Shown: positions 1 to 64,000 of the stretch, piece by piece | Layout: every line of letters starts with the position of its first letter | Position numbering within the stretch: the stretch's first letter is position 1 | From: Candidatus Izemoplasma sp. | Lineage (GTDB): Bacteria; Bacillota_I; Bacilli_A; Izemoplasmatales; Hujiaoplasmataceae | Direction of reading: 5' to 3' | Assembly: GCA_021736305.1 (NCBI GenBank) | Contig: JAIPGD010000003.1 | Location: 4,306-68,305 of the forward strand | Length of the DNA: 64,000 nt | Position numbers and translations under genes: made by a program | Notes under the pieces: model-generated | The model's database searches: none | Seen by the model: the letters and a program-made list of their open reading frames with translations, nothing else | Told to the model about the DNA's origin: nothing

Positions 1-424
1 CTTTTTTTTCTAAAACTCTTAACAAAGGCGTTGTTTTTCTAGTATCCAAAATTTCTGTTTTATAACCTTTTGTTTGATCAACAAACTTTCTTGTCATTGA
101 AGCAATCCCGGACATCCTTTGTAGAAAGTTTAAACCAACTCTTTCAGCTATTAAAATTGATTTGGTAGATCCTTTAACAGTTGCTATTATATCGCCTTTT
201 CTTACTTTATCTCCGTCATTTTTGATTATTGCAAATTCAGTTGTACTATCAACTTCTAAAAAAACTGCTTTACAAATGCTGATACCTGATATAATTCCAT
301 CTTCTTTTGCAATAAAGTCACCTTGAGACAATTCGTTAGTAAATAAGTATTCACTTGATACATCAATAGAAGGTATATCTTCTTTTAAAGCTTGTTTTAT
401 TATTCTTTGGATATCCTTATCCAT
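1..424 (-). CDS. nadC: nicotinate-nucleotide pyrophosphorylase (quinolinate phosphoribosyltransferase), N-terminal part; gene runs off the left edge
   Basis: Not in the ORF track because it is truncated. Minus-strand translation from ATG at 424 gives MDKDIQRIIKQALKEDIPSIDVSS...GLNFLQRMSGIASMTRKF...ILDTRKTTPLLRVLEKK. The ALxED, LNFLQRxSGIA and DTRKTTP motifs are NadC hallmarks. Its ATG overlaps the stop of the upstream ORF (ATGGATAA). Confidence 0.8.
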   Translation of the reverse strand, partial: MDKDIQRIIKQALKEDIPSIDVSSEYLFTNELSQGDFIAKEDGIISGISICKAVFLEVDSTTEFAIIKNDGDKVRKGDIIATVKGSTKSILIAERVGLNFLQRMSGIASMTRKFVDQTKGYKTEILDTRKTTPLLRVLEKK

Positions 425-1499
425 CTTTCTCACCTAAATTTAATTTCATTTGGCCTTTATAATCTTCATTTTCAATAATTTTTACCCATTTTGCTTTTCT
501 GCCTTTACCTAAAGCTCTGATAATATTATCTTCTTGCATTCGCTTTAGAGTTCTATTAATCGTTGAATCACTTATTAAAGGATGTTTCTTTCTAATATCA
601 TTTTTAGAAAAAGTTTTTGGCATTTTTAATATAGTATTTTCAATATAATCAGACTTAGATATACTTAAATTTTCATCATATTCATAATCTCTCGCTAAAG
701 ACGCTAAATCATCATACATTTGTTGATAAATTTTTATGAAAAATTTTGTCAAAGGCATTACTTCAGCCAAGCCTTCATCCCATTGATAACTTGATTTATG
801 TAATAACTTAATGTATTCTTCCTTTTCAAAAACTAATTTCCCAAAAAAACTAATAAAATGGCTAACTTTTAAATCGTGTTCAAGCATAATTATATAGAAA
901 ATTAAAGATCCTACCAAATCATTATAATTAAAATCAAACACTTTCATGTTAATAAAATCAATCAAGAAGTTAACATATAAGAAAATAGGTTCAAATTGAT
1001 TAGATTCAATAAGTTTGTTTACCTCTGTTAAATACTTTTCAAACACCTCACGCATAGATTTAATATCAGTATTAAAGAATGATTTTTTCTGTGTGATTCT
1101 ACGATATTTTGGCGTTTCTATTATGTCTTTAAAAAGCAAACCTATAAGTCCTCTTATCTCAGCCAGTTCGAGATTAAATTTATCATAACTTTGATAATGG
1201 ATTCTTCTAAAAATCTGCAAAATATTTTTATATAATTGTTCAGATTTATTATTAGGAGTAGCTGAATCTAAAGCTAAACTATCAAATCTACTTCTTGAAA
1301 TAGTTTTAAAGTCATCAACAAATAATTGATAAAAATAACGCGCATTATCTTCGGCAGTTTTTCGCTTATAAAAATCTAAACTTTTTGTAAAAAACCCTTG
1401 ATAATATTCGTTTTTACCAATTTCTTTATATAATTTTGTCGTTTTTAAAAATACATCATGTGGAATTGCAGTTCGTTCAATTGTTTTTATACAATTCAT
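417..1499 (-). CDS. hypothetical protein with C-terminal winged-helix domain; possibly a degenerate (His-less) Fic-fold protein
   Basis: 360-aa ORF. The C-terminal ISDSTINRTLKRMQEDNIIRALGKGRKAKWVKI resembles the wHTH that follows many Fic domains. Where HPFxxGNGRxxR would lie, the sequence is KVFDFNYNDLVGSLIF. A GGGGGA RBS sits about 5 nt upstream of the ATG. This is an architecture-level guess, not a search result. Confidence 0.35.
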   Translation of the reverse strand: MNCIKTIERTAIPHDVFLKTTKLYKEIGKNEYYQGFFTKSLDFYKRKTAEDNARYFYQLFVDDFKTISRSRFDSLALDSATPNNKSEQLYKNILQIFRRIHYQSYDKFNLELAEIRGLIGLLFKDIIETPKYRRITQKKSFFNTDIKSMREVFEKYLTEVNKLIESNQFEPIFLYVNFLIDFINMKVFDFNYNDLVGSLIFYIIMLEHDLKVSHFISFFGKLVFEKEEYIKLLHKSSYQWDEGLAEVMPLTKFFIKIYQQMYDDLASLARDYEYDENLSISKSDYIENTILKMPKTFSKNDIRKKHPLISDSTINRTLKRMQEDNIIRALGKGRKAKWVKIIENEDYKGQMKLNLGEKDG

Positions 1500-1511
1500 T
1501 CATTTCCCCCA

Positions 1512-2759
1512 CTATTCATTTAAAAGTACTGATTTTATTAAATTAATAAATTCAGTATCAAAATCAGAAAAGGCATCAATATAAAATTGATTATTAATTA
1601 GTTCAGAATACAAAACTTCAGTTCCTTGCAAGTTAATAGTTAATGGTGTAGTTTGATTGGTAAAATAATAATAGCTACCATCAATAGTGGATTCATATAA
1701 TCTTCCTACTATCGAAGATAAGTAATAATCATTTGCTGATATGTTTAGAACTGAATTTATAGCTAAATTCTTTTGTATATCTTCAACCCAATTTTCACCG
1801 ATTAATAAACCCATATTAAAGGTATCAGATGTTAAAGTTATATCACTAGTTACAAAATTATTAATAACAGAAACATTTTGATTATATCCAATTAATCCTC
1901 CAAGTGAAACCGCAACATTTGATAAAACATCCATATTTGCACTTACAATATTTTCATACACTAATTCTTTGTTTACAGAGAGTGTCTCTTCAATTGTTTC
2001 AACATCATACAAAAAATTATGTCCAATTAATCCTCCAACAAAAGCTGTTGAATTAGCTTCAGCTATAGAAATGCTTAACTCATCAACAAGATTTTGTTCA
2101 ATAATTATATTATATGTTTTGCCTATCAAGCCACCAACATAAATAATATCTTCAGCTTCAATATTTATATTTCCAGTAGCAAAATTATTCGATATTTTTT
2201 TGGGGCGAAATTCTTTTGCAATAACTAAATCATCTAATTTAGTTTCCGCACTTCCAACTAAAAGCCCTGCATATAAACTTGAATTTGAAGAAATAATGTC
2301 AATATTTCCTTCAACGTTTACATTTCTAATATTCCCAGAACTAAAACCAGCAACTGCACCAACATTTGCCAAAAAATCAGTTGTAAAATTAATCGTAAAA
2401 TTTTCTATGTTTAGATCTTCAACATTCCCTGTTATATTGCCAAATAAGCCATTATATCCATCGTTATTTTCAGTTATTTGTAAATTAGCTATAGTATAGC
2501 CATTTCCCCGAAAGTTGCCTCTATAAGGCTTTTGGTATGTACCAATTGGAATCCATTCTTGAAAATCCAAATCTAAATCGTTATCTAATTCATATGATTT
2601 ATTTACGTCTATATTTTTTAGTTCTTCAACTGTAGTAATTTTAATATAATTACTAAGATCAACACCTATCGTTGTTTCTGTTTCACCTGATTCTAAAAAA
2701 TTACAACCAGTTAATATAATTAGACTAAATAATATTGTTAATGTTATTATTTTTTTCAT
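1512..2759 (-). CDS. GLUG-repeat surface lipoprotein
   Basis: Signal peptide MKKIITLTILFSLIILTG|C with a lipobox. Repeated VGGLIG, LGGLIG, AGLLVG and MGLLIG motifs match GLUG-type repeats. The start is moved from the track's 2771 to ATG 2759, which has a GAGGG RBS upstream. Confidence 0.6.
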   Translation of the reverse strand: MKKIITLTILFSLIILTGCNFLESGETETTIGVDLSNYIKITTVEELKNIDVNKSYELDNDLDLDFQEWIPIGTYQKPYRGNFRGNGYTIANLQITENNDGYNGLFGNITGNVEDLNIENFTINFTTDFLANVGAVAGFSSGNIRNVNVEGNIDIISSNSSLYAGLLVGSAETKLDDLVIAKEFRPKKISNNFATGNINIEAEDIIYVGGLIGKTYNIIIEQNLVDELSISIAEANSTAFVGGLIGHNFLYDVETIEETLSVNKELVYENIVSANMDVLSNVAVSLGGLIGYNQNVSVINNFVTSDITLTSDTFNMGLLIGENWVEDIQKNLAINSVLNISANDYYLSSIVGRLYESTIDGSYYYFTNQTTPLTINLQGTEVLYSELINNQFYIDAFSDFDTEFINLIKSVLLNE

Positions 2760-2770
2760 AAATACCCTCA

Positions 2771-5416
2771 TTAGAATAACCTTTGTTGAATAATGTCATC
2801 ATCTTCATCATCTTCATCCTCTTCTTCTTCATTATTCTCAAAATCATTTTCCTCTTCAAAGTCATCTGATTGTGAAGTTGAAATGATTTTCTCAAGTTCA
2901 TTAATCACATCTTCACCATTATCATCTTCTTGTTCTTCTGTTTGATCAATCAAACCACTTAAAATTTCTATTGTTTCTTCATAATTATGTTTATCTATCA
3001 TAATTAATTTTGGCCGATCTTTCTTATTAAAATATGGAATACCATTTTCATAACGATCTGGCTTGATATCATCTCCTGGAATGGATATAGTTTTTTCTTC
3101 ACCAATTAGACGAATATTTATATACTCTCTAAGCCTAAAAATATTTTCAGCATTCATTGAAACAACCATATAAGGATTTGATTTTATTTTTTTAAAATAG
3201 CGTTTCCCTTTTGCAGGTCGATGTGAAGTGTCTATATTTGTAGTAAACTCTCTTTTTAAGCCACCGCGATTGGTTAAAATCAACAATTCATCTTTATTTA
3301 TATTTGTCGTATATTTTGCGCCAACCAGTTTATCTTTCCTTAAATTAATTCCTTTTACACCCTTAGCCATCAATGATTGAATAGGTACTTCTTCTAAATC
3401 ATATTTTACAACATAACCATTCATGCTAACTAAAGTCACTGAAGAATCATAAGGTTCTTCTAAATCAACTGAAACTAAATGATTTATCGCTGAAGCTACT
3501 AAAACATTAAATGTTTTATTAATTCTTGTTTTAGCAAATTCTTCTAAACACACTCTTTTAATTTGCCCTTCTTGATTAGCGACTAAAATATTTCGAGAAT
3601 TATCAAAATCATCAATTACTAAATAATCAATCACTCTTTCTTTAGGTAATAAGGGCGCATAATTACCAATATATTCTCCTAAATCTTTCCATTTAGCATC
3701 AACAATTTTATGTACAGGTAAATTAATAAAGTTACCAAAATCAGTAAATAACAAGAGAGTATCTCTAGTGTTAACTTCTGATTGTTTTAATATTTGATCT
3801 TTATCTTTTAAACCAGTTGATCCTTGAGTTGCTTGATAGGATTTTAATGATGAACGTTTAATATAACCATCACGAGAAATGATTACCATAACATTTTCGT
3901 TTTCAATTAATTCTTGTTCATCTATTTCAATTTTTTTAATTTCATTTTTAATTACTGTTTTTCGTGGTGACGGATATTTTTCAATTAACTCAGTTATTTC
4001 ATCAATAATCACTTTTTCTAACTCATTTTCGTTATTTAATATTTTAGTTAAACTTTTGATGACTTTACTTAGTCTTAAAGACTCTTCCTTCATTTCGGTT
4101 ACATCAGTTGAAGACAAACGATACAACCTTAAAGAAACAATAGCATCTGCTTGTTCTTGAGTAAAATTGAATTTGTCAACAAGCTTATCTTGAGCATCTT
4201 TTTTTCCAGATGAAGCTCTAATTATTTTAATAACATCGTCTAAAACTGATAACATTTTTAAAAAGCCTAAAACAATATGTTTACGCTTTTCATACCGATG
4301 TAATTCAAAATTTGAACGGTTTCTTATAACTTCTTTTTGATGCAAAATATATTCAGATAAAATTTCATCTAAAGATAACAATCTAGGACTTCTTTGACTA
4401 ATTGCGACCATATTATAATTATAGTTTTTAGATAAATCTGTATTTTTATATAAATAAGCTAATATCACATCAGAAGCAATTTCTTTTTTAATTTTAATTT
4501 CTATACGAATTCCTTCGCGGTCTGAAATATCATTAATTTCCTTGATTCCATCAATTTTTTTCTTTAAACTAATATCATTGATTTTTCTAACTAAATCTGC
4601 CTTATTTACATCGTAAGGTAATTCAGTAATAATTAATGATGTATCATTAATTTCAACCTTTGCTTTTACAACGATTTTTCCCTTACCGGTTTTAAAAGCT
4701 TTCTCAATTTGATCTACACCTTCAACTATTCCACCGGTTGGAAAATCAGGCCCTTTAATAAATTTTAATAAGTCACTTAAAGTTGCTTCTTTATTTTCTA
4801 ACTTGTATATAACTGCCTTTAACACTTCGGTAAAGTTATGCGGTGGAATACTAGTTGCATATCCAGTAGCCATACCACTTCCACCATTAACTAACAAATT
4901 AGGAAATTTAGCTGGTAACACAACTGGTTCTAATTCATAATCATCAAAATTAGGTATAAAATTAACGGTTTTTTTATCTATATCTTTTAATAACGCTTCA
5001 GAAAAAACAGTCAACCTTGCTTCAGTATATCTCATAGCAGCAGCTGGATCATTATCAACTGAACCATTATTTCCATGCATATCAATTAACAAATTCCGCA
5101 TTTTCCAACTTTGCGACATTCTTACCATAGCTTCATAAACGCTTGAATCTCCATGAGGATGATATTTTCCAATTACCTCTCCTACTATTCTCGCTGATTT
5201 CTTAAAAGCTTTATCAGAGCCCATACCTAATTCATTCATTGCAAATAAAATTCTTCTTTGAACAGGTTTCAATCCATCTCTAACGTCTGGTAATGCTCTA
5301 TCTTGAATAATGTACTTCGAATAGCGACCAAATCTTTCACCAACAATATCTTCAAGATTCATAGGGATAATATTTTCAATATATTCATCAAGTTTTTTCT
5401 TAAGTGATTTTGCCAT
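2771..5416 (-). CDS. parC: DNA topoisomerase IV subunit A, with an unusually long acidic C-terminal tail
   Basis: [34 protein letters not shown] is the ParC-type N-terminus (GyrA has SYLDYAMSVI). The start overlaps the parE stop (TAATG), with a GAGGAGGA RBS. The last ~70 aa are D/E-rich. Confidence 0.85.
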
Positions 5417-7350
5417 TAATTATCCTCCTCAATAACGAAGTCATCTTCATTAGCAAAAGAAACGTAGTTATCAATCCACTCTTTTCTAGGTTCAACTTTA
5501 TCGCCCATAAGAATTGATATACGTTGATCGGCTTCTGCTAAACTATCAATCTTCACTTGAATTAATGATCTCGTTTTAGGATCCATAGTTGTTTCCCATA
5601 ATTGACTTGAATTCATTTCTCCAAGACCTTTATATCTTTGAATAGAATATTTCTGATATTTTTTTGCAATTCTTTCTCGATCTTCTTCAGTCCATGCATA
5701 CTGATATTTTTTGCCTGCATTCGCAGAAATTTTATATAATGGTGGTAAAGCAATATAAAGCTTACCTTCTTCTATAAGCTCAGGCATATATCTAAAAAAG
5801 AATGTTATTAATAACACTTGAATGTGAGCGCCATCGGTATCTGCATCAGTCATAATGATAACTTTATTATAGTTTGATTTCTTTACTTTAAAATCACTGC
5901 CAATACCAGCACCAATAGTTGATATAATTGTTGAAATTTCTTCATTTTTAAATACATCTTCCATCTTTTGTTTTTCTGCATTAATAACCTTACCTCTTAA
6001 CGGTAATATTGCTTGAAATTTTCGATCTCTACCTTGTTTAGCTGAACCACCAGCTGAATCTCCCTCAACTAAAAACAGTTCATTAATTGAAGAATCTTTA
6101 GAACTTGCAGGAGCTAATTTTCCAGATAATATTGTATCTTTCTTTTTAATCTTTTTAACTAACCTTGCATCTTCTCTAGCTTTTCTAGCTGCTTCCCAAG
6201 CGTTTCTTGCTTTAACAGCTTTAGAAACAAGCAATTGTGATACTTGTGGGTTTTCAGTTAAATAGGTGTTAAGTCTTTCTGTGACCATTGTTTCAAGTGC
6301 GGGTCTAGCCTCTGCAGTACCTAATTTATTTTTAGTTTGTCCTTCAAATTGTAACAAGTTTTCAGGGATTCTTATCGATATTATTGCGGTTAACCCTTCT
6401 CTAACATGTGTCCCTTCTAATGATGAATCTCTTTCCTTTATTAAATTCATTTTTCTGCCATATTCATTAAAACTTTTGGTAAACGCAGATTTAAATCCTG
6501 TTTCATGAGTTCCGCCATCTTTGGTTCTTACATTATTTACAAAAGAAATAATATTTTCAGAGTAAGCTTTTGTATATTGAAAAGCAACTTCAATCTCTAT
6601 ATCATTTGCTTCACCTTGAAAATATACGGGTTTATTTAATACAGCTTTTCCTTTATTAACATAAGAAGCATATTCTTGAATACCTTTTTCAAATTTAAAA
6701 ATTTGTTTATCTTTTGTTCTATGATCGACAACTTCCATTTTTAAACCTTTAATTAAAAAGGCATTTTCTCTAACTCTTTCTTCTACCATTTTATAATTAA
6801 ATAAAGTCGTAGAAAAAATTGTTTGGTCAGGTTTAAACCAAACTTCAGTTCCGCTTTTCTTTGTATTTCCAACTTCGGTAAGTGACTTAACAGGCTTTCC
6901 ACCATTTTCGAAGCGCATTTCATAAACTTTATTGTCACGATAAACCTTTACTTCTAAAAACTCTGAAAGTGCATTTACAACTGATGCACCAACTCCATGA
7001 AGTCCTCCAGCGACTTTATAAGCACCATCAGCTGAAAATTTACCTCCAGCGTGTAATTTTGTAAAGATTAATTCTACACCGGTCAAACCCGAATCATGCA
7101 TATCAACCGGCATGCCTCTACCATCATCGGTAACAGTAATTGAATTATCTTCATTTATTTCAACTTTTATATAACTTCCAAAACCTGCTAATGCTTCATC
7201 AATTGAGTTATCAATTATTTCCCAAACTAAATGATGTAGTCCTCTCGTATCAGTAGATCCAATATACATTGCTGGTCTTTTTCTAACAGCTTCTAAACCT
7301 TCTAATATTTGTAATGATTTTGCATCATATTTAATTGTTTTTGCGCTCAT
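5416..7350 (-). CDS. parE: DNA topoisomerase IV subunit B
   Basis: [38 protein letters not shown] (GHKL ATPase) and a Toprim [11 protein letters not shown]...DADTDGAHI region. It is paired with parC. The start is set at the second ATG (7350), 8 nt after AAGGAG. Confidence 0.85.
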
Positions 7351-7426
7351 ATGCATTACTCCTTTTTGTCTTACCCTTTATTATATCAAATTTTACTAAT
7401 TATTTCTTTCTTTTTCTGCAAATTTT

Positions 7427-7435
7427 TGGTATAAT
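7427..7435 (+). promoter_or_regulatory. plsY extended -10 promoter element
   Basis: TGGTATAAT (TGnTATAAT), 26 nt upstream of the plsY ATG, in the divergent parE/plsY intergenic region. Confidence 0.65.
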
Positions 7436-7460
7436 TTAAATCAATCTAGCGAGGTAAATT

Positions 7461-8108
7461 ATGGAATTTCTATTCATTGTATTAGCATACGTTATTGGGG
7501 CTATTCCTTTTTCCTATTTATTTGGGAAAAAATTCAAAAACACAGATTTAAGAAAGCATGGAAGTGGAAATCTTGGAACAACTAACGCTTTCAGAGTTCT
7601 TGGTAAAACTATCGGGATTTTTGTATTAATTTTAGATATAACAAAAAGCGGACTTTTAGTTCTTATTATTAAACATAACCCTTCAATATTAGGGGTTGAA
7701 ATGTTACATCCATTATACTATGGTTTAGCATCAGTGGTTGGACATATTTTCCCATTATGGATGAAATTTAAAGGCGGAAAAGGTGTTGCTTCAAGTTTTG
7801 GTTTATTAATTGCATATGCGCCATTCGTTGGTATTGGACTTTTACCATTTTTCCTTCTTGTTATATATTTAACAAAATATGTATCTATAGCTTCAACTTC
7901 GACAGCTATAATGACTTTAATAACTGTCACAATTTTAAACCTAACAATTGGACCACCGCAATATGATTTACCTTTAGTAACAGTTACTACAATAGTTACT
8001 ATATTAATTTTTTATCGACATAAAGATAATTTTATAAAAATTTTAAATGGCAATGAAAATAAAACATATCTTTTCAAAGATAAAATCAAAAACAAATTAA
8101 AAAAATAA
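7461..8108 (+). CDS. plsY: glycerol-3-phosphate acyltransferase PlsY
   Basis: GSGNLGTTNAFRVLGK and KGGKGVA motifs in a multi-pass membrane protein. It is adjacent to parE, as in B. subtilis. Confidence 0.9.
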   Translation: MEFLFIVLAYVIGAIPFSYLFGKKFKNTDLRKHGSGNLGTTNAFRVLGKTIGIFVLILDITKSGLLVLIIKHNPSILGVEMLHPLYYGLASVVGHIFPLWMKFKGGKGVASSFGLLIAYAPFVGIGLLPFFLLVIYLTKYVSIASTSTAIMTLITVTILNLTIGPPQYDLPLVTVTTIVTILIFYRHKDNFIKILNGNENKTYLFKDKIKNKLKK

Positions 8109-8140
8109 TGGTCCCCAGATTCTATGGAGACCATTTTTTT
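8108..8140. terminator. bidirectional rho-independent terminator (plsY / yneF)
   Basis: Hairpin ATGGTCCCC...GGAGACCAT followed by T7. A-rich on the other side. Confidence 0.75.
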
Positions 8141-8357
8141 ATTGATTTTGTTTCATTGATGCCATAACTTGTCTAACTTGTTTTTCAGAAGGTTTTCTTC
8201 CCATCTGTGACATCATTGCTCTAATCATTTTTTCATTAATTGGTGGGTTTTTATCCAAATAGCTTTTAAAATACTTTCTTGATAAAAAGAACCCAACAAT
8301 TAAGCCTATAATTAAAGCCCCAACTATTAATACGATTTCTAACCAAAGTTCCATCAT
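8139..8357 (-). CDS. yneF: UPF0154 small membrane protein (YneF family)
   Basis: [60 protein letters not shown] closely parallels B. subtilis YneF. The start is set at the ATG 8 nt after AAGGAG; the track's GTG start lies inside the RBS. Confidence 0.85.
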
Positions 8358-8448
8358 AATTATCACTCCTTTTAAAACTCATACTAATTGTATCAAATAA
8401 ACTTATAATATTCAAGTTTAATAATATCTAAAATTTTTAATTTTCTTA

Positions 8449-8477
8449 TTTACAAAAGCAATAAAGATTGTTAGAAT
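8449..8477 (+). promoter_or_regulatory. ferredoxin gene promoter
   Basis: TTTACA - 17 nt - TAGAAT, about 38 nt upstream of ATG 8516. Confidence 0.6.
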
Positions 8478-8515
8478 ATACCTGTTAATATTTCTTTTAG
8501 GGAGGATATAAAAAT

Positions 8516-8683
8516 ATGCCAAGATTTATATTAGATACATGTATCGCATGTGGTACATGTAAAGAAAATTGTCCAGTTGATTGCATTGAAGAAGGCGAAA
8601 TCTATGTAATTGATGAAGATGCTTGTATTGATTGTGGAGTTTGTGAAACAAATTGTCCAGTTGATTGCATTATTACAAAATAA
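8516..8683 (+). CDS. 2x[4Fe-4S] clostridial-type ferredoxin (55 aa)
   Basis: Missing from the ORF track because it is under 60 aa. Translation: MPRFILDTCIACGTCKENCPVDCIEEGEIYVIDEDACIDCGVCETNCPVDCIITK, with two CxxCxxCxxxCP motifs. A GGAGG RBS lies at 8501-8505 and a hairpin terminator follows. Confidence 0.9.
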   Translation: MPRFILDTCIACGTCKENCPVDCIEEGEIYVIDEDACIDCGVCETNCPVDCIITK

Positions 8684-8696
8684 TATTCATTTAAAA

Positions 8697-8721
8697 ATAG
8701 CGGAAATCCGCTATTTTTTTT
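8697..8721. terminator. bidirectional terminator (ferredoxin / marR)
   Basis: ATAGCGG-AAAT-CCGCTAT followed by T8, with A5 on the other side. Confidence 0.8.
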
Positions 8722-9208
8722 ATCTATTAAAGAAAGAAGATAAATTTCTTAATGAATCAATTAATACTTGATCTTCACCAACATTTAATTCTTTAAACAC
8801 AGCATCAATCATTTGTTCATGGAATGCTTCATGTTTTTTTAAGACTTCATGACTTAACTCAGTTAATTTAATAATAACTTTTCTCCGGTCATCTTCATCT
8901 CTTTCTCTTGTTACATACTTCTTTTGATATAAAGTATTTATTGCCGTAGTTAAAGAACCTACAGTAATATGTAGTTTCTTTGCGATATTAGACATACTGG
9001 TCTCATCAACCTTCTCGATAGCTTCTAACACGTGGATTTCGTTCATCGATAATTTAACATTTTGTTTTTTCATGGATTCAGCTTCGATAATCAATATCCG
9101 ATTAAAAATGTCAACAAGTAACTCATTTACAATACTTTTAGCTTCTGATACACTACTTTTCAATATAACCCACTCCCATTGTTCCTGGTCCGGCATGTGT
9201 TCCAACAA
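8720..9208 (-). CDS. MarR-family transcriptional regulator
   Basis: wHTH segment MNEIHVLEAIEK...MSNIAKKLHITVGSLTTAINTLYQKKYVTRERDEDDRRKV. The true start is probably the TTG at 9163 (GGAG RBS upstream), which shrinks the 56-nt overlap with degV to about 11 nt. Confidence 0.75.
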   Translation of the reverse strand: MLEHMPDQEQWEWVILKSSVSEAKSIVNELLVDIFNRILIIEAESMKKQNVKLSMNEIHVLEAIEKVDETSMSNIAKKLHITVGSLTTAINTLYQKKYVTRERDEDDRRKVIIKLTELSHEVLKKHEAFHEQMIDAVFKELNVGEDQVLIDSLRNLSSFFNR

Positions 9209-9998
9209 CCGGAGTAAGAGGAACTAATAAAATATCTTTAACACCATTTTCTTCTAATTCTTTTTTGAATTCTTCCATTTCTAGCTTGTTATTTGTATAA
9301 ACTACAAATGTAATAACATCTTTATCTTTTATTTCTTCAATTAAGCGCTCAACTAAAACTTTTCTTGCTTTTTTAGTTGTTCTAATCTTAGTAACAGTTT
9401 TTACTTTTCCATCATCAGTTACTTCTAACAAAGGTTTTAATTTTAATAAAGAACCAATTGCCCCAGCAACATTTGATAAGCGTCCACTTTTTACTAAATA
9501 CTTCAAGGTATCTACAGTCACATATATATGATTGTTATCTCTTATTCTCTCTAACTCAGTTAAAATATCTTCAGCACTTTTACCTGCATCAGCCATTGAT
9601 TGAGCAGTTAGAGCCATATATGCTTCAACGTAACTAACTGACAATGAATCAAAAATTCTTATATCCATTTCAATCATTTTACTTGCTAATACAGCATTTT
9701 GATATGTTCCACTTAATTCTTTAGAAATTGTTATAACAATTAATGTTTCGTAACCGCTTGCTTTCATTTCTTCATACATTTCTAAAATCTTACCAGTACT
9801 TGTTTGTGCAGTTGAGGTATTTAAATCAGGGTTATCTTTTATACGTTTATAAAATTCATCACTACTTATCTCAACATAGTCTTCATATTGTTCTTGATCA
9901 ATAAAAAGAACAGAACGGAAGATTCTAATCGCTGAATCTCTATCTAAATAATCAATTCCTGAATTGCCACATACTGCTACACCAATTTTATTCATCAT
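9153..9998 (-). CDS. DegV-family fatty-acid-binding protein
   Basis: MMNKIGVAVCGNSGIDYL..., ISKELSGTYQNA and GTHAGPGTMGVGY are typical DegV features. The start is set at the ATG after the AAAGGA RBS. Confidence 0.8.
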   Translation of the reverse strand: MMNKIGVAVCGNSGIDYLDRDSAIRIFRSVLFIDQEQYEDYVEISSDEFYKRIKDNPDLNTSTAQTSTGKILEMYEEMKASGYETLIVITISKELSGTYQNAVLASKMIEMDIRIFDSLSVSYVEAYMALTAQSMADAGKSAEDILTELERIRDNNHIYVTVDTLKYLVKSGRLSNVAGAIGSLLKLKPLLEVTDDGKVKTVTKIRTTKKARKVLVERLIEEIKDKDVITFVVYTNNKLEMEEFKKELEENGVKDILLVPLTPVVGTHAGPGTMGVGYIEK

Positions 9999-10075
9999 TA
10001 CCATCCTTTGAGTTTCAAATATTTTGAATTTCAAAACATATGATAACATAAGTATAAAATTTATACAAGATAAAA

Positions 10076-10101
10076 AAGCAACTAAACTGAATTAGTTGCT
10101 T
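10076..10101 (-). terminator. terminator after the nif3-like gene
   Basis: Minus strand: AAGCAACTAA-loop-TTAGTTGCTT followed by TTTTAT. Confidence 0.75.
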
Positions 10102-10107
10102 AAGTAC

Positions 10108-10872
10108 TTATACCGTTTTGAAAGGATTTGTATCAACAGTTGATTTGATGAATTCAATTTCAGTAAATTCTTTACTTAATTCATTAGTTACAGCTTCAAC
10201 AAAAATCTTTTCTGCATGATGTCCAATATCAACAATTGTTAGTCCTAAGGCAATTGCATCTAAAGCACTATGATAAGTAACATCGCCTGTAAGATAGACA
10301 TCACAGCCTACCTTCTTTGCCTCATACATATGTTTAGAACCAGATCCTCCAGAAATACCAATCGTTTTAATCGGTTTATCTTCTCTACCTATCACCTTGA
10401 CATTATCGATATCTAATGTCTTTTTTATTATGTTAATAAAAGTTGAAAAATCAACTTCATCAATTTCTCCATATCGTCCAATTTCATCTTCAATATCTAA
10501 CAATTTTGGAGATTTAATGTTTAATCTATTGGCCAAAACATCATTCATACCACCTTTAGCAACATCATAATTGGTATGTGCTGAATAAACTGTTATATTA
10601 TGCTTTATTAAATTTTTAATTATCCAACCTTTTGGAGAATCGAATATTATTTTTCTCATAGGTTGAAACATTAAAGGATGATGAGTTAAAATCATATCAA
10701 CTTTTAAATTAATCGCTTCTTTAACAACAGCTTTTGTCAAATCCAAACTTACTAATACTTTGTTTGCTTTATGGTTTAATGTGCCAACTTGAATACCAAC
10801 ATTATCCCATTCATAAGCTAAATCTTTCGGATATTTCATTTCAAAATACTTTATAATATCGATTAAATTCAA
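10108..10872 (-). CDS. Nif3-like dinuclear metal centre protein (YqfO family)
   Basis: YEWDNVGIQVG, THHPLMF and IDIGHHAE motifs. It lies downstream of trmK, as in Bacillus. Confidence 0.8.
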   Translation of the reverse strand: MNLIDIIKYFEMKYPKDLAYEWDNVGIQVGTLNHKANKVLVSLDLTKAVVKEAINLKVDMILTHHPLMFQPMRKIIFDSPKGWIIKNLIKHNITVYSAHTNYDVAKGGMNDVLANRLNIKSPKLLDIEDEIGRYGEIDEVDFSTFINIIKKTLDIDNVKVIGREDKPIKTIGISGGSGSKHMYEAKKVGCDVYLTGDVTYHSALDAIALGLTIVDIGHHAEKIFVEAVTNELSKEFTEIEFIKSTVDTNPFKTV

Positions 10873-11525
10873 GATAAAGCCTCCTTTAAAACCTTAATCC
10901 TTTTAGTTATTTTTTGTTTTGTTTCTTTATTTAAAGCTTTTATTTTAGCGCGTTTTAATTGTTGAATCATTTTATTTATTCTTTCCTTGAAAACCTCGTT
11001 TTTATTTTCAAGGATAAGTGGGCCAAATTCTCTTTCTAATTCACTTAGTTCCATTCTTCCTTTTTCCGAAACGATTATCTGATAATATTTTTGATTTTCC
11101 TTAAAAAATTCTTCCGAAATAATCTTCCAACGATTTTCTTCTAAAAATTTTCTTATTTCATAGTTTTGTGAATTAGCAGATAAAATTAGACGTTTAACAT
11201 TTATCAAATCAGCTTTTGCTAGTATATCCACTATTAATTTACCACCCATACCTAATATACTTACAACATCTACATCTTTTTCAACATATAAATAACTCAA
11301 TCCTTCAGCCAATACAGCGCTAACTTTACCTATTAAATTATTTTCTGCAATATTATTTTTAGCTTGTAATAAAGGCATGTTTTTGTTATCTGATGCAATT
11401 GCTTTTTTAACATAGCCATTTTTGACTGCATAGATAGGCAGCAAACCATGATCTGTGCCACAGTCCGCTAAGTAATTAAAACCCTTAAGATATTCACTTG
11501 CTATTCTTAAGCGTTTAGAAATCAT
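10869..11525 (-). CDS. trmK: tRNA (adenine22-N1)-methyltransferase
   Basis: LADCGTDHGLLPIYAV and ASDNKNMPL motifs. It occupies the yqfN position downstream of sigA, with a 4-nt overlap with the nif3-like gene. Confidence 0.75.
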   Translation of the reverse strand: MISKRLRIASEYLKGFNYLADCGTDHGLLPIYAVKNGYVKKAIASDNKNMPLLQAKNNIAENNLIGKVSAVLAEGLSYLYVEKDVDVVSILGMGGKLIVDILAKADLINVKRLILSANSQNYEIRKFLEENRWKIISEEFFKENQKYYQIIVSEKGRMELSELEREFGPLILENKNEVFKERINKMIQQLKRAKIKALNKETKQKITKRIKVLKEALS

Positions 11526-12775
11526 TAATAATGACCATCCTTAAAATCTTTTAATTTTTTTGAACGATTCGGTGTTCTTAATTTCTTTATAGCTTTTGAT
11601 TCAATTTGACGAATACGCTCTCTAGTTACATTAAATTCTTTACCAACTTCTTCTAAAGTTCTAGGTTTTCCATCAAGTAAACCAAAACGCATTCTCAGAA
11701 CCTTCTCTTCGCGGTCAGTAAGTGTTGCTAAAGCAGAATTTAATTCTCTTTTTAACATTTCTTTTGTTGTGAATTCATAAGGGTTTAATATATCATTATC
11801 TGGGATAAAATCTCCCAAACTAGAATCCTCTTCTTCACCAACTGGTGATTCTAGAGAAATTGGTTCTTGAGCTGTCTTTTGAATAGCTTGAACACGATCT
11901 GCAGTAATACCCATTTCTTGGGCAACTTCTTCAGGAGTAGGTTCTCGCTTTAACTTTTGTGTTAATGTTCTTTGTGTTCTAACCATCTTATTAATTGTTT
12001 CAACCATATGAACTGGTATTCTAATTGTTCTTGCTTGATCGGCAATAGCCCTAGTAATTGCTTGTCTAATCCACCATGTTGCGTATGTAGAAAATTTAAA
12101 GCCTTTAGTATAATCAAATTTGCCAACAGCTTTTATTAGCCCCATATTTCCTTCTTGAATTAAATCCAAGAATTGTAATCCTCTAGAAACATAACGCTTA
12201 GCAATATTAACAACTAATCTTAGGTTTGCTTCTACAAGTTTTTTTCTAGCAAAATCACCTTTTCTAAATATTTCTTCAAACTCAAACATCTCTTCTTTAC
12301 TAATTGGAATGCCTTCTTTTCGACGATAATCATAAATTTCTTTTACTTTTTTATCGCGATCAACTAATGTTGCTAATTCATATTCTTCTTCACTAGTTAG
12401 GAGGTCAACCCTACCAATTTCCTTTAAATACATTCTAACCGGGTCATCAACTTTTATAGAAACAGATGAATCAAAGACTTTTTCTTTCATTAATCGGTCA
12501 TTTGTTTCTTTAGAAAAATCTCTTATTTCTTCTATCTCAGTTTCTTTGATATGATCATCTGACAAATCATCTAGACTAACTTTATCCTTAGCATCTTCGT
12601 TTTTTACGAAATCAAAAAACTCATCCGGCAACATACCTTGTGATGCTAGTGAGCTTACTATCTCTTCAAAGCTTTTATTATCCCTATCGACATATTTAAA
12701 AATATCTTTGACAGTTAATTTTCCATTTTCCTTGAAGATTTTTATTAACTCACTAAAAATTTCTTTTTTTGTCAT
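11525..12775 (-). CDS. rpoD: primary RNA polymerase sigma factor (sigma-A/RpoD)
   Basis: [54 protein letters not shown] (regions 2-3) and [15 protein letters not shown]...[20 protein letters not shown] (region 4). The start is set at ATG 12775, after the AGGAGGAG RBS. Confidence 0.95.
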
Positions 12776-14555
12776 TTCTTCTCCTCCTAATTTCTTCATA
12801 CAATTTTCTTTTATTTCTCAGTTCAATATCTTTGCTACGGAAATCATCTAAATTATCTTTTGCAATTAATTGGGTTAATTCTATACGCATCGCTTCGATA
12901 TCTTGTCTTAATCTATCTAAAATCAAAGTATCTATTAACTCTTTTAATTCATTTTCAGAATAATTATAATTATCTTTAAGCAATATCTTATCAAGTTCAT
13001 CGTGAATATTCTCGCTTAAATCAGTTTTTAAATTATATAAAGCAACTTCTCGATTATTTTGATGTAATTCTCTTAAAGTAGCAAATATTTGATAACGGTA
13101 GCCTTTTGTAAAGCGAAAATTAAAAAATTCATCATCAATTATTTCTCGATAATCTTCTGACTTCAAGTAATAATTAATTATTTTTTCTTCTGCTTTTATA
13201 ACATTCTTCGTTACTGTTGGTTTTATTACTTCTCTTTTTGTTTCTTTTATATTAGTGAATTTTCTTTGATTAAATAAAAATTTATTAAAATCTTGATTAA
13301 TGACATCAATATCTAAATTAATTTTCTCAGAAAATTTTTGTAAATAAATTGTTGTAATAGTTTTACTGGCAGATGAAGCTAAAAATTTAAATAAACTTAC
13401 CTTCGCTTTTTCAATGTCTGAACTAGTTGATAAACCTTTTTCAATAATCATCTCATAAACAAAATCATATTTATCCATCAAGTTTTGATTAATATGATTT
13501 CTAAATAAAGCTTGTGAGTTTTTCTTAATATATTCATCTGGATCTAATTCATCTGGCAATAAAGCAATTTGTACTTCTAAATTAACGTTCTCTAAAATAC
13601 TTAAAGCTTTATAAGTCGCTTCTTTACCAGGCTTATCTCCGTCATAACAAATAACAACTTGATTAGCATATTTTTTTATTTTTTTAGCTTGATCATAAGT
13701 TAGTTCTGTTCCCATTGTACAAACAGATTCCTTGATACCTGCTAAAGAAGCTTGAATAACATCAAAGAAACCTTCCATTAAAACAACTCGTTTTTTCTGG
13801 TTTATAAAAGGCAATGCTTTATCTAAATTATATAAAATTTCACCTTTATTAAATATCTTAGTTGTTTTGGAATTAACATATTTAGCGCTATCTTTTTTAT
13901 CAGTTAATATTCGTCCGCTAAAACCTAAAACCTTACCATATTCATCGTGAATAGGGAACATAATTCGGTCGCGAAAAACATCGTAATAATCGCCGTCATC
14001 GCTTCGATTAATTAATCCCGCTTCAACTAACTCATATTCTTGAAAGTTTTCTAATAAATTTTTCATTAATTGATTATTTTTTGCTGGAGCATATCCTATA
14101 TCAAATTCATTTAAAGTGTGTTTATCAATATTACGATTAAGCAAATAATCTAGAGCAGTTTTACCGCTATCTAAATTTAATAAATTTAAATTATAAAAAT
14201 CTTTAGCTGTTTTATTAATTTTATATAATTTATCATAAGATTTTGTAACTTCATTATTATTATATTCTAGTTCTATATGGTATTTATCAGCTAAATATTT
14301 TAAAGCATCAACAAAACCAATATGTTTATATTCCTGAATGAATTTTATTGATCCGCCTTTTTTATGACAGCCAAAACAATTAAATATCTGCTTATCTTTA
14401 TCCACAAAAAAAGAAGGAGTTTTTTCGCTATGAAACGGGCACAACCCTTTCATACTTTTACCAGCCGGTTGAAGTGAAACGAATTCACTTACAACATCTA
14501 CAATATCAGCTGCTTGGTTAATTTCATCAATCTTATTTTGACTGATTCTAGCCAT
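12753..14555 (-). CDS. dnaG: DNA primase
   Basis: CHC2 zinc finger [29 protein letters not shown] and a Toprim MEGFFDV...CYDGDKPG region. It is immediately upstream of rpoD. Confidence 0.95.
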
Positions 14556-14580
14556 ATGTCACCCTTCTTTTCATTATAAA

Positions 14581-15948
14581 TTATAATATATTTTTCAAAT
14601 ATTCAGTTAATTCAGATATCTTGACTCTTACTTGTTCCATTGAATCTCTATCTCTAATTGTTACAGTTTCATCATCTTGTGTTTGGTTATCGATTGTTAC
14701 ACAATAAGGTGTACCAATTGCATCGGCTCGTCTATATCTTCTACCTATATTTCCGTTTTCATCATAAAATGCTGTGAAATTATTCAATAACAAATCATAA
14801 ACTTCTTCAGCTTTTTCGGTATGATATTTTTTAACTAAAGGCAAAACATTAACTTGATAAGGTGCTAAATCTTTATTGATTCGTAATAAAGTTCTTGTTT
14901 TATTGTCGCCGATTTCTTCTTCTTCTAAATTATTAAGTAAAATTGCTAGAAATAATCTTTCAACACCTAAACTTGGTTCAATCACGAATGGAAGGTAAGT
15001 TTCATTAGTTTGTGGATCTAAATATTCTAAATTTTCTCCAGATAAAGATTGATGTGATTTTAAATCATAGTTCGTTCGAGAAGATATCCCCCACAACTCA
15101 TCAAATCCCCAGGGGTATTTAAACAAAATATCAGTAGTTGCATTAGAATAAAACGCTAATTTTTCTTTTGGGTGATTATAAAACTTTACAGTTTCTTCAT
15201 TTAGTCCACAATCCAATAAAAATTGATATGAAAATTCTTTCCAAAATTTAAACCAGTCAATTTCAGTTCCTGGTTTACAAAAGAACTCTAATTCCATTTG
15301 CTCAAATTCACGTGTTCTAAAAATAAAGTTCCCAGGGGTAATTTCGTTTCTAAAAGATTTACCGATTTGACCAACACCAAACGGAATTTTTCTTCTTGAA
15401 GTTCTTAGTATGTTTTTAAAATTCAGGAAAATCCCTTGTGCTGTTTCAGGTCGCAAATAAACATCATTACTATCCGTTGTAACTCCTTGTTGCGTTTTAA
15501 ACATTAAATTAAATTCTCTAATTTCAGTGAAGTTATTTGCACCACAATTAGGACATTTAATTTTATGCTCAACAATATAGTCATGCATTTTCTTATAATC
15601 CCAACCATCAGCATCAACCTCTGATTTGGTTGCTGAACTTATTAAATTATCAGCTCTATATCTTGTCTTACATTCTTTACAATCCATCAATGGATCTTTA
15701 AACCCAGTTAAATGACCAGTAGCTTCCCAAGTTTTTGAATTTAACAAAATAGAGGAATCAACTCCTACATTTAATTTATTTTGGCTAACGAATTTCTTCC
15801 ACCAAAACTGTTTTATATTGTTTTTTAAATTAACACCAAGAGGACCATAATCCCATGTGTTTGCTAATCCCCCGTATATCTCTGAACCTTGATAAATAAA
15901 ACCGTATCTTTTTGCATAAACATTAAGTTGATCTAAATTATATTCCAA
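14581..15948 (-). CDS. glyQS: glycine--tRNA ligase (single-chain alpha2 type)
   Basis: YGFIYQGSEIYGGLANTWDYGPLG and FRNEITPGNFIFRTREFEQMELEFF (class II motifs). The start is moved to TTG 15948, 8 nt after GGAGGA; the track's upstream extension has no RBS and overlaps the promoter. Confidence 0.9.
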   Translation of the reverse strand: MEYNLDQLNVYAKRYGFIYQGSEIYGGLANTWDYGPLGVNLKNNIKQFWWKKFVSQNKLNVGVDSSILLNSKTWEATGHLTGFKDPLMDCKECKTRYRADNLISSATKSEVDADGWDYKKMHDYIVEHKIKCPNCGANNFTEIREFNLMFKTQQGVTTDSNDVYLRPETAQGIFLNFKNILRTSRRKIPFGVGQIGKSFRNEITPGNFIFRTREFEQMELEFFCKPGTEIDWFKFWKEFSYQFLLDCGLNEETVKFYNHPKEKLAFYSNATTDILFKYPWGFDELWGISSRTNYDLKSHQSLSGENLEYLDPQTNETYLPFVIEPSLGVERLFLAILLNNLEEEEIGDNKTRTLLRINKDLAPYQVNVLPLVKKYHTEKAEEVYDLLLNNFTAFYDENGNIGRRYRRADAIGTPYCVTIDNQTQDDETVTIRDRDSMEQVRVKISELTEYLKNIL

Positions 15949-15988
15949 AGTAATTATCCTCCATTTTTTCGCATAATATCTCATTTTA

Positions 15989-16017
15989 ATTATAAAATAA
16001 TTAAAATAAATTGTCAA
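15989..16017 (-). promoter_or_regulatory. glyQS sigma-A promoter
   Basis: The minus strand reads TTGACA - 17 nt - TATAAT (perfect consensus). The leader to the TTG start is only about 35-40 nt. Confidence 0.8.
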
Positions 16018-16089
16018 ATAAACACATTTCTGGATTATTGCTTATATATAGCCATTTTTTACAATAATCATAACTAAATTTATTTATTT

Positions 16090-16806
16090 TTAATAACTAA
16101 TTAACTCTTTTAACATTTTTCTAGATTTACTTCGATAGTTTAGATGATATTCATAATACTCATCAATTAGTAACCGCAAATTCATTAAGGAATTTTTATT
16201 ATATGAAATTGGTTGAGGATTATTAAAATCATAATAATAAAGTGATTTTAATAAAGTAATAGTTTCTTTTTGAAAAACTGCATTTTCCTTATGCAATTCG
16301 CAGCATAAACCACCATCTTCAACAGAAAAAGTTAAATTATTGGTACTACCACAAATAACACACTTATCAAGCATTGGCTGAACACCTAACAAATAAAGTA
16401 ATTTTAATTCAGCCATATTAATGAAAGGAATATAATCATCAGTTAATCTAAGTTGTTTAAATATTTTATTCAAAAATAAATATAGTTTTTCATGGTCATG
16501 ATCATGACCAGAAAAATAGTAGATTATTTCAGTTAGGTGAAGAATATAGGTGTACTTATCAAAATCCTTTGTAAACTCTAAATTATTATTAATAACTTCT
16601 CCATCTCTTAAGGTCTTCAAGTTTTTTCCGCTAACATGTAATTTAACCTGAGAAAAAACCCTAACTAAATTCAAGTAAGGGCTTTTCAGTTTATTACTGC
16701 CGTGAACTAATACAGAGATTAATCCATTTTTAGTATATAAATAGATTATTTTTGAACTTTCTTTATAATTAATCTGTTTAAGAATAATTCCTTCAATAAT
16801 TTCCAA
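16090..16806 (-). CDS. recO: DNA repair protein RecO
   Basis: OB-fold N-terminus and a CVICGS...LCCELH zinc motif. It lies in the era-recO-glyQS context. Confidence 0.8.
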   Translation of the reverse strand: MEIIEGIILKQINYKESSKIIYLYTKNGLISVLVHGSNKLKSPYLNLVRVFSQVKLHVSGKNLKTLRDGEVINNNLEFTKDFDKYTYILHLTEIIYYFSGHDHDHEKLYLFLNKIFKQLRLTDDYIPFINMAELKLLYLLGVQPMLDKCVICGSTNNLTFSVEDGGLCCELHKENAVFQKETITLLKSLYYYDFNNPQPISYNKNSLMNLRLLIDEYYEYHLNYRSKSRKMLKELISY

Positions 16807-16815
16807 TTTACCACC

Positions 16816-17706
16816 TTAAATATTTTCTTTATAACCATAGTTTTTAAGATAATATTCGCGATTACGCCAATCTTCTTCTACCTTACAATACAATTCAAGA
16901 TAAACTTTTCTTTTTAACAAATCTTGAATGTCTTTACGAGCTGCAACACCTATACGTTTAAGCATTGAACCGTTTTTACCAATTACTATTCCTTTTTGTG
17001 ATTTCCTTTCGACAACAATAGTTGCCATTATTTTAGCAACCTTTTCATCCGGTTTATAACTCTCTAAATAAACCATCACTGAGTGTGGAACTTCTTGATG
17101 TGTAAATTCTAATACTTTTTCTCTAATAAATTCTTGAAGTAAAAATGTTTCTGGTCGATCAGAAATTTCACCATCAGGATAATATTTCGGTCCTGGTTTA
17201 AGTTCTTTCTTTATATCTAACAATAATAAATCAACATTATCACCTTTAAGTGCAGATATTCCAAAAACTTCTTTAAAATCATATTTATCTTTATAAATAT
17301 CTATGGTTTTTTGTAATCTTTCAAAATCAGTAATTGTATCCAATTTATTAATAATTAAAAAAATTGGTGTTCTAACAGACTTTAAATCATCTAATATACT
17401 TATATTACTTTCTTTAACATCATCATAAGCGTTAACTAAAAACAAAACTAAATCAACTGATTTAACTGTCGCTAAAGCCGCTGAAGAGATGTATTTACTT
17501 AATTTGGTCTTTCCTTCGTGAATTCCTGGTGTATCCATAAAGACTATTTGTGAATCATCGTCATTATAAATCCCTGAGAATACATTTCTTGTGGTTTGAG
17601 GTTTCCTTGAAGTTATCGATAATTTTTGTTTAAGAATTTTATTTAAAAGTGTTGATTTACCAACATTTGGTTCACCAATTATTGTAACAAAGCCTGACTT
17701 AAACAT
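16816..17706 (-). CDS. era: GTPase Era
   Basis: GEPNVGKSTLLN (G1), DTPG (G3), NKLD (G4) and a C-terminal KH domain GKNGSMLKRIG. Confidence 0.95.
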   Translation of the reverse strand: MFKSGFVTIIGEPNVGKSTLLNKILKQKLSITSRKPQTTRNVFSGIYNDDDSQIVFMDTPGIHEGKTKLSKYISSAALATVKSVDLVLFLVNAYDDVKESNISILDDLKSVRTPIFLIINKLDTITDFERLQKTIDIYKDKYDFKEVFGISALKGDNVDLLLLDIKKELKPGPKYYPDGEISDRPETFLLQEFIREKVLEFTHQEVPHSVMVYLESYKPDEKVAKIMATIVVERKSQKGIVIGKNGSMLKRIGVAARKDIQDLLKRKVYLELYCKVEEDWRNREYYLKNYGYKENI

Positions 17707-18101
17707 TAAAGATCCTCTTTAGAAAAACCAGCTGGAAGTAAGTCTTTATTTTTCATAGTTTTAAATTCATCTTTACTATTAGCCAAAATAACTTTAGCAT
17801 CTGCTTCCATTAATTCACTCATTACTTGTCTACATGCACCACATGGAGAAACGAAATAATCTTTATCTGTGTATACCATTATCGAATCAATATCAGATTT
17901 CTTAATTCCTTGTGAATAAGCACTAAACAAAGCTGATCTTTCCGCACAATTTGATAGACCATAAGCAGCATTTTCAATATTAATTCCGTTAATTGTTTTA
18001 CCGTTTTTTAATTTTAATACTGCAGCAACTCTAAATTTAGAATACGGAACATAGGCATTATCAATTACTTTCTTTGCTTCTTTCAATAATTCTTTCATCA
18101 T
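17706..18101 (-). CDS. cdd: cytidine deaminase
   Basis: CAERSALF and PCGACRQ zinc-binding motifs, 131 aa. Confidence 0.9.
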   Translation of the reverse strand: MMKELLKEAKKVIDNAYVPYSKFRVAAVLKLKNGKTINGINIENAAYGLSNCAERSALFSAYSQGIKKSDIDSIMVYTDKDYFVSPCGACRQVMSELMEADAKVILANSKDEFKTMKNKDLLPAGFSKEDL

Positions 18102-18113
18102 ATCTCTCCTTTA

Positions 18114-18542
18114 TTATCGGGTGTATTTCGAATTTTTAATAATTTCTTTTTGTAATAAAAACATTTCTTCTTCAGAATCTAAGTCTTGATGATCATACCC
18201 TAGACAATGTAAAAAACCATGTAAAGTCAAAAAGGCTAGTTCTCTCTCAAATGAATGTTCATATTCTAATGATTGAGTAATAACTTTATCTATAGAAATA
18301 AACACATCACCAAGTTCTTCTTCAATATCTTCGTTTTCAAAACTTAAAACATCTGTAGGTTGATTTTTATTGCGGTATTTTTTATTCAATTCTTGAATAT
18401 ATGAATTATCTACTAAAACAATATTAATTAATAGATTATTTTTTAAATCTAAGTGTTTGTAAGCGATACTAATAATATCCTTGATTATAACTTCATATTT
18501 TGATTCATCGTTATATTGATTTATGATATTAATTTCAATCAT
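18114..18542 (-). CDS. ybeY: rRNA maturation endoribonuclease YbeY
   Basis: HGFLHCLGYDH metal-binding motif. The start is set at the ATG after GAAAGG; the track's TTG start overlaps the phoH end. Confidence 0.9.
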   Translation of the reverse strand: MIEINIINQYNDESKYEVIIKDIISIAYKHLDLKNNLLINIVLVDNSYIQELNKKYRNKNQPTDVLSFENEDIEEELGDVFISIDKVITQSLEYEHSFERELAFLTLHGFLHCLGYDHQDLDSEEEMFLLQKEIIKNSKYTR

Positions 18543-19509
18543 TTTTAAACCTTTCAATAATTGTTTGAACTAGTGGATGTCTAACTACATCTGTTTTATC
18601 AAAATTAATTATCGCGACTGAATTTATATTTTTTAAGATTTCTTTCGCTCTTATTAAACCTGACTTTTGATTTGTCGGCAAATCACTCTGAGTAATATCC
18701 CCTGTAACTATCATTTTAGTCCCAAAGCCTAATCTTGTTAAAAATAGTTTCATTTGATTAATTGTTGTATTCTGAGCTTCATCTAATATTACAAATGCAT
18801 TATCTAGTGTTCTTCCACGCATATAAGCTAAAGGTGCAACTTCAATAATCTGTTTTTCTAACAAATCAGCACTTTCTTTAGCGCCTAATACATCAAATAA
18901 AGCATCATATAAAGGGCGTAAATAAGGATCAACTTTTTCTTTTAAATCACCAGGTAAAAATCCTAACTTTTCTCCAGCTTCAACTGCTGGTCTAGTTAAA
19001 ATAATTCGTTTGATTTTATTAGCTTTAAGATTTTTAATCGCTAATAAAACAGCTAAATATGTTTTACCAGTTCCTGCAGGCCCAATACCAAAGACTAGCG
19101 TATTTTTCTGAATTGCTTCAATATATGTCTTTTGATTTATGGTTTTAGGATATATAGGTTTTCCAGTAAATGTTTTTATGATTTCTTTTCTTGATAAAAA
19201 CAAACTTATAATTTCAGCTTCACTTGCTTTTTCAAGCAAATGATAAATATAAATAATATCTCTTTCATTAAAAACAATATTGTTTTTAATTAATTCCAAT
19301 AAAATATGAATAATTGCTTTAAATTTTTCAATCTTATTAGAATCATCGCTTTTAATAACTAGTTCTTGATTATTAGTAAATATTTCTACATCTAATAAGT
19401 CAGCTAATAACTTAATGTTTTTATCATGAACACCTAATAAATCTATTAACTTGTCAATCTTTAAATTCAACTCTATATTTTTTGTCACTAACACTACTCT
19501 CCTTAACAA
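18535..19509 (-). CDS. phoH: PhoH-like ATPase (YbeZ)
   Basis: GPAGTGKTYLA Walker A and ILDEAQN Walker B. The track start is TTG. An AAGGAGAG RBS suggests the real start is a GTG at 19494 or 19488. Confidence 0.85.
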   Translation of the reverse strand: MLRRVVLVTKNIELNLKIDKLIDLLGVHDKNIKLLADLLDVEIFTNNQELVIKSDDSNKIEKFKAIIHILLELIKNNIVFNERDIIYIYHLLEKASEAEIISLFLSRKEIIKTFTGKPIYPKTINQKTYIEAIQKNTLVFGIGPAGTGKTYLAVLLAIKNLKANKIKRIILTRPAVEAGEKLGFLPGDLKEKVDPYLRPLYDALFDVLGAKESADLLEKQIIEVAPLAYMRGRTLDNAFVILDEAQNTTINQMKLFLTRLGFGTKMIVTGDITQSDLPTNQKSGLIRAKEILKNINSVAIINFDKTDVVRHPLVQTIIERFKND

Positions 19510-19544
19510 TATTATATCATTAAAAGCACAATCTTAGAAAAAAT

Positions 19545-19572
19545 TAATGACAATTCAAATGAATTGTCATTA
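19545..19572 (-). terminator. rpsU terminator
   Basis: 12-bp palindromic stem TAATGACAATTC-AAAT-GAATTGTCATTA with T-rich flanks on both strands. Confidence 0.75.
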
Positions 19573-19584
19573 TTTTTTAATTAA

Positions 19585-19755
19585 CTACGACTTGCTTTTA
19601 TTTTTACGTTTTTTTTCTTTTCTTTGTACACTAGGTTTTTCGTAATACTCTTTCTTACGGGCTTGAGCAAGATTTCCCGCACGAGAAACGTCACGCTTAA
19701 AACGACGAAGTGCGTCTTCGATTGATTCGTTTTCTCTCACAATTGTTTTTGCCAT
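19585..19755 (-). CDS. rpsU: 30S ribosomal protein S21 (56 aa)
   Basis: Missing from the ORF track. Minus-strand translation: [67 protein letters not shown], a consensus promoter upstream and a hairpin terminator downstream. Confidence 0.95.
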
Positions 19756-19784
19756 TGCTTTCACCCCTTTTCTTAACCGTTAAC

Positions 19785-19813
19785 ATTATACTAAATTTGT
19801 ATCTAAATGTAAA
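19785..19813 (-). promoter_or_regulatory. rpsU promoter
   Basis: The minus strand reads TTTACA - 17 nt - TATAAT, about 30 nt upstream of the rpsU ATG. Confidence 0.75.
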
Positions 19814-19830
19814 CTTTTTTATTCAGAATA

Positions 19831-19859
19831 TTACAAATTAATATAGATTATGTTAGAAT
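19831..19859 (+). promoter_or_regulatory. promoter of the orphan membrane-protein gene
   Basis: TTACAA - 17 nt - TAGAAT with TGn immediately upstream (extended -10), about 40 nt before ATG 19900. Confidence 0.6.
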
Positions 19860-19899
19860 AAGGTTGATTTAGCAAAAATAGAGGAAAAGGAGTCTAAAA

Positions 19900-20487
19900 A
19901 TGAAGAATATTTTACCAATTTTTCTAATTTCCGATTTAACTATCGTTATAATCACTTTAGTTATTGCGCTATTCATAATAATTTTTACGTTATATATATA
20001 TACTCGAAATATTCATATCAGGAAATATAATCGTCATTATAAAAAACTTATAAAGAAAAAAGAAAAAAAATATAATGCGAATGTCATCATCGATAAAATT
20101 TATAATAAATATACTATTGATGAAACAAATACTTATAAATCACTTAAGAGACATGGTAAAAGAATTGTTAAAAATTATCTAAGGTTTTACTCAAGGGAAT
20201 TAACAAAACTCGCAGAACTTAAAAGTAATATTTCACCCAATAAAAACCAAAATAAACTTGTTATTATTTTAAAGAACAAAACCAATCAAATTATTGGAAA
20301 ATGGTACACAAAAACAAGAATTAAAAAATTTATTAAATTGATTGATAGGCACCAACTATTATTTGATTCTCTAGCATACTTATATGAACTTCCGCCTTAC
20401 ATTCATGAAAAGAAGTCATATCATCTAGAAAATCATGACAACAAAAATTTCTTAAGTTATAAAATCGTCGAAGATATGAAAAAATAA
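19900..20487 (+). CDS. hypothetical lysine-rich single-pass membrane protein (orphan)
   Basis: 195-aa ORF with an N-terminal TM (ILPIFLISDLTIVIITLVIALFIIIFTLYIY) followed by a K/N-rich soluble part. It has an AAAGGAG RBS, an extended -10 promoter and a strong terminator. I recognise no family. Confidence 0.5.
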   Translation: MKNILPIFLISDLTIVIITLVIALFIIIFTLYIYTRNIHIRKYNRHYKKLIKKKEKKYNANVIIDKIYNKYTIDETNTYKSLKRHGKRIVKNYLRFYSRELTKLAELKSNISPNKNQNKLVIILKNKTNQIIGKWYTKTRIKKFIKLIDRHQLLFDSLAYLYELPPYIHEKKSYHLENHDNKNFLSYKIVEDMKK

Positions 20488-20513
20488 CGTACTCAATTTG
20501 AGTACGTTTTTTT
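20487..20513 (+). terminator. terminator of the orphan plus-strand gene (overlaps the mtaB 3' end)
   Basis: ACGTACTC-AATTT-GAGTACGT followed by T7. Confidence 0.8.
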
Positions 20514-21797
20514 GTATGTTGCAATTGAATTTGGAAAATCTACTTCACTTAAATTCACTAATATTTCTTTCCCAATTAAATCCTTCGTTCCTTTAACTAG
20601 AACAGATAGATAATCACGCGAATGGCCAAAAAGAAAATCGCCTTTCATTTGTTCAACAATAATTCTTTTATCTTTGCCTAGCTGTTTATTTATATAATCA
20701 AGCTTTAATTGATTACTTAATTCGATAAGACTACTAACTCTTGATTTTTTAATTTTTCCGTTCACTTGTTCTTTCATTTTATTTGCAGAGGTTCCTTTTC
20801 TTTGAGAATAAGGAAATACATGTAATTCTTGAAAATTGATTTCCTTTATAAATTCATAAGCTTCAATAAAATCAGCTTCTGTCTCACTAGGGAAACCAAC
20901 AATTACATCGGTTGTAATAGCAACATCTTTAAAAAGTTTTCTTATTTCTAATATTTTATCTTTAAATTCTACTTTAGTATATTTTCTATTCATTAACTTT
21001 AATATTCTTTCACTACCACTTTGTAATGGAATATGAAAATGATTAACGATTTTATCAGATTTTTTAATAACTGATAATACTTCATTATCTAATTCAGTAA
21101 TTTCAATTGAAGATATTCTGATTCTTTTAATTCTCGGTATTAATTCGATATCTCTCAAAAGATTCGCAAAACTGTAATCACTTAAATCCTCACCATAGCC
21201 ACCTGTATGAATTCCTGTAAGGACAATTTCAATATGTCCTTTATCAACCAAGGCTATAATTTCTTTTAAAATAAGTTCTTTTGATTTTGATCTGATTCTT
21301 CCTCGTGTGTAGGGAATAATACAATAAGAACAAAAGTTATTACAACCATCTTGAATTTTTAAAAATGCTCTTTTATGATTTTTAAAATCATAAATTTCCA
21401 GATTTTCAAAGGCTTCATCATTTGTTAATTTTTCTGATTTATCTAACTTTACTTTATTATTAAGATACTCTTCTAAATACTCAATAATTTTATGACGATT
21501 TTTAGTTCCCAGAACTATTTTTACACCTGGAATCTCTAACATTTGTTTCGCTTTTAACTGTGATAAACAGCCCATAACAATTATAATTGCTTTCGGATTA
21601 TTTTTAATTGGTCTTCTTATAATTTGTTTAGATTTTCTTTCCCCCGAATTAGTAACCATACATGAATTAACAACGTAAACATCACTATAATCATTATAAT
21701 CTACGATTTCATAATCAGCATTCATAAATTGCTCTCTAATCGCTTCAGTTTCATAAGCATTAACTTTACAGCCTAATGTATAAAAAGCAACCTTCAT
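20493..21797 (-). CDS. mtaB: tRNA (N6-threonylcarbamoyladenosine37) methylthiotransferase, radical SAM (YqeV type)
   Basis: MKVAFYTLGCKVNAYETEAI (UPF0004 domain) and a CNNFCSYCIIP radical-SAM cluster. It lies downstream of rsmE as in B. subtilis and ends in TGA. Confidence 0.85.
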   Translation of the reverse strand: MKVAFYTLGCKVNAYETEAIREQFMNADYEIVDYNDYSDVYVVNSCMVTNSGERKSKQIIRRPIKNNPKAIIIVMGCLSQLKAKQMLEIPGVKIVLGTKNRHKIIEYLEEYLNNKVKLDKSEKLTNDEAFENLEIYDFKNHKRAFLKIQDGCNNFCSYCIIPYTRGRIRSKSKELILKEIIALVDKGHIEIVLTGIHTGGYGEDLSDYSFANLLRDIELIPRIKRIRISSIEITELDNEVLSVIKKSDKIVNHFHIPLQSGSERILKLMNRKYTKVEFKDKILEIRKLFKDVAITTDVIVGFPSETEADFIEAYEFIKEINFQELHVFPYSQRKGTSANKMKEQVNGKIKKSRVSSLIELSNQLKLDYINKQLGKDKRIIVEQMKGDFLFGHSRDYLSVLVKGTKDLIGKEILVNLSEVDFPNSIATYKKTYSN

Positions 21798-22519
21798 CGA
21801 TTTTCTCCCATCATAAACCTAAAAACAGATGCAACATATATCGCGGCTGTTTCAGCTCTTAATATTGTATTTCCTAATGCTACAGCAACAAACCCCTTTT
21901 CAAGTAAATAATCAGCTTCTTGATCAGAAAACCCGCCTTCAGGTCCAATTAAGAAAAGTACTTTTTTTGATAAATCTAGATTATCTATACATGAATTTAG
22001 TTGTATATTTTGTTCTTTAACATAGCCAAAAAACAAGAAATCATATGTTTTCAAATCTAAATCAGTTATTTTCTTAAAATCATAAATATCAGGCAGAGTA
22101 TTTCTTTGAGTTTGTTCACTGCTTTCCTTACAAATCGCTTTAAATCTCTCTAGTTTCTTCTGATAATCACTAATCTTAATGATTGAATATTCGGTTTCTA
22201 AAGGAATAATTCCTTTAACGCCTAGTTCAGTTATTTTTTTTAATGCTAATTCGAATTTGTCTTTTTTTATCAGACTAAGCCCAATATCAAGATTAACTGG
22301 TTTAAACTTAGACTCAACCTTATCAATTATTTTCAATTTAATTGATTTATTTGTTATTTCAAGTATTTTTGCTTGATAAACTAAACCAGAATACGTATTT
22401 AAAATAACAACTTGTCCAACTTTAAAACGCATCACATTTTTAATATGATGCATATCATTACCGATTATTTCTGTGTAAGGAAAATTTATATTCTTTTCTC
22501 TAATAAAATATCTTTGCAT
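21794..22519 (-). CDS. rsmE: 16S rRNA (uracil1498-N3)-methyltransferase
   Basis: MQRYFI start with a PUA-like N-terminus, then IGPEGGFS and LGNTILRAETA motifs. The start is set at the ATG after AGGTGG. Confidence 0.85.
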   Translation of the reverse strand: MQRYFIREKNINFPYTEIIGNDMHHIKNVMRFKVGQVVILNTYSGLVYQAKILEITNKSIKLKIIDKVESKFKPVNLDIGLSLIKKDKFELALKKITELGVKGIIPLETEYSIIKISDYQKKLERFKAICKESSEQTQRNTLPDIYDFKKITDLDLKTYDFLFFGYVKEQNIQLNSCIDNLDLSKKVLFLIGPEGGFSDQEADYLLEKGFVAVALGNTILRAETAAIYVASVFRFMMGENR

Positions 22520-22587
22520 AATTACCACCTATAATAAACATTCACAATAAGTATGATATCATAATTTAAAAAATAAATAAAAATAAT

Positions 22588-22614
22588 AGGCTAAAAACTT
22601 TTTGTTTTTAGCCT
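22588..22614 (-). terminator. terminator of the padR/SMC-like operon
   Basis: 11-bp stem AGGCTAAAAAC-TTTTT-GTTTTTAGCCT, 9 nt after the ATPase stop, followed on the minus strand by ATTATTTTTATTTATTTTTT. Confidence 0.85.
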
Positions 22615-22622
22615 AAACATAA

Positions 22623-25600
22623 TTAATCATTTTTTGTTAATTGCATAGTTCGAGCTTTTTTACCTTCTCTTAATGTCACAACAGTGGTATCAGTATACTT
22701 TTGTAATACTTCCATTTTTTGTGGTGGTGTTGATAACATAATTTGAACAGGTAATTGTTGAATAAACCTCATCATTGCCTTTATTCTTGATGTATCCATT
22801 TTATCAAACACTTCATCAAATAGAATTAATCCAATTGATTGTTGATTTATTTTTCTTGATGCTTGATCAAATACTCTTACAAATGAAGCCAAGGTAGCCA
22901 CATAAAAAGGAACTTGTGTTTCTCCACCTGATTTTTCTTTGAACACTTTAGAGTAGTTAATCTTATCACCTGATGTATTAGTAATCAGTATATCATAATC
23001 CATATAAGTTCTATAATCGGTAAATTTGTTTACACTACCTTTAGAATTTAAATCTTCAGAAGCAAGGTTAATGAATAATTCTTCTAGCTGTCGTTGGTAT
23101 TTCATCTCAAAATCATAATTAAAGATTTCTTCTCCTGATTTAACCGCTTCTTCACTTAATACCATATCATAGTATTCGCCATATTCTTTGCTTTTAGGAA
23201 AGATAAATTCATAACTATCTTCACCAAAACGAATATCTTTAAGTGTTTCGTTTATTTTTTTGATTTCATCTTGAGCTGAAATAATATAGTTTCTTAATTT
23301 AGCCATGAAATCTTCTTTAAATAGTTTTTCGGCTACTTCTCTAGCTTCTCTAACCTTTGATTCATATTTTACTAGTTCAGATTTCACTAATTTATTTCTC
23401 TCATCTAGATACTCATCGATAAACTCAAGACCGAATTGGTAACTCAAATTATAGTTCTGAGTATATTGAATTTGTTTAGTTCTTAGCGAATCTTCGAGAT
23501 TATCAATATTATTTAATTCTCTTGTTATTTTTTCTTGATAATTTTCAAATATATTACCTATACCATTACTAGCAACTTCTTCAGCAAATAATTTATCAGC
23601 TTGTTCTTTAAGTACAGGGTTGTCTGAAGTTATCGAAGCAATATTTGCTTTTATGCTTTCTAATTCTGTTTCTAATTCTAATAACTTATCATGAATGTTT
23701 GCTTCTTTAGTTTCTAAAGAGCCACTTTTTTCATAAGCCTTTTGACGACTAATGTTATAATCTTTAATTTCCTCTTTAATATTTTCATATTCAATTCTTA
23801 AATCCTTGAGGCTTTCTTGTGGAAGATTACGTTTTTTCTCAGCTAAATTTTTACGTTTTTCTTTTAATGCATCTACAGAATAATAACTTTTTAACATTCC
23901 AATGAAATTATCTAAATTTAATTTTTTAATCAAAGAAATTTCTTCAGTTATGTCATTCATTATGTTATTAATTTTTTGATGCTCTAAACTAAGTTCTTTG
24001 GCTTTTTTACGCCAACTTTCAAGTTGTGCTGTCTTAGCATTTTTGCCGATAAATGGTTTATCTTTAAGTCTCCATAATGATCTAACTGTATATGAACGAT
24101 AAACCATTCCATTTAATGTAATGGCTTGAGAATAATTTTCTAACTCACTAACATCATCAACCATAATCAGGTTACCACAAATCATATTTATGAAATTTTT
24201 AGCATCTTTATTTTCTGAATCAATGATAGATGCTAATGATTTATCTCTATATGTATCAAATTTTTGAATCTTTTTTGTATTTACCAAACCAATACCATAA
24301 ATATTTAAACTATCTTTGATTTGATTGTAAACACTCAATGCTAAATCAAAATATCTAGGCTCAACAATTAAATTAAATCTTTGGCGTCCTAAATAGTCTT
24401 CTACTGTATCTTGCCAAGTAGAATCACTTATTTCTAATAGTTCACATAAAATATGAACATTAATATCTACATTATATTGTTGTTTAACTCCTTCAATAAT
24501 TTTGCTTTGTAAACGCAAAATCATTGGATCATACTTAAGTTTATTATTTTCTAAACCTTTTAAGGTTTGATAAACATCATTTATCTCATTAACTAATTCT
24601 TGTTTTACGTGTTGATATTTTCCGAATTGTGAACGATTATTATCAATAATGTCATCTAAATCTTTTTCAATTTGAATCAGTTTTAATTTAGTTTCTTCAT
24701 AATTTTCATCATCAATATTTGCTAAATCTATCTTTGATAATTGCTTATAAGCTTTTTGACTATATTCTGAGTTTAAGTCCTCAATTGTATCTTTCATAGT
24801 TTTTGCTTTGTTTTTTGCGTAATTTCTAATTTCAGCTTGTTCATTGATTTTTTTAGTTAATTCATTAATCTCTTTATCATATATTTCTGAAGCTTTAAAA
24901 GTATCGTTGTTAGATAACATCGAATAAACTTCTTTTGCTCTTTCATCTAGTATATCTAATTGATCATTAATCTCTTCTATAAGATTCTTGTTTTGTTCTC
25001 TATCAAGCATAACCTTTTCTAGTTTTTTGTTTTCTTTTTCAAGTTTATCCTTAATGTTTTCAACTTCTAATAATTTAAGAAAATATTCATAAAATTCTTT
25101 TTGATTTATATTTTCTTGGATTTCTTCATAAGTCTTTGCAATATCATTTAAATCATCAACTTTACTTTTAATTATTTTCAAAGTAGCTTCTAAATCCTTA
25201 TATGCTCTTATTGATTCTTTGATTGACTCAACATCTAAAATTCTTTCTTCTAACAAATATTTATAGATAAATTCTTTAACATCTGATATTGGCTTGAAAG
25301 CTAAAGCTTTAGGCAATAACGAAAAATAATTTTCATTTATTGACCCAAACCGTTTTCTAAATGCCAATTTTGCTTCTCTTCTAGTTAAATGAACTCTATC
25401 AGCTTGTCTGGTTTTCTTAAAATTAACAGTTGTTAAAATAATGCCTTCATCATCAGTAAATAAGGATTCTTTGATTTTATCATTATATTCAAAGAAGATT
25501 ACTTTAGGAGGGATAATTTCACCAATAATATCAATCACTGAGCCCACAGTAAAATACGAATCATTTACTTCATCATAAAATTCTAATGCTATATGACCAG

Positions 25601-25865
25601 TTGTATCACCATCACGTAAATATTCTTGATTGTCAATACCTAATTTACATTTAACATAACCACGTAAATCACGTTTGCTTTTATCATTTGCAGCCAAATT
25701 AAAAATTTGATCTCCAGCGGTTAAGATAAACGCAATTGCATCGACTATAGTTGACTTACCAGTCGCATTTTGTCCAGTTATAAGTGTGTTGTTTTTAATA
25801 GCAATAGTTTCATTAGCAAAGTAATGCCAATTAATCAATCTTATTTTAGTTAGTTTTTTCATCAT
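22623..25865 (-). CDS. SMC-like ATPase of the MukB/MksB/JetC type
   Basis: N-terminal KIRLINWHYF...ITGQNATGKSTIVDAI (Walker A), a very long K/E/L-rich coiled coil, and C-terminal KSGGETQ plus IGLILFDEVFDKMD (signature, Walker B, D-loop). The start is ATG 25865 or 25862, after GGAAGTGA, and overlaps the upstream gene by 17-20 nt. Confidence 0.75.
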   Translation of the reverse strand: MMKKLTKIRLINWHYFANETIAIKNNTLITGQNATGKSTIVDAIAFILTAGDQIFNLAANDKSKRDLRGYVKCKLGIDNQEYLRDGDTTGHIALEFYDEVNDSYFTVGSVIDIIGEIIPPKVIFFEYNDKIKESLFTDDEGIILTTVNFKKTRQADRVHLTRREAKLAFRKRFGSINENYFSLLPKALAFKPISDVKEFIYKYLLEERILDVESIKESIRAYKDLEATLKIIKSKVDDLNDIAKTYEEIQENINQKEFYEYFLKLLEVENIKDKLEKENKKLEKVMLDREQNKNLIEEINDQLDILDERAKEVYSMLSNNDTFKASEIYDKEINELTKKINEQAEIRNYAKNKAKTMKDTIEDLNSEYSQKAYKQLSKIDLANIDDENYEETKLKLIQIEKDLDDIIDNNRSQFGKYQHVKQELVNEINDVYQTLKGLENNKLKYDPMILRLQSKIIEGVKQQYNVDINVHILCELLEISDSTWQDTVEDYLGRQRFNLIVEPRYFDLALSVYNQIKDSLNIYGIGLVNTKKIQKFDTYRDKSLASIIDSENKDAKNFINMICGNLIMVDDVSELENYSQAITLNGMVYRSYTVRSLWRLKDKPFIGKNAKTAQLESWRKKAKELSLEHQKINNIMNDITEEISLIKKLNLDNFIGMLKSYYSVDALKEKRKNLAEKKRNLPQESLKDLRIEYENIKEEIKDYNISRQKAYEKSGSLETKEANIHDKLLELETELESIKANIASITSDNPVLKEQADKLFAEEVASNGIGNIFENYQEKITRELNNIDNLEDSLRTKQIQYTQNYNLSYQFGLEFIDEYLDERNKLVKSELVKYESKVREAREVAEKLFKEDFMAKLRNYIISAQDEIKKINETLKDIRFGEDSYEFIFPKSKEYGEYYDMVLSEEAVKSGEEIFNYDFEMKYQRQLEELFINLASEDLNSKGSVNKFTDYRTYMDYDILITNTSGDKINYSKVFKEKSGGETQVPFYVATLASFVRVFDQASRKINQQSIGLILFDEVFDKMDTSRIKAMMRFIQQLPVQIMLSTPPQKMEVLQKYTDTTVVTLREGKKARTMQLTKND

Positions 25866-26451
25866 TTTCACTTCCAGTTTTAGTATCAATGTTTGTAATC
25901 AAATTATAGACATCATTTATTGTCTGAGTGTTAATTGCTAAAAGAATCGTTGGATATATTACAATTGGCGTCGATGATTTTGTTATGTCACCTAGTGTTT
26001 CAATTAAGTTATAACGTTTAAACAAACGTAGATTTTTAACTAAATCAGTCTTATTAATTTTCTTTTTTAATTCTAAAGAATCATAATAATCATGTATTTC
26101 ATCGACCTTAATAACAACATTATCATTAACAGAGGTTTTAACTAAATGCTCATGAAACAATATTCTTAATATTAATAGAATGATAGTTTCATCTTTTTTT
26201 AGCCTTAGTAGGTTATTATTCTCTCTATGAATTAATTGAATAGCACCCATTTCACGATCAATAACAAGCTCGAAATCCATTATGTCCAAATATTCATCAA
26301 AATACTTTTTATAACTAATAACAAAATAATACATTTCCTTATTATCATTTTTATCTCTCGCTAAAAAGCTATTAGCTAAAAGCCTTAAACAGACTTTAGC
26401 AAACATTTTTTGTTGGCCCATGTTTAGTTCATCAAAATTTTCTAGTATCAT
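25846..26451 (-). CDS. small MksE/JetB-like (DUF4194-like) subunit
   Basis: 201 aa, sitting between the kleisin-like gene and the SMC ATPase. An AAGGGGGA RBS precedes it, and its ATG abuts the upstream stop (TAAATG). The assignment rests on size, order and a general wHTH-like pattern, not on a search. Confidence 0.55.
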   Translation of the reverse strand: MILENFDELNMGQQKMFAKVCLRLLANSFLARDKNDNKEMYYFVISYKKYFDEYLDIMDFELVIDREMGAIQLIHRENNNLLRLKKDETIILLILRILFHEHLVKTSVNDNVVIKVDEIHDYYDSLELKKKINKTDLVKNLRLFKRYNLIETLGDITKSSTPIVIYPTILLAINTQTINDVYNLITNIDTKTGSENDEKTN

Positions 26452-27858
26452 TTAGTTTTCCCCCTTAATAACTTCAAAATCATCAATTGTAAATCGTGGA
26501 TTGTTTATTTTTCTATCTAGCGGATTAATATAATAATTCATATCATCACCAGCATAGACCAATATATATAATAGTCTTAATATTGCTTCATCAGACATAT
26601 TATTTTTAATAATATCACTTGCTTTAATTAAGTGATTCTCGCTAAAATATTCATTTAAATATTTTTCAATTACATGTTCAGAATAATTCACTTCAAACTC
26701 TCTATAAAACTCATCTTTTAATGATTGTTCTAAATTCGTATCATTTTCTTCTAAGAATTGACTTTCAATATGTTTATATATTCCTCTAGGTGTATACAAA
26801 GAAGTTTTAGATATTTGCTGGTAAGATGATAACGTGAACAGCGGTTTAATAACATTCATTGCCTTATTAGTTTTATTATCCTTAATACTTTCAGCTGTGA
26901 AATGTAAAATTTTCGATAATTTAGAAATTACATTTTCATCATTAGACAATAAAAACTTTATTTTTGCGATGGTAGTATTTACATAGACTTTATTTTTTTC
27001 ATCAATTTCATCAATTATATATGAAATTGAGTTATATATATCAATAATGTCATCTATTTTTTTATTCACTTTCATTAAAGCAATATCATAGTTGTTATGA
27101 CTCTTGATTAAATGTTCCTTTGCAAGAATTTCCATTATAACGCGGTCTTCCTGAATCGCTTCTAATTTTTTCACAATATTAGCTCGGTACTTATTAATGT
27201 TATCGCTTGTTTTAAGTCTTCTATAAGCTTTATCTACCAATTCAACTTTATAATTGACTAATAAATTGATTAGGTCTTTAATTTCAGAATTGTCCACAAT
27301 AGATTTAATATAAAATTTTAGCCTAGAATCTAGCTTCCGTATTTCTCTTACAAATGCAAGGGTATTTTTATATACTTGGTCTAGCACCATTGCATATTCA
27401 CCGTAATCGCTATTTAACAACGAATATACAGTATAGATATAACCTCTAAATTCATGTCCCTCATACTCATCATCACTATAATATGATTCACTAGTAATTT
27501 CTTTTAATGCTTCAATAATCGTAATTGAATAATCTCTAAAATTTAATATCTCTTCATAATTATTATTAACATCAATATCGATCCATTCAGTCTTTTCTAA
27601 TCTTCTTAAAATCTGATTAGCACGATCACGATTAGTTAAGATAGTTTCCTCTTCTTCATAATCTTCTAATTCTTCTTCTAATGGATTTAAATCAAGATAA
27701 TCTATAATTACTTGTCTCGCTAGATCTTTGTCCATCCCAAGGATAGAACCTTGTTCATAAACCCGAAATAATTCTAATAAACAATTAACATAAATAGATT
27801 TATTTTTGCTAGATAATAAATTAAAAAAATTGTTTGGTATTATATCAAAAACTCTCAT
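26452..27858 (-). CDS. MksF/JetA-like kleisin candidate
   Basis: 468 aa, first structural gene of the unit. It has an acidic linker (LEEELEDYEEEE) after an N-terminal helical domain. The RBS GGAAGTGA is identical to that of the ATPase gene. The assignment rests on size, order and context. Confidence 0.5.
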   Translation of the reverse strand: MRVFDIIPNNFFNLLSSKNKSIYVNCLLELFRVYEQGSILGMDKDLARQVIIDYLDLNPLEEELEDYEEEETILTNRDRANQILRRLEKTEWIDIDVNNNYEEILNFRDYSITIIEALKEITSESYYSDDEYEGHEFRGYIYTVYSLLNSDYGEYAMVLDQVYKNTLAFVREIRKLDSRLKFYIKSIVDNSEIKDLINLLVNYKVELVDKAYRRLKTSDNINKYRANIVKKLEAIQEDRVIMEILAKEHLIKSHNNYDIALMKVNKKIDDIIDIYNSISYIIDEIDEKNKVYVNTTIAKIKFLLSNDENVISKLSKILHFTAESIKDNKTNKAMNVIKPLFTLSSYQQISKTSLYTPRGIYKHIESQFLEENDTNLEQSLKDEFYREFEVNYSEHVIEKYLNEYFSENHLIKASDIIKNNMSDEAILRLLYILVYAGDDMNYYINPLDRKINNPRFTIDDFEVIKGEN

Positions 27859-27870
27859 GTAATCACTTCC

Positions 27871-28221
27871 TTATTCGTATCTTTCATAGTTGAATTCTCC
27901 GCTCACTAAACTAGATAATTTGTTCTCAAGATTAATCCAATCTTTTCTGAATTGTTCTAAATGTTTTTTACCTGTATCGTTTAGACGATAATAACGACGA
28001 CTCATACCTTTTTTATTTTTGCGCTTATAACTAGATATTTTACCATCTTTTGACAATCTTTTTAAGGCAATATATAACGTAGCTTCATTTAAATTAATAT
28101 TATGTTTACTAACTGTTTCAATAATCCGTGCAATTTCATAGCCATAACTATCATATTTTTCTAGAATAGACAGAATAATATAATCTGTAAAACCACGAAC
28201 ATGATCGCTAGAATTAGTCAT
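27871..28221 (-). CDS. PadR-family transcriptional regulator
   Basis: GFTDYIILSILEKYDSYGYEIARIIE...NEATLYIALKRLSKDGKISSY...RRYYRLNDTGKKHLE is the canonical PadR wHTH. The start is the ATG after GAGGTG. Its stop lies 12 nt from the start of the next gene. Confidence 0.85.
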   Translation of the reverse strand: MTNSSDHVRGFTDYIILSILEKYDSYGYEIARIIETVSKHNINLNEATLYIALKRLSKDGKISSYKRKNKKGMSRRYYRLNDTGKKHLEQFRKDWINLENKLSSLVSGEFNYERYE

Positions 28222-28257
28222 TATTATCACCTCGCTTTCAATACTTAATCTATTTAT

Positions 28258-28274
28258 GTATAAATCGTTTATAC
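28258..28274. promoter_or_regulatory. perfect 7-3-7 palindrome, candidate PadR operator
   Basis: GTATAAA-TCG-TTTATAC lies between the candidate -10 and the padR RBS. A related imperfect repeat (ACTTAAAC/GTTTATAGT) lies directly upstream, at about 28272-28290. Confidence 0.45.
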
Positions 28275-28287
28275 TTAAACTGTTTAT

Positions 28288-28316
28288 AGTATATAATATT
28301 CATAAAAAAAAGTAAA
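28288..28316 (-). promoter_or_regulatory. candidate promoter of the padR/SMC-like operon
   Basis: The minus strand reads TTTACT - 17 nt - TATACT. It lies 10 nt downstream of the T22 tract and upstream of the palindromic operator candidate. Confidence 0.5.
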
Positions 28317-28326
28317 TAACTTTTCC

Positions 28327-28348
28327 AAAAAAAAAAAAAAAAAAAAAA
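28327..28348. repeat. 22-nt homopolymer (A22 on plus, T22 on the coding strand)
   Basis: Counted directly: 22 consecutive A from 28327 to 28348. It forms the U-tail of the dnaJ terminator and abuts the padR promoter. Confidence 0.95.
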
Positions 28349-28367
28349 TACCAGAAAAATCTGGTAT
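28348..28367 (-). terminator. dnaJ (dnaK operon) terminator
   Basis: Minus strand: ATACCAG-ATTTTT-CTGGTAT immediately followed by T22. The hairpin begins at the dnaJ stop codon. Confidence 0.8.
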
Positions 28368-29494
28368 TATTTTGTAAAGTTTGATTTGAATTTCTGCCAA
28401 AAGCCTTTATTCTCATCGGGTTTATCCTCAATTTCAGCTAACTCTTCGAATAGTTTCTTTTGTTCTGCTGATAATTTCTTCGGTGTAGCAACAGTTATAA
28501 TTACATGTTGATCGCCTTTTTGTTTGGTTCGGACATTTGTCATACCTTTCCCTCGGAGTCTAAATTTAGATTCTGATTGGGTTCCAGCTGGAATAGTTAA
28601 CATAACATCTCCATAAACTGTTTTAACTTTTATTTCATCACCCAAAGCTGCTTGAGAAAAAGTAATTGGTTGCGTTACAATTATATCGTCGCCTTGACGA
28701 ACAAATTCATCTGATGGCTTAACTTTTATTAAGATATACAAATCGCCATTTGGACCACCATTTTGACCTTTATTTCCATAACCGGGTAAACGAATGTGTT
28801 GATTATTATCAATACCTGCTGGAACTTTAACTTCCACAGTTTTTGTTACTCTTTCTACACCTTCTCCGTTACAGTTTGTACATTTATTTTTGATTTCTTT
28901 TCCTGTTCCGCCACAACTAGGACATGTCGCACGAGTTCTAGTTCGGCCAAAAATTGTTTGTTCCTCCATGATAACTTGACCATTACCATTACATCTTGAA
29001 CAAGTTTTTATATCACTTTTTGATTGTGCTCCGCTACCATGACAAACATGACATTCATCATAGACAGGTACTTTTATTTTTTCTTTTTTACCAAAGACTG
29101 ATTCTTCAAAAGTCACAGTCATTACTTTTCTTATATCAGAGCCTTTTCTTGGAGCATTTCTTTGTGTTGGTCTAGAACGAGATGCTCCGCCACCAAAGAA
29201 TGAACTAAAAATATCACTGAAGTCAAAATCTCCAAAGCCACTTGAACTAAACCCACCTTGTCCAAAGCCTCCGCCTGGGGCTTGATGGCCAAATTGATCA
29301 TATTGGACTTTCTTTTGTGAATCTGATAAAACATCATAAGCTTCTTGTACTTCTTTAAATTTCTTTTCAGCATCCTTTTCAGTAGAAACATCAGGGTGGT
29401 ATTTTTTAGCTAATTTACGATAAGCTTTTTTAATATCTTCAGCAGATGCTGACTTATCTAATCCTAGTATTTCATAATAGTCTCTTTTGCTCAT
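28367..29494 (-). CDS. dnaJ: molecular chaperone DnaJ
   Basis: J-domain DYYEILGL...HPD, a G/F region and four CxxCxGxG zinc motifs. Confidence 0.95.
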
Positions 29495-29527
29495 AAAACC
29501 ACCCCAATTTTAATTTTTGTTTGTCGA

Positions 29528-32012
<2,485 letters not shown>

Positions 32013-32016
32013 ATTA

Positions 32017-33027
32017 TTACTCCTCTTCATATAATTTTTGAATGTGTTTTGCAATATATTTAATTAACGGAATAGCTTTTCGGTAATCCATTCTTTTTGG
32101 GCCCACCAAAGAAACTGTTCCCTTTTCTCCATCTGCAGTATCATAAGTTGACGATATTACAGTTATGTCTTTCATAGCTGTAACTTGATTTTCAGTTCCT
32201 ATTTTTACAGAAATACCTTCTTTTTCTGAATCAATTATTTTAAAAATTTCTTTATTTTCGATTGTTGAAATAAATTCTCTAAGCTTATCAATATCGTTAA
32301 ATTCTGGCTGATATAACATATTAGCTTGTCCAGTTAAGTAGTATCTTGATTGTGCAAATTTAGAAAAAGCCTCTATAAATGAATCAACTATAGTTTCACG
32401 ATATTTCAATAACTCTTTTATTTGATTATGCTCAATCTCATAATGCAATTTCTCTGAAACCTTTGAAATCGGTGTATCTTTAAGTAATTCATTTAGCAAA
32501 TCAATAATTTTAGTTAATTCATCTACATCCATGTTTTGTTCTATAGTTATTTCTTTTGATTCAACATAACCATAATTAGTTATCACTAAAATCAAACCAT
32601 GCGTTGGACTCAATTGCACTAATTGTACTTTTTTTACTTTAGAATTATATGCATTTGGTCCTAAAGAAATCGCAGTGCAATTAGTTGCTTCTGAAAGCAA
32701 ATTTATCGCTTCTTTAATTATTATATCTCTTTCAGCTTCTTTATTTGAAAAAATCTCTTCAAACTCAAAATAGCCATCAGTATCTTCTTCAATCGTCTTT
32801 GCAACGGTTTCGATATAATACCGATAACCTTTTTCAGAAGGTATTCTACCTGAAGAAGTATGAGTTTTTTCAATATAACCCAAATCCTCTAAAATACTCA
32901 TTTCGTTTCTGATTGTAGCTGATGAAACTTTTAAAACTTTTGACAATGTTTTAGAACCAATTGGTTCCGCAGTTCTAACGTATTCATCAACAATCATTTT
33001 TAATATTTTTACTTGTCTTTCAGTCAT
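32017..33027 (-). CDS. hrcA: heat-inducible transcription repressor HrcA
   Basis: LTERQVKILKMIVDEYVRTAEPIGSKTL...SSATIRNEMSILEDLGYIEKTHTSSGRIPS. CIRCE operators lie upstream. Confidence 0.95.
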   Translation of the reverse strand: MTERQVKILKMIVDEYVRTAEPIGSKTLSKVLKVSSATIRNEMSILEDLGYIEKTHTSSGRIPSEKGYRYYIETVAKTIEEDTDGYFEFEEIFSNKEAERDIIIKEAINLLSEATNCTAISLGPNAYNSKVKKVQLVQLSPTHGLILVITNYGYVESKEITIEQNMDVDELTKIIDLLNELLKDTPISKVSEKLHYEIEHNQIKELLKYRETIVDSFIEAFSKFAQSRYYLTGQANMLYQPEFNDIDKLREFISTIENKEIFKIIDSEKEGISVKIGTENQVTAMKDITVISSTYDTADGEKGTVSLVGPKRMDYRKAIPLIKYIAKHIQKLYEEE

Positions 33028-33039
33028 ATGAAAACCCCT

Positions 33040-33066
33040 TTAGCACTCCACATTTTCGAATGCTAA
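33040..33066 (-). promoter_or_regulatory. CIRCE operator 1 (HrcA binding site)
   Basis: TTAGCACTC-N9-GAATGCTAA, one mismatch to the TTAGCACTC-N9-GAGTGCTAA consensus. It lies between the -10 box and the hrcA RBS. Confidence 0.9.
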
Positions 33067-33070
33067 TGAT

Positions 33071-33099
33071 ATTATACTAAAGACCATTAGCAATGTCAA
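33071..33099 (-). promoter_or_regulatory. hrcA-grpE-dnaK-dnaJ sigma-A promoter
   Basis: The minus strand reads TTGACA - 17 nt - TATAAT (perfect consensus), about 44 nt upstream of the hrcA ATG. Confidence 0.85.
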
Positions 33100-33113
33100 G
33101 TTTTGAGTGCTAA
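33087..33113 (-). promoter_or_regulatory. CIRCE operator 2, overlapping the -35 box
   Basis: On the plus strand, TTAGCAATG-N9-GAGTGCTAA (two mismatches in one arm). The hrcA -35 TTGACA lies inside it. Confidence 0.8.
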
Positions 33114-33226
33114 AATAAAGTATTTTTTAAGAATTTTTTTGAATAAAGAAAATTAGTTTTTAATATTTATTATTTTAAAAAACTTAAATAGTCTTGTTTG
33201 CTTTTTTAATTGAATCTACTACTTCA

Positions 33227-33255
33227 TTGCAATGTAACTGGTTAAATTGTATAAT
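33227..33255 (+). promoter_or_regulatory. promoter of the first Gfo/Idh/MocA gene
   Basis: TTGCAA - 17 nt - TATAAT, about 44 nt upstream of ATG 33299. Confidence 0.65.
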
Positions 33256-33298
33256 ATAAATGAAACTAATTTATATTTTTTAAAAAAGAGGTGATTGC

Positions 33299-34423
33299 AT
33301 GAAAAAATTTAAAACAGCTGTAGTTGGTGCAGGTTTTATCGGCGCAGCTCATATAGAAGCATTAAGGAGATTAGGTAATATTGAAGTTGTAGCTCTATGT
33401 GATAAGTTCAACTCAGAAAAGAAAGCTAAAGATTTGTTTATTGACAAAAGTTATTCTGATTATAAAAAAATGATTGATGAAATTGAAATTGATTTTATAC
33501 ACATCTGTACTCCAAACAACACACACTTTGAAATTGCTAAATACGCTATGGACAATGATATAAATGTTGTTCTAGAAAAACCCATGACTTTTACAGTGAA
33601 TGAGGCAAAAATATTAACCGAACTCGCTAACTCAAAAAATTTAATCAATGCGATAAATTTTCATAATCGATTATACCCCACTAATATTCATATAAAGAAT
33701 ATGATTGAAACAAATGAAATTGGAAATATTATAATGATTAATGGTGAGTATTTGCAAGATTGGCTTTTATATGACACTGATTATTCATGGAGACTAAACT
33801 CTAAAGAATCTGGTCTCACTAGAACAGTCGCAGACATTGGATCTCACTGGATGGACTTAGTTGAATATTTAACTGGATTAAAAATAGTAGAAGTATTTGC
33901 TGAATTCAAAACCCAATATACAAAAAGAAAAAAACCCTTAGGAGTTACAGAATCTTTTACTACTCAGGCAAGTAAAAATTTTAAAGAAATAGATATTGAT
34001 ACTGAAGACATTGCTTTTGTTTTATTTAAATTTGACAATGGTTCAATTGGAAATGTAACTCTATCACAAATGTCAGCAGGAAACAAAAACAATCTAACAG
34101 TTAACATATCAGGTACTAAGGCATCTATTAATTGGTCTTTAGTGGATTTAGAAAACATTAAAGTCGGGTACCGGGACAAGCCTAATGAGATTATTCCAAA
34201 AGACTTTGCCATTACTAATGATGCTATTACCGCTATTGACTTTCCAAGCGGACATACAGAAGGCTTTCCTGATGCAATTAAACAAGTATTTAAGGAAATA
34301 TATTTACAAAGCAAAATTAAACATTATGCAACATTTAAAGATGGTCTAAGACAAATGATTTTATGTGAAAAAATTTATGAAAGTGCACAAAAAAATACAT
34401 GGATTCAAATAAGTAGTAATTAG
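33299..34423 (+). CDS. Gfo/Idh/MocA-family NAD(P)-dependent oxidoreductase
   Basis: VVGAGFIGAAH Rossmann motif, an EKP motif and a C-terminal alpha/beta domain. A consensus promoter lies upstream. Confidence 0.8.
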   Translation: MKKFKTAVVGAGFIGAAHIEALRRLGNIEVVALCDKFNSEKKAKDLFIDKSYSDYKKMIDEIEIDFIHICTPNNTHFEIAKYAMDNDINVVLEKPMTFTVNEAKILTELANSKNLINAINFHNRLYPTNIHIKNMIETNEIGNIIMINGEYLQDWLLYDTDYSWRLNSKESGLTRTVADIGSHWMDLVEYLTGLKIVEVFAEFKTQYTKRKKPLGVTESFTTQASKNFKEIDIDTEDIAFVLFKFDNGSIGNVTLSQMSAGNKNNLTVNISGTKASINWSLVDLENIKVGYRDKPNEIIPKDFAITNDAITAIDFPSGHTEGFPDAIKQVFKEIYLQSKIKHYATFKDGLRQMILCEKIYESAQKNTWIQISSN

Positions 34424-34517
34424 TTTCGTATTATATAATAATTATATATACATATTTACAATATATATATTAGATAAAAATTATTAATTTATTAAAAAAA
34501 TTTCGTGAGGTGAAATT

Positions 34518-35498
34518 ATGATTAGAATTGGAGTTATTGGAGCAGGATTTATTGCTAATAAATTCTGTGATGCTGTTAACAACAGTAATCTTGATGGTAA
34601 ATTGGCTGCTATTGCTTCTCGCAGTCTTGACAAAGCAGAAAAATTTAAAGAAAAGCATAATTTTGAAAAAGCTTATGGATCATACGAAGAATTATTCAAA
34701 GACAAGGATATTGATTTAATTTATGTGGCTACACCACACGGTTTACATTATAATCATATGATGGAAATACTTGAATATAACAAAAACATTCTCTGTGAAA
34801 AACCTTTTACTCTTAATGCAAAACAAGCTAAAGAAGTTTTTAAAAAAGCGAAAAACAAAAATGTTTTTATCATGGAAGCTCTTTGGACAAGGTTTCTTCC
34901 AACTATTCGTGAAGTGAAAGAGCTTACTGATGATAATATTATCGGTGATATTGTAAAACTTGAAGCTGACTTTTGCTTTACCCCAAATAAAGACGATGAT
35001 CACCGCCTATTCCAACCAAAACTTGGTGGTGGTGCTTTATTAGATGTAGGAATATATCCTATCACCTTTGCTAACATATTTATGGGTAGACCAAAAAATT
35101 TTAATAGCGATGTTAAAATGTATAAAACCGGTGTAGATATTGCTGAAACAATCTATTATAACTATCCGGACAGACAAGCGATATTGAAATCTGCACTCAA
35201 TTATGAATTGCCACTATTAGCTAAAATCACTGGAACAAAAGGAAAAATAATTATTGAAGGACTACATGAAACCGAATCTGCAAAAATATATGATCTCGAT
35301 AATAAGCTAATTCGTGAAGTAAATCATCCACACGAAGTAAATGGTTTTGAATATGAAATCAAAGAAGCTATTAAATGTATTAAATATAATAAACTTGAAA
35401 GTGATATTATGCCACATAGTGAAACACTAAATGTTTTAACACAAATGGATAATATTAGAGAGAGTTGGAACTTCTTTTATCCGCAAGAAAAAAATTAA
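34518..35498 (+). CDS. Gfo/Idh/MocA-family oxidoreductase (dihydrodiol / sugar 1-dehydrogenase-like)
   Basis: IGVIGAGFIANKF, ATPHGLHY and CEKPF motifs. Confidence 0.8.
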   Translation: MIRIGVIGAGFIANKFCDAVNNSNLDGKLAAIASRSLDKAEKFKEKHNFEKAYGSYEELFKDKDIDLIYVATPHGLHYNHMMEILEYNKNILCEKPFTLNAKQAKEVFKKAKNKNVFIMEALWTRFLPTIREVKELTDDNIIGDIVKLEADFCFTPNKDDDHRLFQPKLGGGALLDVGIYPITFANIFMGRPKNFNSDVKMYKTGVDIAETIYYNYPDRQAILKSALNYELPLLAKITGTKGKIIIEGLHETESAKIYDLDNKLIREVNHPHEVNGFEYEIKEAIKCIKYNKLESDIMPHSETLNVLTQMDNIRESWNFFYPQEKN

Positions 35499-35514
35499 AT
35501 AAGCATAACAAAAT

Positions 35515-35547
35515 AAAAACCCACCTTTTAAAAAAGGCGGGTTTTTT
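35515..35547. terminator. bidirectional terminator between the convergent Gfo gene and the xyl ABC operon
   Basis: AAAAACCCACCTTTT-AA-AAAAGGCGGGTTTTT (one mismatch) with a T-run on the plus strand and an A-run for the minus strand. Confidence 0.8.
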
Positions 35548-35576
35548 AATGCTCTTCTGATAAATTTTAGTTACAA

Positions 35577-36761
35577 TTATTTATATGGACTAAAATCGAT
35601 ATTACTAAATGTATCGTCGTCTTCGTCTTTATATCCTGTAGCAAAAATTAAATCATAAGTGTGTTGAGGGTTATCATAAGTTAATGTATCAATTGCAGTA
35701 TAAGCAGTATCTACATCATCAATCTTTGGACCTGCATTTAATCCTTCAAGTCCAGGATTTCCATCAATCACGTTTTTAGCTATAGCAACTGAATCAGCAC
35801 ATAATTTTGAAGTATCTTTAAATACTGTCATTGTTTGAGTGCCTTTACCTTTAATAGGGTCGCCCATTAAACTTGCTAATGCAACATTTGATGCATCTTG
35901 TCCAGTTGTATAATAGTTATCATACGGATGAGACATTTTAGCAAATTCTTGACGAATTGCTGCTGATGTATCATCATTTGGTGCAAGAACATATACATCT
36001 TCAGCTGATTTATCAACATCACCTATTGTAGCAACTAAAGCTGCTGCTTTTGTTGCTGCAGTTTGAGCGTTCCAGTCAGTATCAACTGGTAACATAGCTG
36101 CTTGTAAAGCGTCTTTAGCATCGTCATCAAAAGTAGCTTCTGTATAGAAACCTAAATCTGAGAAAGTGTCTTCAACGTTTATGATATTAAACATATCAAA
36201 ATTAGGTTGAATTTCTTCCATAGCTCCACCAAAGAAATATGTAGCATTAGGCCAGTCAGCAACTCTACCTGCGAAAATAGCTAAATCACATTTATTGTCA
36301 ACTGAACATCCATTTTCCTCTGCCATTTCAACTAAGTGACCGCCTTGAGCTTTCCCTACTTCCCAACTATTAAAAGTTGTATAGTAGTCAGCTTTGATTG
36401 TGTCATCTTTTTTTGCCATACGGTCATGTGCAATTAGAGTAACTCCTGCCTCATTAGCAGCTTGAGCAGCACCTGCGCCAGAACCTTCAGCAGTTAAAAT
36501 AATAACTTCTGCTCCTTTAGCGATTAAAGCGTCAACGTTTGTTTTTTCTTTAGCTTCATCACCTTCAGAGAATAGGATTTCATATTCATATCCCTCTCCT
36601 AAAGCATCCAATTCTTCTTCAAAGAATCTACCATCTTGATTTTTCCATCTTTCTTCAGATGCATCTGGTAATACTACACCAATTTTAATAGTTTGACTCT
36701 CGCAACCTGCAAGAGGAAGCAATAAAACTAGTGCAAAAACTAATACAATTAATTTCTTCAT
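35577..36761 (-). CDS. sugar ABC transporter substrate-binding lipoprotein (XylF/ChvE type, probable xylose)
   Basis: Lipobox LLLPLAG|C and a PBP type-1 fold signature (KIGVVLPD...IILTAEGSGAG...LIAHDR). It is the last gene of the xylA-xylB-ABC operon. Confidence 0.7.
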   Translation of the reverse strand: MKKLIVLVFALVLLLPLAGCESQTIKIGVVLPDASEERWKNQDGRFFEEELDALGEGYEYEILFSEGDEAKEKTNVDALIAKGAEVIILTAEGSGAGAAQAANEAGVTLIAHDRMAKKDDTIKADYYTTFNSWEVGKAQGGHLVEMAEENGCSVDNKCDLAIFAGRVADWPNATYFFGGAMEEIQPNFDMFNIINVEDTFSDLGFYTEATFDDDAKDALQAAMLPVDTDWNAQTAATKAAALVATIGDVDKSAEDVYVLAPNDDTSAAIRQEFAKMSHPYDNYYTTGQDASNVALASLMGDPIKGKGTQTMTVFKDTSKLCADSVAIAKNVIDGNPGLEGLNAGPKIDDVDTAYTAIDTLTYDNPQHTYDLIFATGYKDEDDDTFSNIDFSPYK

Positions 36762-36818
36762 TTTCTTCTCCTTTAAAAAAATTTTTATTTTTAAGTGTGA
36801 TTAAAATAACCACAAAAC

Positions 36819-38246
36819 TTAAACCTTAATCATGTCTTGATAATCTTCTTCGTTAGAAGATCTTATCATATTCTTAATTCTACTATATTGAGACTTAGCG
36901 TTAGTCAATTCATATTCATATTCAATAAGTGCTTCCCCAGCTTTTTTTGCAGCAGCAAGTTTCTTTTTAGCTGTCTTAAGACCTTGTTTAGCCTCAATAT
37001 ATTCTTCGCGATATTTCTTTCTTGCATAATACATACCTACTAAATCGACAGGCCTTACATTTCTAGTATAAATATCAAAAACAACAGCTAACAACAATAC
37101 ACTACCTAAAACAATAGGTTCAATATTTGAGTTGAATCCAGCTAATGCCATCCCGTTTTTAAGTGACATAATTACAACTGAACCAATTAGTGAGTTAACA
37201 ATTTTTCCTACTCCACCACTCGCGGAAGCTCCACCAATAAAGGTAGCTGCAATAGCGTATAATTCCCAGAACGGTCCATGGTTTGGCGATGTATTCTGTA
37301 CATATGAAGCGTACATTACACCAGACACTAATGCTAATATCCCCATTGATATAAATACAATGATAATGATTGTAGTAACTTTAATACCAGATAATTCAGC
37401 CGCTTCAGGATTACCACCAACTGCATAAATCCTTCGACCAAGTGTGGTCTTAGTAGTAAAGAAAAAATAAATAACCATTACCACCAGTGTAATTAATAAC
37501 AAATAAGATATTCCGCGGTATGAAGCTAAATTAAAAGCAATATATAACAATATCCCAATCACAAATACAGTTTTTGTAATATAAATTTGTAATGATTCAT
37601 TCTCTATACCGAGTTTATTATTTTTTCTTCTCTTCAAAATTGAAGATAAAACTAAAAATATTACAATTAGTATTCCCATAATGAAGGTGATCATATCTAG
37701 ATTGCCAATTTTAGCAGTACTTAAATATCCAACACCAATTTTATTAAAGAATTCATTTGAAGTAGGAATTGTTCTATTATTTGTTCTAATCATTAAGAAA
37801 CCTTTAAATATAAACATTCCTGCTAAGGTAATAACAAAGGATGGCACCTTTATCTTAGCAACAAAGAATCCTTTGATGATTCCAACAATAATGGTTATAA
37901 CCAAAGCTGATAGTAGCGCCAAAGGAATTGCAGTTCCTCTATTTTCAACAGCAACAACAACATAAGCTCCTAGAAAAGCACCTAAAAATCCAACTGATAA
38001 ATCAATCTGCCTAGTAACAATAACTAAAGTCATACCTATTGCTAAAACCGAAACATAAGCTGTTTGATTAAGCAAATTAGTAAAATTAATTGGTCCCAAG
38101 AATAAGCCATTGGTCATAATTGCGAAAGTCATAAAAATGACAGTCAACGCTATATACATACCATAATCACGAATGTTTGTTCGAAACATTGAAGTGATTA
38201 CAAGAAAATATCTTAAAACTGGATTTATTTTTTTAATCTCATTCAT
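36819..38246 (-). CDS. sugar ABC transporter permease (XylH/GguB type) with ~70-aa C-terminal coiled-coil extension
   Basis: About 10 TM segments. The C-terminal YYARKKYREEYIEAKQGLKTAKKKLAAAKKAGEALIEYEYELTNAKSQYSRIKNMIRSSNEEDYQDMIKV is hydrophilic. Confidence 0.75.
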   Translation of the reverse strand: MNEIKKINPVLRYFLVITSMFRTNIRDYGMYIALTVIFMTFAIMTNGLFLGPINFTNLLNQTAYVSVLAIGMTLVIVTRQIDLSVGFLGAFLGAYVVVAVENRGTAIPLALLSALVITIIVGIIKGFFVAKIKVPSFVITLAGMFIFKGFLMIRTNNRTIPTSNEFFNKIGVGYLSTAKIGNLDMITFIMGILIVIFLVLSSILKRRKNNKLGIENESLQIYITKTVFVIGILLYIAFNLASYRGISYLLLITLVVMVIYFFFTTKTTLGRRIYAVGGNPEAAELSGIKVTTIIIIVFISMGILALVSGVMYASYVQNTSPNHGPFWELYAIAATFIGGASASGGVGKIVNSLIGSVVIMSLKNGMALAGFNSNIEPIVLGSVLLLAVVFDIYTRNVRPVDLVGMYYARKKYREEYIEAKQGLKTAKKKLAAAKKAGEALIEYEYELTNAKSQYSRIKNMIRSSNEEDYQDMIKV

Positions 38247-38260
38247 TTAAACTTATCCTC

Positions 38261-39787
38261 CTATACTAAAGCTGCTTTATGCATAATTTTTTCAGCTGTA
38301 GCATCTTCAATATTAAATTCCGCTGTTTGAAGTCCTTCAGCTATAACATAAATACGATCGCACATACCCAAGATTTCAGGCAATTCTGATGAAATGATTA
38401 AAATACTCATTCCTTTAGCGACTAAATCATTAATAATCGTATAAATCTCATATTTAGCACCAACATCAATACCTCTAGTAGGTTCATCTAATATTAATAT
38501 TTTCGGCTCAGAAAAAAGCCATTTTGCAACTTGAACTTTCTGTTGATTACCACCACTTAAATTCTTAAGTTGTTGATATATAGAAGGTGTCTTAATATCT
38601 AAATCTTTAACATATTTTTTTGCAAAGAAAGATTGTTTAAAAAAATTTAATATTCCTCGTTTTGATATTTTATTTAAAGAAGCAAGACAAATATTTTGTC
38701 CGATGTTTTCTCCAAGAATCAAACCATCTTTCTTTCGATCTTCCGAAACATAAGCTATGCCATGTTTGATTGCTGATTGAGGATGGTGAAATTTTATATG
38801 TTCTCCTTGAACAATGACTCCTCCAGATATTTTATACTTGTCAATATTTCCAAAAATACTATGCGCAAATTCAGTTCTACCAGCGCCCATAAGTCCTGCA
38901 AGACCAACAACTTCTCCTTCTCGCAGTTTAATATTAGCATCATTAACAATGTATCTATTTAAATTGTTATCATAAGCATTAAAGTGAATTGTTTCTAAAA
39001 CAATTTTACCACTTTTGAATATAGGCCTTTTAGGGAAAATATCATCTATTTGCCTACCAACCATATGCTTAATAATTTCAAACTCATTAATCTCTTCAGC
39101 TAACATTCTTGTTATAACTTTCCCATCTCTTAAGATAGTTAATGAATCAGCAATTGCTTCAACTTCTCTTAATTTATGCGATATCATAATTGAAGTGATA
39201 CCCTTTTTTTTAAGTTCTACCAGTAAATCTAGTAAATTCTTACTATCATTTTCATTTAAAGCAGCAGTTGGTTCATCCAAAATTAATAATTTAACATCTT
39301 GACTTAGCGCTTTAGCAATTTCAATAAGTTGTTGCTTACCAACACCTAGGGTTCTAACTAAACGTTCAATTTCAACATCTAATCCAACCATATCAAGATA
39401 TTTCTTAGCCATCTTTTTTGTTTGAATCCAGTCTATAACGCCTCTACTATTAGCAATCTCATGGCCAACATATACATTTTCATAAACAGTTAAATCAGGA
39501 AACAAAGCTAATTCTTGATTAATAATTACTATACCATTTCTAACTGAGTCTTTAATACTATTAAAATGTTTAATTTCACCATTGAAAACAATATCACCTG
39601 AATAAGAACCAATAGGATATATTCCACTTAACACTTTCATTAGTGTAGATTTACCAGCACCATTTTCGCCTACTATAAAATGTATTTCACCTTTATCTAC
39701 ATGAATATCCACTTCATCTAAAGCCCTTACACCAGGGAATGTTTTTGTAATGGATCTCATTACAAGAATTTTCTCTTTTTCAGACAA
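38261..39787 (-). CDS. sugar ABC transporter ATP-binding protein, tandem ABC domains (XylG/GguA type)
   Basis: GENGAGKST plus LILDEPT in the first domain, and LSGGNQQKV plus LILDEPTRGID in the second. TTG start 6 nt after AGGGGTG. Confidence 0.8.
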   Translation of the reverse strand: MSEKEKILVMRSITKTFPGVRALDEVDIHVDKGEIHFIVGENGAGKSTLMKVLSGIYPIGSYSGDIVFNGEIKHFNSIKDSVRNGIVIINQELALFPDLTVYENVYVGHEIANSRGVIDWIQTKKMAKKYLDMVGLDVEIERLVRTLGVGKQQLIEIAKALSQDVKLLILDEPTAALNENDSKNLLDLLVELKKKGITSIMISHKLREVEAIADSLTILRDGKVITRMLAEEINEFEIIKHMVGRQIDDIFPKRPIFKSGKIVLETIHFNAYDNNLNRYIVNDANIKLREGEVVGLAGLMGAGRTEFAHSIFGNIDKYKISGGVIVQGEHIKFHHPQSAIKHGIAYVSEDRKKDGLILGENIGQNICLASLNKISKRGILNFFKQSFFAKKYVKDLDIKTPSIYQQLKNLSGGNQQKVQVAKWLFSEPKILILDEPTRGIDVGAKYEIYTIINDLVAKGMSILIISSELPEILGMCDRIYVIAEGLQTAEFNIEDATAEKIMHKAALV

Positions 39788-39830
39788 CTAATTCACCCCT
39801 GTCAATAAAATAAAATATATTATATATCAT

Positions 39831-41291
39831 TTATATTTTGAAAATTTCTTTTACGTTTGGGTATATTATACCAAATTTCAAATATTTTTCACTATAAATT
39901 TTTACATTTTTTTCGTTTTGTTGAAAACGCTTATTAATTTTTATTAAATTTTCACAAGCATTTTGAACATTTTTATATACTCCAGCACCTACCATAGCAA
40001 GAATAGCGGCTCCAAATGCAGGCCCTTCTTCAGCCTTCATAGTATAAACTTCAACATCTAAAATATCAGCTATCATCTGTGCCCATACTTGAGATTTAGC
40101 ACCGCCACCAGTTATTCTTACCGAAGAAATATTAACACCTAAATCCCTAATTAACTCAAGTGAATCTTTTAAAGCAAAAGTTATACCTTCTATTACGGCT
40201 CTATCCAAATGTTCTTTTCTATGTGATAGACTTAATCCCAAAAATACACCTTGAGCATAAGGATCATTTATCGGTGCTCTTTCTCCACTTAAATATGGTA
40301 AAAAGAATAAATCGTTACTTGGATCTATATCTGAGATATTATTAAAAAATTCATCATAGTTATAGTTATTAAATACTTGTTCTGACCACCATTTTAATGC
40401 ACCGCCAGCATTTAACATAACACTCATTAAATGATATTGTCCATTAGAGTGACAATAAGATTGAAAATAACTTATATTATCAACTTTAAAACTATCTGAA
40501 GCAACAAATACTACGCCACTTGTTCCTAATGATATACTGCTCTCACCAGATTTAACTACACCGACACCCAAAGCTCCAACAGCTTGATCACCACCGCCAA
40601 TAACAACGCTTACATTTTTTTGAATGGCTAAGTGATTTTTTATTTTTTCTGTTAGACTACCTATTATATCAGAACTTTCATAAACTTTTGGCAATTGTTG
40701 TAAATTAATGCCAAGTATTTTTAACATTTCAGCGCTATATCTTTTGTTTTTAACATCAAAATATAAAGTTCCTGAAACATCACTAACATCTGTCGCAAAA
40801 ACTCCCGTCAAACGATAAGCAAGATAATCTTTTGGTAACATTATTTTACTTATTTTTTTGAAAATGTCAGATTCATTATTTTTTACCCATAATATTTTTG
40901 GAGCTGTTAAACCTGTTAAAGCAATATTTCCAGTCTGTTCTTGTAAAAAATCAATTCCTATCTCATTATTTAAATAATCAACTTCTTTAAAAGTTCTTTG
41001 ATCATTCCATAAAATTGCATTCCGTAGAACTTTATCATTTTTATCGAGAATAACTAATCCGTGCATCTGACCAGAAAAACTTAAAGAATCAATTTTATTT
41101 TCATAACCCTTTATAAGTTCTTTTAAGCCCGCTAGACTCATTTCAAACCATTCGTTAGGATCTTGTTCAGCCCAAGAACTTTGTGGAATAATTAAATCAT
41201 AATTTTTTGTAACAGTTTTAATTATTTCTCCAGTTTTATTTAATAGAACGAGTTTTACACCCGAAGTTCCTAAGTCTATTCCTATAAACAT
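39831..41291 (-). CDS. xylB: xylulokinase (FGGY family)
   Basis: MFIGIDLGTSGVK and GGGAKSQVWAQMIADILDVEV motifs. It is adjacent to xylA. Confidence 0.85.
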   Translation of the reverse strand: MFIGIDLGTSGVKLVLLNKTGEIIKTVTKNYDLIIPQSSWAEQDPNEWFEMSLAGLKELIKGYENKIDSLSFSGQMHGLVILDKNDKVLRNAILWNDQRTFKEVDYLNNEIGIDFLQEQTGNIALTGLTAPKILWVKNNESDIFKKISKIMLPKDYLAYRLTGVFATDVSDVSGTLYFDVKNKRYSAEMLKILGINLQQLPKVYESSDIIGSLTEKIKNHLAIQKNVSVVIGGGDQAVGALGVGVVKSGESSISLGTSGVVFVASDSFKVDNISYFQSYCHSNGQYHLMSVMLNAGGALKWWSEQVFNNYNYDEFFNNISDIDPSNDLFFLPYLSGERAPINDPYAQGVFLGLSLSHRKEHLDRAVIEGITFALKDSLELIRDLGVNISSVRITGGGAKSQVWAQMIADILDVEVYTMKAEEGPAFGAAILAMVGAGVYKNVQNACENLIKINKRFQQNEKNVKIYSEKYLKFGIIYPNVKEIFKI

Positions 41292-41300
41292 AGAAATCTC

Positions 41301-42620
41301 CTAACCAATAATGTATTGATTAATAATAGATTCTAATAACTCTTGCCGTCCAGATTCATTTAAATCCAAAACTTTTTTATTTAAAATATATTTTTCTAGT
41401 TCTTTAAACCCAACTTTTTCTTCAACAATATCTTTACCTATTCCCTTTTTATAAGAAGAATATCTTTTTGCTAAATTATCTTCAATAACTCTATCTTCCC
41501 ATAAACGTGCAGCAACTTTTAATCCTACAGCATAAGCATCCATTCCAGCAATATGGCCATAAAATAAATCTTCAACTGAGAAAGAACTTCTTCTTACTTT
41601 AGCATCAAAATTCAATCCACCAGTATTAAAACCTCCACCACGAATAATTTCATACATTGTTAGTGCTGTGTCATGAATATTTGTCGGAAACTGATCTGTA
41701 TCCCAGCCTAATAGTAAATCACCTTGATTAGCATCAACACTACCTAAAACGCCATTATCAACAGCTAATCTGATTTCATGATTCATTGTATGTCCAGCTA
41801 ATGTAGCATGATTAGTTTCAATATTTAGTTTAAAATCATTTATTAAATCATATTTTCTTAAAAACGAGATTACTGTAGCGCTATCGAAATCATATTGATG
41901 TTTAGTTGGTTCTTTAGGTTTAGGTTCAATATAAAATTGTCCTTCAAACCCAATCTCTTTTGCATAGTCAACAGCCATATGCAAAAATCTAGCAAAATTA
42001 TCTTGTTCTAATTTCATATCAGTATTTAAGAGAGTTTCATAGCCTTCTCTACCACCCCAAAATGTAAATCCAGAACCATCTAATCTTTTAGTAATTTCCA
42101 TTGCTTTTTTTACTTGTGTAGCTGCAAAAGCAAAAATGTCAGCGTTTGGACTGGTTGATGCGCCATTAACAAAACGTTTGTTGCTAAACAAATTAGCAGT
42201 TCCCCATAATAGCTTTATACCAGTTCTTTTCATTTCAGATTCAATTATATCAACAATTTCGTCTAAATTTTTGTTGCTTTGTTCAATAGTTTTTCCCTCA
42301 GGAGCGATATCACGATCATGAAAACAAAAATACTCCAACCCCATTTTTTCCATAAACTCAAAAGCAACCTTAACTCTTACTTTCGCTTGTTCCATTGGAT
42401 CAGTTGTTATTTCATCCCATGGTCTTTCCATAGTTGCATTACCAAAAGGATCTTTACCATCAGCTACTAGTGTATGCCAATAAGCCATAGAGAATTTAAG
42501 ATGATCTTTCATTTTCTTACCTAAAACTTTTTCTTCTGGATTATAATATTTAAATGCAAACGGGTTTTTACTGTCCGAGCCTTCGTATTTGATTTTTGTA
42601 ATTCCTTTAAAATATTCCAT
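41301..42620 (-). CDS. xylA: xylose isomerase
   Basis: [24 protein letters not shown] and [10 protein letters not shown] motifs, 439 aa. Confidence 0.95.
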
Positions 42621-42721
42621 TTTTCTCTCCTTTTAAAAAAATATTTACATAATTTCTTCTATTTGCTAAAGTATTTTTTTTATGATATATTCAAAATATA
42701 AAAAAACAAGTTGGTGATAAA

Positions 42722-43873
42722 ATGAAAACTCATAATTCAAAATCGGTTAAGGTTCAAAATACCAAGCTAGTAATTGAAAAATTAGTTGAATTAAGAGAAA
42801 CTTCTAGAAGCGATTTAGCTAAATTAACTACCTTAAATAAGGCTACTATTTCTTCTATTATTAATGAATTAATAGAAAAAAACATTGTTATTGAAACAGA
42901 TAAAACTTATAAGACAAGTGGTAGAAGCGCAAAAATTATCGAGTTAAATAAAAATGCTGGACGAATTATTAGCATTGATTTATTAACTAACTCTATCTAT
43001 GGTATTGTTGCAAATCTATACGGAGAAATATTATTCGAATCAAAAACACATATTGAAAATATAGATTTTAGTTATTACTTGAAAGAAATTTTGAAAAGCG
43101 TTGATGATTTAAAGTCAAACACACATGATTCTGATTACGGTATTATCGGAATCGGTGTTGGAGTTTATGGTATTCTTTCCAAAAACAAAAAAATTAAATT
43201 TGCTACTTTTACTTCTTGGAAAGATATAGAACTTAAAAAAATAATTGAAGATTATACCGGAATTAAAACTTATGTTGAAAACGAAGCAAATATATCTGCA
43301 CTTGGAGAAAAAATAGTCTATCATCACTATCCAAACTTAATCTCTCTTAATATTGGGATTGGTGTTGGAATGGGAATTGTAATTGATGATAAATTATATA
43401 CGGGCCAAGATGGTTATGCGGGTGAGATAGGTCACACTATCCTAATTCCAAATGGGAAAAAATGTGTCTGCGGAAACTATGGGTGTTTAGAAAGATATAT
43501 CTCTGATATAGGAATTGAAGAAAAATATTATGAATTATCGAATAAAAAGATTACAATCAATAAATTTATAAACCGTTATAAAAATGATGATAAATACGCA
43601 AAAATAGTATACAATCAATTCATTGACTTTGTTAGTATTACAGTGAATAATATCTGTCAGGTTTTAAACCCAAGCGCAATTATTATTAACAGTAAAATTG
43701 CTGAAGAGATACCAGAAACAATATCTTTAATAAAAAATAAAATGAGATCACAAATTGTAAATTTAGAATTATTAACAATCTCATCATTTAAACATAAAAG
43801 CAATGTTTTAGGTTTAACTCATATACTAATACAAGATTTTTTAGATATTGAAAATTACAAAGTTCCCGCATAA
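42722..43873 (+). CDS. xylR: ROK-family repressor (XylR type)
   Basis: N-terminal wHTH (SRSDLAKLTTLNKATISSIINELIE), a ROK core and a CVCGNYGCLERY zinc motif. It is divergent from xylA. Confidence 0.8.
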   Translation: MKTHNSKSVKVQNTKLVIEKLVELRETSRSDLAKLTTLNKATISSIINELIEKNIVIETDKTYKTSGRSAKIIELNKNAGRIISIDLLTNSIYGIVANLYGEILFESKTHIENIDFSYYLKEILKSVDDLKSNTHDSDYGIIGIGVGVYGILSKNKKIKFATFTSWKDIELKKIIEDYTGIKTYVENEANISALGEKIVYHHYPNLISLNIGIGVGMGIVIDDKLYTGQDGYAGEIGHTILIPNGKKCVCGNYGCLERYISDIGIEEKYYELSNKKITINKFINRYKNDDKYAKIVYNQFIDFVSITVNNICQVLNPSAIIINSKIAEEIPETISLIKNKMRSQIVNLELLTISSFKHKSNVLGLTHILIQDFLDIENYKVPA

Positions 43874-44122
43874 ACATTTAAAATAACAAACATAGTTTAT
43901 CATTTAAACTAAGTTTTGTAAATATCAAATTATTAAAAACATAAATTTTTTATTACAGACTAAATTTATTAAGATAGATACTTTTATTTTTTTTGTTTTT
44001 ATAACAGTTTAATTTATTTATTTTTATAGTTAAAATATTACTATTTCAAATCAAAAATTTCAAATTTATGTACCAACGTGTTAAAATATATATAAGTAAA
44101 TAAATTTAAGGAGATGAATTAA

Positions 44123-45106
44123 TTGAATTATAGAAGATTTGGAAAAACAAATTTAAAGGTATCTGAAATTTCTTTAGGCACATGGCAATTAGGTGCTAAA
44201 TGGGGAGATCCTTTCGATGAAGAAGTCGCTTTTGAAACCTTAAAATCAGCAACAGATAAAGGTATAAATTGTTTTGATACTGCTGATGTTTATCAAGACC
44301 AAAATAGCGAACTAGCAATTGGTAAATTTATAAAAAAAATGGATGAACCACCATTTGTGATTACAAAAACCGGAAGACAATTAAATCCACATATAGCTGA
44401 TGGTTACAATGAAGAAAACTTAAGAAAATATATCAATGATTCTAGAAAAAGATTAGATGTCGAATCACTAGATATGGTTTTATTGCATTGTCCACCTACT
44501 GATGTTTATTATCGACCACATGTTTTTAAACTTTTGGATCAATTTAAAGAAGAGGGTCTTATTAAACATTATGGAGTAAGTGTTGAAAAAATTGAAGAAG
44601 GTTTAAAAGCTTTAAATTATCCTGGTGTTGAAGCTATTGAAATTATTTTTAATATGTTTCGTTTAAGACCTGCTGAATTATTCTTTGAACAAGCTAAAAA
44701 ACATGATGTGGCCGTTATTGTACGAGTACCACTTGCAAGTGGCTTGTTGACAGGAAAATTTGATAAAAACTCTAAATTTGGTCCAGGAGATCACCGGACA
44801 TTTAACCGAGATGGAGAAGCTTTTGATAAAGGAGAAACTTTTAGTGGCGTTGATTTTGAACTTGGATTAAAGGCTGTTGAAGAACTTAAAAAAGTATTTA
44901 AAACTGATAATCTAGCACCGTATGCATTAAAATATATTTTAATGTATGATGCAGTTAGTACTGTTATTCCAGGCGCAAGCAAAGAAAGCCATATTAAAAA
45001 TAATGTTGAAGCTGCAGAACTGCCTGATTTAACTGACAAACAAATGGCAGAGGTTAAGAGAATATATGATACTTATATAAAATATCCTGTTCATCACTTA
45101 TGGTAA
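44123..45106 (+). CDS. aldo/keto reductase
   Basis: LGTWQLG, FDTADVY and LLHCP motifs. TTG start 8 nt after AAGGAGA. Confidence 0.85.
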   Translation: MNYRRFGKTNLKVSEISLGTWQLGAKWGDPFDEEVAFETLKSATDKGINCFDTADVYQDQNSELAIGKFIKKMDEPPFVITKTGRQLNPHIADGYNEENLRKYINDSRKRLDVESLDMVLLHCPPTDVYYRPHVFKLLDQFKEEGLIKHYGVSVEKIEEGLKALNYPGVEAIEIIFNMFRLRPAELFFEQAKKHDVAVIVRVPLASGLLTGKFDKNSKFGPGDHRTFNRDGEAFDKGETFSGVDFELGLKAVEELKKVFKTDNLAPYALKYILMYDAVSTVIPGASKESHIKNNVEAAELPDLTDKQMAEVKRIYDTYIKYPVHHLW

Positions 45107-45279
45107 TGTTTAATATAGTCAATTTTTCTTAAAAATATAACTAAAAGGATTAATTATAAATTGATTCTTTTTTTATGCTTTATATTTACATATTATTATA
45201 TTCTATGATATGATTATTGATGTTGTCTAAGCATATTCTAAAATAATATAGTATAGAGATAACTCAGGAGGACAATAAG

Positions 45280-45957
45280 TTGAGCAATATATTTGCGTTT
45301 TTAAAAAGTAATAAATTTAATATTTTATATTATATTTCTGGTTTTCTTGTTTTAGGTTTTGCTGTGAATATTATGAAAGCTTCTACTTTGGGTAATGGAG
45401 CTTGGGACACTGTAACAATTAACGTTAGAGATTATATGAATAATATTGTTGGCATTCCTTGGATTACGATGGGAATGGTTTCCTTTACAGTAAGTTTAAT
45501 TATTATGTTAATTATCCTTTCTTATAGGAAAAATCTTAGATATTTACTAATGTTATTACCAATGGTCCTTGTAGCTATTTCAATTGATTTTTGGAATTTT
45601 GTTTTGTTTTATGATCGCGAAGCAATTAATCTATCAATCCAAATTACTTTTTTTATAGTTGGTATGTTTTTATTACCTTTAGGGCTAACATTAATTGTTA
45701 AATCTTATTTTCCAGCATTTGTGTTTGATGAATTAATGTTAATGCTTGTAAAAATATTTAAAGCTAAAAGAATAACTTATGCGCGATTAAGCATTGAAAT
45801 AATCGGGATAAGTATTGGTGGCCTTTTCGGATATTTAACTTACTACCATATTGATGGATCCTTTGGCGCAGTTAATATCGGAAGTTTTATCTTCGCTCTT
45901 GTATTAAGTCCAATTATGACATTTTATTTTTATGTTTTAAAAATAAAAAAAGAATAA
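45280..45957 (+). CDS. YczE-like polytopic membrane protein
   Basis: 225 aa with about 6 TM segments and an LGNGAWDTV motif, as in YczE/YitT-type membrane proteins. TTG start after AGGAGG. Confidence 0.45.
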   Translation: MSNIFAFLKSNKFNILYYISGFLVLGFAVNIMKASTLGNGAWDTVTINVRDYMNNIVGIPWITMGMVSFTVSLIIMLIILSYRKNLRYLLMLLPMVLVAISIDFWNFVLFYDREAINLSIQITFFIVGMFLLPLGLTLIVKSYFPAFVFDELMLMLVKIFKAKRITYARLSIEIIGISIGGLFGYLTYYHIDGSFGAVNIGSFIFALVLSPIMTFYFYVLKIKKE

Positions 45958-45962
45958 TTTTG

Positions 45963-45986
45963 AAGTCGTTTTAAACGACTTTTTTG
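45963..45986 (+). terminator. terminator after the YczE-like gene
   Basis: AAGTCGTT-TTA-AACGACTT followed by TTTTGTT. Confidence 0.7.
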
Positions 45987-46066
45987 TTATAGTTAAAACT
46001 TAAATGATAATATGTTAAAATAAATTAGATTGATTTTTTAAAAATCTTTTTAAAAGGAGAAATTTG

Positions 46067-47074
46067 ATGTATAAAATTGAAAAAAACGAATTATTCACTA
46101 TTATTCATGTTGAACTTGAAGGGATTAAAATTAGTTTTTCAGATTATGGTGCATCTATTTATGCTTTGCAAACAAAAGATGTCTTTGGTAAATATGAGGA
46201 TATTATCTTACAATATAAAAACATTAAAGATAATATTAAAAATAGTATCTATCTTAATGCTACAATCGGACCTATAGCAGGAAGAATTAAAAACGGCGTT
46301 ATTAAAACGAAAGATAAAACATATAATTTGGATAAAAATTTCGCAAATAAACATACACTTCATAGCGGTCAACTTGCGCTTTCATATAAAACTTTCGATT
46401 TCAAAATTTTAGAAAGTTCAAACTATATAGATGTATTATTTACTTACCATGAAGAAAGCCTAATAAATTATTTTATCAGTGTCAAATATCGAGTTACTAA
46501 AAATCAAGTCCAAATCAAGTACACTATTGAAACTGAAAACAATTTTGTATTTAACATTACTAATCATGCATATTTTAACCTTTCAGGAAACTTAAAAAAC
46601 AACATTAAAAATCACATGGTAAAACTTAATACCAAAAAGCGTCACTTATTAAACAATGATTTGATTTCTAAAAACAAAATAGTTGAAGAAGATATCTTTG
46701 ATTTTTCCGATTTTAAACCTATCCACAATACTTTAAATAAATTAGAAAACAATCCAATTGGTGGTATAGATGATATATTCTTCTTTCCCAATCATAACAC
46801 ATCAACTCCTATGGCAATTGTATATGATCCAATTAGTAAGCGAATGATGGAAGTTTATTCAAGTTATGATCATTTGGTTTTTTATACCCATAATAATACC
46901 GACAATAAACCTTTAAAACATTTAGATAATCATCCAAGACATTATGCACTATGCTTTGAATGTGAAAAAAGTCCTTGCGGGTTTACTTTTCCTGATGCAT
47001 CTAATCCAGAATTGACTAAAGCAAAAAAATACAGTGAATTTATTATTTTTAAATTTGGAATATATAACAATTAA
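46067..47074 (+). CDS. aldose 1-epimerase family protein
   Basis: GPIAGRIKNG, LHSG and NITNHAYFNL motifs. The ATG is 6 nt after AAGGAGA. Confidence 0.8.
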   Translation: MYKIEKNELFTIIHVELEGIKISFSDYGASIYALQTKDVFGKYEDIILQYKNIKDNIKNSIYLNATIGPIAGRIKNGVIKTKDKTYNLDKNFANKHTLHSGQLALSYKTFDFKILESSNYIDVLFTYHEESLINYFISVKYRVTKNQVQIKYTIETENNFVFNITNHAYFNLSGNLKNNIKNHMVKLNTKKRHLLNNDLISKNKIVEEDIFDFSDFKPIHNTLNKLENNPIGGIDDIFFFPNHNTSTPMAIVYDPISKRMMEVYSSYDHLVFYTHNNTDNKPLKHLDNHPRHYALCFECEKSPCGFTFPDASNPELTKAKKYSEFIIFKFGIYNN

Positions 47075-47218
47075 AATCTTTAGCTATAAATTTTAAAAAT
47101 AGAAAAATTCGCCAAAAAATATAGTAATTATCTAACTTTTAACAAACGTTAATCATTGATTAATTAAAAGATTAAATGTATAATATATTTAAGTATACAA
47201 TAAAAAAAAGAGGTTATT

Positions 47219-48340
47219 ATGCAAAAAAAACTAAAAATTGCTAGTGAATTAAAAACAAAAGATCCAACCAAATTTAATATGGTTATTGGATTTGATGGAT
47301 TCGTTGATGAAATTATTCATGTCGTTGATAAAAGACAAGATCCAAAACATTTTTCTCGTGTAAAAACTATTAAAGATTTTTCAGATAAAATTGCTCGGGC
47401 TAGTGGTCTTTCTTCAAACATTGAATTTGTGCCTATCAACACCAAAATCGGTGGAAACGGCCCTATCATGTGCAATGCGCTTGCTAGACATAATCCTAAA
47501 ATAACATATATTGGAACATTAGGTTTTCCTGAAATCCATAACGTTTTTAAACCTTTAGAGGAAAAGGCGACTATCTATACCATAGAAAAACACGGAAATA
47601 CAGAAGCTGTTGAATTTAATGATGGTAAACTAATTTTGGGAAAAATGAATTCTTTAGTAAATGTCGATTATGATCATTTAACTAAAATAATTAGCGAAGA
47701 AAAATTAACTTCGCTTATCGGTGATTCTGATTTATTCGCAATGGTTAATTGGTCAATGTTGCCCTACATGACTGATATTTGGGGAAAAATTATCACTAAT
47801 ATTTTACCTAAATTAAAAATTAAAAAGAGTAAACCATTATTATTTATTGACATAGCTGACCCTGAAAAAAGAGAAAATGAAGATATTATTGAAGCACTAG
47901 ATTTATTAAAAAAATTTAAAAGTTACTTTAAAGTTGCTCTTGGTCTAAACAAAAAAGAAGCTTATGATGTATCAATAATTTTAGGCTTATTTACTAAAGA
48001 AGTAATAAATAATAAAAGTTTAGAAGATGTTAATAGAGCTTTATATAAATATTTAGAAATTGATTATGTCATAGTTCATCCGGTTGAATGTTCAAGCGTG
48101 ATGTATAAGAATCAATATTTCGAAGAGAACGGACCTTACATTAAAAACCCGAAACTTACTACTGGTGCTGGCGATAATTTTAATGCTGGTTTTATCTTAG
48201 GATTATTACTCAACCTTGAACCAGATGAAGCTTTGTTAACAGGAATGTCTACTAGTGGTTATTATGTGAGAAATGCAAAAAGCCCTGATTATAAAGAACT
48301 AATTCAATTTATTGAAGATTGGAATTCGAATTTAATATAA
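47219..48340 (+). CDS. ribokinase-superfamily sugar kinase (PfkB / ADP-dependent-kinase-like)
   Basis: The C-terminal TTGAGDNFNAGFILG is the PfkB-type catalytic GAGD motif. The N-terminal half, with IGGNGPIMCNALA, resembles the GGNA-IMAN loop of ADP-dependent gluco/phosphofructokinases. Confidence 0.55.
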   Translation: MQKKLKIASELKTKDPTKFNMVIGFDGFVDEIIHVVDKRQDPKHFSRVKTIKDFSDKIARASGLSSNIEFVPINTKIGGNGPIMCNALARHNPKITYIGTLGFPEIHNVFKPLEEKATIYTIEKHGNTEAVEFNDGKLILGKMNSLVNVDYDHLTKIISEEKLTSLIGDSDLFAMVNWSMLPYMTDIWGKIITNILPKLKIKKSKPLLFIDIADPEKRENEDIIEALDLLKKFKSYFKVALGLNKKEAYDVSIILGLFTKEVINNKSLEDVNRALYKYLEIDYVIVHPVECSSVMYKNQYFEENGPYIKNPKLTTGAGDNFNAGFILGLLLNLEPDEALLTGMSTSGYYVRNAKSPDYKELIQFIEDWNSNLI

Positions 48341-48353
48341 TAAATAATATAGT

Positions 48354-48383
48354 AAACCCCGGATAATTAATCCGGGGTTTTTT
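48354..48383. terminator. bidirectional terminator (kinase gene / msmK-like gene)
   Basis: AAACCCCGGA-TAATTAA-TCCGGGGTTT followed by TTTTG. Confidence 0.85.
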
Positions 48384-48402
48384 GTATAGAAAAACAAAAC
48401 TT

Positions 48403-49509
48403 TTATTCTTTTATTCTCAATGTTGTTTCAGTATCAAAAAAATGAGCTTTATCCATATCTAACGCCATTTCTAATTCGTCTCCAATCTGAATATCAGCAC
48501 GAGCATTAATCATTGCGGTAACATCATTTTCTCCGACTTTAGCATAAACACTTGTTTCCGAACCTAATAATTCAGCCACATCAACATTAAATTTAACAAT
48601 TGCTTCTTTAAATTTTTCCTTAGATTCATTATCATCATGTATATCTTCAGGTCTTATACCCATCATTAATTCTTTACCAATGAAACCTTTTTCTTTGAGT
48701 AAATCTTTGTGAAATTTAGAAACTTTAACACTTATACCTTGGGCAGAAAATATACCTGATTTATCAACAACACCTCTAAAGAAATTCATTGGTGGAGTTC
48801 CAATAAAACCGCCAACAAATATATTATCAGGTTTATCATAAATATCTTTAGGAGCACCAATCTGTTGGATAAACCCATCTTTCATAACTACTATTCTATT
48901 AGCCATTGTCATAGCTTCAATTTGATCATGAGTTACATAAATTGTTGTTGTTTCAATTTTTTTATGTAATTTTATAATTTCACCACGCATTTGAACACGT
49001 AGTTTAGCATCTAAATTTGATAATGGCTCATCCATTAAGAATACTTTTGCATTACGCACAATTGCTCTTCCTAAAGCAACTCTTTGTCTTTGACCACCAG
49101 ATAAGGCTTTTGGTTTACGATCCAAATACTCAGTTAAACCTAATATTTGTGCAGCATTTCTCACTTTTTCGTCTATCATATCTTTCGGTTCTTTTCTAAG
49201 TTTTAATCCAAATGCCATATTATTATAAACAGACATATGTGGATATAAGGCATATGATTGAAAAACCATCGCAATATTTCGATCCTTAGGTGCCATATCG
49301 TTAACTAAAATATCATCAATATATAATTCACCATCAGTAATCTCTTCTAACCCAGCAACCATACGTAATGTCGTTGATTTACCGCAGCCTGAAGGCCCAA
49401 CAAAAACAATAAATTCTTTATCCCTGATTTCTAAATTAAATTCATCAACTGCAGGTCTATCACCTGGTGTGTATATTTTCTTAATGTTTTTAAATGTTAA
49501 AGTAGCCAT
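48403..49509 (-). CDS. CUT1 multitask ABC ATPase (MsmK/MsmX/UgpC type)
   Basis: GPSGCGKSTTLRMVAGLE, LSGGQRQRVALGRA and FLMDEPLSNLD motifs plus a C-terminal TOBE-like domain. Confidence 0.9.
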   Translation of the reverse strand: MATLTFKNIKKIYTPGDRPAVDEFNLEIRDKEFIVFVGPSGCGKSTTLRMVAGLEEITDGELYIDDILVNDMAPKDRNIAMVFQSYALYPHMSVYNNMAFGLKLRKEPKDMIDEKVRNAAQILGLTEYLDRKPKALSGGQRQRVALGRAIVRNAKVFLMDEPLSNLDAKLRVQMRGEIIKLHKKIETTTIYVTHDQIEAMTMANRIVVMKDGFIQQIGAPKDIYDKPDNIFVGGFIGTPPMNFFRGVVDKSGIFSAQGISVKVSKFHKDLLKEKGFIGKELMMGIRPEDIHDDNESKEKFKEAIVKFNVDVAELLGSETSVYAKVGENDVTAMINARADIQIGDELEMALDMDKAHFFDTETTLRIKE

Positions 49510-49588
49510 ATTAAATCTCCTTTTATTTTAATTAATCTTATTATAGAAAAATCTTACCATTAATTCTATGGTCAAAGTGCACAAACCT

Positions 49589-50146
49589 TTACTCTAGCAC
49601 TGATACTAGGGCTCTTAACCCTCTAAAAGTCTTAACATCAATATCAGTTAGTTGATAAATTTTGTCAATTCTGTAATTTAAAGAATTTCGGTGCAGATAA
49701 AGTTTTTTTGCTGCCACAGATAAATTCATATTCTTTTTGGCAATCATTAAAATTGTATTTATAGTTTCTTGTCCTAAATAATTTACTAAATGCCTTTTAA
49801 GTATTAGCCTTTCAAAATTATTTTTTGCTAACACAATTAGTATATCTACGATATCAAAAACCTTACAAGGTAATGTTTTAATCCATTTAGTAATAAATGC
49901 TTTAGATATAAAATTATAAACATTTTCCTTAAGATAAATCATAGTTGTGTCCACACCAAAATCGGTTACAATAGATGCATGAACCATATCTAAATCAATA
50001 AGCGTTTCATCAACATCTAAATCAATTTTAATCATCATTATTTCATCATCAAGGTATTCGATATTAACATGGTTATTTAGTTTCTCAAAAACTTCTTCCA
50101 TGTCTCTTTTAATTGATTTCTGATAGATAAAAACATCAAAACGCAT
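49589..50146 (-). CDS. short PucR/CdaR-type HTH protein
   Basis: The C-terminal NLSVAAKKLYLHRNSLNYRIDKIYQLTDIDVKTFRGLRAL matches the PucR C-terminal HTH pattern. At 185 aa it lacks the usual long sensor region. Confidence 0.6.
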   Translation of the reverse strand: MRFDVFIYQKSIKRDMEEVFEKLNNHVNIEYLDDEIMMIKIDLDVDETLIDLDMVHASIVTDFGVDTTMIYLKENVYNFISKAFITKWIKTLPCKVFDIVDILIVLAKNNFERLILKRHLVNYLGQETINTILMIAKKNMNLSVAAKKLYLHRNSLNYRIDKIYQLTDIDVKTFRGLRALVSVLE

Positions 50147-50160
50147 ATTTTGCTCCTTTT

Positions 50161-52284
50161 TTATTCATCAATAACATTTACTATTGCTTCATATAGAGTT
50201 TTTGAATTGGGTCCTACCTTAATTTTGTATTTGTGATTTTCTGCGGTATGAATCATATCTAAATTGTATGATCTAAAATCATTCACTGATAATTCAAATT
50301 GAATTGTTTGTTTTTCTTTAGGTTTAAGCATAATCTTTTTATATGCTTTTAACTCATTTACTGGTCTTGCTACACTAAAAGTCAATGCTTCAATATATAG
50401 TTGAATAATTTCTTCTGCTGCAAACGAAGATTGATTTGTGCAATCTATCGTTACCAATAGTTTATCATATTTATTTAAAGTTTGTTTATCGATTGATAAA
50501 TTTTCATATTTAAAAGTAGCATAAGATAACCCATAGCCAAATGGATATAGCGGTTCATTTTGACAATCTTGATATCTAGTATTATATCGATATTTAGGTC
50601 GGCTAAAATCAAAAGGTCTACCAGTTTGATAATGATTATAGTAAATTGGTATTTGTCCTTCATGATATGGAAAAGTCATTGTGATTTTACCACTCGGAAT
50701 TGATTCAGCCATAAGTAGAGATTTAATTGCTGGTCCCGCCTCTAAACCTGGTTGATACGCATAAAGAACAGCTTTAGCTAATTTATCAAATTTAGTAATA
50801 ATTAAAGGACGTCCTGCAAATATAACTACTACAATATTTTTATTATAAGAATAAATTTTTTCAAAATAATCGGTTTGTTCTTGTTTTAAATACAAGTTAG
50901 TTTTGCTATTACCTTCACCTGCTTCATTGCCTAGTTCTCCTAACGCCATAACAACTACATCTGCAGAACTAACAGATTCTTTAGAATCATCTGTAGTGAT
51001 TATTAATGTATCACTTGAGCTAAAAGCACTTAAAATGCTTGTCACATCTTTTTTATCAGCCATCGCTGACCATTCACCTATAACATCTTGAGAGTCTATC
51101 ATCGGTCCACATAGTAATATCTTCTGAGAAGTTTCAAGAGGTAAAATATTATCGTTTTTTAATAATACCATGCTTTTTTCAGCCGCTTCTTTTGATAAGG
51201 ATTTGGTTAAATCGTTTAAAATATATTGATTTGAATTTTCATAAAAATAACTATATGGATTATCCAAAAGACCTAAATCAAACTTTAGTTTTAATATTCT
51301 TAAAACTGATTCGTCAAGGTCGTTTTCTTTAATAGCTCCTTCTTCAATCAAATCTTTTAAATGATTAATATATGTTTCAGATACCATTTCAATATCCAAT
51401 CCTGCATCAAAACACTGATATGCAGCATCTTTTATATCTTTAGCAACTTTATGGTTAATGATTTCTTCAGTTGAAGTGTAATCTGAAATGATAGAGCCTT
51501 TAAAACCTAATTCATCTCTTAAAAGACCTTTAAGTAACTGCTTATTAGCTGTAGAAGGCCGATCAAATATAGTGTTAAAAGAAGTCATAATCATAGATAC
51601 TTCGCTTTTAATAGTTGATATAAAAGGCGGTAAATACATATTATATAAAACTCTTTTTGACATATCTACAGTATTATAATCTCTACCGGCTTCACTCTGA
51701 CCATAACCAATAAAATGTTTTGAACATGCAGCAATAGAGTTTGGATTTGACAAATCATTTTGTTGGTATCCTTCAACATAAGCTTTTGCAAGTATACTTG
51801 ATAAATATGGATCTTCTCCATTACTTTCCATAACTCTACCCCACCGTGGATCTCTAACTAAATCTACCATTGGCGAAAATGTTAAATGAATACCTCTATG
51901 AGCTGTTTCATAAGCAACTGCAGTAGAAACTCGTTTAATCAAATCACAGTCCCAACTATTAGATAACGCTAAATTTATAGGAAAAGCTGTTTTATATCCA
52001 TGTACTATGTCAAAACAAAAAATTAGAGGAATGCCTAATCTACTATCTTCAACAGCTGTTTTTTGTAATTTTAAAAGCATTTCTTCGTTATGAATATTTA
52101 ATATCGAACCAACCAAACCTTTTTTTATTCTTTTGATTGTTTCTGAAGAATTATATTCGTGTCCAGTAACTATATCAGAAAAAAAGGGCGCTTGATACAA
52201 TTGCCCAACCTTTTCATCTAATGTCATTTTTTCTAATAAGTTAATAACTTCTTTTGGATATTTATTCGCTATATTCTTATTCAT
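50161..52284 (-). CDS. GH3 beta-glucosidase (BglX type), cytoplasmic
   Basis: LGIPLIFCFDIVHG, RDPRWGR and GFKGSIISDY (nucleophile Asp region) motifs, with a C-terminal FnIII-like domain and no signal peptide. Confidence 0.85.
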   Translation of the reverse strand: MNKNIANKYPKEVINLLEKMTLDEKVGQLYQAPFFSDIVTGHEYNSSETIKRIKKGLVGSILNIHNEEMLLKLQKTAVEDSRLGIPLIFCFDIVHGYKTAFPINLALSNSWDCDLIKRVSTAVAYETAHRGIHLTFSPMVDLVRDPRWGRVMESNGEDPYLSSILAKAYVEGYQQNDLSNPNSIAACSKHFIGYGQSEAGRDYNTVDMSKRVLYNMYLPPFISTIKSEVSMIMTSFNTIFDRPSTANKQLLKGLLRDELGFKGSIISDYTSTEEIINHKVAKDIKDAAYQCFDAGLDIEMVSETYINHLKDLIEEGAIKENDLDESVLRILKLKFDLGLLDNPYSYFYENSNQYILNDLTKSLSKEAAEKSMVLLKNDNILPLETSQKILLCGPMIDSQDVIGEWSAMADKKDVTSILSAFSSSDTLIITTDDSKESVSSADVVVMALGELGNEAGEGNSKTNLYLKQEQTDYFEKIYSYNKNIVVVIFAGRPLIITKFDKLAKAVLYAYQPGLEAGPAIKSLLMAESIPSGKITMTFPYHEGQIPIYYNHYQTGRPFDFSRPKYRYNTRYQDCQNEPLYPFGYGLSYATFKYENLSIDKQTLNKYDKLLVTIDCTNQSSFAAEEIIQLYIEALTFSVARPVNELKAYKKIMLKPKEKQTIQFELSVNDFRSYNLDMIHTAENHKYKIKVGPNSKTLYEAIVNVIDE

Positions 52285-52293
52285 TGTAATCTC

Positions 52294-53001
52294 CTAATAG
52301 CCTTCAATGTCAATTGATTTAATAACAAATTGTTGGGGAAAGGCTGAATCATCGATCTTTCCACCCAAAGTGCCTCCAATAGCTAAATTGATAATTAGAT
52401 AGAAGGGTTGATTAAATGGCCAACCTTTTTGAGTAATATCTTTAGATTCTTCACCCCGATAATATGTATGTTCTTTTTTCCCATCAATAAAATAAGAAAT
52501 ATGGTCTTCTGTCCATTCAAAACCAAATTTATGAAATTGGTCTGCAATATTTTCTTTTTGTACTGAATAAAAATATTGGTCTTTTTGTGTGTGATTGTAT
52601 TTATCAGTATGAATACATAAATACAACAAATCCTTATTATTGCCTGTATGTTCCATAATATCTATTTCACCACTTCTTGGCCAATGACCATAGGTGTTAT
52701 CTTGTGGCATCATCCATATAGCTGGCCAAGTACCCTTACCACTTGGCACCTTAGCTACGATTTCTCCTTTTCCATACTTAAAGAAAAATTTATCTTTTGT
52801 GTGGATTCTAGCACTTTCATATATACCATGGGAAAAGGTAGCTTGAATAACCAAACCTTCATCACTAAAAAATATGTTTTTATCTTTATCTGTATACTGT
52901 TGTTTTTCATTATTTGAACTTTTTTTTCCAACTGCTATATTCCAAATGTTAGAATCTAAATTTTTCTCTTTAACAAAATCTATCTTTAATGTTTTTTTCA
53001 T
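52294..53001 (-). CDS. GH16 endo-beta-1,3-glucanase (laminarinase-like), no signal peptide
   Basis: WPAIWMMP and the GEIDIMEH catalytic ExDxxE motif. The N-terminus MKKTLKIDFVKEKNLD is not hydrophobic. Confidence 0.8.
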   Translation of the reverse strand: MKKTLKIDFVKEKNLDSNIWNIAVGKKSSNNEKQQYTDKDKNIFFSDEGLVIQATFSHGIYESARIHTKDKFFFKYGKGEIVAKVPSGKGTWPAIWMMPQDNTYGHWPRSGEIDIMEHTGNNKDLLYLCIHTDKYNHTQKDQYFYSVQKENIADQFHKFGFEWTEDHISYFIDGKKEHTYYRGEESKDITQKGWPFNQPFYLIINLAIGGTLGGKIDDSAFPQQFVIKSIDIEGY

Positions 53002-53006
53002 TTTAT

Positions 53007-54026
53007 CTAGTCCTTTAAAATTTTTGTAGAATCTCCATTAATTAAATATGTATCTACTGTAATTATATCTCCAGATTGAACTGTAGCAGGATGAATTAAA
53101 TACTGTAAAGTTTTTCGAGCAGCAATTTCACCCATCTTACGTGCATCCTGTTTAATAGTTGTAAGTTTTGGGGTAATCATTTGACCTATATCAACTCCAT
53201 CAAAACCAACTATAGAGTAATCTTCAGGAACACTTTTCCCAACATCTTTAATAGCTTGTATAGCTCCTATAGCTAACATATCAGAAGCACAAAAAATTGC
53301 TGTAGGTTGATCTTTCAAGCGCAAAATTTCTTGCATAGCACGGTATCCATCTTCCTTTGAAAAATATTGACCCGAAACCATAAATAATTCGCGTAAATCT
53401 AACTGAAATTTACGCATGCTAACTTCGAACGCTAACTTTCTTTGACCACCAATATATGTATGACGATCCCCATATATATGAGCAATTTTTTTATGGCCTA
53501 AATCTCTTAAAAAGCGAACTCCTTGTTCCATACCTTGATTATTATTAGAAGTTACAGTAACGGCCGATGGAACTGAATAGTCAATTAGAACAGTTGGTAT
53601 ATCTGACTGATAAAGCTCAATCATTTCATCACTATTAAAGTCTTCACAAAGCACCAATATACCATCTACTTGTTTTCTCATAGAATGCTGTAGATATGAA
53701 CCGGTTTGATTACCCATATTTTTAGCTAAAAACATAATATCATAACCTTTAGATTCAATAACATTTTTATAACTTTCTAATATTTTAGAAAATAAAGGAT
53801 GTTGTAAACCATAATCGGTAACATCTTCAAAGATAATGCCGATTGTATAACTATGTTGTGTTTTTAATGATTGAGCTGAAGAATTTGGAACGTAACCCAT
53901 TTCCTTAGCTAGTTTAACAATTGTATCCTTTGTTTTTACAGAAATATCTGAATAATTATTCAAAGCCTTTGACACAGTTGCTATACTAACACCTGATTTT
54001 TTTGAGATATCTTTAATTGTTACCAT
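53007..54026 (-). CDS. LacI-family transcriptional regulator
   Basis: VTIKDISKKSGVSIATVSKALNN...VKLAKEMGYVPNSSAQSLKT plus a PBP1 effector domain. Confidence 0.9.
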   Translation of the reverse strand: MVTIKDISKKSGVSIATVSKALNNYSDISVKTKDTIVKLAKEMGYVPNSSAQSLKTQHSYTIGIIFEDVTDYGLQHPLFSKILESYKNVIESKGYDIMFLAKNMGNQTGSYLQHSMRKQVDGILVLCEDFNSDEMIELYQSDIPTVLIDYSVPSAVTVTSNNNQGMEQGVRFLRDLGHKKIAHIYGDRHTYIGGQRKLAFEVSMRKFQLDLRELFMVSGQYFSKEDGYRAMQEILRLKDQPTAIFCASDMLAIGAIQAIKDVGKSVPEDYSIVGFDGVDIGQMITPKLTTIKQDARKMGEIAARKTLQYLIHPATVQSGDIITVDTYLINGDSTKILKD

Positions 54027-55669
54027 TATCCCACACTCACTATTTCAAAATAATTTAAATTAAACCCACCTGTTTGGGCATAAACTCTAAAAGTAAAAAC
54101 TCCTTCTTGGAGAGAAAATGTTTCACTAGAAACAGTTGACCATTCTTGCAAACCTCCAGTTGAATCAAAAGATAAAGAAAATAAAGGAAAACGACTCAAA
54201 GTAAATAATTGAATTGAAGATCCATCACTTTCGCTTGCGACTCTGAAGTTAATTTGATAATCGCCAGCTTCTTCAACTTCTAAAAGATATACCATATAAT
54301 CGCCATCATCAATCTCCCCAACATATATTGTATCATCATTGTCTTCAGATTGTTCAATCCTAACTCCAGAAGACTCTGAATAATCTTCTGCTTGAATTAC
54401 TCCTAAAGCTACTGGAACATCTTCGGTTGTTACCGATATAAGTGCAGGTTCAGAATGTTTACCATCAAAATCTTCAGCTAGTATTGCAATATTATAAGTT
54501 GTATCTGGTTCTAAATCATATAATCTTATTGCATTCAAAGATGTAGTTTCCTTTAACTGATCATTTACATAAATATTATAATGTGAAACAAGTACATCAT
54601 CAGTAGAATGTTCCCACTTGATTCTAATTGAATTATACAATCTGTCTTGTAATACTAAGTTTGTTGGCTTTGTGGGTTTTGTTTGATCCATTCCTGCATA
54701 ATCTTTTTGAAAAACTCTCACATAATCTACTTGTAAAGTTTGCGGAAAAATAGAGTCATCTATGCCTTGTGCACCGCCCCAATCACCGCCTACAGCTAAA
54801 TTGATTATTAAATGAAATGCTTTATCAAATGGCCAAGCATCACTATTTTCAATATCAATATTAAAATCAGCATTATAACCAAACTCAGCGAATTGTACTC
54901 CATCAATAAATAACTTAATATTTGAAGGTTCCCAAATCATTTCATAGACATGGAATTCCTCTTCTGCTGTTGGTAAAGACGTGCTATAACCTATTTGAGT
55001 ACCTAACCCATGATTATATGCACCAGTATGTATTGTCCCATGAATCACATTAGGCTCATACCCAACATATTCCATAATATCAATCTCACCACTAAAAGGC
55101 CAACCACCATAAGTTCTATCAGTCGGTAACATCCATACAGCAGGCCATAAGCCTCTACCTTCAGGTAATTTTGCTCTTACTTGAATTCTTCCGTAAGTCC
55201 AATCACCTCTATATTTAGTTACAAGTCTTGCTGATGTGTATTCATTGTCTTCAAAAGATTCTTTTATTGCTTTAATATTTAAAATACCATCTTCTACAAA
55301 TGCATTATCTAGATCTTCTCCGGTATAATATTGAAGTTCATTATTCCCCCAACCATCTCCTCCTATATCATAAGCCCAGTTATCAGAATTAGGTAAGCCA
55401 TCTTGATCAAATTCATCACACCATACAGGTTGCCAATCATCAATGTTATCAATAACTTGACATTCTTCAGGCACCAAGCTGCGTAGATCATAAGGCTCTT
55501 TAGTTGTAGTTATTTCTTGTGTTGAAGAATCCTGTGTTGTAGATTCTTGTGTTGTTGATCCATTTGTAGTTGGCCCATCAGTTGTTAAATCAGTAGTCAG
55601 GTCATCTTGACAAGACATTATTGAAACTGATAATAACATCAGCATTATTATACCTATAATTTTTTTCAT
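54026..55669 (-). CDS. surface lipoprotein: GH16 laminarinase + FN3 + C-terminal carbohydrate-binding module
   Basis: Lipobox SVSIMS|C, then a Thr/Ser-rich linker (DLTTDLTTDGPTTNGSTTQESTTQDSSTQEITTT). WPAVWMLP and GEIDIMEY mark the GH16 domain. An FN3-like segment follows (KPTNLVLQDRLYNSIRIKWEHS), then a CBM6-like IQAEDYSESSGV... Confidence 0.8.
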   Translation of the reverse strand: MKKIIGIIMLMLLSVSIMSCQDDLTTDLTTDGPTTNGSTTQESTTQDSSTQEITTTKEPYDLRSLVPEECQVIDNIDDWQPVWCDEFDQDGLPNSDNWAYDIGGDGWGNNELQYYTGEDLDNAFVEDGILNIKAIKESFEDNEYTSARLVTKYRGDWTYGRIQVRAKLPEGRGLWPAVWMLPTDRTYGGWPFSGEIDIMEYVGYEPNVIHGTIHTGAYNHGLGTQIGYSTSLPTAEEEFHVYEMIWEPSNIKLFIDGVQFAEFGYNADFNIDIENSDAWPFDKAFHLIINLAVGGDWGGAQGIDDSIFPQTLQVDYVRVFQKDYAGMDQTKPTKPTNLVLQDRLYNSIRIKWEHSTDDVLVSHYNIYVNDQLKETTSLNAIRLYDLEPDTTYNIAILAEDFDGKHSEPALISVTTEDVPVALGVIQAEDYSESSGVRIEQSEDNDDTIYVGEIDDGDYMVYLLEVEEAGDYQINFRVASESDGSSIQLFTLSRFPLFSLSFDSTGGLQEWSTVSSETFSLQEGVFTFRVYAQTGGFNLNYFEIVSVG

Positions 55670-55671
55670 AT

Positions 55672-56649
55672 CTATTCTCCTGTAATTCCGGTTTTGTCAA
55701 TTGCCTCAACAAAATGTTTTTGAGTAAAGAAAAATAAAATAAGTAAAGGCAAAATTGTTAATATATTTCCAGCTAATTTAGCTGATTGCATTAATTCCCG
55801 TGCAGTTGATCCTTCTGGATATAAGCTTGCATAATTAACCATAAATTGTTCAACCCTTAAAGGTAATGTCAACATATCACTACCTCTTAAAAATAATCCA
55901 GATAAGTAAGTCTCATTATAATACCATACAAAACTAAATAAGAAAACAATGATGATAGCTGGCACAGCCAAAGGTATTGCGATTTTAGTAAAAATTTTAA
56001 GAGGCCCGGCACCATCTAATTGAGCTGATTCCATCAAAGAGTTTGGAATCATCCTAAAAAACGAATAAAAAATCAAAATATAAATCGCTCCATTGAATCC
56101 TTGTCCAAGAATTGCTGGATAGATGAATGTTCTAATCGAACCTAGTAGATTATAATTTGCATACATTCTAAAAGTCGGCATCATAGTAATTTGTGGCGGA
56201 ATGATAAAAGTAAGAATCATCAACGCCATTAAAATTTTCTTAAAAGGAAAATCATATTTAGCAAAGCCATAACCAATCAATGCGCTTGAAAATGTCGCTG
56301 AGAGTGCAGGTAAACCGGCCAAAATAATAGCATCTTTTAAAGCATTTGGATAATCTATTGCATCCCAAACTATTTTATAATTCTCAAGAGTAAATGAAGA
56401 TGGAACCCATTTTACTGAAACATCAATTATATCATTCATAGTCATGAAACTAAAAGAAATCATATACAACATTGGATAAAGATATATATAACCTAACCCT
56501 ACCAACATCAAATATATAGCAACTTTAAAGAAAAGTCCATCCGTAAATTTCATACCGAACAAAAAGCGCTTAAACCTTGATTTTGAGCGATTTTTATCTT
56601 TTTTAACAAAATTTACTATTTTAGTTTTAACTCCCAATAATCTATTCAT
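55672..56649 (-). CDS. CUT1 carbohydrate ABC permease (LplC/MalG-like) with basic N-terminal extension
   Basis: EAA loop ESAQLDGAGPLKIFTKIAIPLAVP. The start is set at ATG 56649, 1 nt after the upstream stop; the track's TTG start would overlap the upstream gene by 38 nt. Confidence 0.8.
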   Translation of the reverse strand: MNRLLGVKTKIVNFVKKDKNRSKSRFKRFLFGMKFTDGLFFKVAIYLMLVGLGYIYLYPMLYMISFSFMTMNDIIDVSVKWVPSSFTLENYKIVWDAIDYPNALKDAIILAGLPALSATFSSALIGYGFAKYDFPFKKILMALMILTFIIPPQITMMPTFRMYANYNLLGSIRTFIYPAILGQGFNGAIYILIFYSFFRMIPNSLMESAQLDGAGPLKIFTKIAIPLAVPAIIIVFLFSFVWYYNETYLSGLFLRGSDMLTLPLRVEQFMVNYASLYPEGSTARELMQSAKLAGNILTILPLLILFFFTQKHFVEAIDKTGITGE

Positions 56650-56650
56650 A

Positions 56651-57715
56651 TTATTTTGCCCTCTTTCCTCTAATGTTAATTGCACCAACGAAAACCAAGA
56701 TAATAAGCGCCATTACAATAAAATAGATCCAAGACAAAGTTGCAGTATATCCATATCCCGTAGTTAATGCTGGTGTTGATTCACCAAGCATTTTTCCTCT
56801 GATATAAACAATTACATCATTCAAACTAAATACACTCATAGAAACTACAGTATATATAATTGATATTGTGATTAAAGGTTTAATTGAAGGTAACGTAATT
56901 TTCCAAAATGATTCCCAAGGACTAGCTCCATCAATCATTGATGCTTCATAAATTGACTTATCAATTTTTTGTAAACCAGCCAAGAATATTAAAATTTGAA
57001 TTCCTGCAAACCAAAGGATAAATAAGATCTCATCAAACAAAGCTTGAATTGGGTTAGCTAAAAAAGAACCGACATTTTCAATAATTAAATCGATAAATTG
57101 ATAATTTTCAATAGACGGAAGCGTTGTTGCCCCTTGATTCATTAGCTCGCTAATTACAGGTCCAGAAGCTATAATAACCGGCAAGAAAAAGATAGTTCTC
57201 CAAAATCCTTTACCACGGATATCTTGATTGATTAATAAAGCAATAATTAAGGCAAATACAATTGTCACTGGAACATTTAATAGCATCGATAAAGCGTAAT
57301 TTATCAAAATCTCAACAAAATAAGGATCAGATAAAAATGCAGCACGATAATTATTGAATAATTCGAATTCCGTATTGATATCAGATCCAGCTAAACGAAC
57401 TTTAAAAAAGCTCAGATACAGACTATTAAACACTGGATACAAAGAAAAAATTAAATATCCAATAATCCAAAGAAATATAAAGCCAAAACCAGTTATTGCT
57501 TGTTGTCTTTTGTTTGTTCTTTTTATTTTAAATTTATCAAATAAAACTACATGAGTATAAGAAACATGAATAAATTTACTATGAAACATTTTATATATAA
57601 CTTTTCTTATCGGTATAAAAATATATTTCTCTAATGGTAACCAAATATATTTATTACTAAATTGTAATATACTTTGAAAAGTCTTTTTAAAAACTTTTTT
57701 AAGTGAGTTTTTCAT
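56651..57715 (-). CDS. CUT1 carbohydrate ABC permease (LplB/MalF-like) with ~75-aa basic N-terminal extension
   Basis: EAA loop EASMIDGASPWESFWKITLPSIKP. The ATG is 6 nt after GAGAGGTG. Confidence 0.8.
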   Translation of the reverse strand: MKNSLKKVFKKTFQSILQFSNKYIWLPLEKYIFIPIRKVIYKMFHSKFIHVSYTHVVLFDKFKIKRTNKRQQAITGFGFIFLWIIGYLIFSLYPVFNSLYLSFFKVRLAGSDINTEFELFNNYRAAFLSDPYFVEILINYALSMLLNVPVTIVFALIIALLINQDIRGKGFWRTIFFLPVIIASGPVISELMNQGATTLPSIENYQFIDLIIENVGSFLANPIQALFDEILFILWFAGIQILIFLAGLQKIDKSIYEASMIDGASPWESFWKITLPSIKPLITISIIYTVVSMSVFSLNDVIVYIRGKMLGESTPALTTGYGYTATLSWIYFIVMALIILVFVGAINIRGKRAK

Positions 57716-57716
57716 C

Positions 57717-60068
57717 CTATACACCTCTCACTAAGTAATTTATGGGTTGGATGACTTCACCATCATATGTATAAGAGTTCTGAGTATAATTAATGATAAT
57801 TTCAATACCATTAGAATATTCTATAACGGCAATTCCTTCATCAGGAACTATTCTAGAAATAATTTCTTCGCCTTGGACATGAGATAGTGCATCATTAATC
57901 CATTGATATTCTTCTACAATGGTTTCTTTCCAAACATCAAATTCTGAAGAATAGAAATATTCCACATCAGTACCAGCTAACTTTGATGGACGTGCTTCTG
58001 TCAATAAGTATGAAGGATAAACATTATAATCAATCAACATCAACAATTGGGTTCTGCCTAGACTATTAAAGTTCATATGTTGGGAAAACATCTCAACATA
58101 ACCACTTAAAACAATTTGTAATATAGGTACTAAATCGTCAAAGAAATTATATTGATTATTATAAAGCGGTATATCATAATAACTATCTAGCCCTACAAAC
58201 GCATAATAGTTTGGCTGAACATATTGAGCATTATTTTGATAACTTTCAATAATGCCTTTATAAATATCTAAAGAGTCTTTGCGAGTATAAATTTTATCAT
58301 CAAAGTATGTAAATAAAATTGAACCCAAGGATTCAAACAACACATCAACACCTTTTTCTTGATAATCTGCTAAATCATCCATTGCTCTTTCTAGTGAAAA
58401 TTCAGGATATAATAAATATCTATTTTTATAAACACAATTTTCACAAGTTGTTTCTAACTTGAATCTGTCTACTGCTTCAGCCACATCTCTACCATATGAG
58501 AGGCTATCTGAACTATTTGAACCTATTACATAATTATTAACTAATAATAATTCGTTTGTTTCTTCAATTTTCTCAATTAAATCAATAAAAGCTTTATTTC
58601 TTCCTAACTTATTTTCAAAATCAACTTTACTTGGTAATTGGCCACTATAACCACCATCATTCCAGCCTAATAATGAAACTCGTTGGTTAGATAAACCTTC
58701 ATCAATAAAGTAATCATACATAGAATCAATGTCATTAACATCTGTCATTTCAATTAACTCACGACCAATAAAACGGCTTCTCGAATCAGACATTAAATAT
58801 CGAGTATGAACTGGTATCTGACTTGATTGAGTACTTATTTGTTCAAAAACTCCATCCTCAACCAATTTATTTTGATAGGCTTGAGCCATTCCAACATAAT
58901 TTGCTTGATCACCATCAAGAAAATCATATCGAATATGAATATCTTGATCATTTGACTCATATACTCTCAAAGCACCACCAGTTCTATCAGTAGTAAAACT
59001 CTGTGTATACGTTTGTTTTAAGTCAAATTTGTTATATATAAGATTATAATCTACATTAGTAGCTCCATTTGGAAAAACGATTAATCTTGCGTTAGTTGAG
59101 CCAGATTCAACAATACCTAAAAAAGCATTTTGATTTACCCCATGTACTGCCCCAAAAATAGGTAAAGACAAACGATATTGATTAAATGAAGTAGTTCTTC
59201 TCGTAATACCAAAATCACTACCAAAATAGCTTGATTCATAAGGTGTTACATATTTCCCTTCATTGTCTTCGTAACGAATAAGCGCACCTGCACCATCAGG
59301 AATCATCATATATCCAGGTATATCGTCTAAATAGGTTGCTCCTAAACCAGGAAATGGAATAATACTAGATAATAAAATAACATCAGAATTACCTTCGTAA
59401 ATAGAATCAATTGGTATATAAAATTCTAACCCTGACTCGGTTAAGGTTACTTCGTAAGAAAATTCTAATTTAAGTTCAGTGTAGTTATATTCTTCAATCA
59501 TTTGTTCTAAAGTGATTTGCCCAGCAATGTATCTGTCATAGTAACGCGAGCATAAACGATCGGCACAAGCACCTTCAATATTTACATCAAACTTAACTGT
59601 TTGATCAACTATAGTTTGTTCAAAAGTAAATTCAGTCTCAGTAATACCGATATTTTTACGATTATTATAATTTTGACTAACATTTAGATACTCAAAGCCT
59701 ATCCCACTTTCTAAAAAATCAGAAAAGGTTCCTGCTTGTGCATTATCAATGGTTGTACTCCAAACATAGCCTGTAAGTTTATTCACAACTTTCATGCCTA
59801 ATGTATCTTCATTCAAATGCAAAATATATTGATCATTTTCTAAAATCTCTTCATCTTTTCTTGTAATCTCAACATAATCTTCTAAATCCACATTTCTAAG
59901 ATCATCTGGATGAGTATATCTTGATGATTCAAAAAGTAAATCTTCTGTAAAATCATTCATATTTTGAGATGAACTACTTACGTTATTGATACTCGTTGTA
60001 TTGACAACAACATAAGATGTTGATACTAAGCTTAAAACTATTAATATTTTCTTAACGATCGACAACAC
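57717..60068 (-). CDS. large N-terminally anchored/secreted protein of unknown function (context resembles DUF5696-type proteins)
   Basis: 783 aa with an N-terminal hydrophobic anchor (KKILIVLSLVSTSYVVV). GTG start 7 nt after GGAGGTG. I recognise no catalytic motif. The DUF label comes only from remembered gene-neighbourhood patterns. Confidence 0.4.
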   Translation of the reverse strand: MLSIVKKILIVLSLVSTSYVVVNTTSINNVSSSSQNMNDFTEDLLFESSRYTHPDDLRNVDLEDYVEITRKDEEILENDQYILHLNEDTLGMKVVNKLTGYVWSTTIDNAQAGTFSDFLESGIGFEYLNVSQNYNNRKNIGITETEFTFEQTIVDQTVKFDVNIEGACADRLCSRYYDRYIAGQITLEQMIEEYNYTELKLEFSYEVTLTESGLEFYIPIDSIYEGNSDVILLSSIIPFPGLGATYLDDIPGYMMIPDGAGALIRYEDNEGKYVTPYESSYFGSDFGITRRTTSFNQYRLSLPIFGAVHGVNQNAFLGIVESGSTNARLIVFPNGATNVDYNLIYNKFDLKQTYTQSFTTDRTGGALRVYESNDQDIHIRYDFLDGDQANYVGMAQAYQNKLVEDGVFEQISTQSSQIPVHTRYLMSDSRSRFIGRELIEMTDVNDIDSMYDYFIDEGLSNQRVSLLGWNDGGYSGQLPSKVDFENKLGRNKAFIDLIEKIEETNELLLVNNYVIGSNSSDSLSYGRDVAEAVDRFKLETTCENCVYKNRYLLYPEFSLERAMDDLADYQEKGVDVLFESLGSILFTYFDDKIYTRKDSLDIYKGIIESYQNNAQYVQPNYYAFVGLDSYYDIPLYNNQYNFFDDLVPILQIVLSGYVEMFSQHMNFNSLGRTQLLMLIDYNVYPSYLLTEARPSKLAGTDVEYFYSSEFDVWKETIVEEYQWINDALSHVQGEEIISRIVPDEGIAVIEYSNGIEIIINYTQNSYTYDGEVIQPINYLVRGV

Positions 60069-62085
60069 GATAGTACACCTCCATGAAGATATCTTTAACT
60101 AAGATAAATAATTCATTTAAAAGAATATATAAGATAAATACTCCTAGTAACATCATAACCATCGTAAAAGCTGAAATAAAGATTGATTTTATTGTCTCTT
60201 TGACATTATAGAAATGAGTTTCTTTAACCATAAAGAAGAAATAAACTACTGTCAACATAATAGCAATAGTATGCATAAATGAAATAATAAATGCTTCATT
60301 GTATGTTAAAACTTGTGATAAAAGCGCAATTAAAGGTAAAGTAAAAAAGTAAGGCGCTAAACAATAAATTGAGGTTATATAAACATCTTTTAGTCTTCCT
60401 TCTCCTTCTCTAATCGTTCCAATAAGGAAATTTGATACAACCCAAAGAATTATAGGTAAGATTATTTTAATCAACTCTTCTATTACATTAATGTTTTCAA
60501 TTTGACGATCATTAAATAGAAAAGCTAAATTATATATATAGAAGATATAGAACAAAAAATATAACCCAAGTAAAATTGTTACAGGAAATATTTGAATTCT
60601 ATTCTTTCTTTTTATTTCATAAGTTTTATCAGCTGGATTTCTCAAATATGAAAAAACATAGAGAATTTGATCCGTTGTCTTTGATTTGCTTCTAACCCAT
60701 TTGATTCCTTTTTTTATTGGCATCATAGCATAAGCAACAATTTTAACTTTTATATTAACAATAAAGATCAATAACAAAACAAAAAATATTATAACAAAAG
60801 TTGCAGCATAATCAATTAACCATGCGTTTCTAACTTCCCAAAATGCATCACTATATCCATCTCTATCATTTGCTACATAATACTCTTCTAAAGCATCATC
60901 ATATTCGCCTAAACTAAAGTAGGCATTTGCCATTCCCTTGTGAGCTAAATCAAAAAAGTCATTCATTTTCAATACTTCTCCCCAAGGTTCTTGAGACTCA
61001 ACGTAAAAGCCTTCTTGATAATCTTTCAAAGCCTCATGAACAAAATCAGTGAAAACGGTTGGAGAATAGATTTTTAATACTTTACTTCCGCGATCTAAGA
61101 CATAGATGTTAGAATTATCATCAACTGCTATAGAAGATGGTTGATTCATCAGCCCTTGGACTTGATTAGTTATATCATTTCCACCAAAGGTAAACAATAA
61201 ATTTCCATCTATATCATACTCATAAATCATCCCTTCACGACTTACAGTATAAATGTTTCCAAGCGGACCAACATAGACATCAACTAAATTTTGTCCAACA
61301 AACATCTGAGGCAACAAATTATCACCACTGATATTTAATCTCTTAACATTTTGGCCACCATCGCCAAGTGATACAGTATGAATTAATCCTCTGTTATCAA
61401 TGGCCATATTCGATACTTCTGGAGGAGTTAAATTAAATAAACTGTTTAATTGTTCTTCAGTAAAAAAAGTATATTGTAAAACTGTTCTTAAAGTTGGTGT
61501 AATTGTATTAGAACCAAAATAAGCTAAGAATTCTCCATCATTAGTAAATTGAGCTAACCCTTTAACACCATTATTTAATATGTAAACATTTCCCCTAGAA
61601 TCTGTAATGATTTTCTTAGGTTTTAAATCTTCAGTTCCAAACAAAGGCGATTCTGGTTTTGTATAAGTTACTAAAATATTTCCAGAAGAATCTAATTTAT
61701 ACGCTGTTTGTCCGCTTTGATCAGCTACATAAATATTGCCTTCTTCAGTTGTAAAAACGCCTGTTGGATTAACTAAAAAATCACTGCCTAAAACAACTGC
61801 AGATTTAGTGTTCATATCATAAACGATAATTTTTCCGCTATCACCTGTAGTAGAAGCAATAAATAACTTATTATTTTTTATATCTATATCCATAGGAGTA
61901 TCTAAAGAAACTCCATCTAACTCATCAATATCTGTGACCGGAATATAAGCGATTTGAGTTCTAACTAGCCGGCCATCACTTAAGGTATATGTGTTATAGT
62001 TGACACCATTTTCTGCATTTATTGTAGTGCCTATTAATAAAGATATGGTTAATACTGAAAGAAATATCAATAATATCTTCTTCAT
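60052..62085 (-). CDS. fusion protein: signal peptide + NHL-type six-bladed beta-propeller + C-terminal Yip1-like polytopic membrane domain
   Basis: Signal peptide MKKILLIFLSVLTISLLIGTTINA. There are six blade-like repeats: NKLFIASTTGD, GNIYVADQSG, GNVYILNNG, GLIHTVSLGD, GNIYTVSREG and SNIYVLDRGS. After about residue 425 there are 5-6 hydrophobic helices. Confidence 0.6.
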   Translation of the reverse strand: MKKILLIFLSVLTISLLIGTTINAENGVNYNTYTLSDGRLVRTQIAYIPVTDIDELDGVSLDTPMDIDIKNNKLFIASTTGDSGKIIVYDMNTKSAVVLGSDFLVNPTGVFTTEEGNIYVADQSGQTAYKLDSSGNILVTYTKPESPLFGTEDLKPKKIITDSRGNVYILNNGVKGLAQFTNDGEFLAYFGSNTITPTLRTVLQYTFFTEEQLNSLFNLTPPEVSNMAIDNRGLIHTVSLGDGGQNVKRLNISGDNLLPQMFVGQNLVDVYVGPLGNIYTVSREGMIYEYDIDGNLLFTFGGNDITNQVQGLMNQPSSIAVDDNSNIYVLDRGSKVLKIYSPTVFTDFVHEALKDYQEGFYVESQEPWGEVLKMNDFFDLAHKGMANAYFSLGEYDDALEEYYVANDRDGYSDAFWEVRNAWLIDYAATFVIIFFVLLLIFIVNIKVKIVAYAMMPIKKGIKWVRSKSKTTDQILYVFSYLRNPADKTYEIKRKNRIQIFPVTILLGLYFLFYIFYIYNLAFLFNDRQIENINVIEELIKIILPIILWVVSNFLIGTIREGEGRLKDVYITSIYCLAPYFFTLPLIALLSQVLTYNEAFIISFMHTIAIMLTVVYFFFMVKETHFYNVKETIKSIFISAFTMVMMLLGVFILYILLNELFILVKDIFMEVYYRVVDR

Positions 62086-62960
62086 TATTTAATACCTGAA
62101 TGTGCCATAGTATTCATGACTTTATTTTGTAAAATTATAAATAGAACAATGTTTGGTGCAAACATTATAAAACTTGCTGCCGCCCTCATACCTTGTCCTG
62201 CTACAGGGTTACCAACTAGAGCTGTCAATGTAGAAAAATAGAATGGCAAAGTTTTCAAACTATCACTGTCTACATAAAGCGCTGATCCTAAAGTATCATT
62301 CCAAATTAACTGGAAGGATAGAATTCCAACAGTCGCAACTGCCGGAGCAATAATTGGCATGATAATTTTCAAGAAAATTTGCATCTCACTAGCTCCATCA
62401 ATTTTTGCTGACTCAATCACCTCATTAGGTGTTTGATCAATAAATTGTTTAACCAAAAACAAACCAACAGGAATAGCGATTAATGGCAAAATAAGTGCAA
62501 AATATGAATCAATAATACCAATTTTTGACATAGTTAAATACCTTGGAATAGTTACCGCAATCGGTACAAACATTAACGCCAAGGTATTTATTTCAAACAA
62601 TAATTTCTTGCCCTTAAACTTTAGCTTTGATAAACCATATGCAGCTAAAGATGTAATTAAAATACTCAAAAACACCCCAACTACTGTTACCAAAATACTG
62701 TTAAACAAATAACGACTAAAAGGTATACCTGATTCCGCAGCTAAACTTACTAAATTCTTGAAATTATCTAAAGTTGGCCTTCTAACAAGAAATCTTGGTG
62801 GCCAAGCATATAGTTCATTTGTTGGTTTAAATGCATGACTAATAATAAAAACAATTGGCAATCCAACAAATATAGACATTGGAATCAATACTGCAAAGAA
62901 TTTAATTTGACTTTTATGAAATTTTTTAGGGTTGATTTTAGTTCCGCTAAATTTTGACAT
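62085..62960 (-). CDS. CUT1 carbohydrate ABC permease (MalG-like)
   Basis: EAA loop ESAKIDGASEMQIFLKIIMPIIAP. The start is ATG 62960 (AGGTGA RBS) or the GTG at 62969, which overlaps the upstream TGA. Confidence 0.85.
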   Translation of the reverse strand: MSKFSGTKINPKKFHKSQIKFFAVLIPMSIFVGLPIVFIISHAFKPTNELYAWPPRFLVRRPTLDNFKNLVSLAAESGIPFSRYLFNSILVTVVGVFLSILITSLAAYGLSKLKFKGKKLLFEINTLALMFVPIAVTIPRYLTMSKIGIIDSYFALILPLIAIPVGLFLVKQFIDQTPNEVIESAKIDGASEMQIFLKIIMPIIAPAVATVGILSFQLIWNDTLGSALYVDSDSLKTLPFYFSTLTALVGNPVAGQGMRAAASFIMFAPNIVLFIILQNKVMNTMAHSGIK

Positions 62961-62965
62961 ATGTC

Positions 62966-63859
62966 TCACCTATTCTTTTCGCCTAGTAAATTAAAAGTTA
63001 CTTTTGAAATACTATATATCATTATTAAAAGGACTACTGAAACAGCTGATGCATAACCCATTAAATATCTAATAAACCCAAAATCTTCAATATGATTAAC
63101 CATCAATTGCCCAGCGTATTGTGGCGTAGGATTTGCTCCAGATAGCTGGACACCTATTGCTCCAACAGTAAACGTTCCTACAACTGACATTACTGCTCCA
63201 AAAAGCATCTGGGGTTTCATAGACGGAATTGTAATATAAAAGATTTCTTGCCAACGATTTCTCATGCCATCAACATAAGCAGCTTCATACAAGCTCTGAT
63301 CAATATTTAGAATACCAGCTAACATTGCTAAAAATCCAACCCCCATTGACCCCCATAATGAAACAATAATCATTATGTTCATCAAATAATCTGGTGATTG
63401 TAAAAATTGTATTGGTTCTTGAATCATCCCCCAGTTCATCAATAAAGCGTTAAGATAACCGGTGGAATTACCAGAGAAAATAACTGTCCATACTACAGCC
63501 ATTGCAATACCCGCTGTCATCGAAGGACTGTAGAGTATTATCGCAATAATAGTTCTTGCTCGATGAGGAATTTGAGCTAACATCCAAGCCAATATAAAAC
63601 TTAGCATGTAACCTACTGGTCCAACAATAAAAGCAAATTTTATCGTATTAGGTAAAACATATTGCATAAACACTTCATCTCTTGTCAATAATTCAATATA
63701 GTTTCTTAAGCCTACAACTTCAGGGGTTTCAATAGTATTAAAATATGTAAAAGAAAGAACAATCGCTATCAATACCGGAATAATAATAAATGTAAAAAAC
63801 AACATTACATAAGGGGTCAAAAACCACCATGGAGAATTCATTTTACTAGTCATCATCAT
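62966..63859 (-). CDS. CUT1 carbohydrate ABC permease (MalF-like)
   Basis: EAA loop [25 protein letters not shown] with 6 TM segments. It ends in TGA. Confidence 0.85.
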
Positions 63860-64000
63860 GCTCCTTTAACCAATAGTCTATGTTATAAATTGTTGGTACA
63901 GTATATGATTTAATTACTACACCATTTTCAACATAGCCAAATTCTTCCATCCTATATAGAATTTCGCGATTAGCAGTTTTAACTGCCTCATCTAAAGCAA
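63846..64000 (-). CDS. C-terminal end of an extracellular solute-binding protein (family 1); gene runs off the right edge
   Basis: Not in the ORF track. Minus-strand translation: ...[50 protein letters not shown]. The ALDEAVKxAN helix is typical of the C-terminus of sugar SBPs. It overlaps the permease start by 14 nt. Confidence 0.55.

What the first reader, a model, noticed from the sequence alone, without database searches (positions are those of the whole stretch)
22588..28316. PadR-led MksFEB/JetABC-like SMC operon with no JetD/MksG nuclease, wedged into the conserved dnaK heat-shock operon
**Gene content.** Four tightly coupled minus-strand genes make up the unit:
- a PadR wHTH regulator (116 aa);
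- a 468-aa protein with an acidic linker, matching the size and position of kleisin JetA/MksF;
- a 201-aa protein, matching the size and position of JetB/MksE;
- a ~1081-aa SMC-like ATPase.

The ATPase head is of the MukB/MksB/JetC kind: LINWHYF...GQNATGKST at the N-terminus, and SGGETQ plus LILFDEVFDKMD at the C-terminus, separated by a long coiled coil. It is not a canonical Smc head.

**Coupling.** There is a 12-nt gap after padR, then an abutting TAAATG junction, then a 17-20-nt overlap. The kleisin-like and ATPase genes share the same GGAAGTGA RBS.

**Placement.** The unit carries its own promoter and palindrome and an 11-bp-stem terminator. It sits exactly between dnaJ and rsmE. In the B. 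subtilis hrcA-grpE-dnaK-dnaJ-prmA-rsmE-mtaB operon those two genes are separated only by prmA, and prmA is absent here.

**Why it is unusual.** Described Wadjet/MksBEFG plasmid-defence systems depend on the Toprim nuclease subunit JetD/MksG. No such ORF exists anywhere in this 64-kb window. A PadR gene as the first cistron is not part of the architectures I know.

**Possible readings.** It could be a nuclease-free, PadR-gated DNA-compaction or foreign-DNA-silencing variant, a second condensin in a small genome, or a split system with the nuclease elsewhere.
Basis: partly seen in the sequence, partly recalled or inferred. Interest (0 to 1): 0.8.

Follow-up and report, generated by a model that had tools for sequence, protein, structure and literature searches.

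The report
PadR-controlled nuclease-free JetABC condensin operon
This Izemoplasma operon encodes the DNA-looping core of the Wadjet anti-plasmid system (JetA, JetB, JetC) behind a PadR repressor but has no linked gene for the DNA-cutting subunit JetD, and because the same arrangement is inherited vertically under strong constraint across a whole bacterial order, it most likely works as a chromosome-organising condensin rather than as a defence system.

Summary
Window 22587-28368 (minus strand) holds an insulated operon, padR-jetA-jetB-jetC, between dnaJ and rsmE. The three large proteins are clear type I Wadjet JetA, JetB and JetC (PADLOC E = 9e-108, 2e-58, 2e-299). No JetD gene exists in the 64 kb.

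It is not a recent insertion. In 63 species-level Izemoplasmatales genomes the order hrcA-grpE-dnaK-dnaJ-(cargo)-padR-jetABC-(cargo)-rsmE-mtaB recurs.
- JetC divergence tracks housekeeping divergence (r = 0.945).
- dN/dS is 0.004-0.08, as for dnaK and dnaJ.

A sister group (Anaeroplasmataceae/Acholeplasmatales) has jetABC without padR, next to sepF and ileS. Among evaluable loci, JetD follows jetC in 0 of 58 in this clade and in 48 of 53 more distant type I systems.

The padR promoter carries 3-5 conserved 15-bp operator-like repeats between the -10 box and the RBS.

Best reading: a PadR-autorepressed, nuclease-free, MksBEF-like condensin. It is a natural case of the proposed domestication of Wadjet.

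Unresolved:
- whether Smc-ScpAB or an unlinked JetD exists elsewhere in these genomes;
- why two JetD-docking features are largely retained.

Verdict: a new variant of a known kind, of moderate to good interest.

The parts
28347..28368 (-). Intrinsic terminator of the upstream hrcA-grpE-dnaK-dnaJ operon (9-bp stem followed by a long T run). It insulates padR-jetABC from heat-shock transcription.
28288..28316 (-). Sigma-A-type promoter of the operon: TTTACT, 17 nt, TATACT. Relatives have TTTACA-17-TATAAT.
   Evidence: A -35/-10 pattern was found at the same place in 57 of 61 related loci.
28243..28287 (-). Operator-like array of three tandem 15-bp units: ATAAACAGTTTAAGT, ATAAACGATTTATAC and ATAAATAGATTAAGT. 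It lies between the -10 box and the RBS and contains the palindrome GTATAAA-CGA-TTTATAC. This is the inferred PadR binding site.
   Evidence: The sequence is. There are 229 such units in 60 loci, 3-5 per locus, with consensus ATAAAcAgatTATrT. In the 64-kb window the two-unit pattern matches without mismatch only at this promoter; one further 1-mismatch match lies at 49893-49919. In total 4 matches were found against 0.21 expected by chance.
27871..28221 (-). padR: a 116-aa single-domain PadR-family winged-helix regulator and first cistron of the operon.
   Evidence: Pfam PadR, E = 4.7e-19, 68.6 bits against a cut-off of 27. It lies immediately upstream of jetA in all 63 Izemoplasmatales genome loci and is absent from every other JetABC locus examined.
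26452..27858 (-). jetA: the type I Wadjet kleisin subunit (468 aa).
   Evidence: Pfam JetA, E = 4e-71, covering profile positions 2-433 of 434. PADLOC JetA1, E = 9e-108.
25846..26451 (-). jetB: the KITE subunit (201 aa, DUF4194). It has the conserved N-terminal peptide MILENFDEL.
   Evidence: DUF4194, E = 9e-29. PADLOC JetB1, E = 2e-58. Pfam MksE gives only E = 3e-4, below its cut-off. The N-terminal peptide was compared across groups.
22623..25865 (-). jetC: the MukB-like SMC ATPase (1080 aa). Walker A (GQNATGKST), signature (SGGETQ) and Walker B (LILFDEVFDKMD) motifs are intact.
   Evidence: PADLOC JetC1, E = 2e-299, covering residues 10-1086 of the 1088-aa ORF (from TTG 25889) and profile positions 1-1087 of 1097. 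The best solved-structure matches are JetC entries 8as8, 9qxt and 8dk2. The start codon was fixed.
22587..22615 (-). Intrinsic terminator of the operon (12-bp stem TAGGCTAAAAAC/GTTTTTAGCCTA plus a T run), upstream of rsmE.

Best explanation
**What it is.** padR-jetA-jetB-jetC is a vertically inherited, housekeeping-type SMC operon of the order Izemoplasmatales. It is the kleisin-KITE-SMC core of a type I Wadjet system with no linked JetD nuclease gene.

**How it most likely works.**
- JetC dimers are closed by JetA and carry JetB dimers. JetA joins these into a dimer of motors that uses ATP to extrude DNA loops, as shown for type I JetABC in other organisms.
- With no linked nuclease, the likely substrate is the cell's own chromosome. 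The complex would then help to compact or resolve sister chromosomes, as the nuclease-free MksBEF complexes of Pseudomonas aeruginosa and mycobacteria do.
- PadR, the first cistron, is inferred to bind the 3-5 tandem 15-bp repeats between the -10 box and the ribosome-binding site of its own promoter. That would repress the whole operon and set the dose of the complex.

**Shown here.** Gene identities, intact ATPase motifs, absence of a linked JetD across the clade, order-wide synteny, co-divergence with housekeeping genes, strong purifying selection, and a conserved promoter with its repeat array.

**Inferred.** Loop extrusion, action on the chromosome, and PadR binding and autorepression.
For: 1. 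**Identity.** Pfam, PADLOC and solved-structure matches are all to type I JetA, JetB and JetC.
2. **No JetD.** None in the window. Among loci with a complete jetC 3' end and at least 1.3 kb downstream, none of 58 in the clade has JetD, against 48 of 53 more distant type I loci where JetD directly follows jetC.
3. **Fixed housekeeping position.** hrcA-grpE-dnaK-dnaJ...padR-jetABC...rsmE-mtaB occurs in 63 Izemoplasmatales species genomes. In the sister group, jetABC lies between ychF and a sepF-like gene, ylmH and ileS, or next to groEL.
4. **Vertical inheritance.** Pairwise JetC identity tracks housekeeping identity in 25 complete loci (r = 0.945, Mantel p <= 0.001). Mean pairwise identity is 0.67-0.69 for JetA, JetB and JetC, 0.73 for DnaJ, 0.585 for MtaB and 0.44 for RsmE.
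5. **Purifying selection.** dN/dS is 0.004-0.08 for jetA, jetB and jetC, like dnaK and dnaJ (0.02-0.08) and lower than rsmE in all but one gene-and-pair comparison.
6. **One JetD-less clade.** JetC of Izemoplasmatales plus the Anaeroplasmataceae-like group is monophyletic in a neighbour-joining tree and nested among JetD-bearing lineages.
7. **Regulation.** The promoter and the 15-bp repeat array are conserved in 60 loci. PadR co-diverges with the operon.
8. **Precedent.** Nuclease-free MksBEF acts on the chromosome, and reviews propose it arose from Wadjet by loss of JetD.
Against: - No functional data exist for this clade.
- Whole genomes could not be searched, so an unlinked JetD or another effector is not excluded.
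- Two features that contact JetD in E. coli JetABCD are largely kept. The JetB N-terminal amphipathic peptide is nearly invariant in Izemoplasmatales: MILE[NKQ][FY][DE]xL.
- The JetC residue aligned with E. coli F919 is still Phe in 47 of 60 clade members, although Leu or Met appears in 13 of 60, against 1 of 51 in JetD-bearing relatives.
- A repressor as first cistron is more usual for accessory or inducible functions than for a constitutive condensin.
- If Smc-ScpAB is also present, which is likely given other Mollicutes, the need for a second condensin in genomes of 1.6-2 Mb is unexplained.
- The tree is neighbour-joining, midpoint-rooted and without support values.
Confidence: 0.6

Rival explanations
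1. Split Wadjet defence system. JetABC still senses small circular DNA, and a JetD or another nuclease encoded elsewhere in the genome docks on it and cuts plasmids.
For: - The JetB N-terminal peptide and the JetC Phe aligned with E. coli F919, both JetD aCAP contacts in type I systems, are largely retained.
- The proteins still score best against Wadjet type I models.
Against: - JetD is directly downstream of jetC in 48 of 53 evaluable distant type I loci and in none of 58 loci of this clade. No JetD-like ORF lies within 8-10 kb of jetABC (less where the contig ends sooner) in any of the 84 held loci of this clade.
- Order-wide vertical inheritance and housekeeping-level constraint are unlike defence genes.
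- The docking Phe is relaxed to Leu or Met in 22% of clade members.
- The retained features may have structural roles that do not depend on JetD.
Confidence: 0.15
2. Nuclease-independent immunity. JetABC compacts or silences incoming plasmid or phage DNA without cutting it, as eukaryotic Smc5/6 does with extrachromosomal circles. PadR would gate expression in response to a signal.
For: - The complex descends from a plasmid-sensing machine.
- It has a dedicated repressor.
- The Smc5/6 precedent is summarised.
Against: - No evidence of linkage to mobile elements or defence islands; the neighbours are housekeeping genes.
- Slow, clock-like evolution.
- In tested Wadjet systems all four subunits are needed for plasmid restriction.
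Confidence: 0.1
3. Recently inserted or decaying remnant. A mobile Wadjet island landed in the dnaK operon and lost jetD, and the remaining genes are on the way to decay.
For: - The position interrupts a gene order (dnaJ-prmA-rsmE) that is contiguous in Bacillus subtilis (established knowledge).
- Variable cargo accumulates on both sides of the unit in some genomes.
Against: - The same position and order occur in 63 species genomes.
- G+C is 0.25-0.27, like the flanks.
- All ATPase motifs are intact.
- dN/dS is 0.004-0.08.
- Only one locus (L066) shows a frameshift.
Confidence: 0.02

Closest known systems
MksBEF nuclease-free condensins (Pseudomonas aeruginosa MksBEF; Mycobacterium smegmatis MksB complex)
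   Same: - A three-subunit kleisin-KITE-MukB-like SMC operon in the order F-E-B, with no MksG/JetD nuclease.
- Chromosomal and non-mobile.
- Proposed in reviews to derive from Wadjet by loss of JetD.
   Different: - The proteins here match type I Wadjet models far better than the Pfam MksE model (DUF4194 E = 9e-29 against MksE E = 3e-4, below its cut-off). This is therefore a separate lineage and probably a separate loss of JetD.
- MksBEF is described as scattered by horizontal transfer. This unit sits at a fixed housekeeping position throughout an order.
- It has a dedicated PadR first cistron.
Type I Wadjet / JET nuclease (JetABCD of E. coli GF4-3, P. aeruginosa PA14, Corynebacterium glutamicum MksBEFG)
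   Same: - JetA, JetB and JetC families, gene order and overlapping genes.
- End-to-end similarity of JetC to the solved JetC structures.
- JetB N-terminal peptide and JetC larynx Phe mostly retained.
   Different: - No jetD in the window or in any locus of the clade.
- Vertically inherited and slowly evolving.
- Housekeeping neighbours.
- PadR regulator.
MukBEF of gamma-proteobacteria
   Same: A Wadjet-like SMC complex that became a vertically inherited chromosomal condensin of a whole lineage.
   Different: - No Pfam or NCBIfam match to MukB, MukF or MukE.
- MukBEF replaced Smc-ScpAB. Whether that happened here is unknown.
Single-domain PadR-family autorepressors (for example LmrR-type regulators; from my own knowledge)
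   Same: - About 110-116 aa, with a winged helix and one C-terminal helix.
- First gene of the operon it is presumed to repress.
- AT-rich dyad operators overlapping the promoter.
   Different: - The controlled genes are an SMC complex rather than a detoxification or efflux function.
- The operator is an array of 3-5 tandem 15-bp units rather than a single ATGT-N8-ACAT dyad.
- The ligand, if any, is unknown.

Membership tests
Wadjet type I (JetABCD) | JetA kleisin (Pfam JetA/DUF5716) | tested here: met
   PF18982, E = 4e-71, full length. PADLOC JetA1, E = 9e-108.
Wadjet type I (JetABCD) | JetB KITE subunit (DUF4194) | tested here: met
   PF13835, E = 9e-29. PADLOC JetB1, E = 2e-58.
Wadjet type I (JetABCD) | JetC MukB-like SMC ATPase | tested here: met
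   PADLOC JetC1, E = 2e-299, end to end. The best solved-structure matches are JetC chains.
Wadjet type I (JetABCD) | JetD Toprim nuclease encoded in the operon | tested here: not met
   No JetD in the window by tblastn or by a 51-sequence HMM (best score 4.4 bits). JetD is present in 0 of 58 evaluable loci of the clade and 48 of 53 distant type I loci. The rest of the genome was not searchable.
Wadjet type I (JetABCD) | Restriction of small circular plasmids | not testable with these tools
   Needs plasmid establishment or stability assays.
MksBEF nuclease-free condensin | Operon of kleisin, KITE and MukB-like SMC without MksG | tested here: met
   Gene order jetA-jetB-jetC followed by a terminator and then rsmE. 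No JetD/MksG.
MksBEF nuclease-free condensin | Sequence membership in the MksE family of the P. aeruginosa type | tested here: not met
   Pfam MksE scores 21.5 bits against a cut-off of 27. The proteins belong to the JetA/JetB (DUF4194) type I families instead. MksF and MksB models were not separately available.
MksBEF nuclease-free condensin | Contribution to chromosome organisation or segregation | not testable with these tools
   Needs Hi-C, nucleoid imaging or genetics. It is supported only indirectly by housekeeping synteny and constraint.
MukBEF | MukB, MukF and MukE family membership | tested here: not met
   No Muk family among the Pfam or NCBIfam matches at E <= 0.1.
Smc-ScpAB | Canonical Smc (TIGR02168) | tested here: not met
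   TIGR02168 scores 36.4 bits against a cut-off of 567.
PadR-family transcriptional regulator | PadR winged-helix domain | tested here: met
   PF03551 scores 68.6 bits against a cut-off of 27, covering profile positions 1-74 of 75.
PadR-family transcriptional regulator | Binds a dyad operator at its own promoter (autorepression) | tested here: inconclusive
   A conserved array of 15-bp repeats with internal dyads lies between the -10 box and the RBS in 60 loci. Its mismatch-free matches in the window are confined to this promoter. Binding itself was not tested.

The most novel reading that the evidence does not exclude
JetABC is the main or only condensin of Izemoplasmatales and the Anaeroplasmataceae/Acholeplasmatales group. 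On this reading it took over from Smc-ScpAB much as MukBEF did in gamma-proteobacteria, but was caught at an earlier stage: the proteins are still recognisably type I Wadjet and still carry the JetD-docking features.

A further speculative element is that PadR and its repeat array do more than repress the operon, for example by serving as a loading or dosage-sensing site for the complex.

The evidence here neither supports nor excludes the absence of Smc-ScpAB, because the rest of these genomes could not be searched.
Probability: 0.12. Interest if true: 0.85.

Novelty: new variant of a known kind. Interest (0 to 1): 0.58.

Why it matters
SMC researchers have proposed that the chromosomal condensins MukBEF and MksBEF arose when a Wadjet anti-plasmid machine lost its nuclease and was put to work on the host chromosome. 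That idea rests mainly on highly diverged complexes.

This clade offers a clearer natural case:
- The JetABC core is still plainly type I Wadjet by sequence.
- No JetD gene is linked to jetABC in any locus of the clade.
- It is fixed in housekeeping operons and inherited vertically under strong constraint across Izemoplasmatales and Anaeroplasmataceae/Acholeplasmatales.

It allows a direct comparison of nuclease-linked and nuclease-free relatives. One can ask which JetD contacts decay and which are kept, and whether motor geometry changes.

Four complete genomes of the clade are named as strains or chromosomes (zrk2, B36, WC30 and OW818673). If these or related strains are in culture (not verified here; a different Izimaplasma isolate is reported as cultured in the preprint 10.1101/2020.11.18.388454), the role of the complex could be tested.

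The PadR first cistron with its conserved operator array is a regulatory arrangement not described for any SMC complex in the papers searched.

There is also a practical point. Tools that require all four genes will skip these loci, and annotation pipelines already label the subunits 'Wadjet anti-phage system protein', which is probably misleading for this clade.

Tried and rejected
1. **Looking up the source contig.** The exact-protein look-up of JetC failed because I first used a start codon 3 nt too far upstream.

2. **Whether these genomes have Smc-ScpAB.**
This is uninformative, because those loci cover only about 10 kb either side of jetABC.
   - The large protein search lists only the best 120 hits, which would all be Bacillus for such a query, so it was not run.
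   - Paper searches gave nothing on SMC in Izemoplasmatales or Acholeplasma.

3. **Searching for an unlinked JetD** with the large protein database was rejected for the same ranking reason.

4. **Solved-structure searches** with JetA and JetB single sequences found nothing at E <= 0.01. Only JetC matched.

5. **prmA in the variable gaps.** I checked whether the gaps between dnaJ and padR hold prmA. They do not. They hold a radical SAM gene, a heliorhodopsin gene, unknown ORFs and, in L067, proS.

6. **The paper that defined the JetB 'IFDR' motif** (PMC9637719) is not held. The motif comparison therefore rests on two secondary descriptions and on my own alignment, and the equivalence of MILENFDEL to IFDR is not proven.

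7. **Recent-insertion and decaying-remnant readings** were considered and rejected.

Full report
**1. What is in the window.** On the minus strand between dnaJ (28367-29494) and rsmE (21794-22528) lie four closely packed ORFs:
- padR, 27871-28221
- jetA, 26452-27858
- jetB, 25846-26451
- jetC, 22623-25865

- a 12-nt gap after padR;
- a TAAATG abutment of jetA and jetB;
- a 20-nt overlap of jetB with the first ATG of jetC (17 nt for the second ATG);
- GGAAGTGA in front of both jetA and jetC.

The unit is insulated:
- a 9-bp-stem terminator with a long T run closes the dnaK-dnaJ operon at 28368-28347;
- a TTTACT-17-TATACT promoter follows at 28316-28288;
- a 12-bp-stem terminator at 22615-22587 closes the unit before rsmE.

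G+C content (0.25-0.27) does not differ from the flanks.

**2. What the proteins are.**
- The first is a single-domain PadR regulator (Pfam E = 4.7e-19).
- The 468-aa protein matches Pfam JetA over its whole length (E = 4e-71) and PADLOC JetA1 (E = 9e-108).
- The 201-aa protein matches DUF4194 (E = 9e-29) and PADLOC JetB1 (E = 2e-58). Its match to Pfam MksE (E = 3e-4) is below that family's cut-off.
- The ATPase matches a PADLOC JetC1 model end to end (E = 2e-299).
- NCBIfam's canonical Smc model scores 36 bits against a cut-off of 567, and no Muk family appears.
- The only solved structures that match the ATPase are JetC of E. coli GF4-3 and P. aeruginosa PA14.

This is therefore the JetABC core of a type I Wadjet system, not merely something 'Mks-like'.

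**3. JetD is absent.**
- Two plasmid-borne type I systems supplied JetD sequences: Rossellomorea CP128836 and Butyrivibrio pCY360.
- tblastn with them gave only noise in the window and in 67 related genome loci.
- An HMM iterated to 51 JetDs scored at most 4.4 bits against any window ORF.
- The remaining large ORFs of the window read as parC, parE, sigA, dnaG, glyS, era, xylose genes, glycoside hydrolases and ABC transporters.

**4. It is ancestral and vertically inherited, not a recent insertion.** JetA of the window is 100% identical to a protein of a 'Candidatus Izimaplasma sp.' MAG and has hundreds of close relatives named Izemoplasmatales.

A scan of one genome per GTDB species returned 67 loci. 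In all 63 that belong to Izemoplasmatales the order is hrcA-grpE-dnaK-dnaJ-[0-9 kb of variable cargo]-padR-jetA-jetB-jetC-[0-5.8 kb]-rsmE-mtaB. This includes the complete genomes CP076020, NZ_CP168077, CP134495 and OW818673.

In 25 loci where all nine genes are complete:
- pairwise JetC identity tracks the mean of four housekeeping proteins (r = 0.945, Mantel p <= 0.001);
- JetA, JetB and JetC have mean pairwise identity 0.67-0.69, slightly below DnaJ (0.73) and above MtaB (0.585) and RsmE (0.44).

dN/dS between close pairs is 0.004-0.08 for jetA, jetB and jetC, the same range as dnaK and dnaJ. dS is saturated in most pairs. The least diverged pair gives 0.017, 0.004 and 0.013.

Only one locus shows a frameshift (L066). 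Other apparent breaks are scaffold gaps.

**5. The JetD-less state is a property of a deeper clade.**
- A Bacillota MAG (L067, JetC 51% identical) has dnaJ-proS-jetABC-rsmE-mtaB without padR.
- Anaeroplasmataceae genomes and gut or rumen metagenome contigs (JetC 41-48% identical) have jetABC without padR. In two Anaeroplasmataceae genomes and one metagenome contig ychF lies directly upstream. A sepF-like gene of about 110 aa lies immediately downstream of jetC in most, or after one intervening gene, and ylmH and ileS follow where sequence is available. In one contig groEL is the downstream neighbour.
- A protein search with one such JetC found 1680 relatives at E <= 1e-30. Where sources name them, they are Anaeroplasmataceae, Anaeroplasma or Acholeplasmatales, with one entry labelled Erysipelotrichaceae.
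- JetC identities are 0.56-1.0 within Izemoplasmatales, 0.42-0.53 between the two groups, and at most 0.36 to all other type I JetCs recovered.
- Among loci with a complete jetC end and at least 1.3 kb downstream, JetD is present in 0 of 58 in this clade. In the more distant systems it is present in 48 of 53, always directly after jetC.
- In a midpoint-rooted neighbour-joining tree the 60 full-length clade members are monophyletic. Their sister is a small group that also lacks JetD (L148, L149, L151), and both are nested among JetD-bearing lineages. This favours loss of JetD over primary absence, but the tree has no support values or outgroup.
- Two further JetD-less loci (L124, L131) lie elsewhere in the tree, so loss has probably happened more than once.

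**6. PadR and its presumed operator.** PadR occurs upstream of jetA in every Izemoplasmatales locus and in no other JetABC locus examined.

The 160 nt upstream of padR show the same layout in all loci where this stretch is readable (60 of 61): a TTTACA-17-TATAAT promoter followed at once by tandem 15-bp units that run to the ribosome-binding site.
- In 60 loci there are 229 units, 3-5 per locus in all but one.
- Positions 1-4 (ATAA) are at least 93% conserved and positions 11-13 (TAT) at least 80% conserved.
- Neighbouring units create short dyads, for example GTATAAA-CGA-TTTATAC in the window.
- In the 64-kb window a two-unit pattern matches without mismatch only at this promoter. In all there are 4 matches against 0.21 expected, one of them a 1-mismatch match at 49893 that is probably chance.

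A repressor site between the -10 box and the RBS, kept across an order together with the regulator gene, points to autorepression of the operon. Binding was not tested and no ligand is known.

**7. How it most likely works.** Studies of type I JetABC establish the following. JetC dimers, closed by JetA and carrying JetB dimers, form a dimer of motors that extrudes DNA using ATP. JetD is the only nuclease, and all four subunits are needed for plasmid restriction.

Here the ATPase motifs are intact, no linked nuclease gene exists, and the genes behave like core housekeeping genes. The best-supported reading is a nuclease-free condensin acting on the chromosome, comparable to MksBEF of P. aeruginosa and mycobacteria, with its dose set by PadR.

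Adjacency to sepF and the division-cluster genes in the sister group fits a cell-cycle role but does not prove one.

**8. What argues for caution.** Two elements that contact the JetD aCAP domain in E. coli JetABCD are still present.
- The short N-terminal peptide of JetB is nearly invariant in Izemoplasmatales (MILE[NKQ][FY][DE]xL). It resembles the hydrophobic-acidic N-termini of JetD-bearing relatives.
- The JetC column aligned with E. coli F919 is Phe in 46 of 51 JetD-bearing sequences (Trp in 3, Leu in 1, a gap in 1), in 39 of 48 Izemoplasmatales sequences (Leu in 7, Met in 2) and in 8 of 12 sister-group sequences (Leu in 4).

The modest relaxation fits the loss of a partner. The general retention could reflect a structural role, a different partner, or an unlinked JetD.

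I could not search the rest of any genome of the clade, so I do not know whether Smc-ScpAB or JetD exists elsewhere. Other Mollicutes keep Smc-ScpAB, so co-existence is the likelier case.

**9. Comparison with what is known, and novelty.**
- Membership in Wadjet fails on the defining nuclease.
- Membership in the MksBEF type is met in architecture but not in the sequence family of the Pseudomonas-type MksE.
- The concept of a nuclease-free Wadjet derivative working as a condensin is already in the literature.
- New here are a large, deep, vertically inherited clade that is still plainly type I JetABC, its fixed housekeeping positions, and the PadR first cistron with a conserved operator array. 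I found no paper mentioning PadR together with Wadjet, and none describing natural JetD-less type I JetABC beyond the remark about Pseudomonas MksBEF.

I rate it a new variant of a known kind, with interest about 0.58. If Smc-ScpAB proves absent from these genomes, the finding would be a second MukBEF-like replacement and much more notable. I give that a probability of about 0.12.

Noticed in passing
L034:8674-9462 (+), between dnaJ and padR: A heliorhodopsin gene (Pfam PF18761, E = 2.6e-98) sits in the variable cargo slot between dnaJ and padR in one MAG, labelled 'Bacillota bacterium' in its record. ORFs of the same 262-aa length occupy the same slot in L035, L037, L043 and L044. They were not scanned.
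   Followed up: partly
L040:15302-15772 (+), and the same position in L041-L043, L045, L047-L049, L054, L059-L061: In one Izemoplasmatales subclade, a conserved ORF of about 156 aa lies between jetC and rsmE on the same strand. It has only a weak, sub-threshold thioredoxin match (E = 1.3e-3). Its function is unknown and it is too small to be JetD.
   Followed up: partly
L063:15297-15629, L065:15874-16236, L083:11242-11571, L085:11261-11596, L087:6271-6591, L092:2702-3049: In the Anaeroplasmataceae-like sister group, a sepF-like gene of 106-120 aa follows jetC directly, or after one intervening gene in L064 and L065, often with ylmH and ileS beyond it. An SMC operon is thus joined to the end of the cell-division cluster. 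The SepF assignment is by eye only and was not checked against profiles.
   Followed up: no
L124, L131; L148, L149, L151: Further type I jetABC loci (JetC 31-32% identical to the window's) have at least 2 kb downstream and no JetD. L148, L149 and L151 form the sister group of the main JetD-less clade in the neighbour-joining tree. L124 and L131 lie elsewhere, which suggests an independent loss.
   Followed up: partly
L008:431-7306 (+) and L044:9636-14504 (+): Very large ORFs (2291 aa and 1622 aa) occupy the variable slots on either side of padR-jetABC in two genomes. They were not characterised.
   Followed up: no
window 28325-28346: An unusually long run of T (about 22) follows the dnaJ terminator stem on the minus strand. 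In relatives the run is shorter, usually 7-9 T.
   Followed up: no
window 417-1499 (-): A 360-aa ORF with no Pfam match at E <= 0.01. Its C-terminus looks like a winged-helix DNA-binding domain by eye.
   Followed up: partly
window 2771-7356 (-): The topoisomerase IV genes parE and parC lie about 15 kb from jetC in the same window. In E. coli, MukB interacts with ParC (my own knowledge). No link was tested here.
   Followed up: no
window 35577-43873: A xylose utilisation cluster read by eye from the translations: sugar-binding protein, permease, ATPase, xylulokinase, xylose isomerase and a divergent ROK regulator. Downstream at 50-56 kb lie a beta-glucosidase, two beta-glucanase-like genes and a LacI regulator.
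   Followed up: no
L066:1377-2673: jetA is split by a frameshift in this one MAG contig, with two tblastn segments in different frames. This could be an assembly error or a rare pseudogene.
   Followed up: partly
annotation strings: NCBI names for these proteins alternate between 'DUF5716 family protein' and 'Wadjet anti-phage system protein JetA family protein'. For this JetD-less, housekeeping-like clade the defence label is probably misleading.
   Followed up: no

Follow-up and report, generated by a model that had tools for sequence, protein, structure and literature searches.

A conserved beta-glucan import cassette centred on an NHL-TPR-Yip1 fusion and a GH129-like DUF5696 protein, probable accessory subunits of a double CUT1 ABC importer

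In the Sus-like systems or 'utilisomes' of Bacteroidota, the SusCD transporter is associated with a glycosidase and with glycan-binding proteins at the cell surface. By analogy, the locus described here may follow a similar logic, a transporter being fed by surface-tethered binding and cleaving proteins encoded alongside it. The components, however, are wholly unrelated, and the Sus machinery is an outer-membrane, TonB-dependent system, whereas the present cassette encodes a cytoplasmic-membrane ABC importer of monoderm bacteria. The beta-1,2-glucan locus of Listeria innocua comprises a GH94 enzyme (SOGP), a GH3 enzyme, a Sopn-binding solute-binding protein (SBP) and one ABC importer. As in the SGL/SOGP/GH35 clusters of the Nakajima group (PMC8861115), GH144, SOGP-type GH94, GlmA-like GH35 and LacI genes flank our cassette in Bacilli and Chloroflexota. 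These described beta-1,2-glucan clusters contain one ordinary SBP and one permease pair, whereas the cassette has two SBPs (one of about 985 aa), two permease pairs and an accessory gene pair; the publications consulted on the clusters mention neither NHL-Yip1 nor DUF5696 genes, and no paper mentioning the pair or DUF5696 was found in the literature searched.

Relatives of the two accessory proteins are found in other settings. The Yip1-family membrane protein YknW of Bacillus, reported as the fourth member of the four-component ABC transporter YknWXYZ (PMC4887032), functions with that transporter, and the fusion protein described here likewise contains a bacterial Yip1-type polytopic domain encoded with an ABC transporter. 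In contrast to the type I sugar importer of the cassette, YknYZ exports a peptide toxin as a MacB-type transporter, YknW lacks the propeller and TPR ectodomain, and the complex has no GH-like partner. A six-bladed NHL propeller outside a bacterial membrane is also found in PknD of Mycobacterium tuberculosis (PDB codes 1RWI and 1RWL; E 7e-7, TM about 0.75 to the fusion), but there one transmembrane segment leads to a cytoplasmic kinase, whereas the propeller of the fusion is followed by a TPR-like linker, then by a Yip1-type bundle, and by no output domain. The DUF5696 protein was compared with NagBb from Bifidobacterium bifidum, an alpha-N-acetylgalactosaminidase belonging to GH129 (5WZN), and the GH129-like 3,6-anhydro-D-galactosidase ZgGH129 (DagB, ZGAL_3152) of Zobellia galactanivorans (5OPQ and 8RZK, the latter being the Foldseek match); GH101, GH36 and GH31 are more distant glycosidase relatives. 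All structurally characterised relatives from these four families are alpha-retaining, while the cassette loci are beta-glucan specific.

The window, i.e. the whole stretch of 64,000 nucleotides that was analysed, contains the following genes of the locus, with the domain or other evidence in parentheses.

63846..64000, minus strand: 3' end of the gene for a large (~985-aa class) solute-binding protein, truncated at the window edge (reading frame and stop)
62966..63859, minus strand: permease A1, 297 aa, UgpA/MalF-like CUT1 membrane subunit (BPD_transp_1)
62085..62969, minus strand: permease A2, 294 aa, UgpE/MalG-like (BPD_transp_1)
60052..62085, minus strand: 677-aa fusion of a signal/anchor, an NHL propeller, a TPR-like linker and a Yip1-type domain with 6 TMs
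57717..60068, minus strand: DUF5696 protein, 783 aa, membrane-anchored ectoprotein with predicted GH129-like fold (PF18952)
56651..57715, minus strand: permease B1, MalF-like (BPD_transp_1; likely ATG start at 57715)
55672..56649, minus strand: permease B2, MalG-like (BPD_transp_1; likely ATG start at 56649)
54026..55669, minus strand: lipoprotein laminarinase, GH16, fn3 and CBM6, extracellular endo-beta-1,3-glucanase (Pfam; PDB laminarinase 3ILN, E 2e-89; lipobox ...IMSC in the translation)
53007..54026, minus strand: LacI-family regulator (translation; LacI-like ORFs at the same position in related loci)
52294..53001, minus strand: short GH16 laminarinase without signal peptide, cytoplasmic (match to solved laminarinases)
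50161..52284, minus strand: GH3 beta-glucosidase, cytoplasmic
48403..49509, minus strand: MalK/MsmK-type ABC ATPase (ABC_tran, OB_MalK, TOBE_2)

The two large reading frames of 677 and 783 codons between the permease pairs correspond to those of the original prediction, and the translational coupling that it had noted is borne out at each junction. Permease A2 and the fusion share a TAATG (1-nt overlap), the fusion and DUF5696 frames overlap by 17 nt with a GGAGG located 9 nt ahead of the GTG start, and DUF5696 and permease B1 are separated by a single nucleotide (TAG-G-ATG); the permeases B1 and B2 are similarly joined (TAA-T-ATG), and the stop of the large SBP gene overlaps the start of permease A1 by 14 nt. 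Because of the overlapping reading frames and the Shine-Dalgarno sites, the fusion, DUF5696 and the flanking permeases are taken to be translationally coupled. On the source contig the gene upstream of permease A1 encodes at least 718 aa with SBP_bac_1/SBP_bac_8 domains. The single strong terminator of the operon (48354-48380) lies just after the ATPase gene, whose product probably powers both permease pairs. The proposed 'two-gene module' turns out to be the middle of a larger cassette of eight genes, within an operon that runs to the ATPase and the terminator. The suspected beta-glucan context is confirmed by both GH16 enzymes, which match solved laminarinases in PDB sequence comparisons.

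The order of the cassette is small SBP, ~985-aa SBP, permease pair A, fusion, DUF5696 and permease pair B. Wherever the contig was long enough, the arrangement perm-perm-fusion-DUF5696-perm-perm was present in all 113 loci sampled (80 genome loci collected via DUF5696 and 33 metagenome loci collected independently via the fusion protein), so that the expected co-occurrence with CUT1 permeases is complete in this sample, which covers Mycoplasmatota, Bacilli, Clostridia and Chloroflexota. Among species-representative genomes, at least 554 stretches with a match were confirmed. Identity across phyla is graded, with 57–79% for pair A (A1 66–79%, A2 57–78%), 41–61% for pair B, 34–55% for the fusion, 26–44% for DUF5696 and 24–56% for the small SBP. 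In complete loci both SBPs are encoded upstream of pair A, with the ~985-aa protein preceding pair A in every one. Relocation of the small SBP to directly behind pair B, seen in three distant loci, assigns it to pair B and the large SBP to pair A.

The variable flanks encode beta-glucan enzymes, namely laminarinase GH16 and GH3 in the clade of the window and GH144 endo-beta-1,2-glucanase (5GZH, E 1e-42), SOGP-type GH94 and GlmA-like GH35 in other clades, the latter three forming the enzyme set reported from beta-1,2-glucan clusters (PMC8861115). Beta-1,2-glucan loci of other phyla make use of this cassette as well. LacI identity was confirmed at further cassette loci. In Bacilli loci all flanking beta-glucan enzymes lack signal peptides, and the extracytoplasmic proteins are limited to the SBPs, the propeller protein and DUF5696.

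Two complete membrane-subunit pairs, two SBPs and a small SBP able to move beside pair B could also describe two independent importers for long and short oligosaccharides, respectively, with the accessory proteins co-transcribed but not in complex with them and serving, e.g., to anchor the cell to particulate glucan; protein contacts of the pair are indeed deduced from synteny and coupling. We regard this arrangement as improbable, since both genes lie exactly between the permease pairs in 113 loci across phyla and their overlapping frames imply coupled translation.

The fusion protein consists of three parts.

61060..61998, minus strand: NHL six-bladed beta-propeller ectodomain, residues 30-342 (PDB sequence matches, Foldseek, Pfam)
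60811..61059, minus strand: juxtamembrane helical/TPR-like linker, residues 343-425 (TPR matches)
60055..60810, minus strand: membrane domain, residues 426-677, TM1, basic cytoplasmic loop and five-TM Yip1-type bundle (Pfam, hydrophobicity and charge bias, model helices)

This agrees with the signal peptide, six blades, helical linker and Yip1-type transmembrane domain originally read from the sequence. Pfam matches comprise NHL/SBBP and Yip1 (PF04893, residues 480-649, 26.8 bits, just below the gathering cut-off of 28.6 bits); among 30 homologues, NHL is matched in 28 and Yip1 in 25 (best E 4.8e-9). In the PDB, residues 98-339 match the six-bladed NHL propellers of PknD and 'Pizza', TRIM NHL domains are matched too, and residues 356-421 match TPR designs. 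The AlphaFold model, of moderate confidence (pLDDT 75, pTM 0.53), places 25 strands within residues 32-342 and helices in the membrane domain, and Foldseek superimposes the propeller on six-bladed NHL domains with TM-scores of 0.75–0.81 (to target). One hydrophobic segment lies at the N-terminus and six lie towards the C-terminus.

Within the fusion, conservation peaks in the linker: in 99 sequences, positions conserved to at least 95% make up 22% of the linker, 12% of the propeller and 11% of the Yip1 transmembrane segments. The Yip1 bundle also exposes conserved cytoplasmic loops (GEG and KE.H). This pattern fits interactions at the membrane better than a free adhesin and, together with the Yip1-family fourth component of YknWXYZ (PMC4887032), argues further against two independent importers. 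The conserved loops and the resemblance to the extracellular sensor domain of PknD might instead suggest that the propeller detects extracellular glucan and the Yip1 domain relays this to the importer or to gene expression, or alternatively that the pair serves to remodel glucan of the cell's own surface. Either role appears very unlikely: Pfam searches of the fusion and its homologues revealed no output domain such as a kinase or HTH, the loci already encode cytoplasmic LacI-type regulators, and in the flanks inspected, which are uniformly catabolic, no linked glucan synthase was found.

The protein encoded next to the fusion was originally said to have a neighbourhood like that of DUF5696 genes; the resemblance is correct but falls short, as the protein is itself a DUF5696 member (PF18952, 468 bits, E 4.7e-140), a family that at 50% identity divides into 5,199 representative clusters. 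Its predicted parts are as follows.

59994..60068, minus strand: N-terminal membrane anchor, residues 1-25 (hydrophobic segment 4-22 after KK; model helix 2-25)
58899..59891, minus strand: N-terminal beta-sandwich, residues ~60-390 (model secondary structure)
57876..58898, minus strand: (beta/alpha)8 barrel, residues ~391-731 (secondary structure, conservation, GH129 sequence anchors, published ZgGH129 domain limits)
57720..57875, minus strand: C-terminal beta-sandwich, residues 732-783 (model secondary structure)

The anchor was foreseen and corresponds to the single N-terminal hydrophobic segment; 69 of 73 homologues share it, and no further hydrophobic segment follows. The large domains of both accessory proteins are thus membrane-tethered and outside the cell according to predicted topology, which is consistent with the surface capture or processing device originally proposed. 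The suggestion of an unrecognised glycoside hydrolase gains support from the AlphaFold model (pLDDT 88, pTM 0.88), which contains a (beta/alpha)8 barrel and matches ZgGH129 over the full length (E 1.5e-29, TM 0.63/0.73) and NagBb (E 2e-27), GH129 ranking best in Foldseek before GH101, GH36 and GH31. Profile searches against PDB sequences likewise returned GH129 chains only (ZgGH129 E 0.0045, NagBb E 0.044), while no Pfam or NCBIfam match to a GH family was found. DUF5696 is predicted to have the architecture of GH129/GH101-type glycosidases, with the barrel's catalytic face bearing a conserved pocket. It shares with GH129 the predicted beta-sandwich, barrel and beta-sandwich build and a 'GW..G..P' motif after barrel strand 2, but is only ~12% identical, is membrane-anchored unlike the characterised relatives, which are soluble alpha-glycosidases, and in the sampled loci occurs solely within ABC importer cassettes of beta-glucan loci.

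The active-site geometry was placed from secondary structure and spacing only. Two independent sequence anchors put the shared GH129 nucleophile (D486 in ZgGH129, D435 in NagBb; PMC5698469) within 2 residues of E579 at a barrel-strand end, where the DUF5696 protein of the window is acidic as well. Conserved barrel residues at or just past strand C-termini are D428, W469, E579, R596, Y622, D645 and N666, with N512 (N or D among members) at the C-terminus of beta3. D258, D/E428, W469, R596, Y622, D/E645 and N666 are universally conserved and map in the model to strand ends and loops of the catalytic face, D258 being located in the family's most conserved motif, GYMxIPDGxGALIRY, of the N-terminal beta-sandwich. 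Unlike in GH129, the nucleophile position is not always acidic: it is acidic in 81% of members (E in the window's clade, D in most others), but S, N, T, Q or G in one Acholeplasmataceae clade and two Paenibacillus species, where the whole cassette is retained, which is unusual for an essential catalytic residue. Nor is the acid/base conserved, as the alignment contains no conserved acid at the NagBb acid/base spacing (Y622/N620 region).

These two deviations, the prevalence of Y, W, R, N and H among the universally conserved residues, typical for sugar-binding sites, and the alpha-specificity of the structural relatives as opposed to beta-glucan-specific loci would fit a catalytically dead glycosidase fold. 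As a membrane-tethered glucan-binding or scaffold subunit, comparable in function to surface glycan-binding proteins, it would, with the NHL-TPR-Yip1 protein, only capture chains and present them to the SBPs, all cleavage being left to GH16, GH144 and other enzymes. We consider this possible, though the less probable reading, since all sequences have an acidic residue at each of the positions D258, D/E428, D/E645 and D/E680, and Bacilli loci encode no other extracytoplasmic enzyme. Moreover, ZgGH129 and NagBb have only one catalytic residue in common and ZgGH129 recruits an Asp of its N-domain (PMC5698469), so that a shift of catalytic residues is nothing unusual among proteins of this fold group. 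On balance, we lean towards DUF5696 being a true enzyme, which would found a new GH family with a distant relation to GH129.

Taken together, the two proteins are probably the core accessory subunits encoded by a conserved cassette of eight genes for beta-glucan uptake, in which a double CUT1 ABC importer is combined with a cell-surface processing station; physical association of fusion, DUF5696 and permeases is inferred from synteny and coupled translation. In the window organism, the GH16-fn3-CBM6 lipoprotein would cut soluble laminarin outside the cell, and the anchored DUF5696 ectodomain would bind the resulting or intact chains and most likely cleave or remodel them at the membrane surface. 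The fusion would hold this station against both permease dimers by its conserved juxtamembrane linker and Yip1 bundle. Products would then be passed to the two binding proteins, from the conserved large SBP to the highly conserved pair A and from the variable small SBP to pair B, with import powered by the MsmK-type ATPase from the operon end, degradation completed by the cytoplasmic GH16 and GH3 enzymes and the locus controlled by LacI.

Both genes of the accessory pair are present on the minus strand of the window as originally proposed, namely as open reading frames for a 677-aa protein, in which an NHL propeller, a TPR-like linker and a Yip1-type membrane domain are fused, and for a 783-aa membrane-anchored protein of the DUF5696 family. 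They belong to a cassette consisting of a small solute-binding protein (SBP), a large SBP, permease pair A (A1, A2), the fusion protein, DUF5696 and permease pair B (B1, B2). Every gene of the region is on the minus strand.

63846-64000, minus strand: 3' end of the large SBP gene, cut by the window edge (at least 718 aa on the source contig, L081:1-2157)
60052-62085, minus strand: fusion protein (677 aa)
57717-60068, minus strand: DUF5696 protein (783 aa)
past permease pair B, minus strand: lipoprotein with GH16, fn3 and CBM6 domains; LacI regulator; short GH16; GH3; small PucR-type HTH protein
48403-49509, minus strand: MalK/MsmK-type ATPase with OB_MalK and TOBE_2 domains, after a gap of about 80 nt
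48354-48380: sole strong terminator, 3' of the ATPase

The four permeases flanking the two genes all contain the BPD_transp_1 domain, with UgpA/MalF-like and UgpE/MalG-like proteins as best NCBIfam matches. The tight junctions reported earlier were recovered, i.e. TAATG between permease A2 and the fusion, an overlap of 17 nt between the fusion and DUF5696 (with GGAGG 9 nt ahead of the DUF5696 GTG start) and a 1-nt gap (TAG-G-ATG) between DUF5696 and permease B1. Permeases B1 and B2 are joined by TAA-T-ATG. With MalF/MalG-like permeases, SBP_bac_1 proteins upstream and an ATPase carrying OB_MalK and TOBE_2, the system has the features of a CUT1-type importer, and its parts are complete, including the ATPase within the window. 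It departs from the standard CUT1 operon, which has one SBP, two permeases and no further membrane component between the transporter genes. The locus is a polysaccharide-utilisation ABC importer with a doubled transporter and a conserved, undescribed accessory pair.

Some further properties of the window are recorded here. The PucR-type protein between GH3 and the ATPase (49589-50146, minus strand, 185 aa) has a C-terminal HTH as its only domain and is additional to the LacI regulator within the operon. An adjoining sugar-catabolism cluster (38261-48340) encodes a two-domain ABC ATPase (508 aa), an FGGY kinase, a xylose-isomerase-like TIM-barrel protein, a ROK protein, an aldo/keto reductase, an aldose 1-epimerase and a prokaryotic ketohexokinase. 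Across positions 1-64000 the GC content stays within 26-34%, and the GC skew is mostly negative, in keeping with a gene content that is largely on the minus strand. No Rfam family reached its gathering score anywhere in positions 1-64000, and a scan for promoter-like sites (84 found versus 96 expected) was uninformative in this AT-rich DNA.

The co-occurrence with CUT1 permeases anticipated by the original prediction extends far beyond this genome. DUF5696 patterns, run against species-representative genomes, had at least 554 confirmed matches, from which 80 loci were kept; every one of these with enough flanking sequence shows the order permease-permease-fusion-DUF5696-permease-permease. A reciprocal metagenome scan via the fusion protein yielded 33 loci of the same arrangement, so that the arrangement of two SBPs, two permease pairs and the two accessory membrane proteins is constant in 113 of 113 loci, with SBPs of about 460 and 985 aa upstream of permease pair A. 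Conservation differs widely among the components.

Cross-phylum sequence identity of the cassette proteins
Permease pair A: 57-79%
Permease pair B: 41-61%
Large SBP (full length): 37-58%
Fusion protein: 34-55%
DUF5696: 26-44%
Small SBP: 24-56%

The sole rearrangement among the 113 loci is found in three distant metagenome loci of a clade at approximately 36% identity (L108, L109 and L114), where the small SBP gene no longer heads the cassette but immediately follows pair B. This position suggests two functional pairs, the large SBP with pair A and the small SBP with pair B. An apparent absence of the small SBP from Mycoplasmatota was rejected, as the protein is missed by Pfam but tied by phmmer to the Bacillus-type small SBP with 24-25% identity over 99% of its length. 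The Fictibacillus small SBP (L048:1739-3103) has a close solved homologue (E 9e-98) in five PDB entries, 22hh-22hl, titled 'Extracellular solute-binding protein family 1'. No paper associated with these entries was found; a related locus may therefore already be under study by others, and ligands in these structures might show which substrate the Bacillus-type cassette handles.

The large SBP comprises about 985 aa in other loci (e.g. L017:3239-6205 and L048:3135-6095). Its SBP_bac_1 match is confined to the C-terminal 300-400 residues, about one third of the chain, with CbpB (7X0I, E 5e-14) as best PDB match. The N-terminal extension of approximately 570 residues belongs to no family and gives only faint matches to CBM35 and Golvesin_C, and the protein is nevertheless conserved over its full length across phyla.

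The proposed composition of the fusion protein, with a six-bladed NHL propeller, a helical linker and a Yip1-like multi-spanning C-terminal domain, is supported by both family searches and structure prediction. In the window protein, Pfam detects NHL repeats (PF01436, 22.6 bits at a cut-off of 20), SBBP repeats (30.3 bits, cut-off 20.5), a TPR unit and Yip1 (PF04893), the latter with 26.8 bits just under its gathering cut-off of 28.6 and covering model positions 3-171 of 173. Among 30 homologues NHL is found in 28, Yip1 in 25 (E<=1e-3, best 4.8e-9) and TPR_1 in 18. PDB sequence searches match residues 98-339 to PknD and to the designed six-bladed 'Pizza' (Pizza6) propellers. The AlphaFold model (pLDDT 75) contains about 25 strands within residues 32-342 and helices in the membrane domain, and Foldseek superimposes the propeller on six-bladed NHL domains with a TM-score to target of 0.75-0.81. 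From hydrophobicity and charge bias, the chain is predicted to run from a signal/anchor segment through an acidic ectodomain of 404 aa, TM1 and a loop of 53 aa into five hydrophobic segments (residues 499-663) that make up the Yip1 bundle. The loop contains 14 Lys/Arg versus 3 Asp/Glu and is therefore placed in the cytoplasm. In 99 diverse sequences, positions conserved to at least 95% are densest in the juxtamembrane helical linker 343-425 (22%), compared with 12% in the propeller and 11% in the Yip1 transmembrane segments; conserved GEG and KE.H motifs lie on two predicted cytoplasmic loops. The fusion is composed of three known modules joined in an architecture of which we found no published description. 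A lactonase function of the propeller, as implied by the label 'sugar lactone lactonase YvrE' in some JGI records, was discarded, since SMP-30/SGL is touched weakly in 6 of 30 homologues versus 28 of 30 for NHL.

The 783-aa protein, to which no motif had been assigned, matches PF18952 with E 4.7e-140 (468.4 bits versus a cut-off of 25.6) over residues 192-778, corresponding to model positions 13-612 of 612, as do 32 of 32 aligned homologues. Of 73 homologues, 69 have an N-terminal hydrophobic anchor, and none has a hydrophobic segment further on. An exhaustive profile search places 5,199 representative clusters (50% identity) in the family at E<=1e-3 and 3,210 at E<=1e-30.

At the level of the fold, the suggestion that this protein might be an unrecognised glycoside hydrolase is supported by structure prediction. 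The AlphaFold model calculated from the 32-sequence alignment (pLDDT 88.4, pTM 0.88) consists of an N-terminal beta-sandwich, a (beta/alpha)8 barrel and a C-terminal beta-sandwich, the three-domain fold of GH129. Full-length matches to GH129 enzymes head the Foldseek comparison with the PDB, namely ZgGH129 (DagB, ZGAL_3152 of Zobellia galactanivorans; E 1.5e-29, TM-score 0.63 for the query and 0.73 for the target over about 767 aligned columns) and NagBb of Bifidobacterium bifidum (E 2e-27), followed by GH101, GH36 and GH31. Independently of Foldseek, profile searches against PDB sequences returned GH129 chains only, with E-values of 0.0045-0.06 that improved with a more diverse profile from 0.053 to 0.0045 for ZgGH129 and 0.044 for NagBb; the alignments span the start of the N-domain, the helix leading into the barrel and strands 2-3 with a 'GW..G..P' motif. 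Membership in GH129 is not borne out at the sequence level, however: identity to this nearest PDB relative is about 12% in the structural alignments, and the profile matches to PDB chains are only of the significance just quoted. No GH family was detected in Pfam for the 32 members even at E<=10, where the weak matches are noise, and phmmer with a single DUF5696 protein gave only chance matches to PDB sequences. DUF5696 therefore shares its fold with GH129 but fails sequence-level membership.

Two cysteine pairs were also observed. Residues 148-190 or thereabouts (window positions ~59500-59630) form a clade-specific insertion, absent from the homologues of Bacilli and Chloroflexota, in which Cys168 and Cys173 are nearly invariant, and a CxxC motif (Cys542, Cys545) is located in an insertion following barrel strand 3. 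These could represent extracellular disulfides or a metal site.

In ZGAL_3152, the N-terminal beta-sandwich comprises residues 35-299, the TIM barrel 300-620 and the Ig-like domain 621-693 (Ficko-Blean et al. 2017, PMC5698469), and residues sensitive to mutagenesis are Asp486, Glu517, Glu531 and Asp202, the last contributed by the N-domain of the partner monomer (PMC5698469). The nucleophile (Asp435 in NagBb, Asp486 in ZgGH129) is the sole catalytic residue common to both enzymes, while the acid/base, Glu478 in NagBb with Glu517 or Glu531 as candidates in ZgGH129, is not common to the two structures (PMC5698469). These residues were mapped onto DUF5696 by spacing only, from two sequence anchors and the published residue numbers. 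Equating Tyr300 of ZgGH129 with Tyr391 places Asp486 at about residue 577, and equating Asp367 of NagBb with Asn512 places Asp435 at about residue 580. Both anchors point to Glu579, directly after a barrel strand (VLFE), as the putative equivalent of the nucleophile.

Position 579 is acidic in 81% of 73 sequences. It is Glu in the Izemoplasmatales-type clade of the window, where residue 512 is Asn, and Asp in Bacilli, Clostridia and Chloroflexota, where residue 512 is Asp. In an Acholeplasmataceae clade and two Paenibacillus species it is replaced by Ser, Asn, Thr, Gln or Gly, and there the whole cassette is kept. The two strand-end positions hence covary, as Asn512 with Glu579, Asp512 with Asp579 in most others, and Asp512 with a non-acidic residue in Acholeplasmataceae; a single locus (L046) has an acid at neither. 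No conserved acid was found in the 73 sequences at the spacing expected for the GH129 acid/base, and Asp/Glu645 and Asp/Glu428 are universally acidic nearby in the barrel. Universally conserved are Asp258, Asp/Glu428, Trp469, Arg596, Tyr622, Asp/Glu645, Asn666 and Asp/Glu680. Several of the conserved residues are found where barrel strands end C-terminally or immediately beyond, indicating a canonical pocket under selection. Asp258 is part of the strongest motif of the family, GYMxIPDGxGALIRY in the N-domain, and might, speculatively, be the counterpart of Asp202 of ZgGH129. Within the overall scheme set out below, a catalytic DUF5696 appears moderately probable and a non-catalytic one less so. 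If active, the protein would found a new GH family.

The genomic context points to beta-glucans. Both GH16 enzymes of the window match the solved laminarinase 3ILN (E 2e-89 and 5e-46); the long one is the lipoprotein with CBM6, and the short GH16 and the GH3 have no signal peptide. Among 105 proteins that flank the cassette in 22 non-Izemoplasmatales loci, we counted PF10091 'Glycoamylase' (14), LacI (13), GlmA-like GH35 (13) and GH94 with SOGP domains (8), and fewer GH16, GH3, GH30, GH2 and GH43. A PF10091 protein matches the solved GH144 endo-beta-1,2-glucanase 5GZH (E 1e-42), and a 1,102-aa GH94 contains all four SOGP domains. The triad of GH144, SOGP-type GH94 and GH35 has been published as the hallmark of beta-1,2-glucan clusters (PMC8861115). 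With laminarinases in the clade of the window and the triad elsewhere, one cassette serves both beta-1,3-glucan and beta-1,2-glucan loci. None of the GH144, GH35 and SOGP enzymes of Bacilli has a signal peptide, the GH144 genes including:

L039:14042-15295
L043:14321-15541
L049:14126-15334
L050:14146-15354

The extracytoplasmic proteins of the Bacilli loci are the two SBPs, the propeller protein and DUF5696 only. A cytoplasmic endo-glucanase implies that beta-1,2-glucan chains, possibly cyclic ones, enter the cell at a length that still calls for endo-cleavage. Chloroflexota loci contain one lipoprotein GH144 and one cytoplasmic GH144.

Fixed synteny, translational coupling, outward-facing ectodomains, a GH129-like fold with a conserved pocket and the beta-glucan context are established, and they support and extend the reading first put forward for this locus. 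Beyond this, the fusion protein may organise DUF5696 and the two permease dimers at the membrane, where DUF5696 would bind glucan chains and probably cleave or remodel them, the products being handed to the large and small SBPs for import. We regard this scheme of surface processing and hand-over with moderate confidence. YknW, the Yip1-type member of the four-component ABC transporter YknWXYZ (PMC4887032), is the one precedent known to us for such a protein working with an ABC transporter. A bolder and doubtful proposal is that the products of all eight genes assemble into one physical supercomplex, comparable in a monoderm to the 'utilisome' of Bacteroidota, in which the fusion organises two importers around DUF5696 and the latter founds a new family of glycoside hydrolases or transglycosylases that arose from the GH129/GH101 alpha-glycosidase fold and acts on large or cyclic beta-glucans. 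If this were true, chains with a DP of at least 5 would be threaded directly into the transporter, which would explain why the endo-beta-1,2-glucanase of Bacilli is kept cytoplasmic.

DUF5696 is mentioned in no paper of the searched library, the papers found there for Yip1-family proteins together with ABC transporter permeases were all unrelated, and the beta-1,2-glucan literature examined mentions neither gene. The usual description of a sugar ABC importer in Gram-positive or wall-less bacteria comprises an SBP, two permeases and an ATPase. Two strictly conserved extra ectoproteins and a second permease pair suggest an unrecognised level of organisation in monoderm polysaccharide uptake. Laminarin is a major marine carbon pool, and beta-1,2-glucans act in bacteria as factors of symbiosis and virulence; to our knowledge, the repertoire of enzymes degrading the latter is still small. 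With about 5,200 clusters at 50% identity, a predicted glycosidase fold and no activity assigned to it, DUF5696 makes a concrete candidate for a CAZy family of its own. Fictibacillus, Lederbergia and Paenibacillus, Bacillus-type genera that can be cultivated, have the cassette, so these hypotheses are genetically testable, and the widespread, experimentally tractable accessory pair could plausibly lead to both a new GH family and a new importer architecture.
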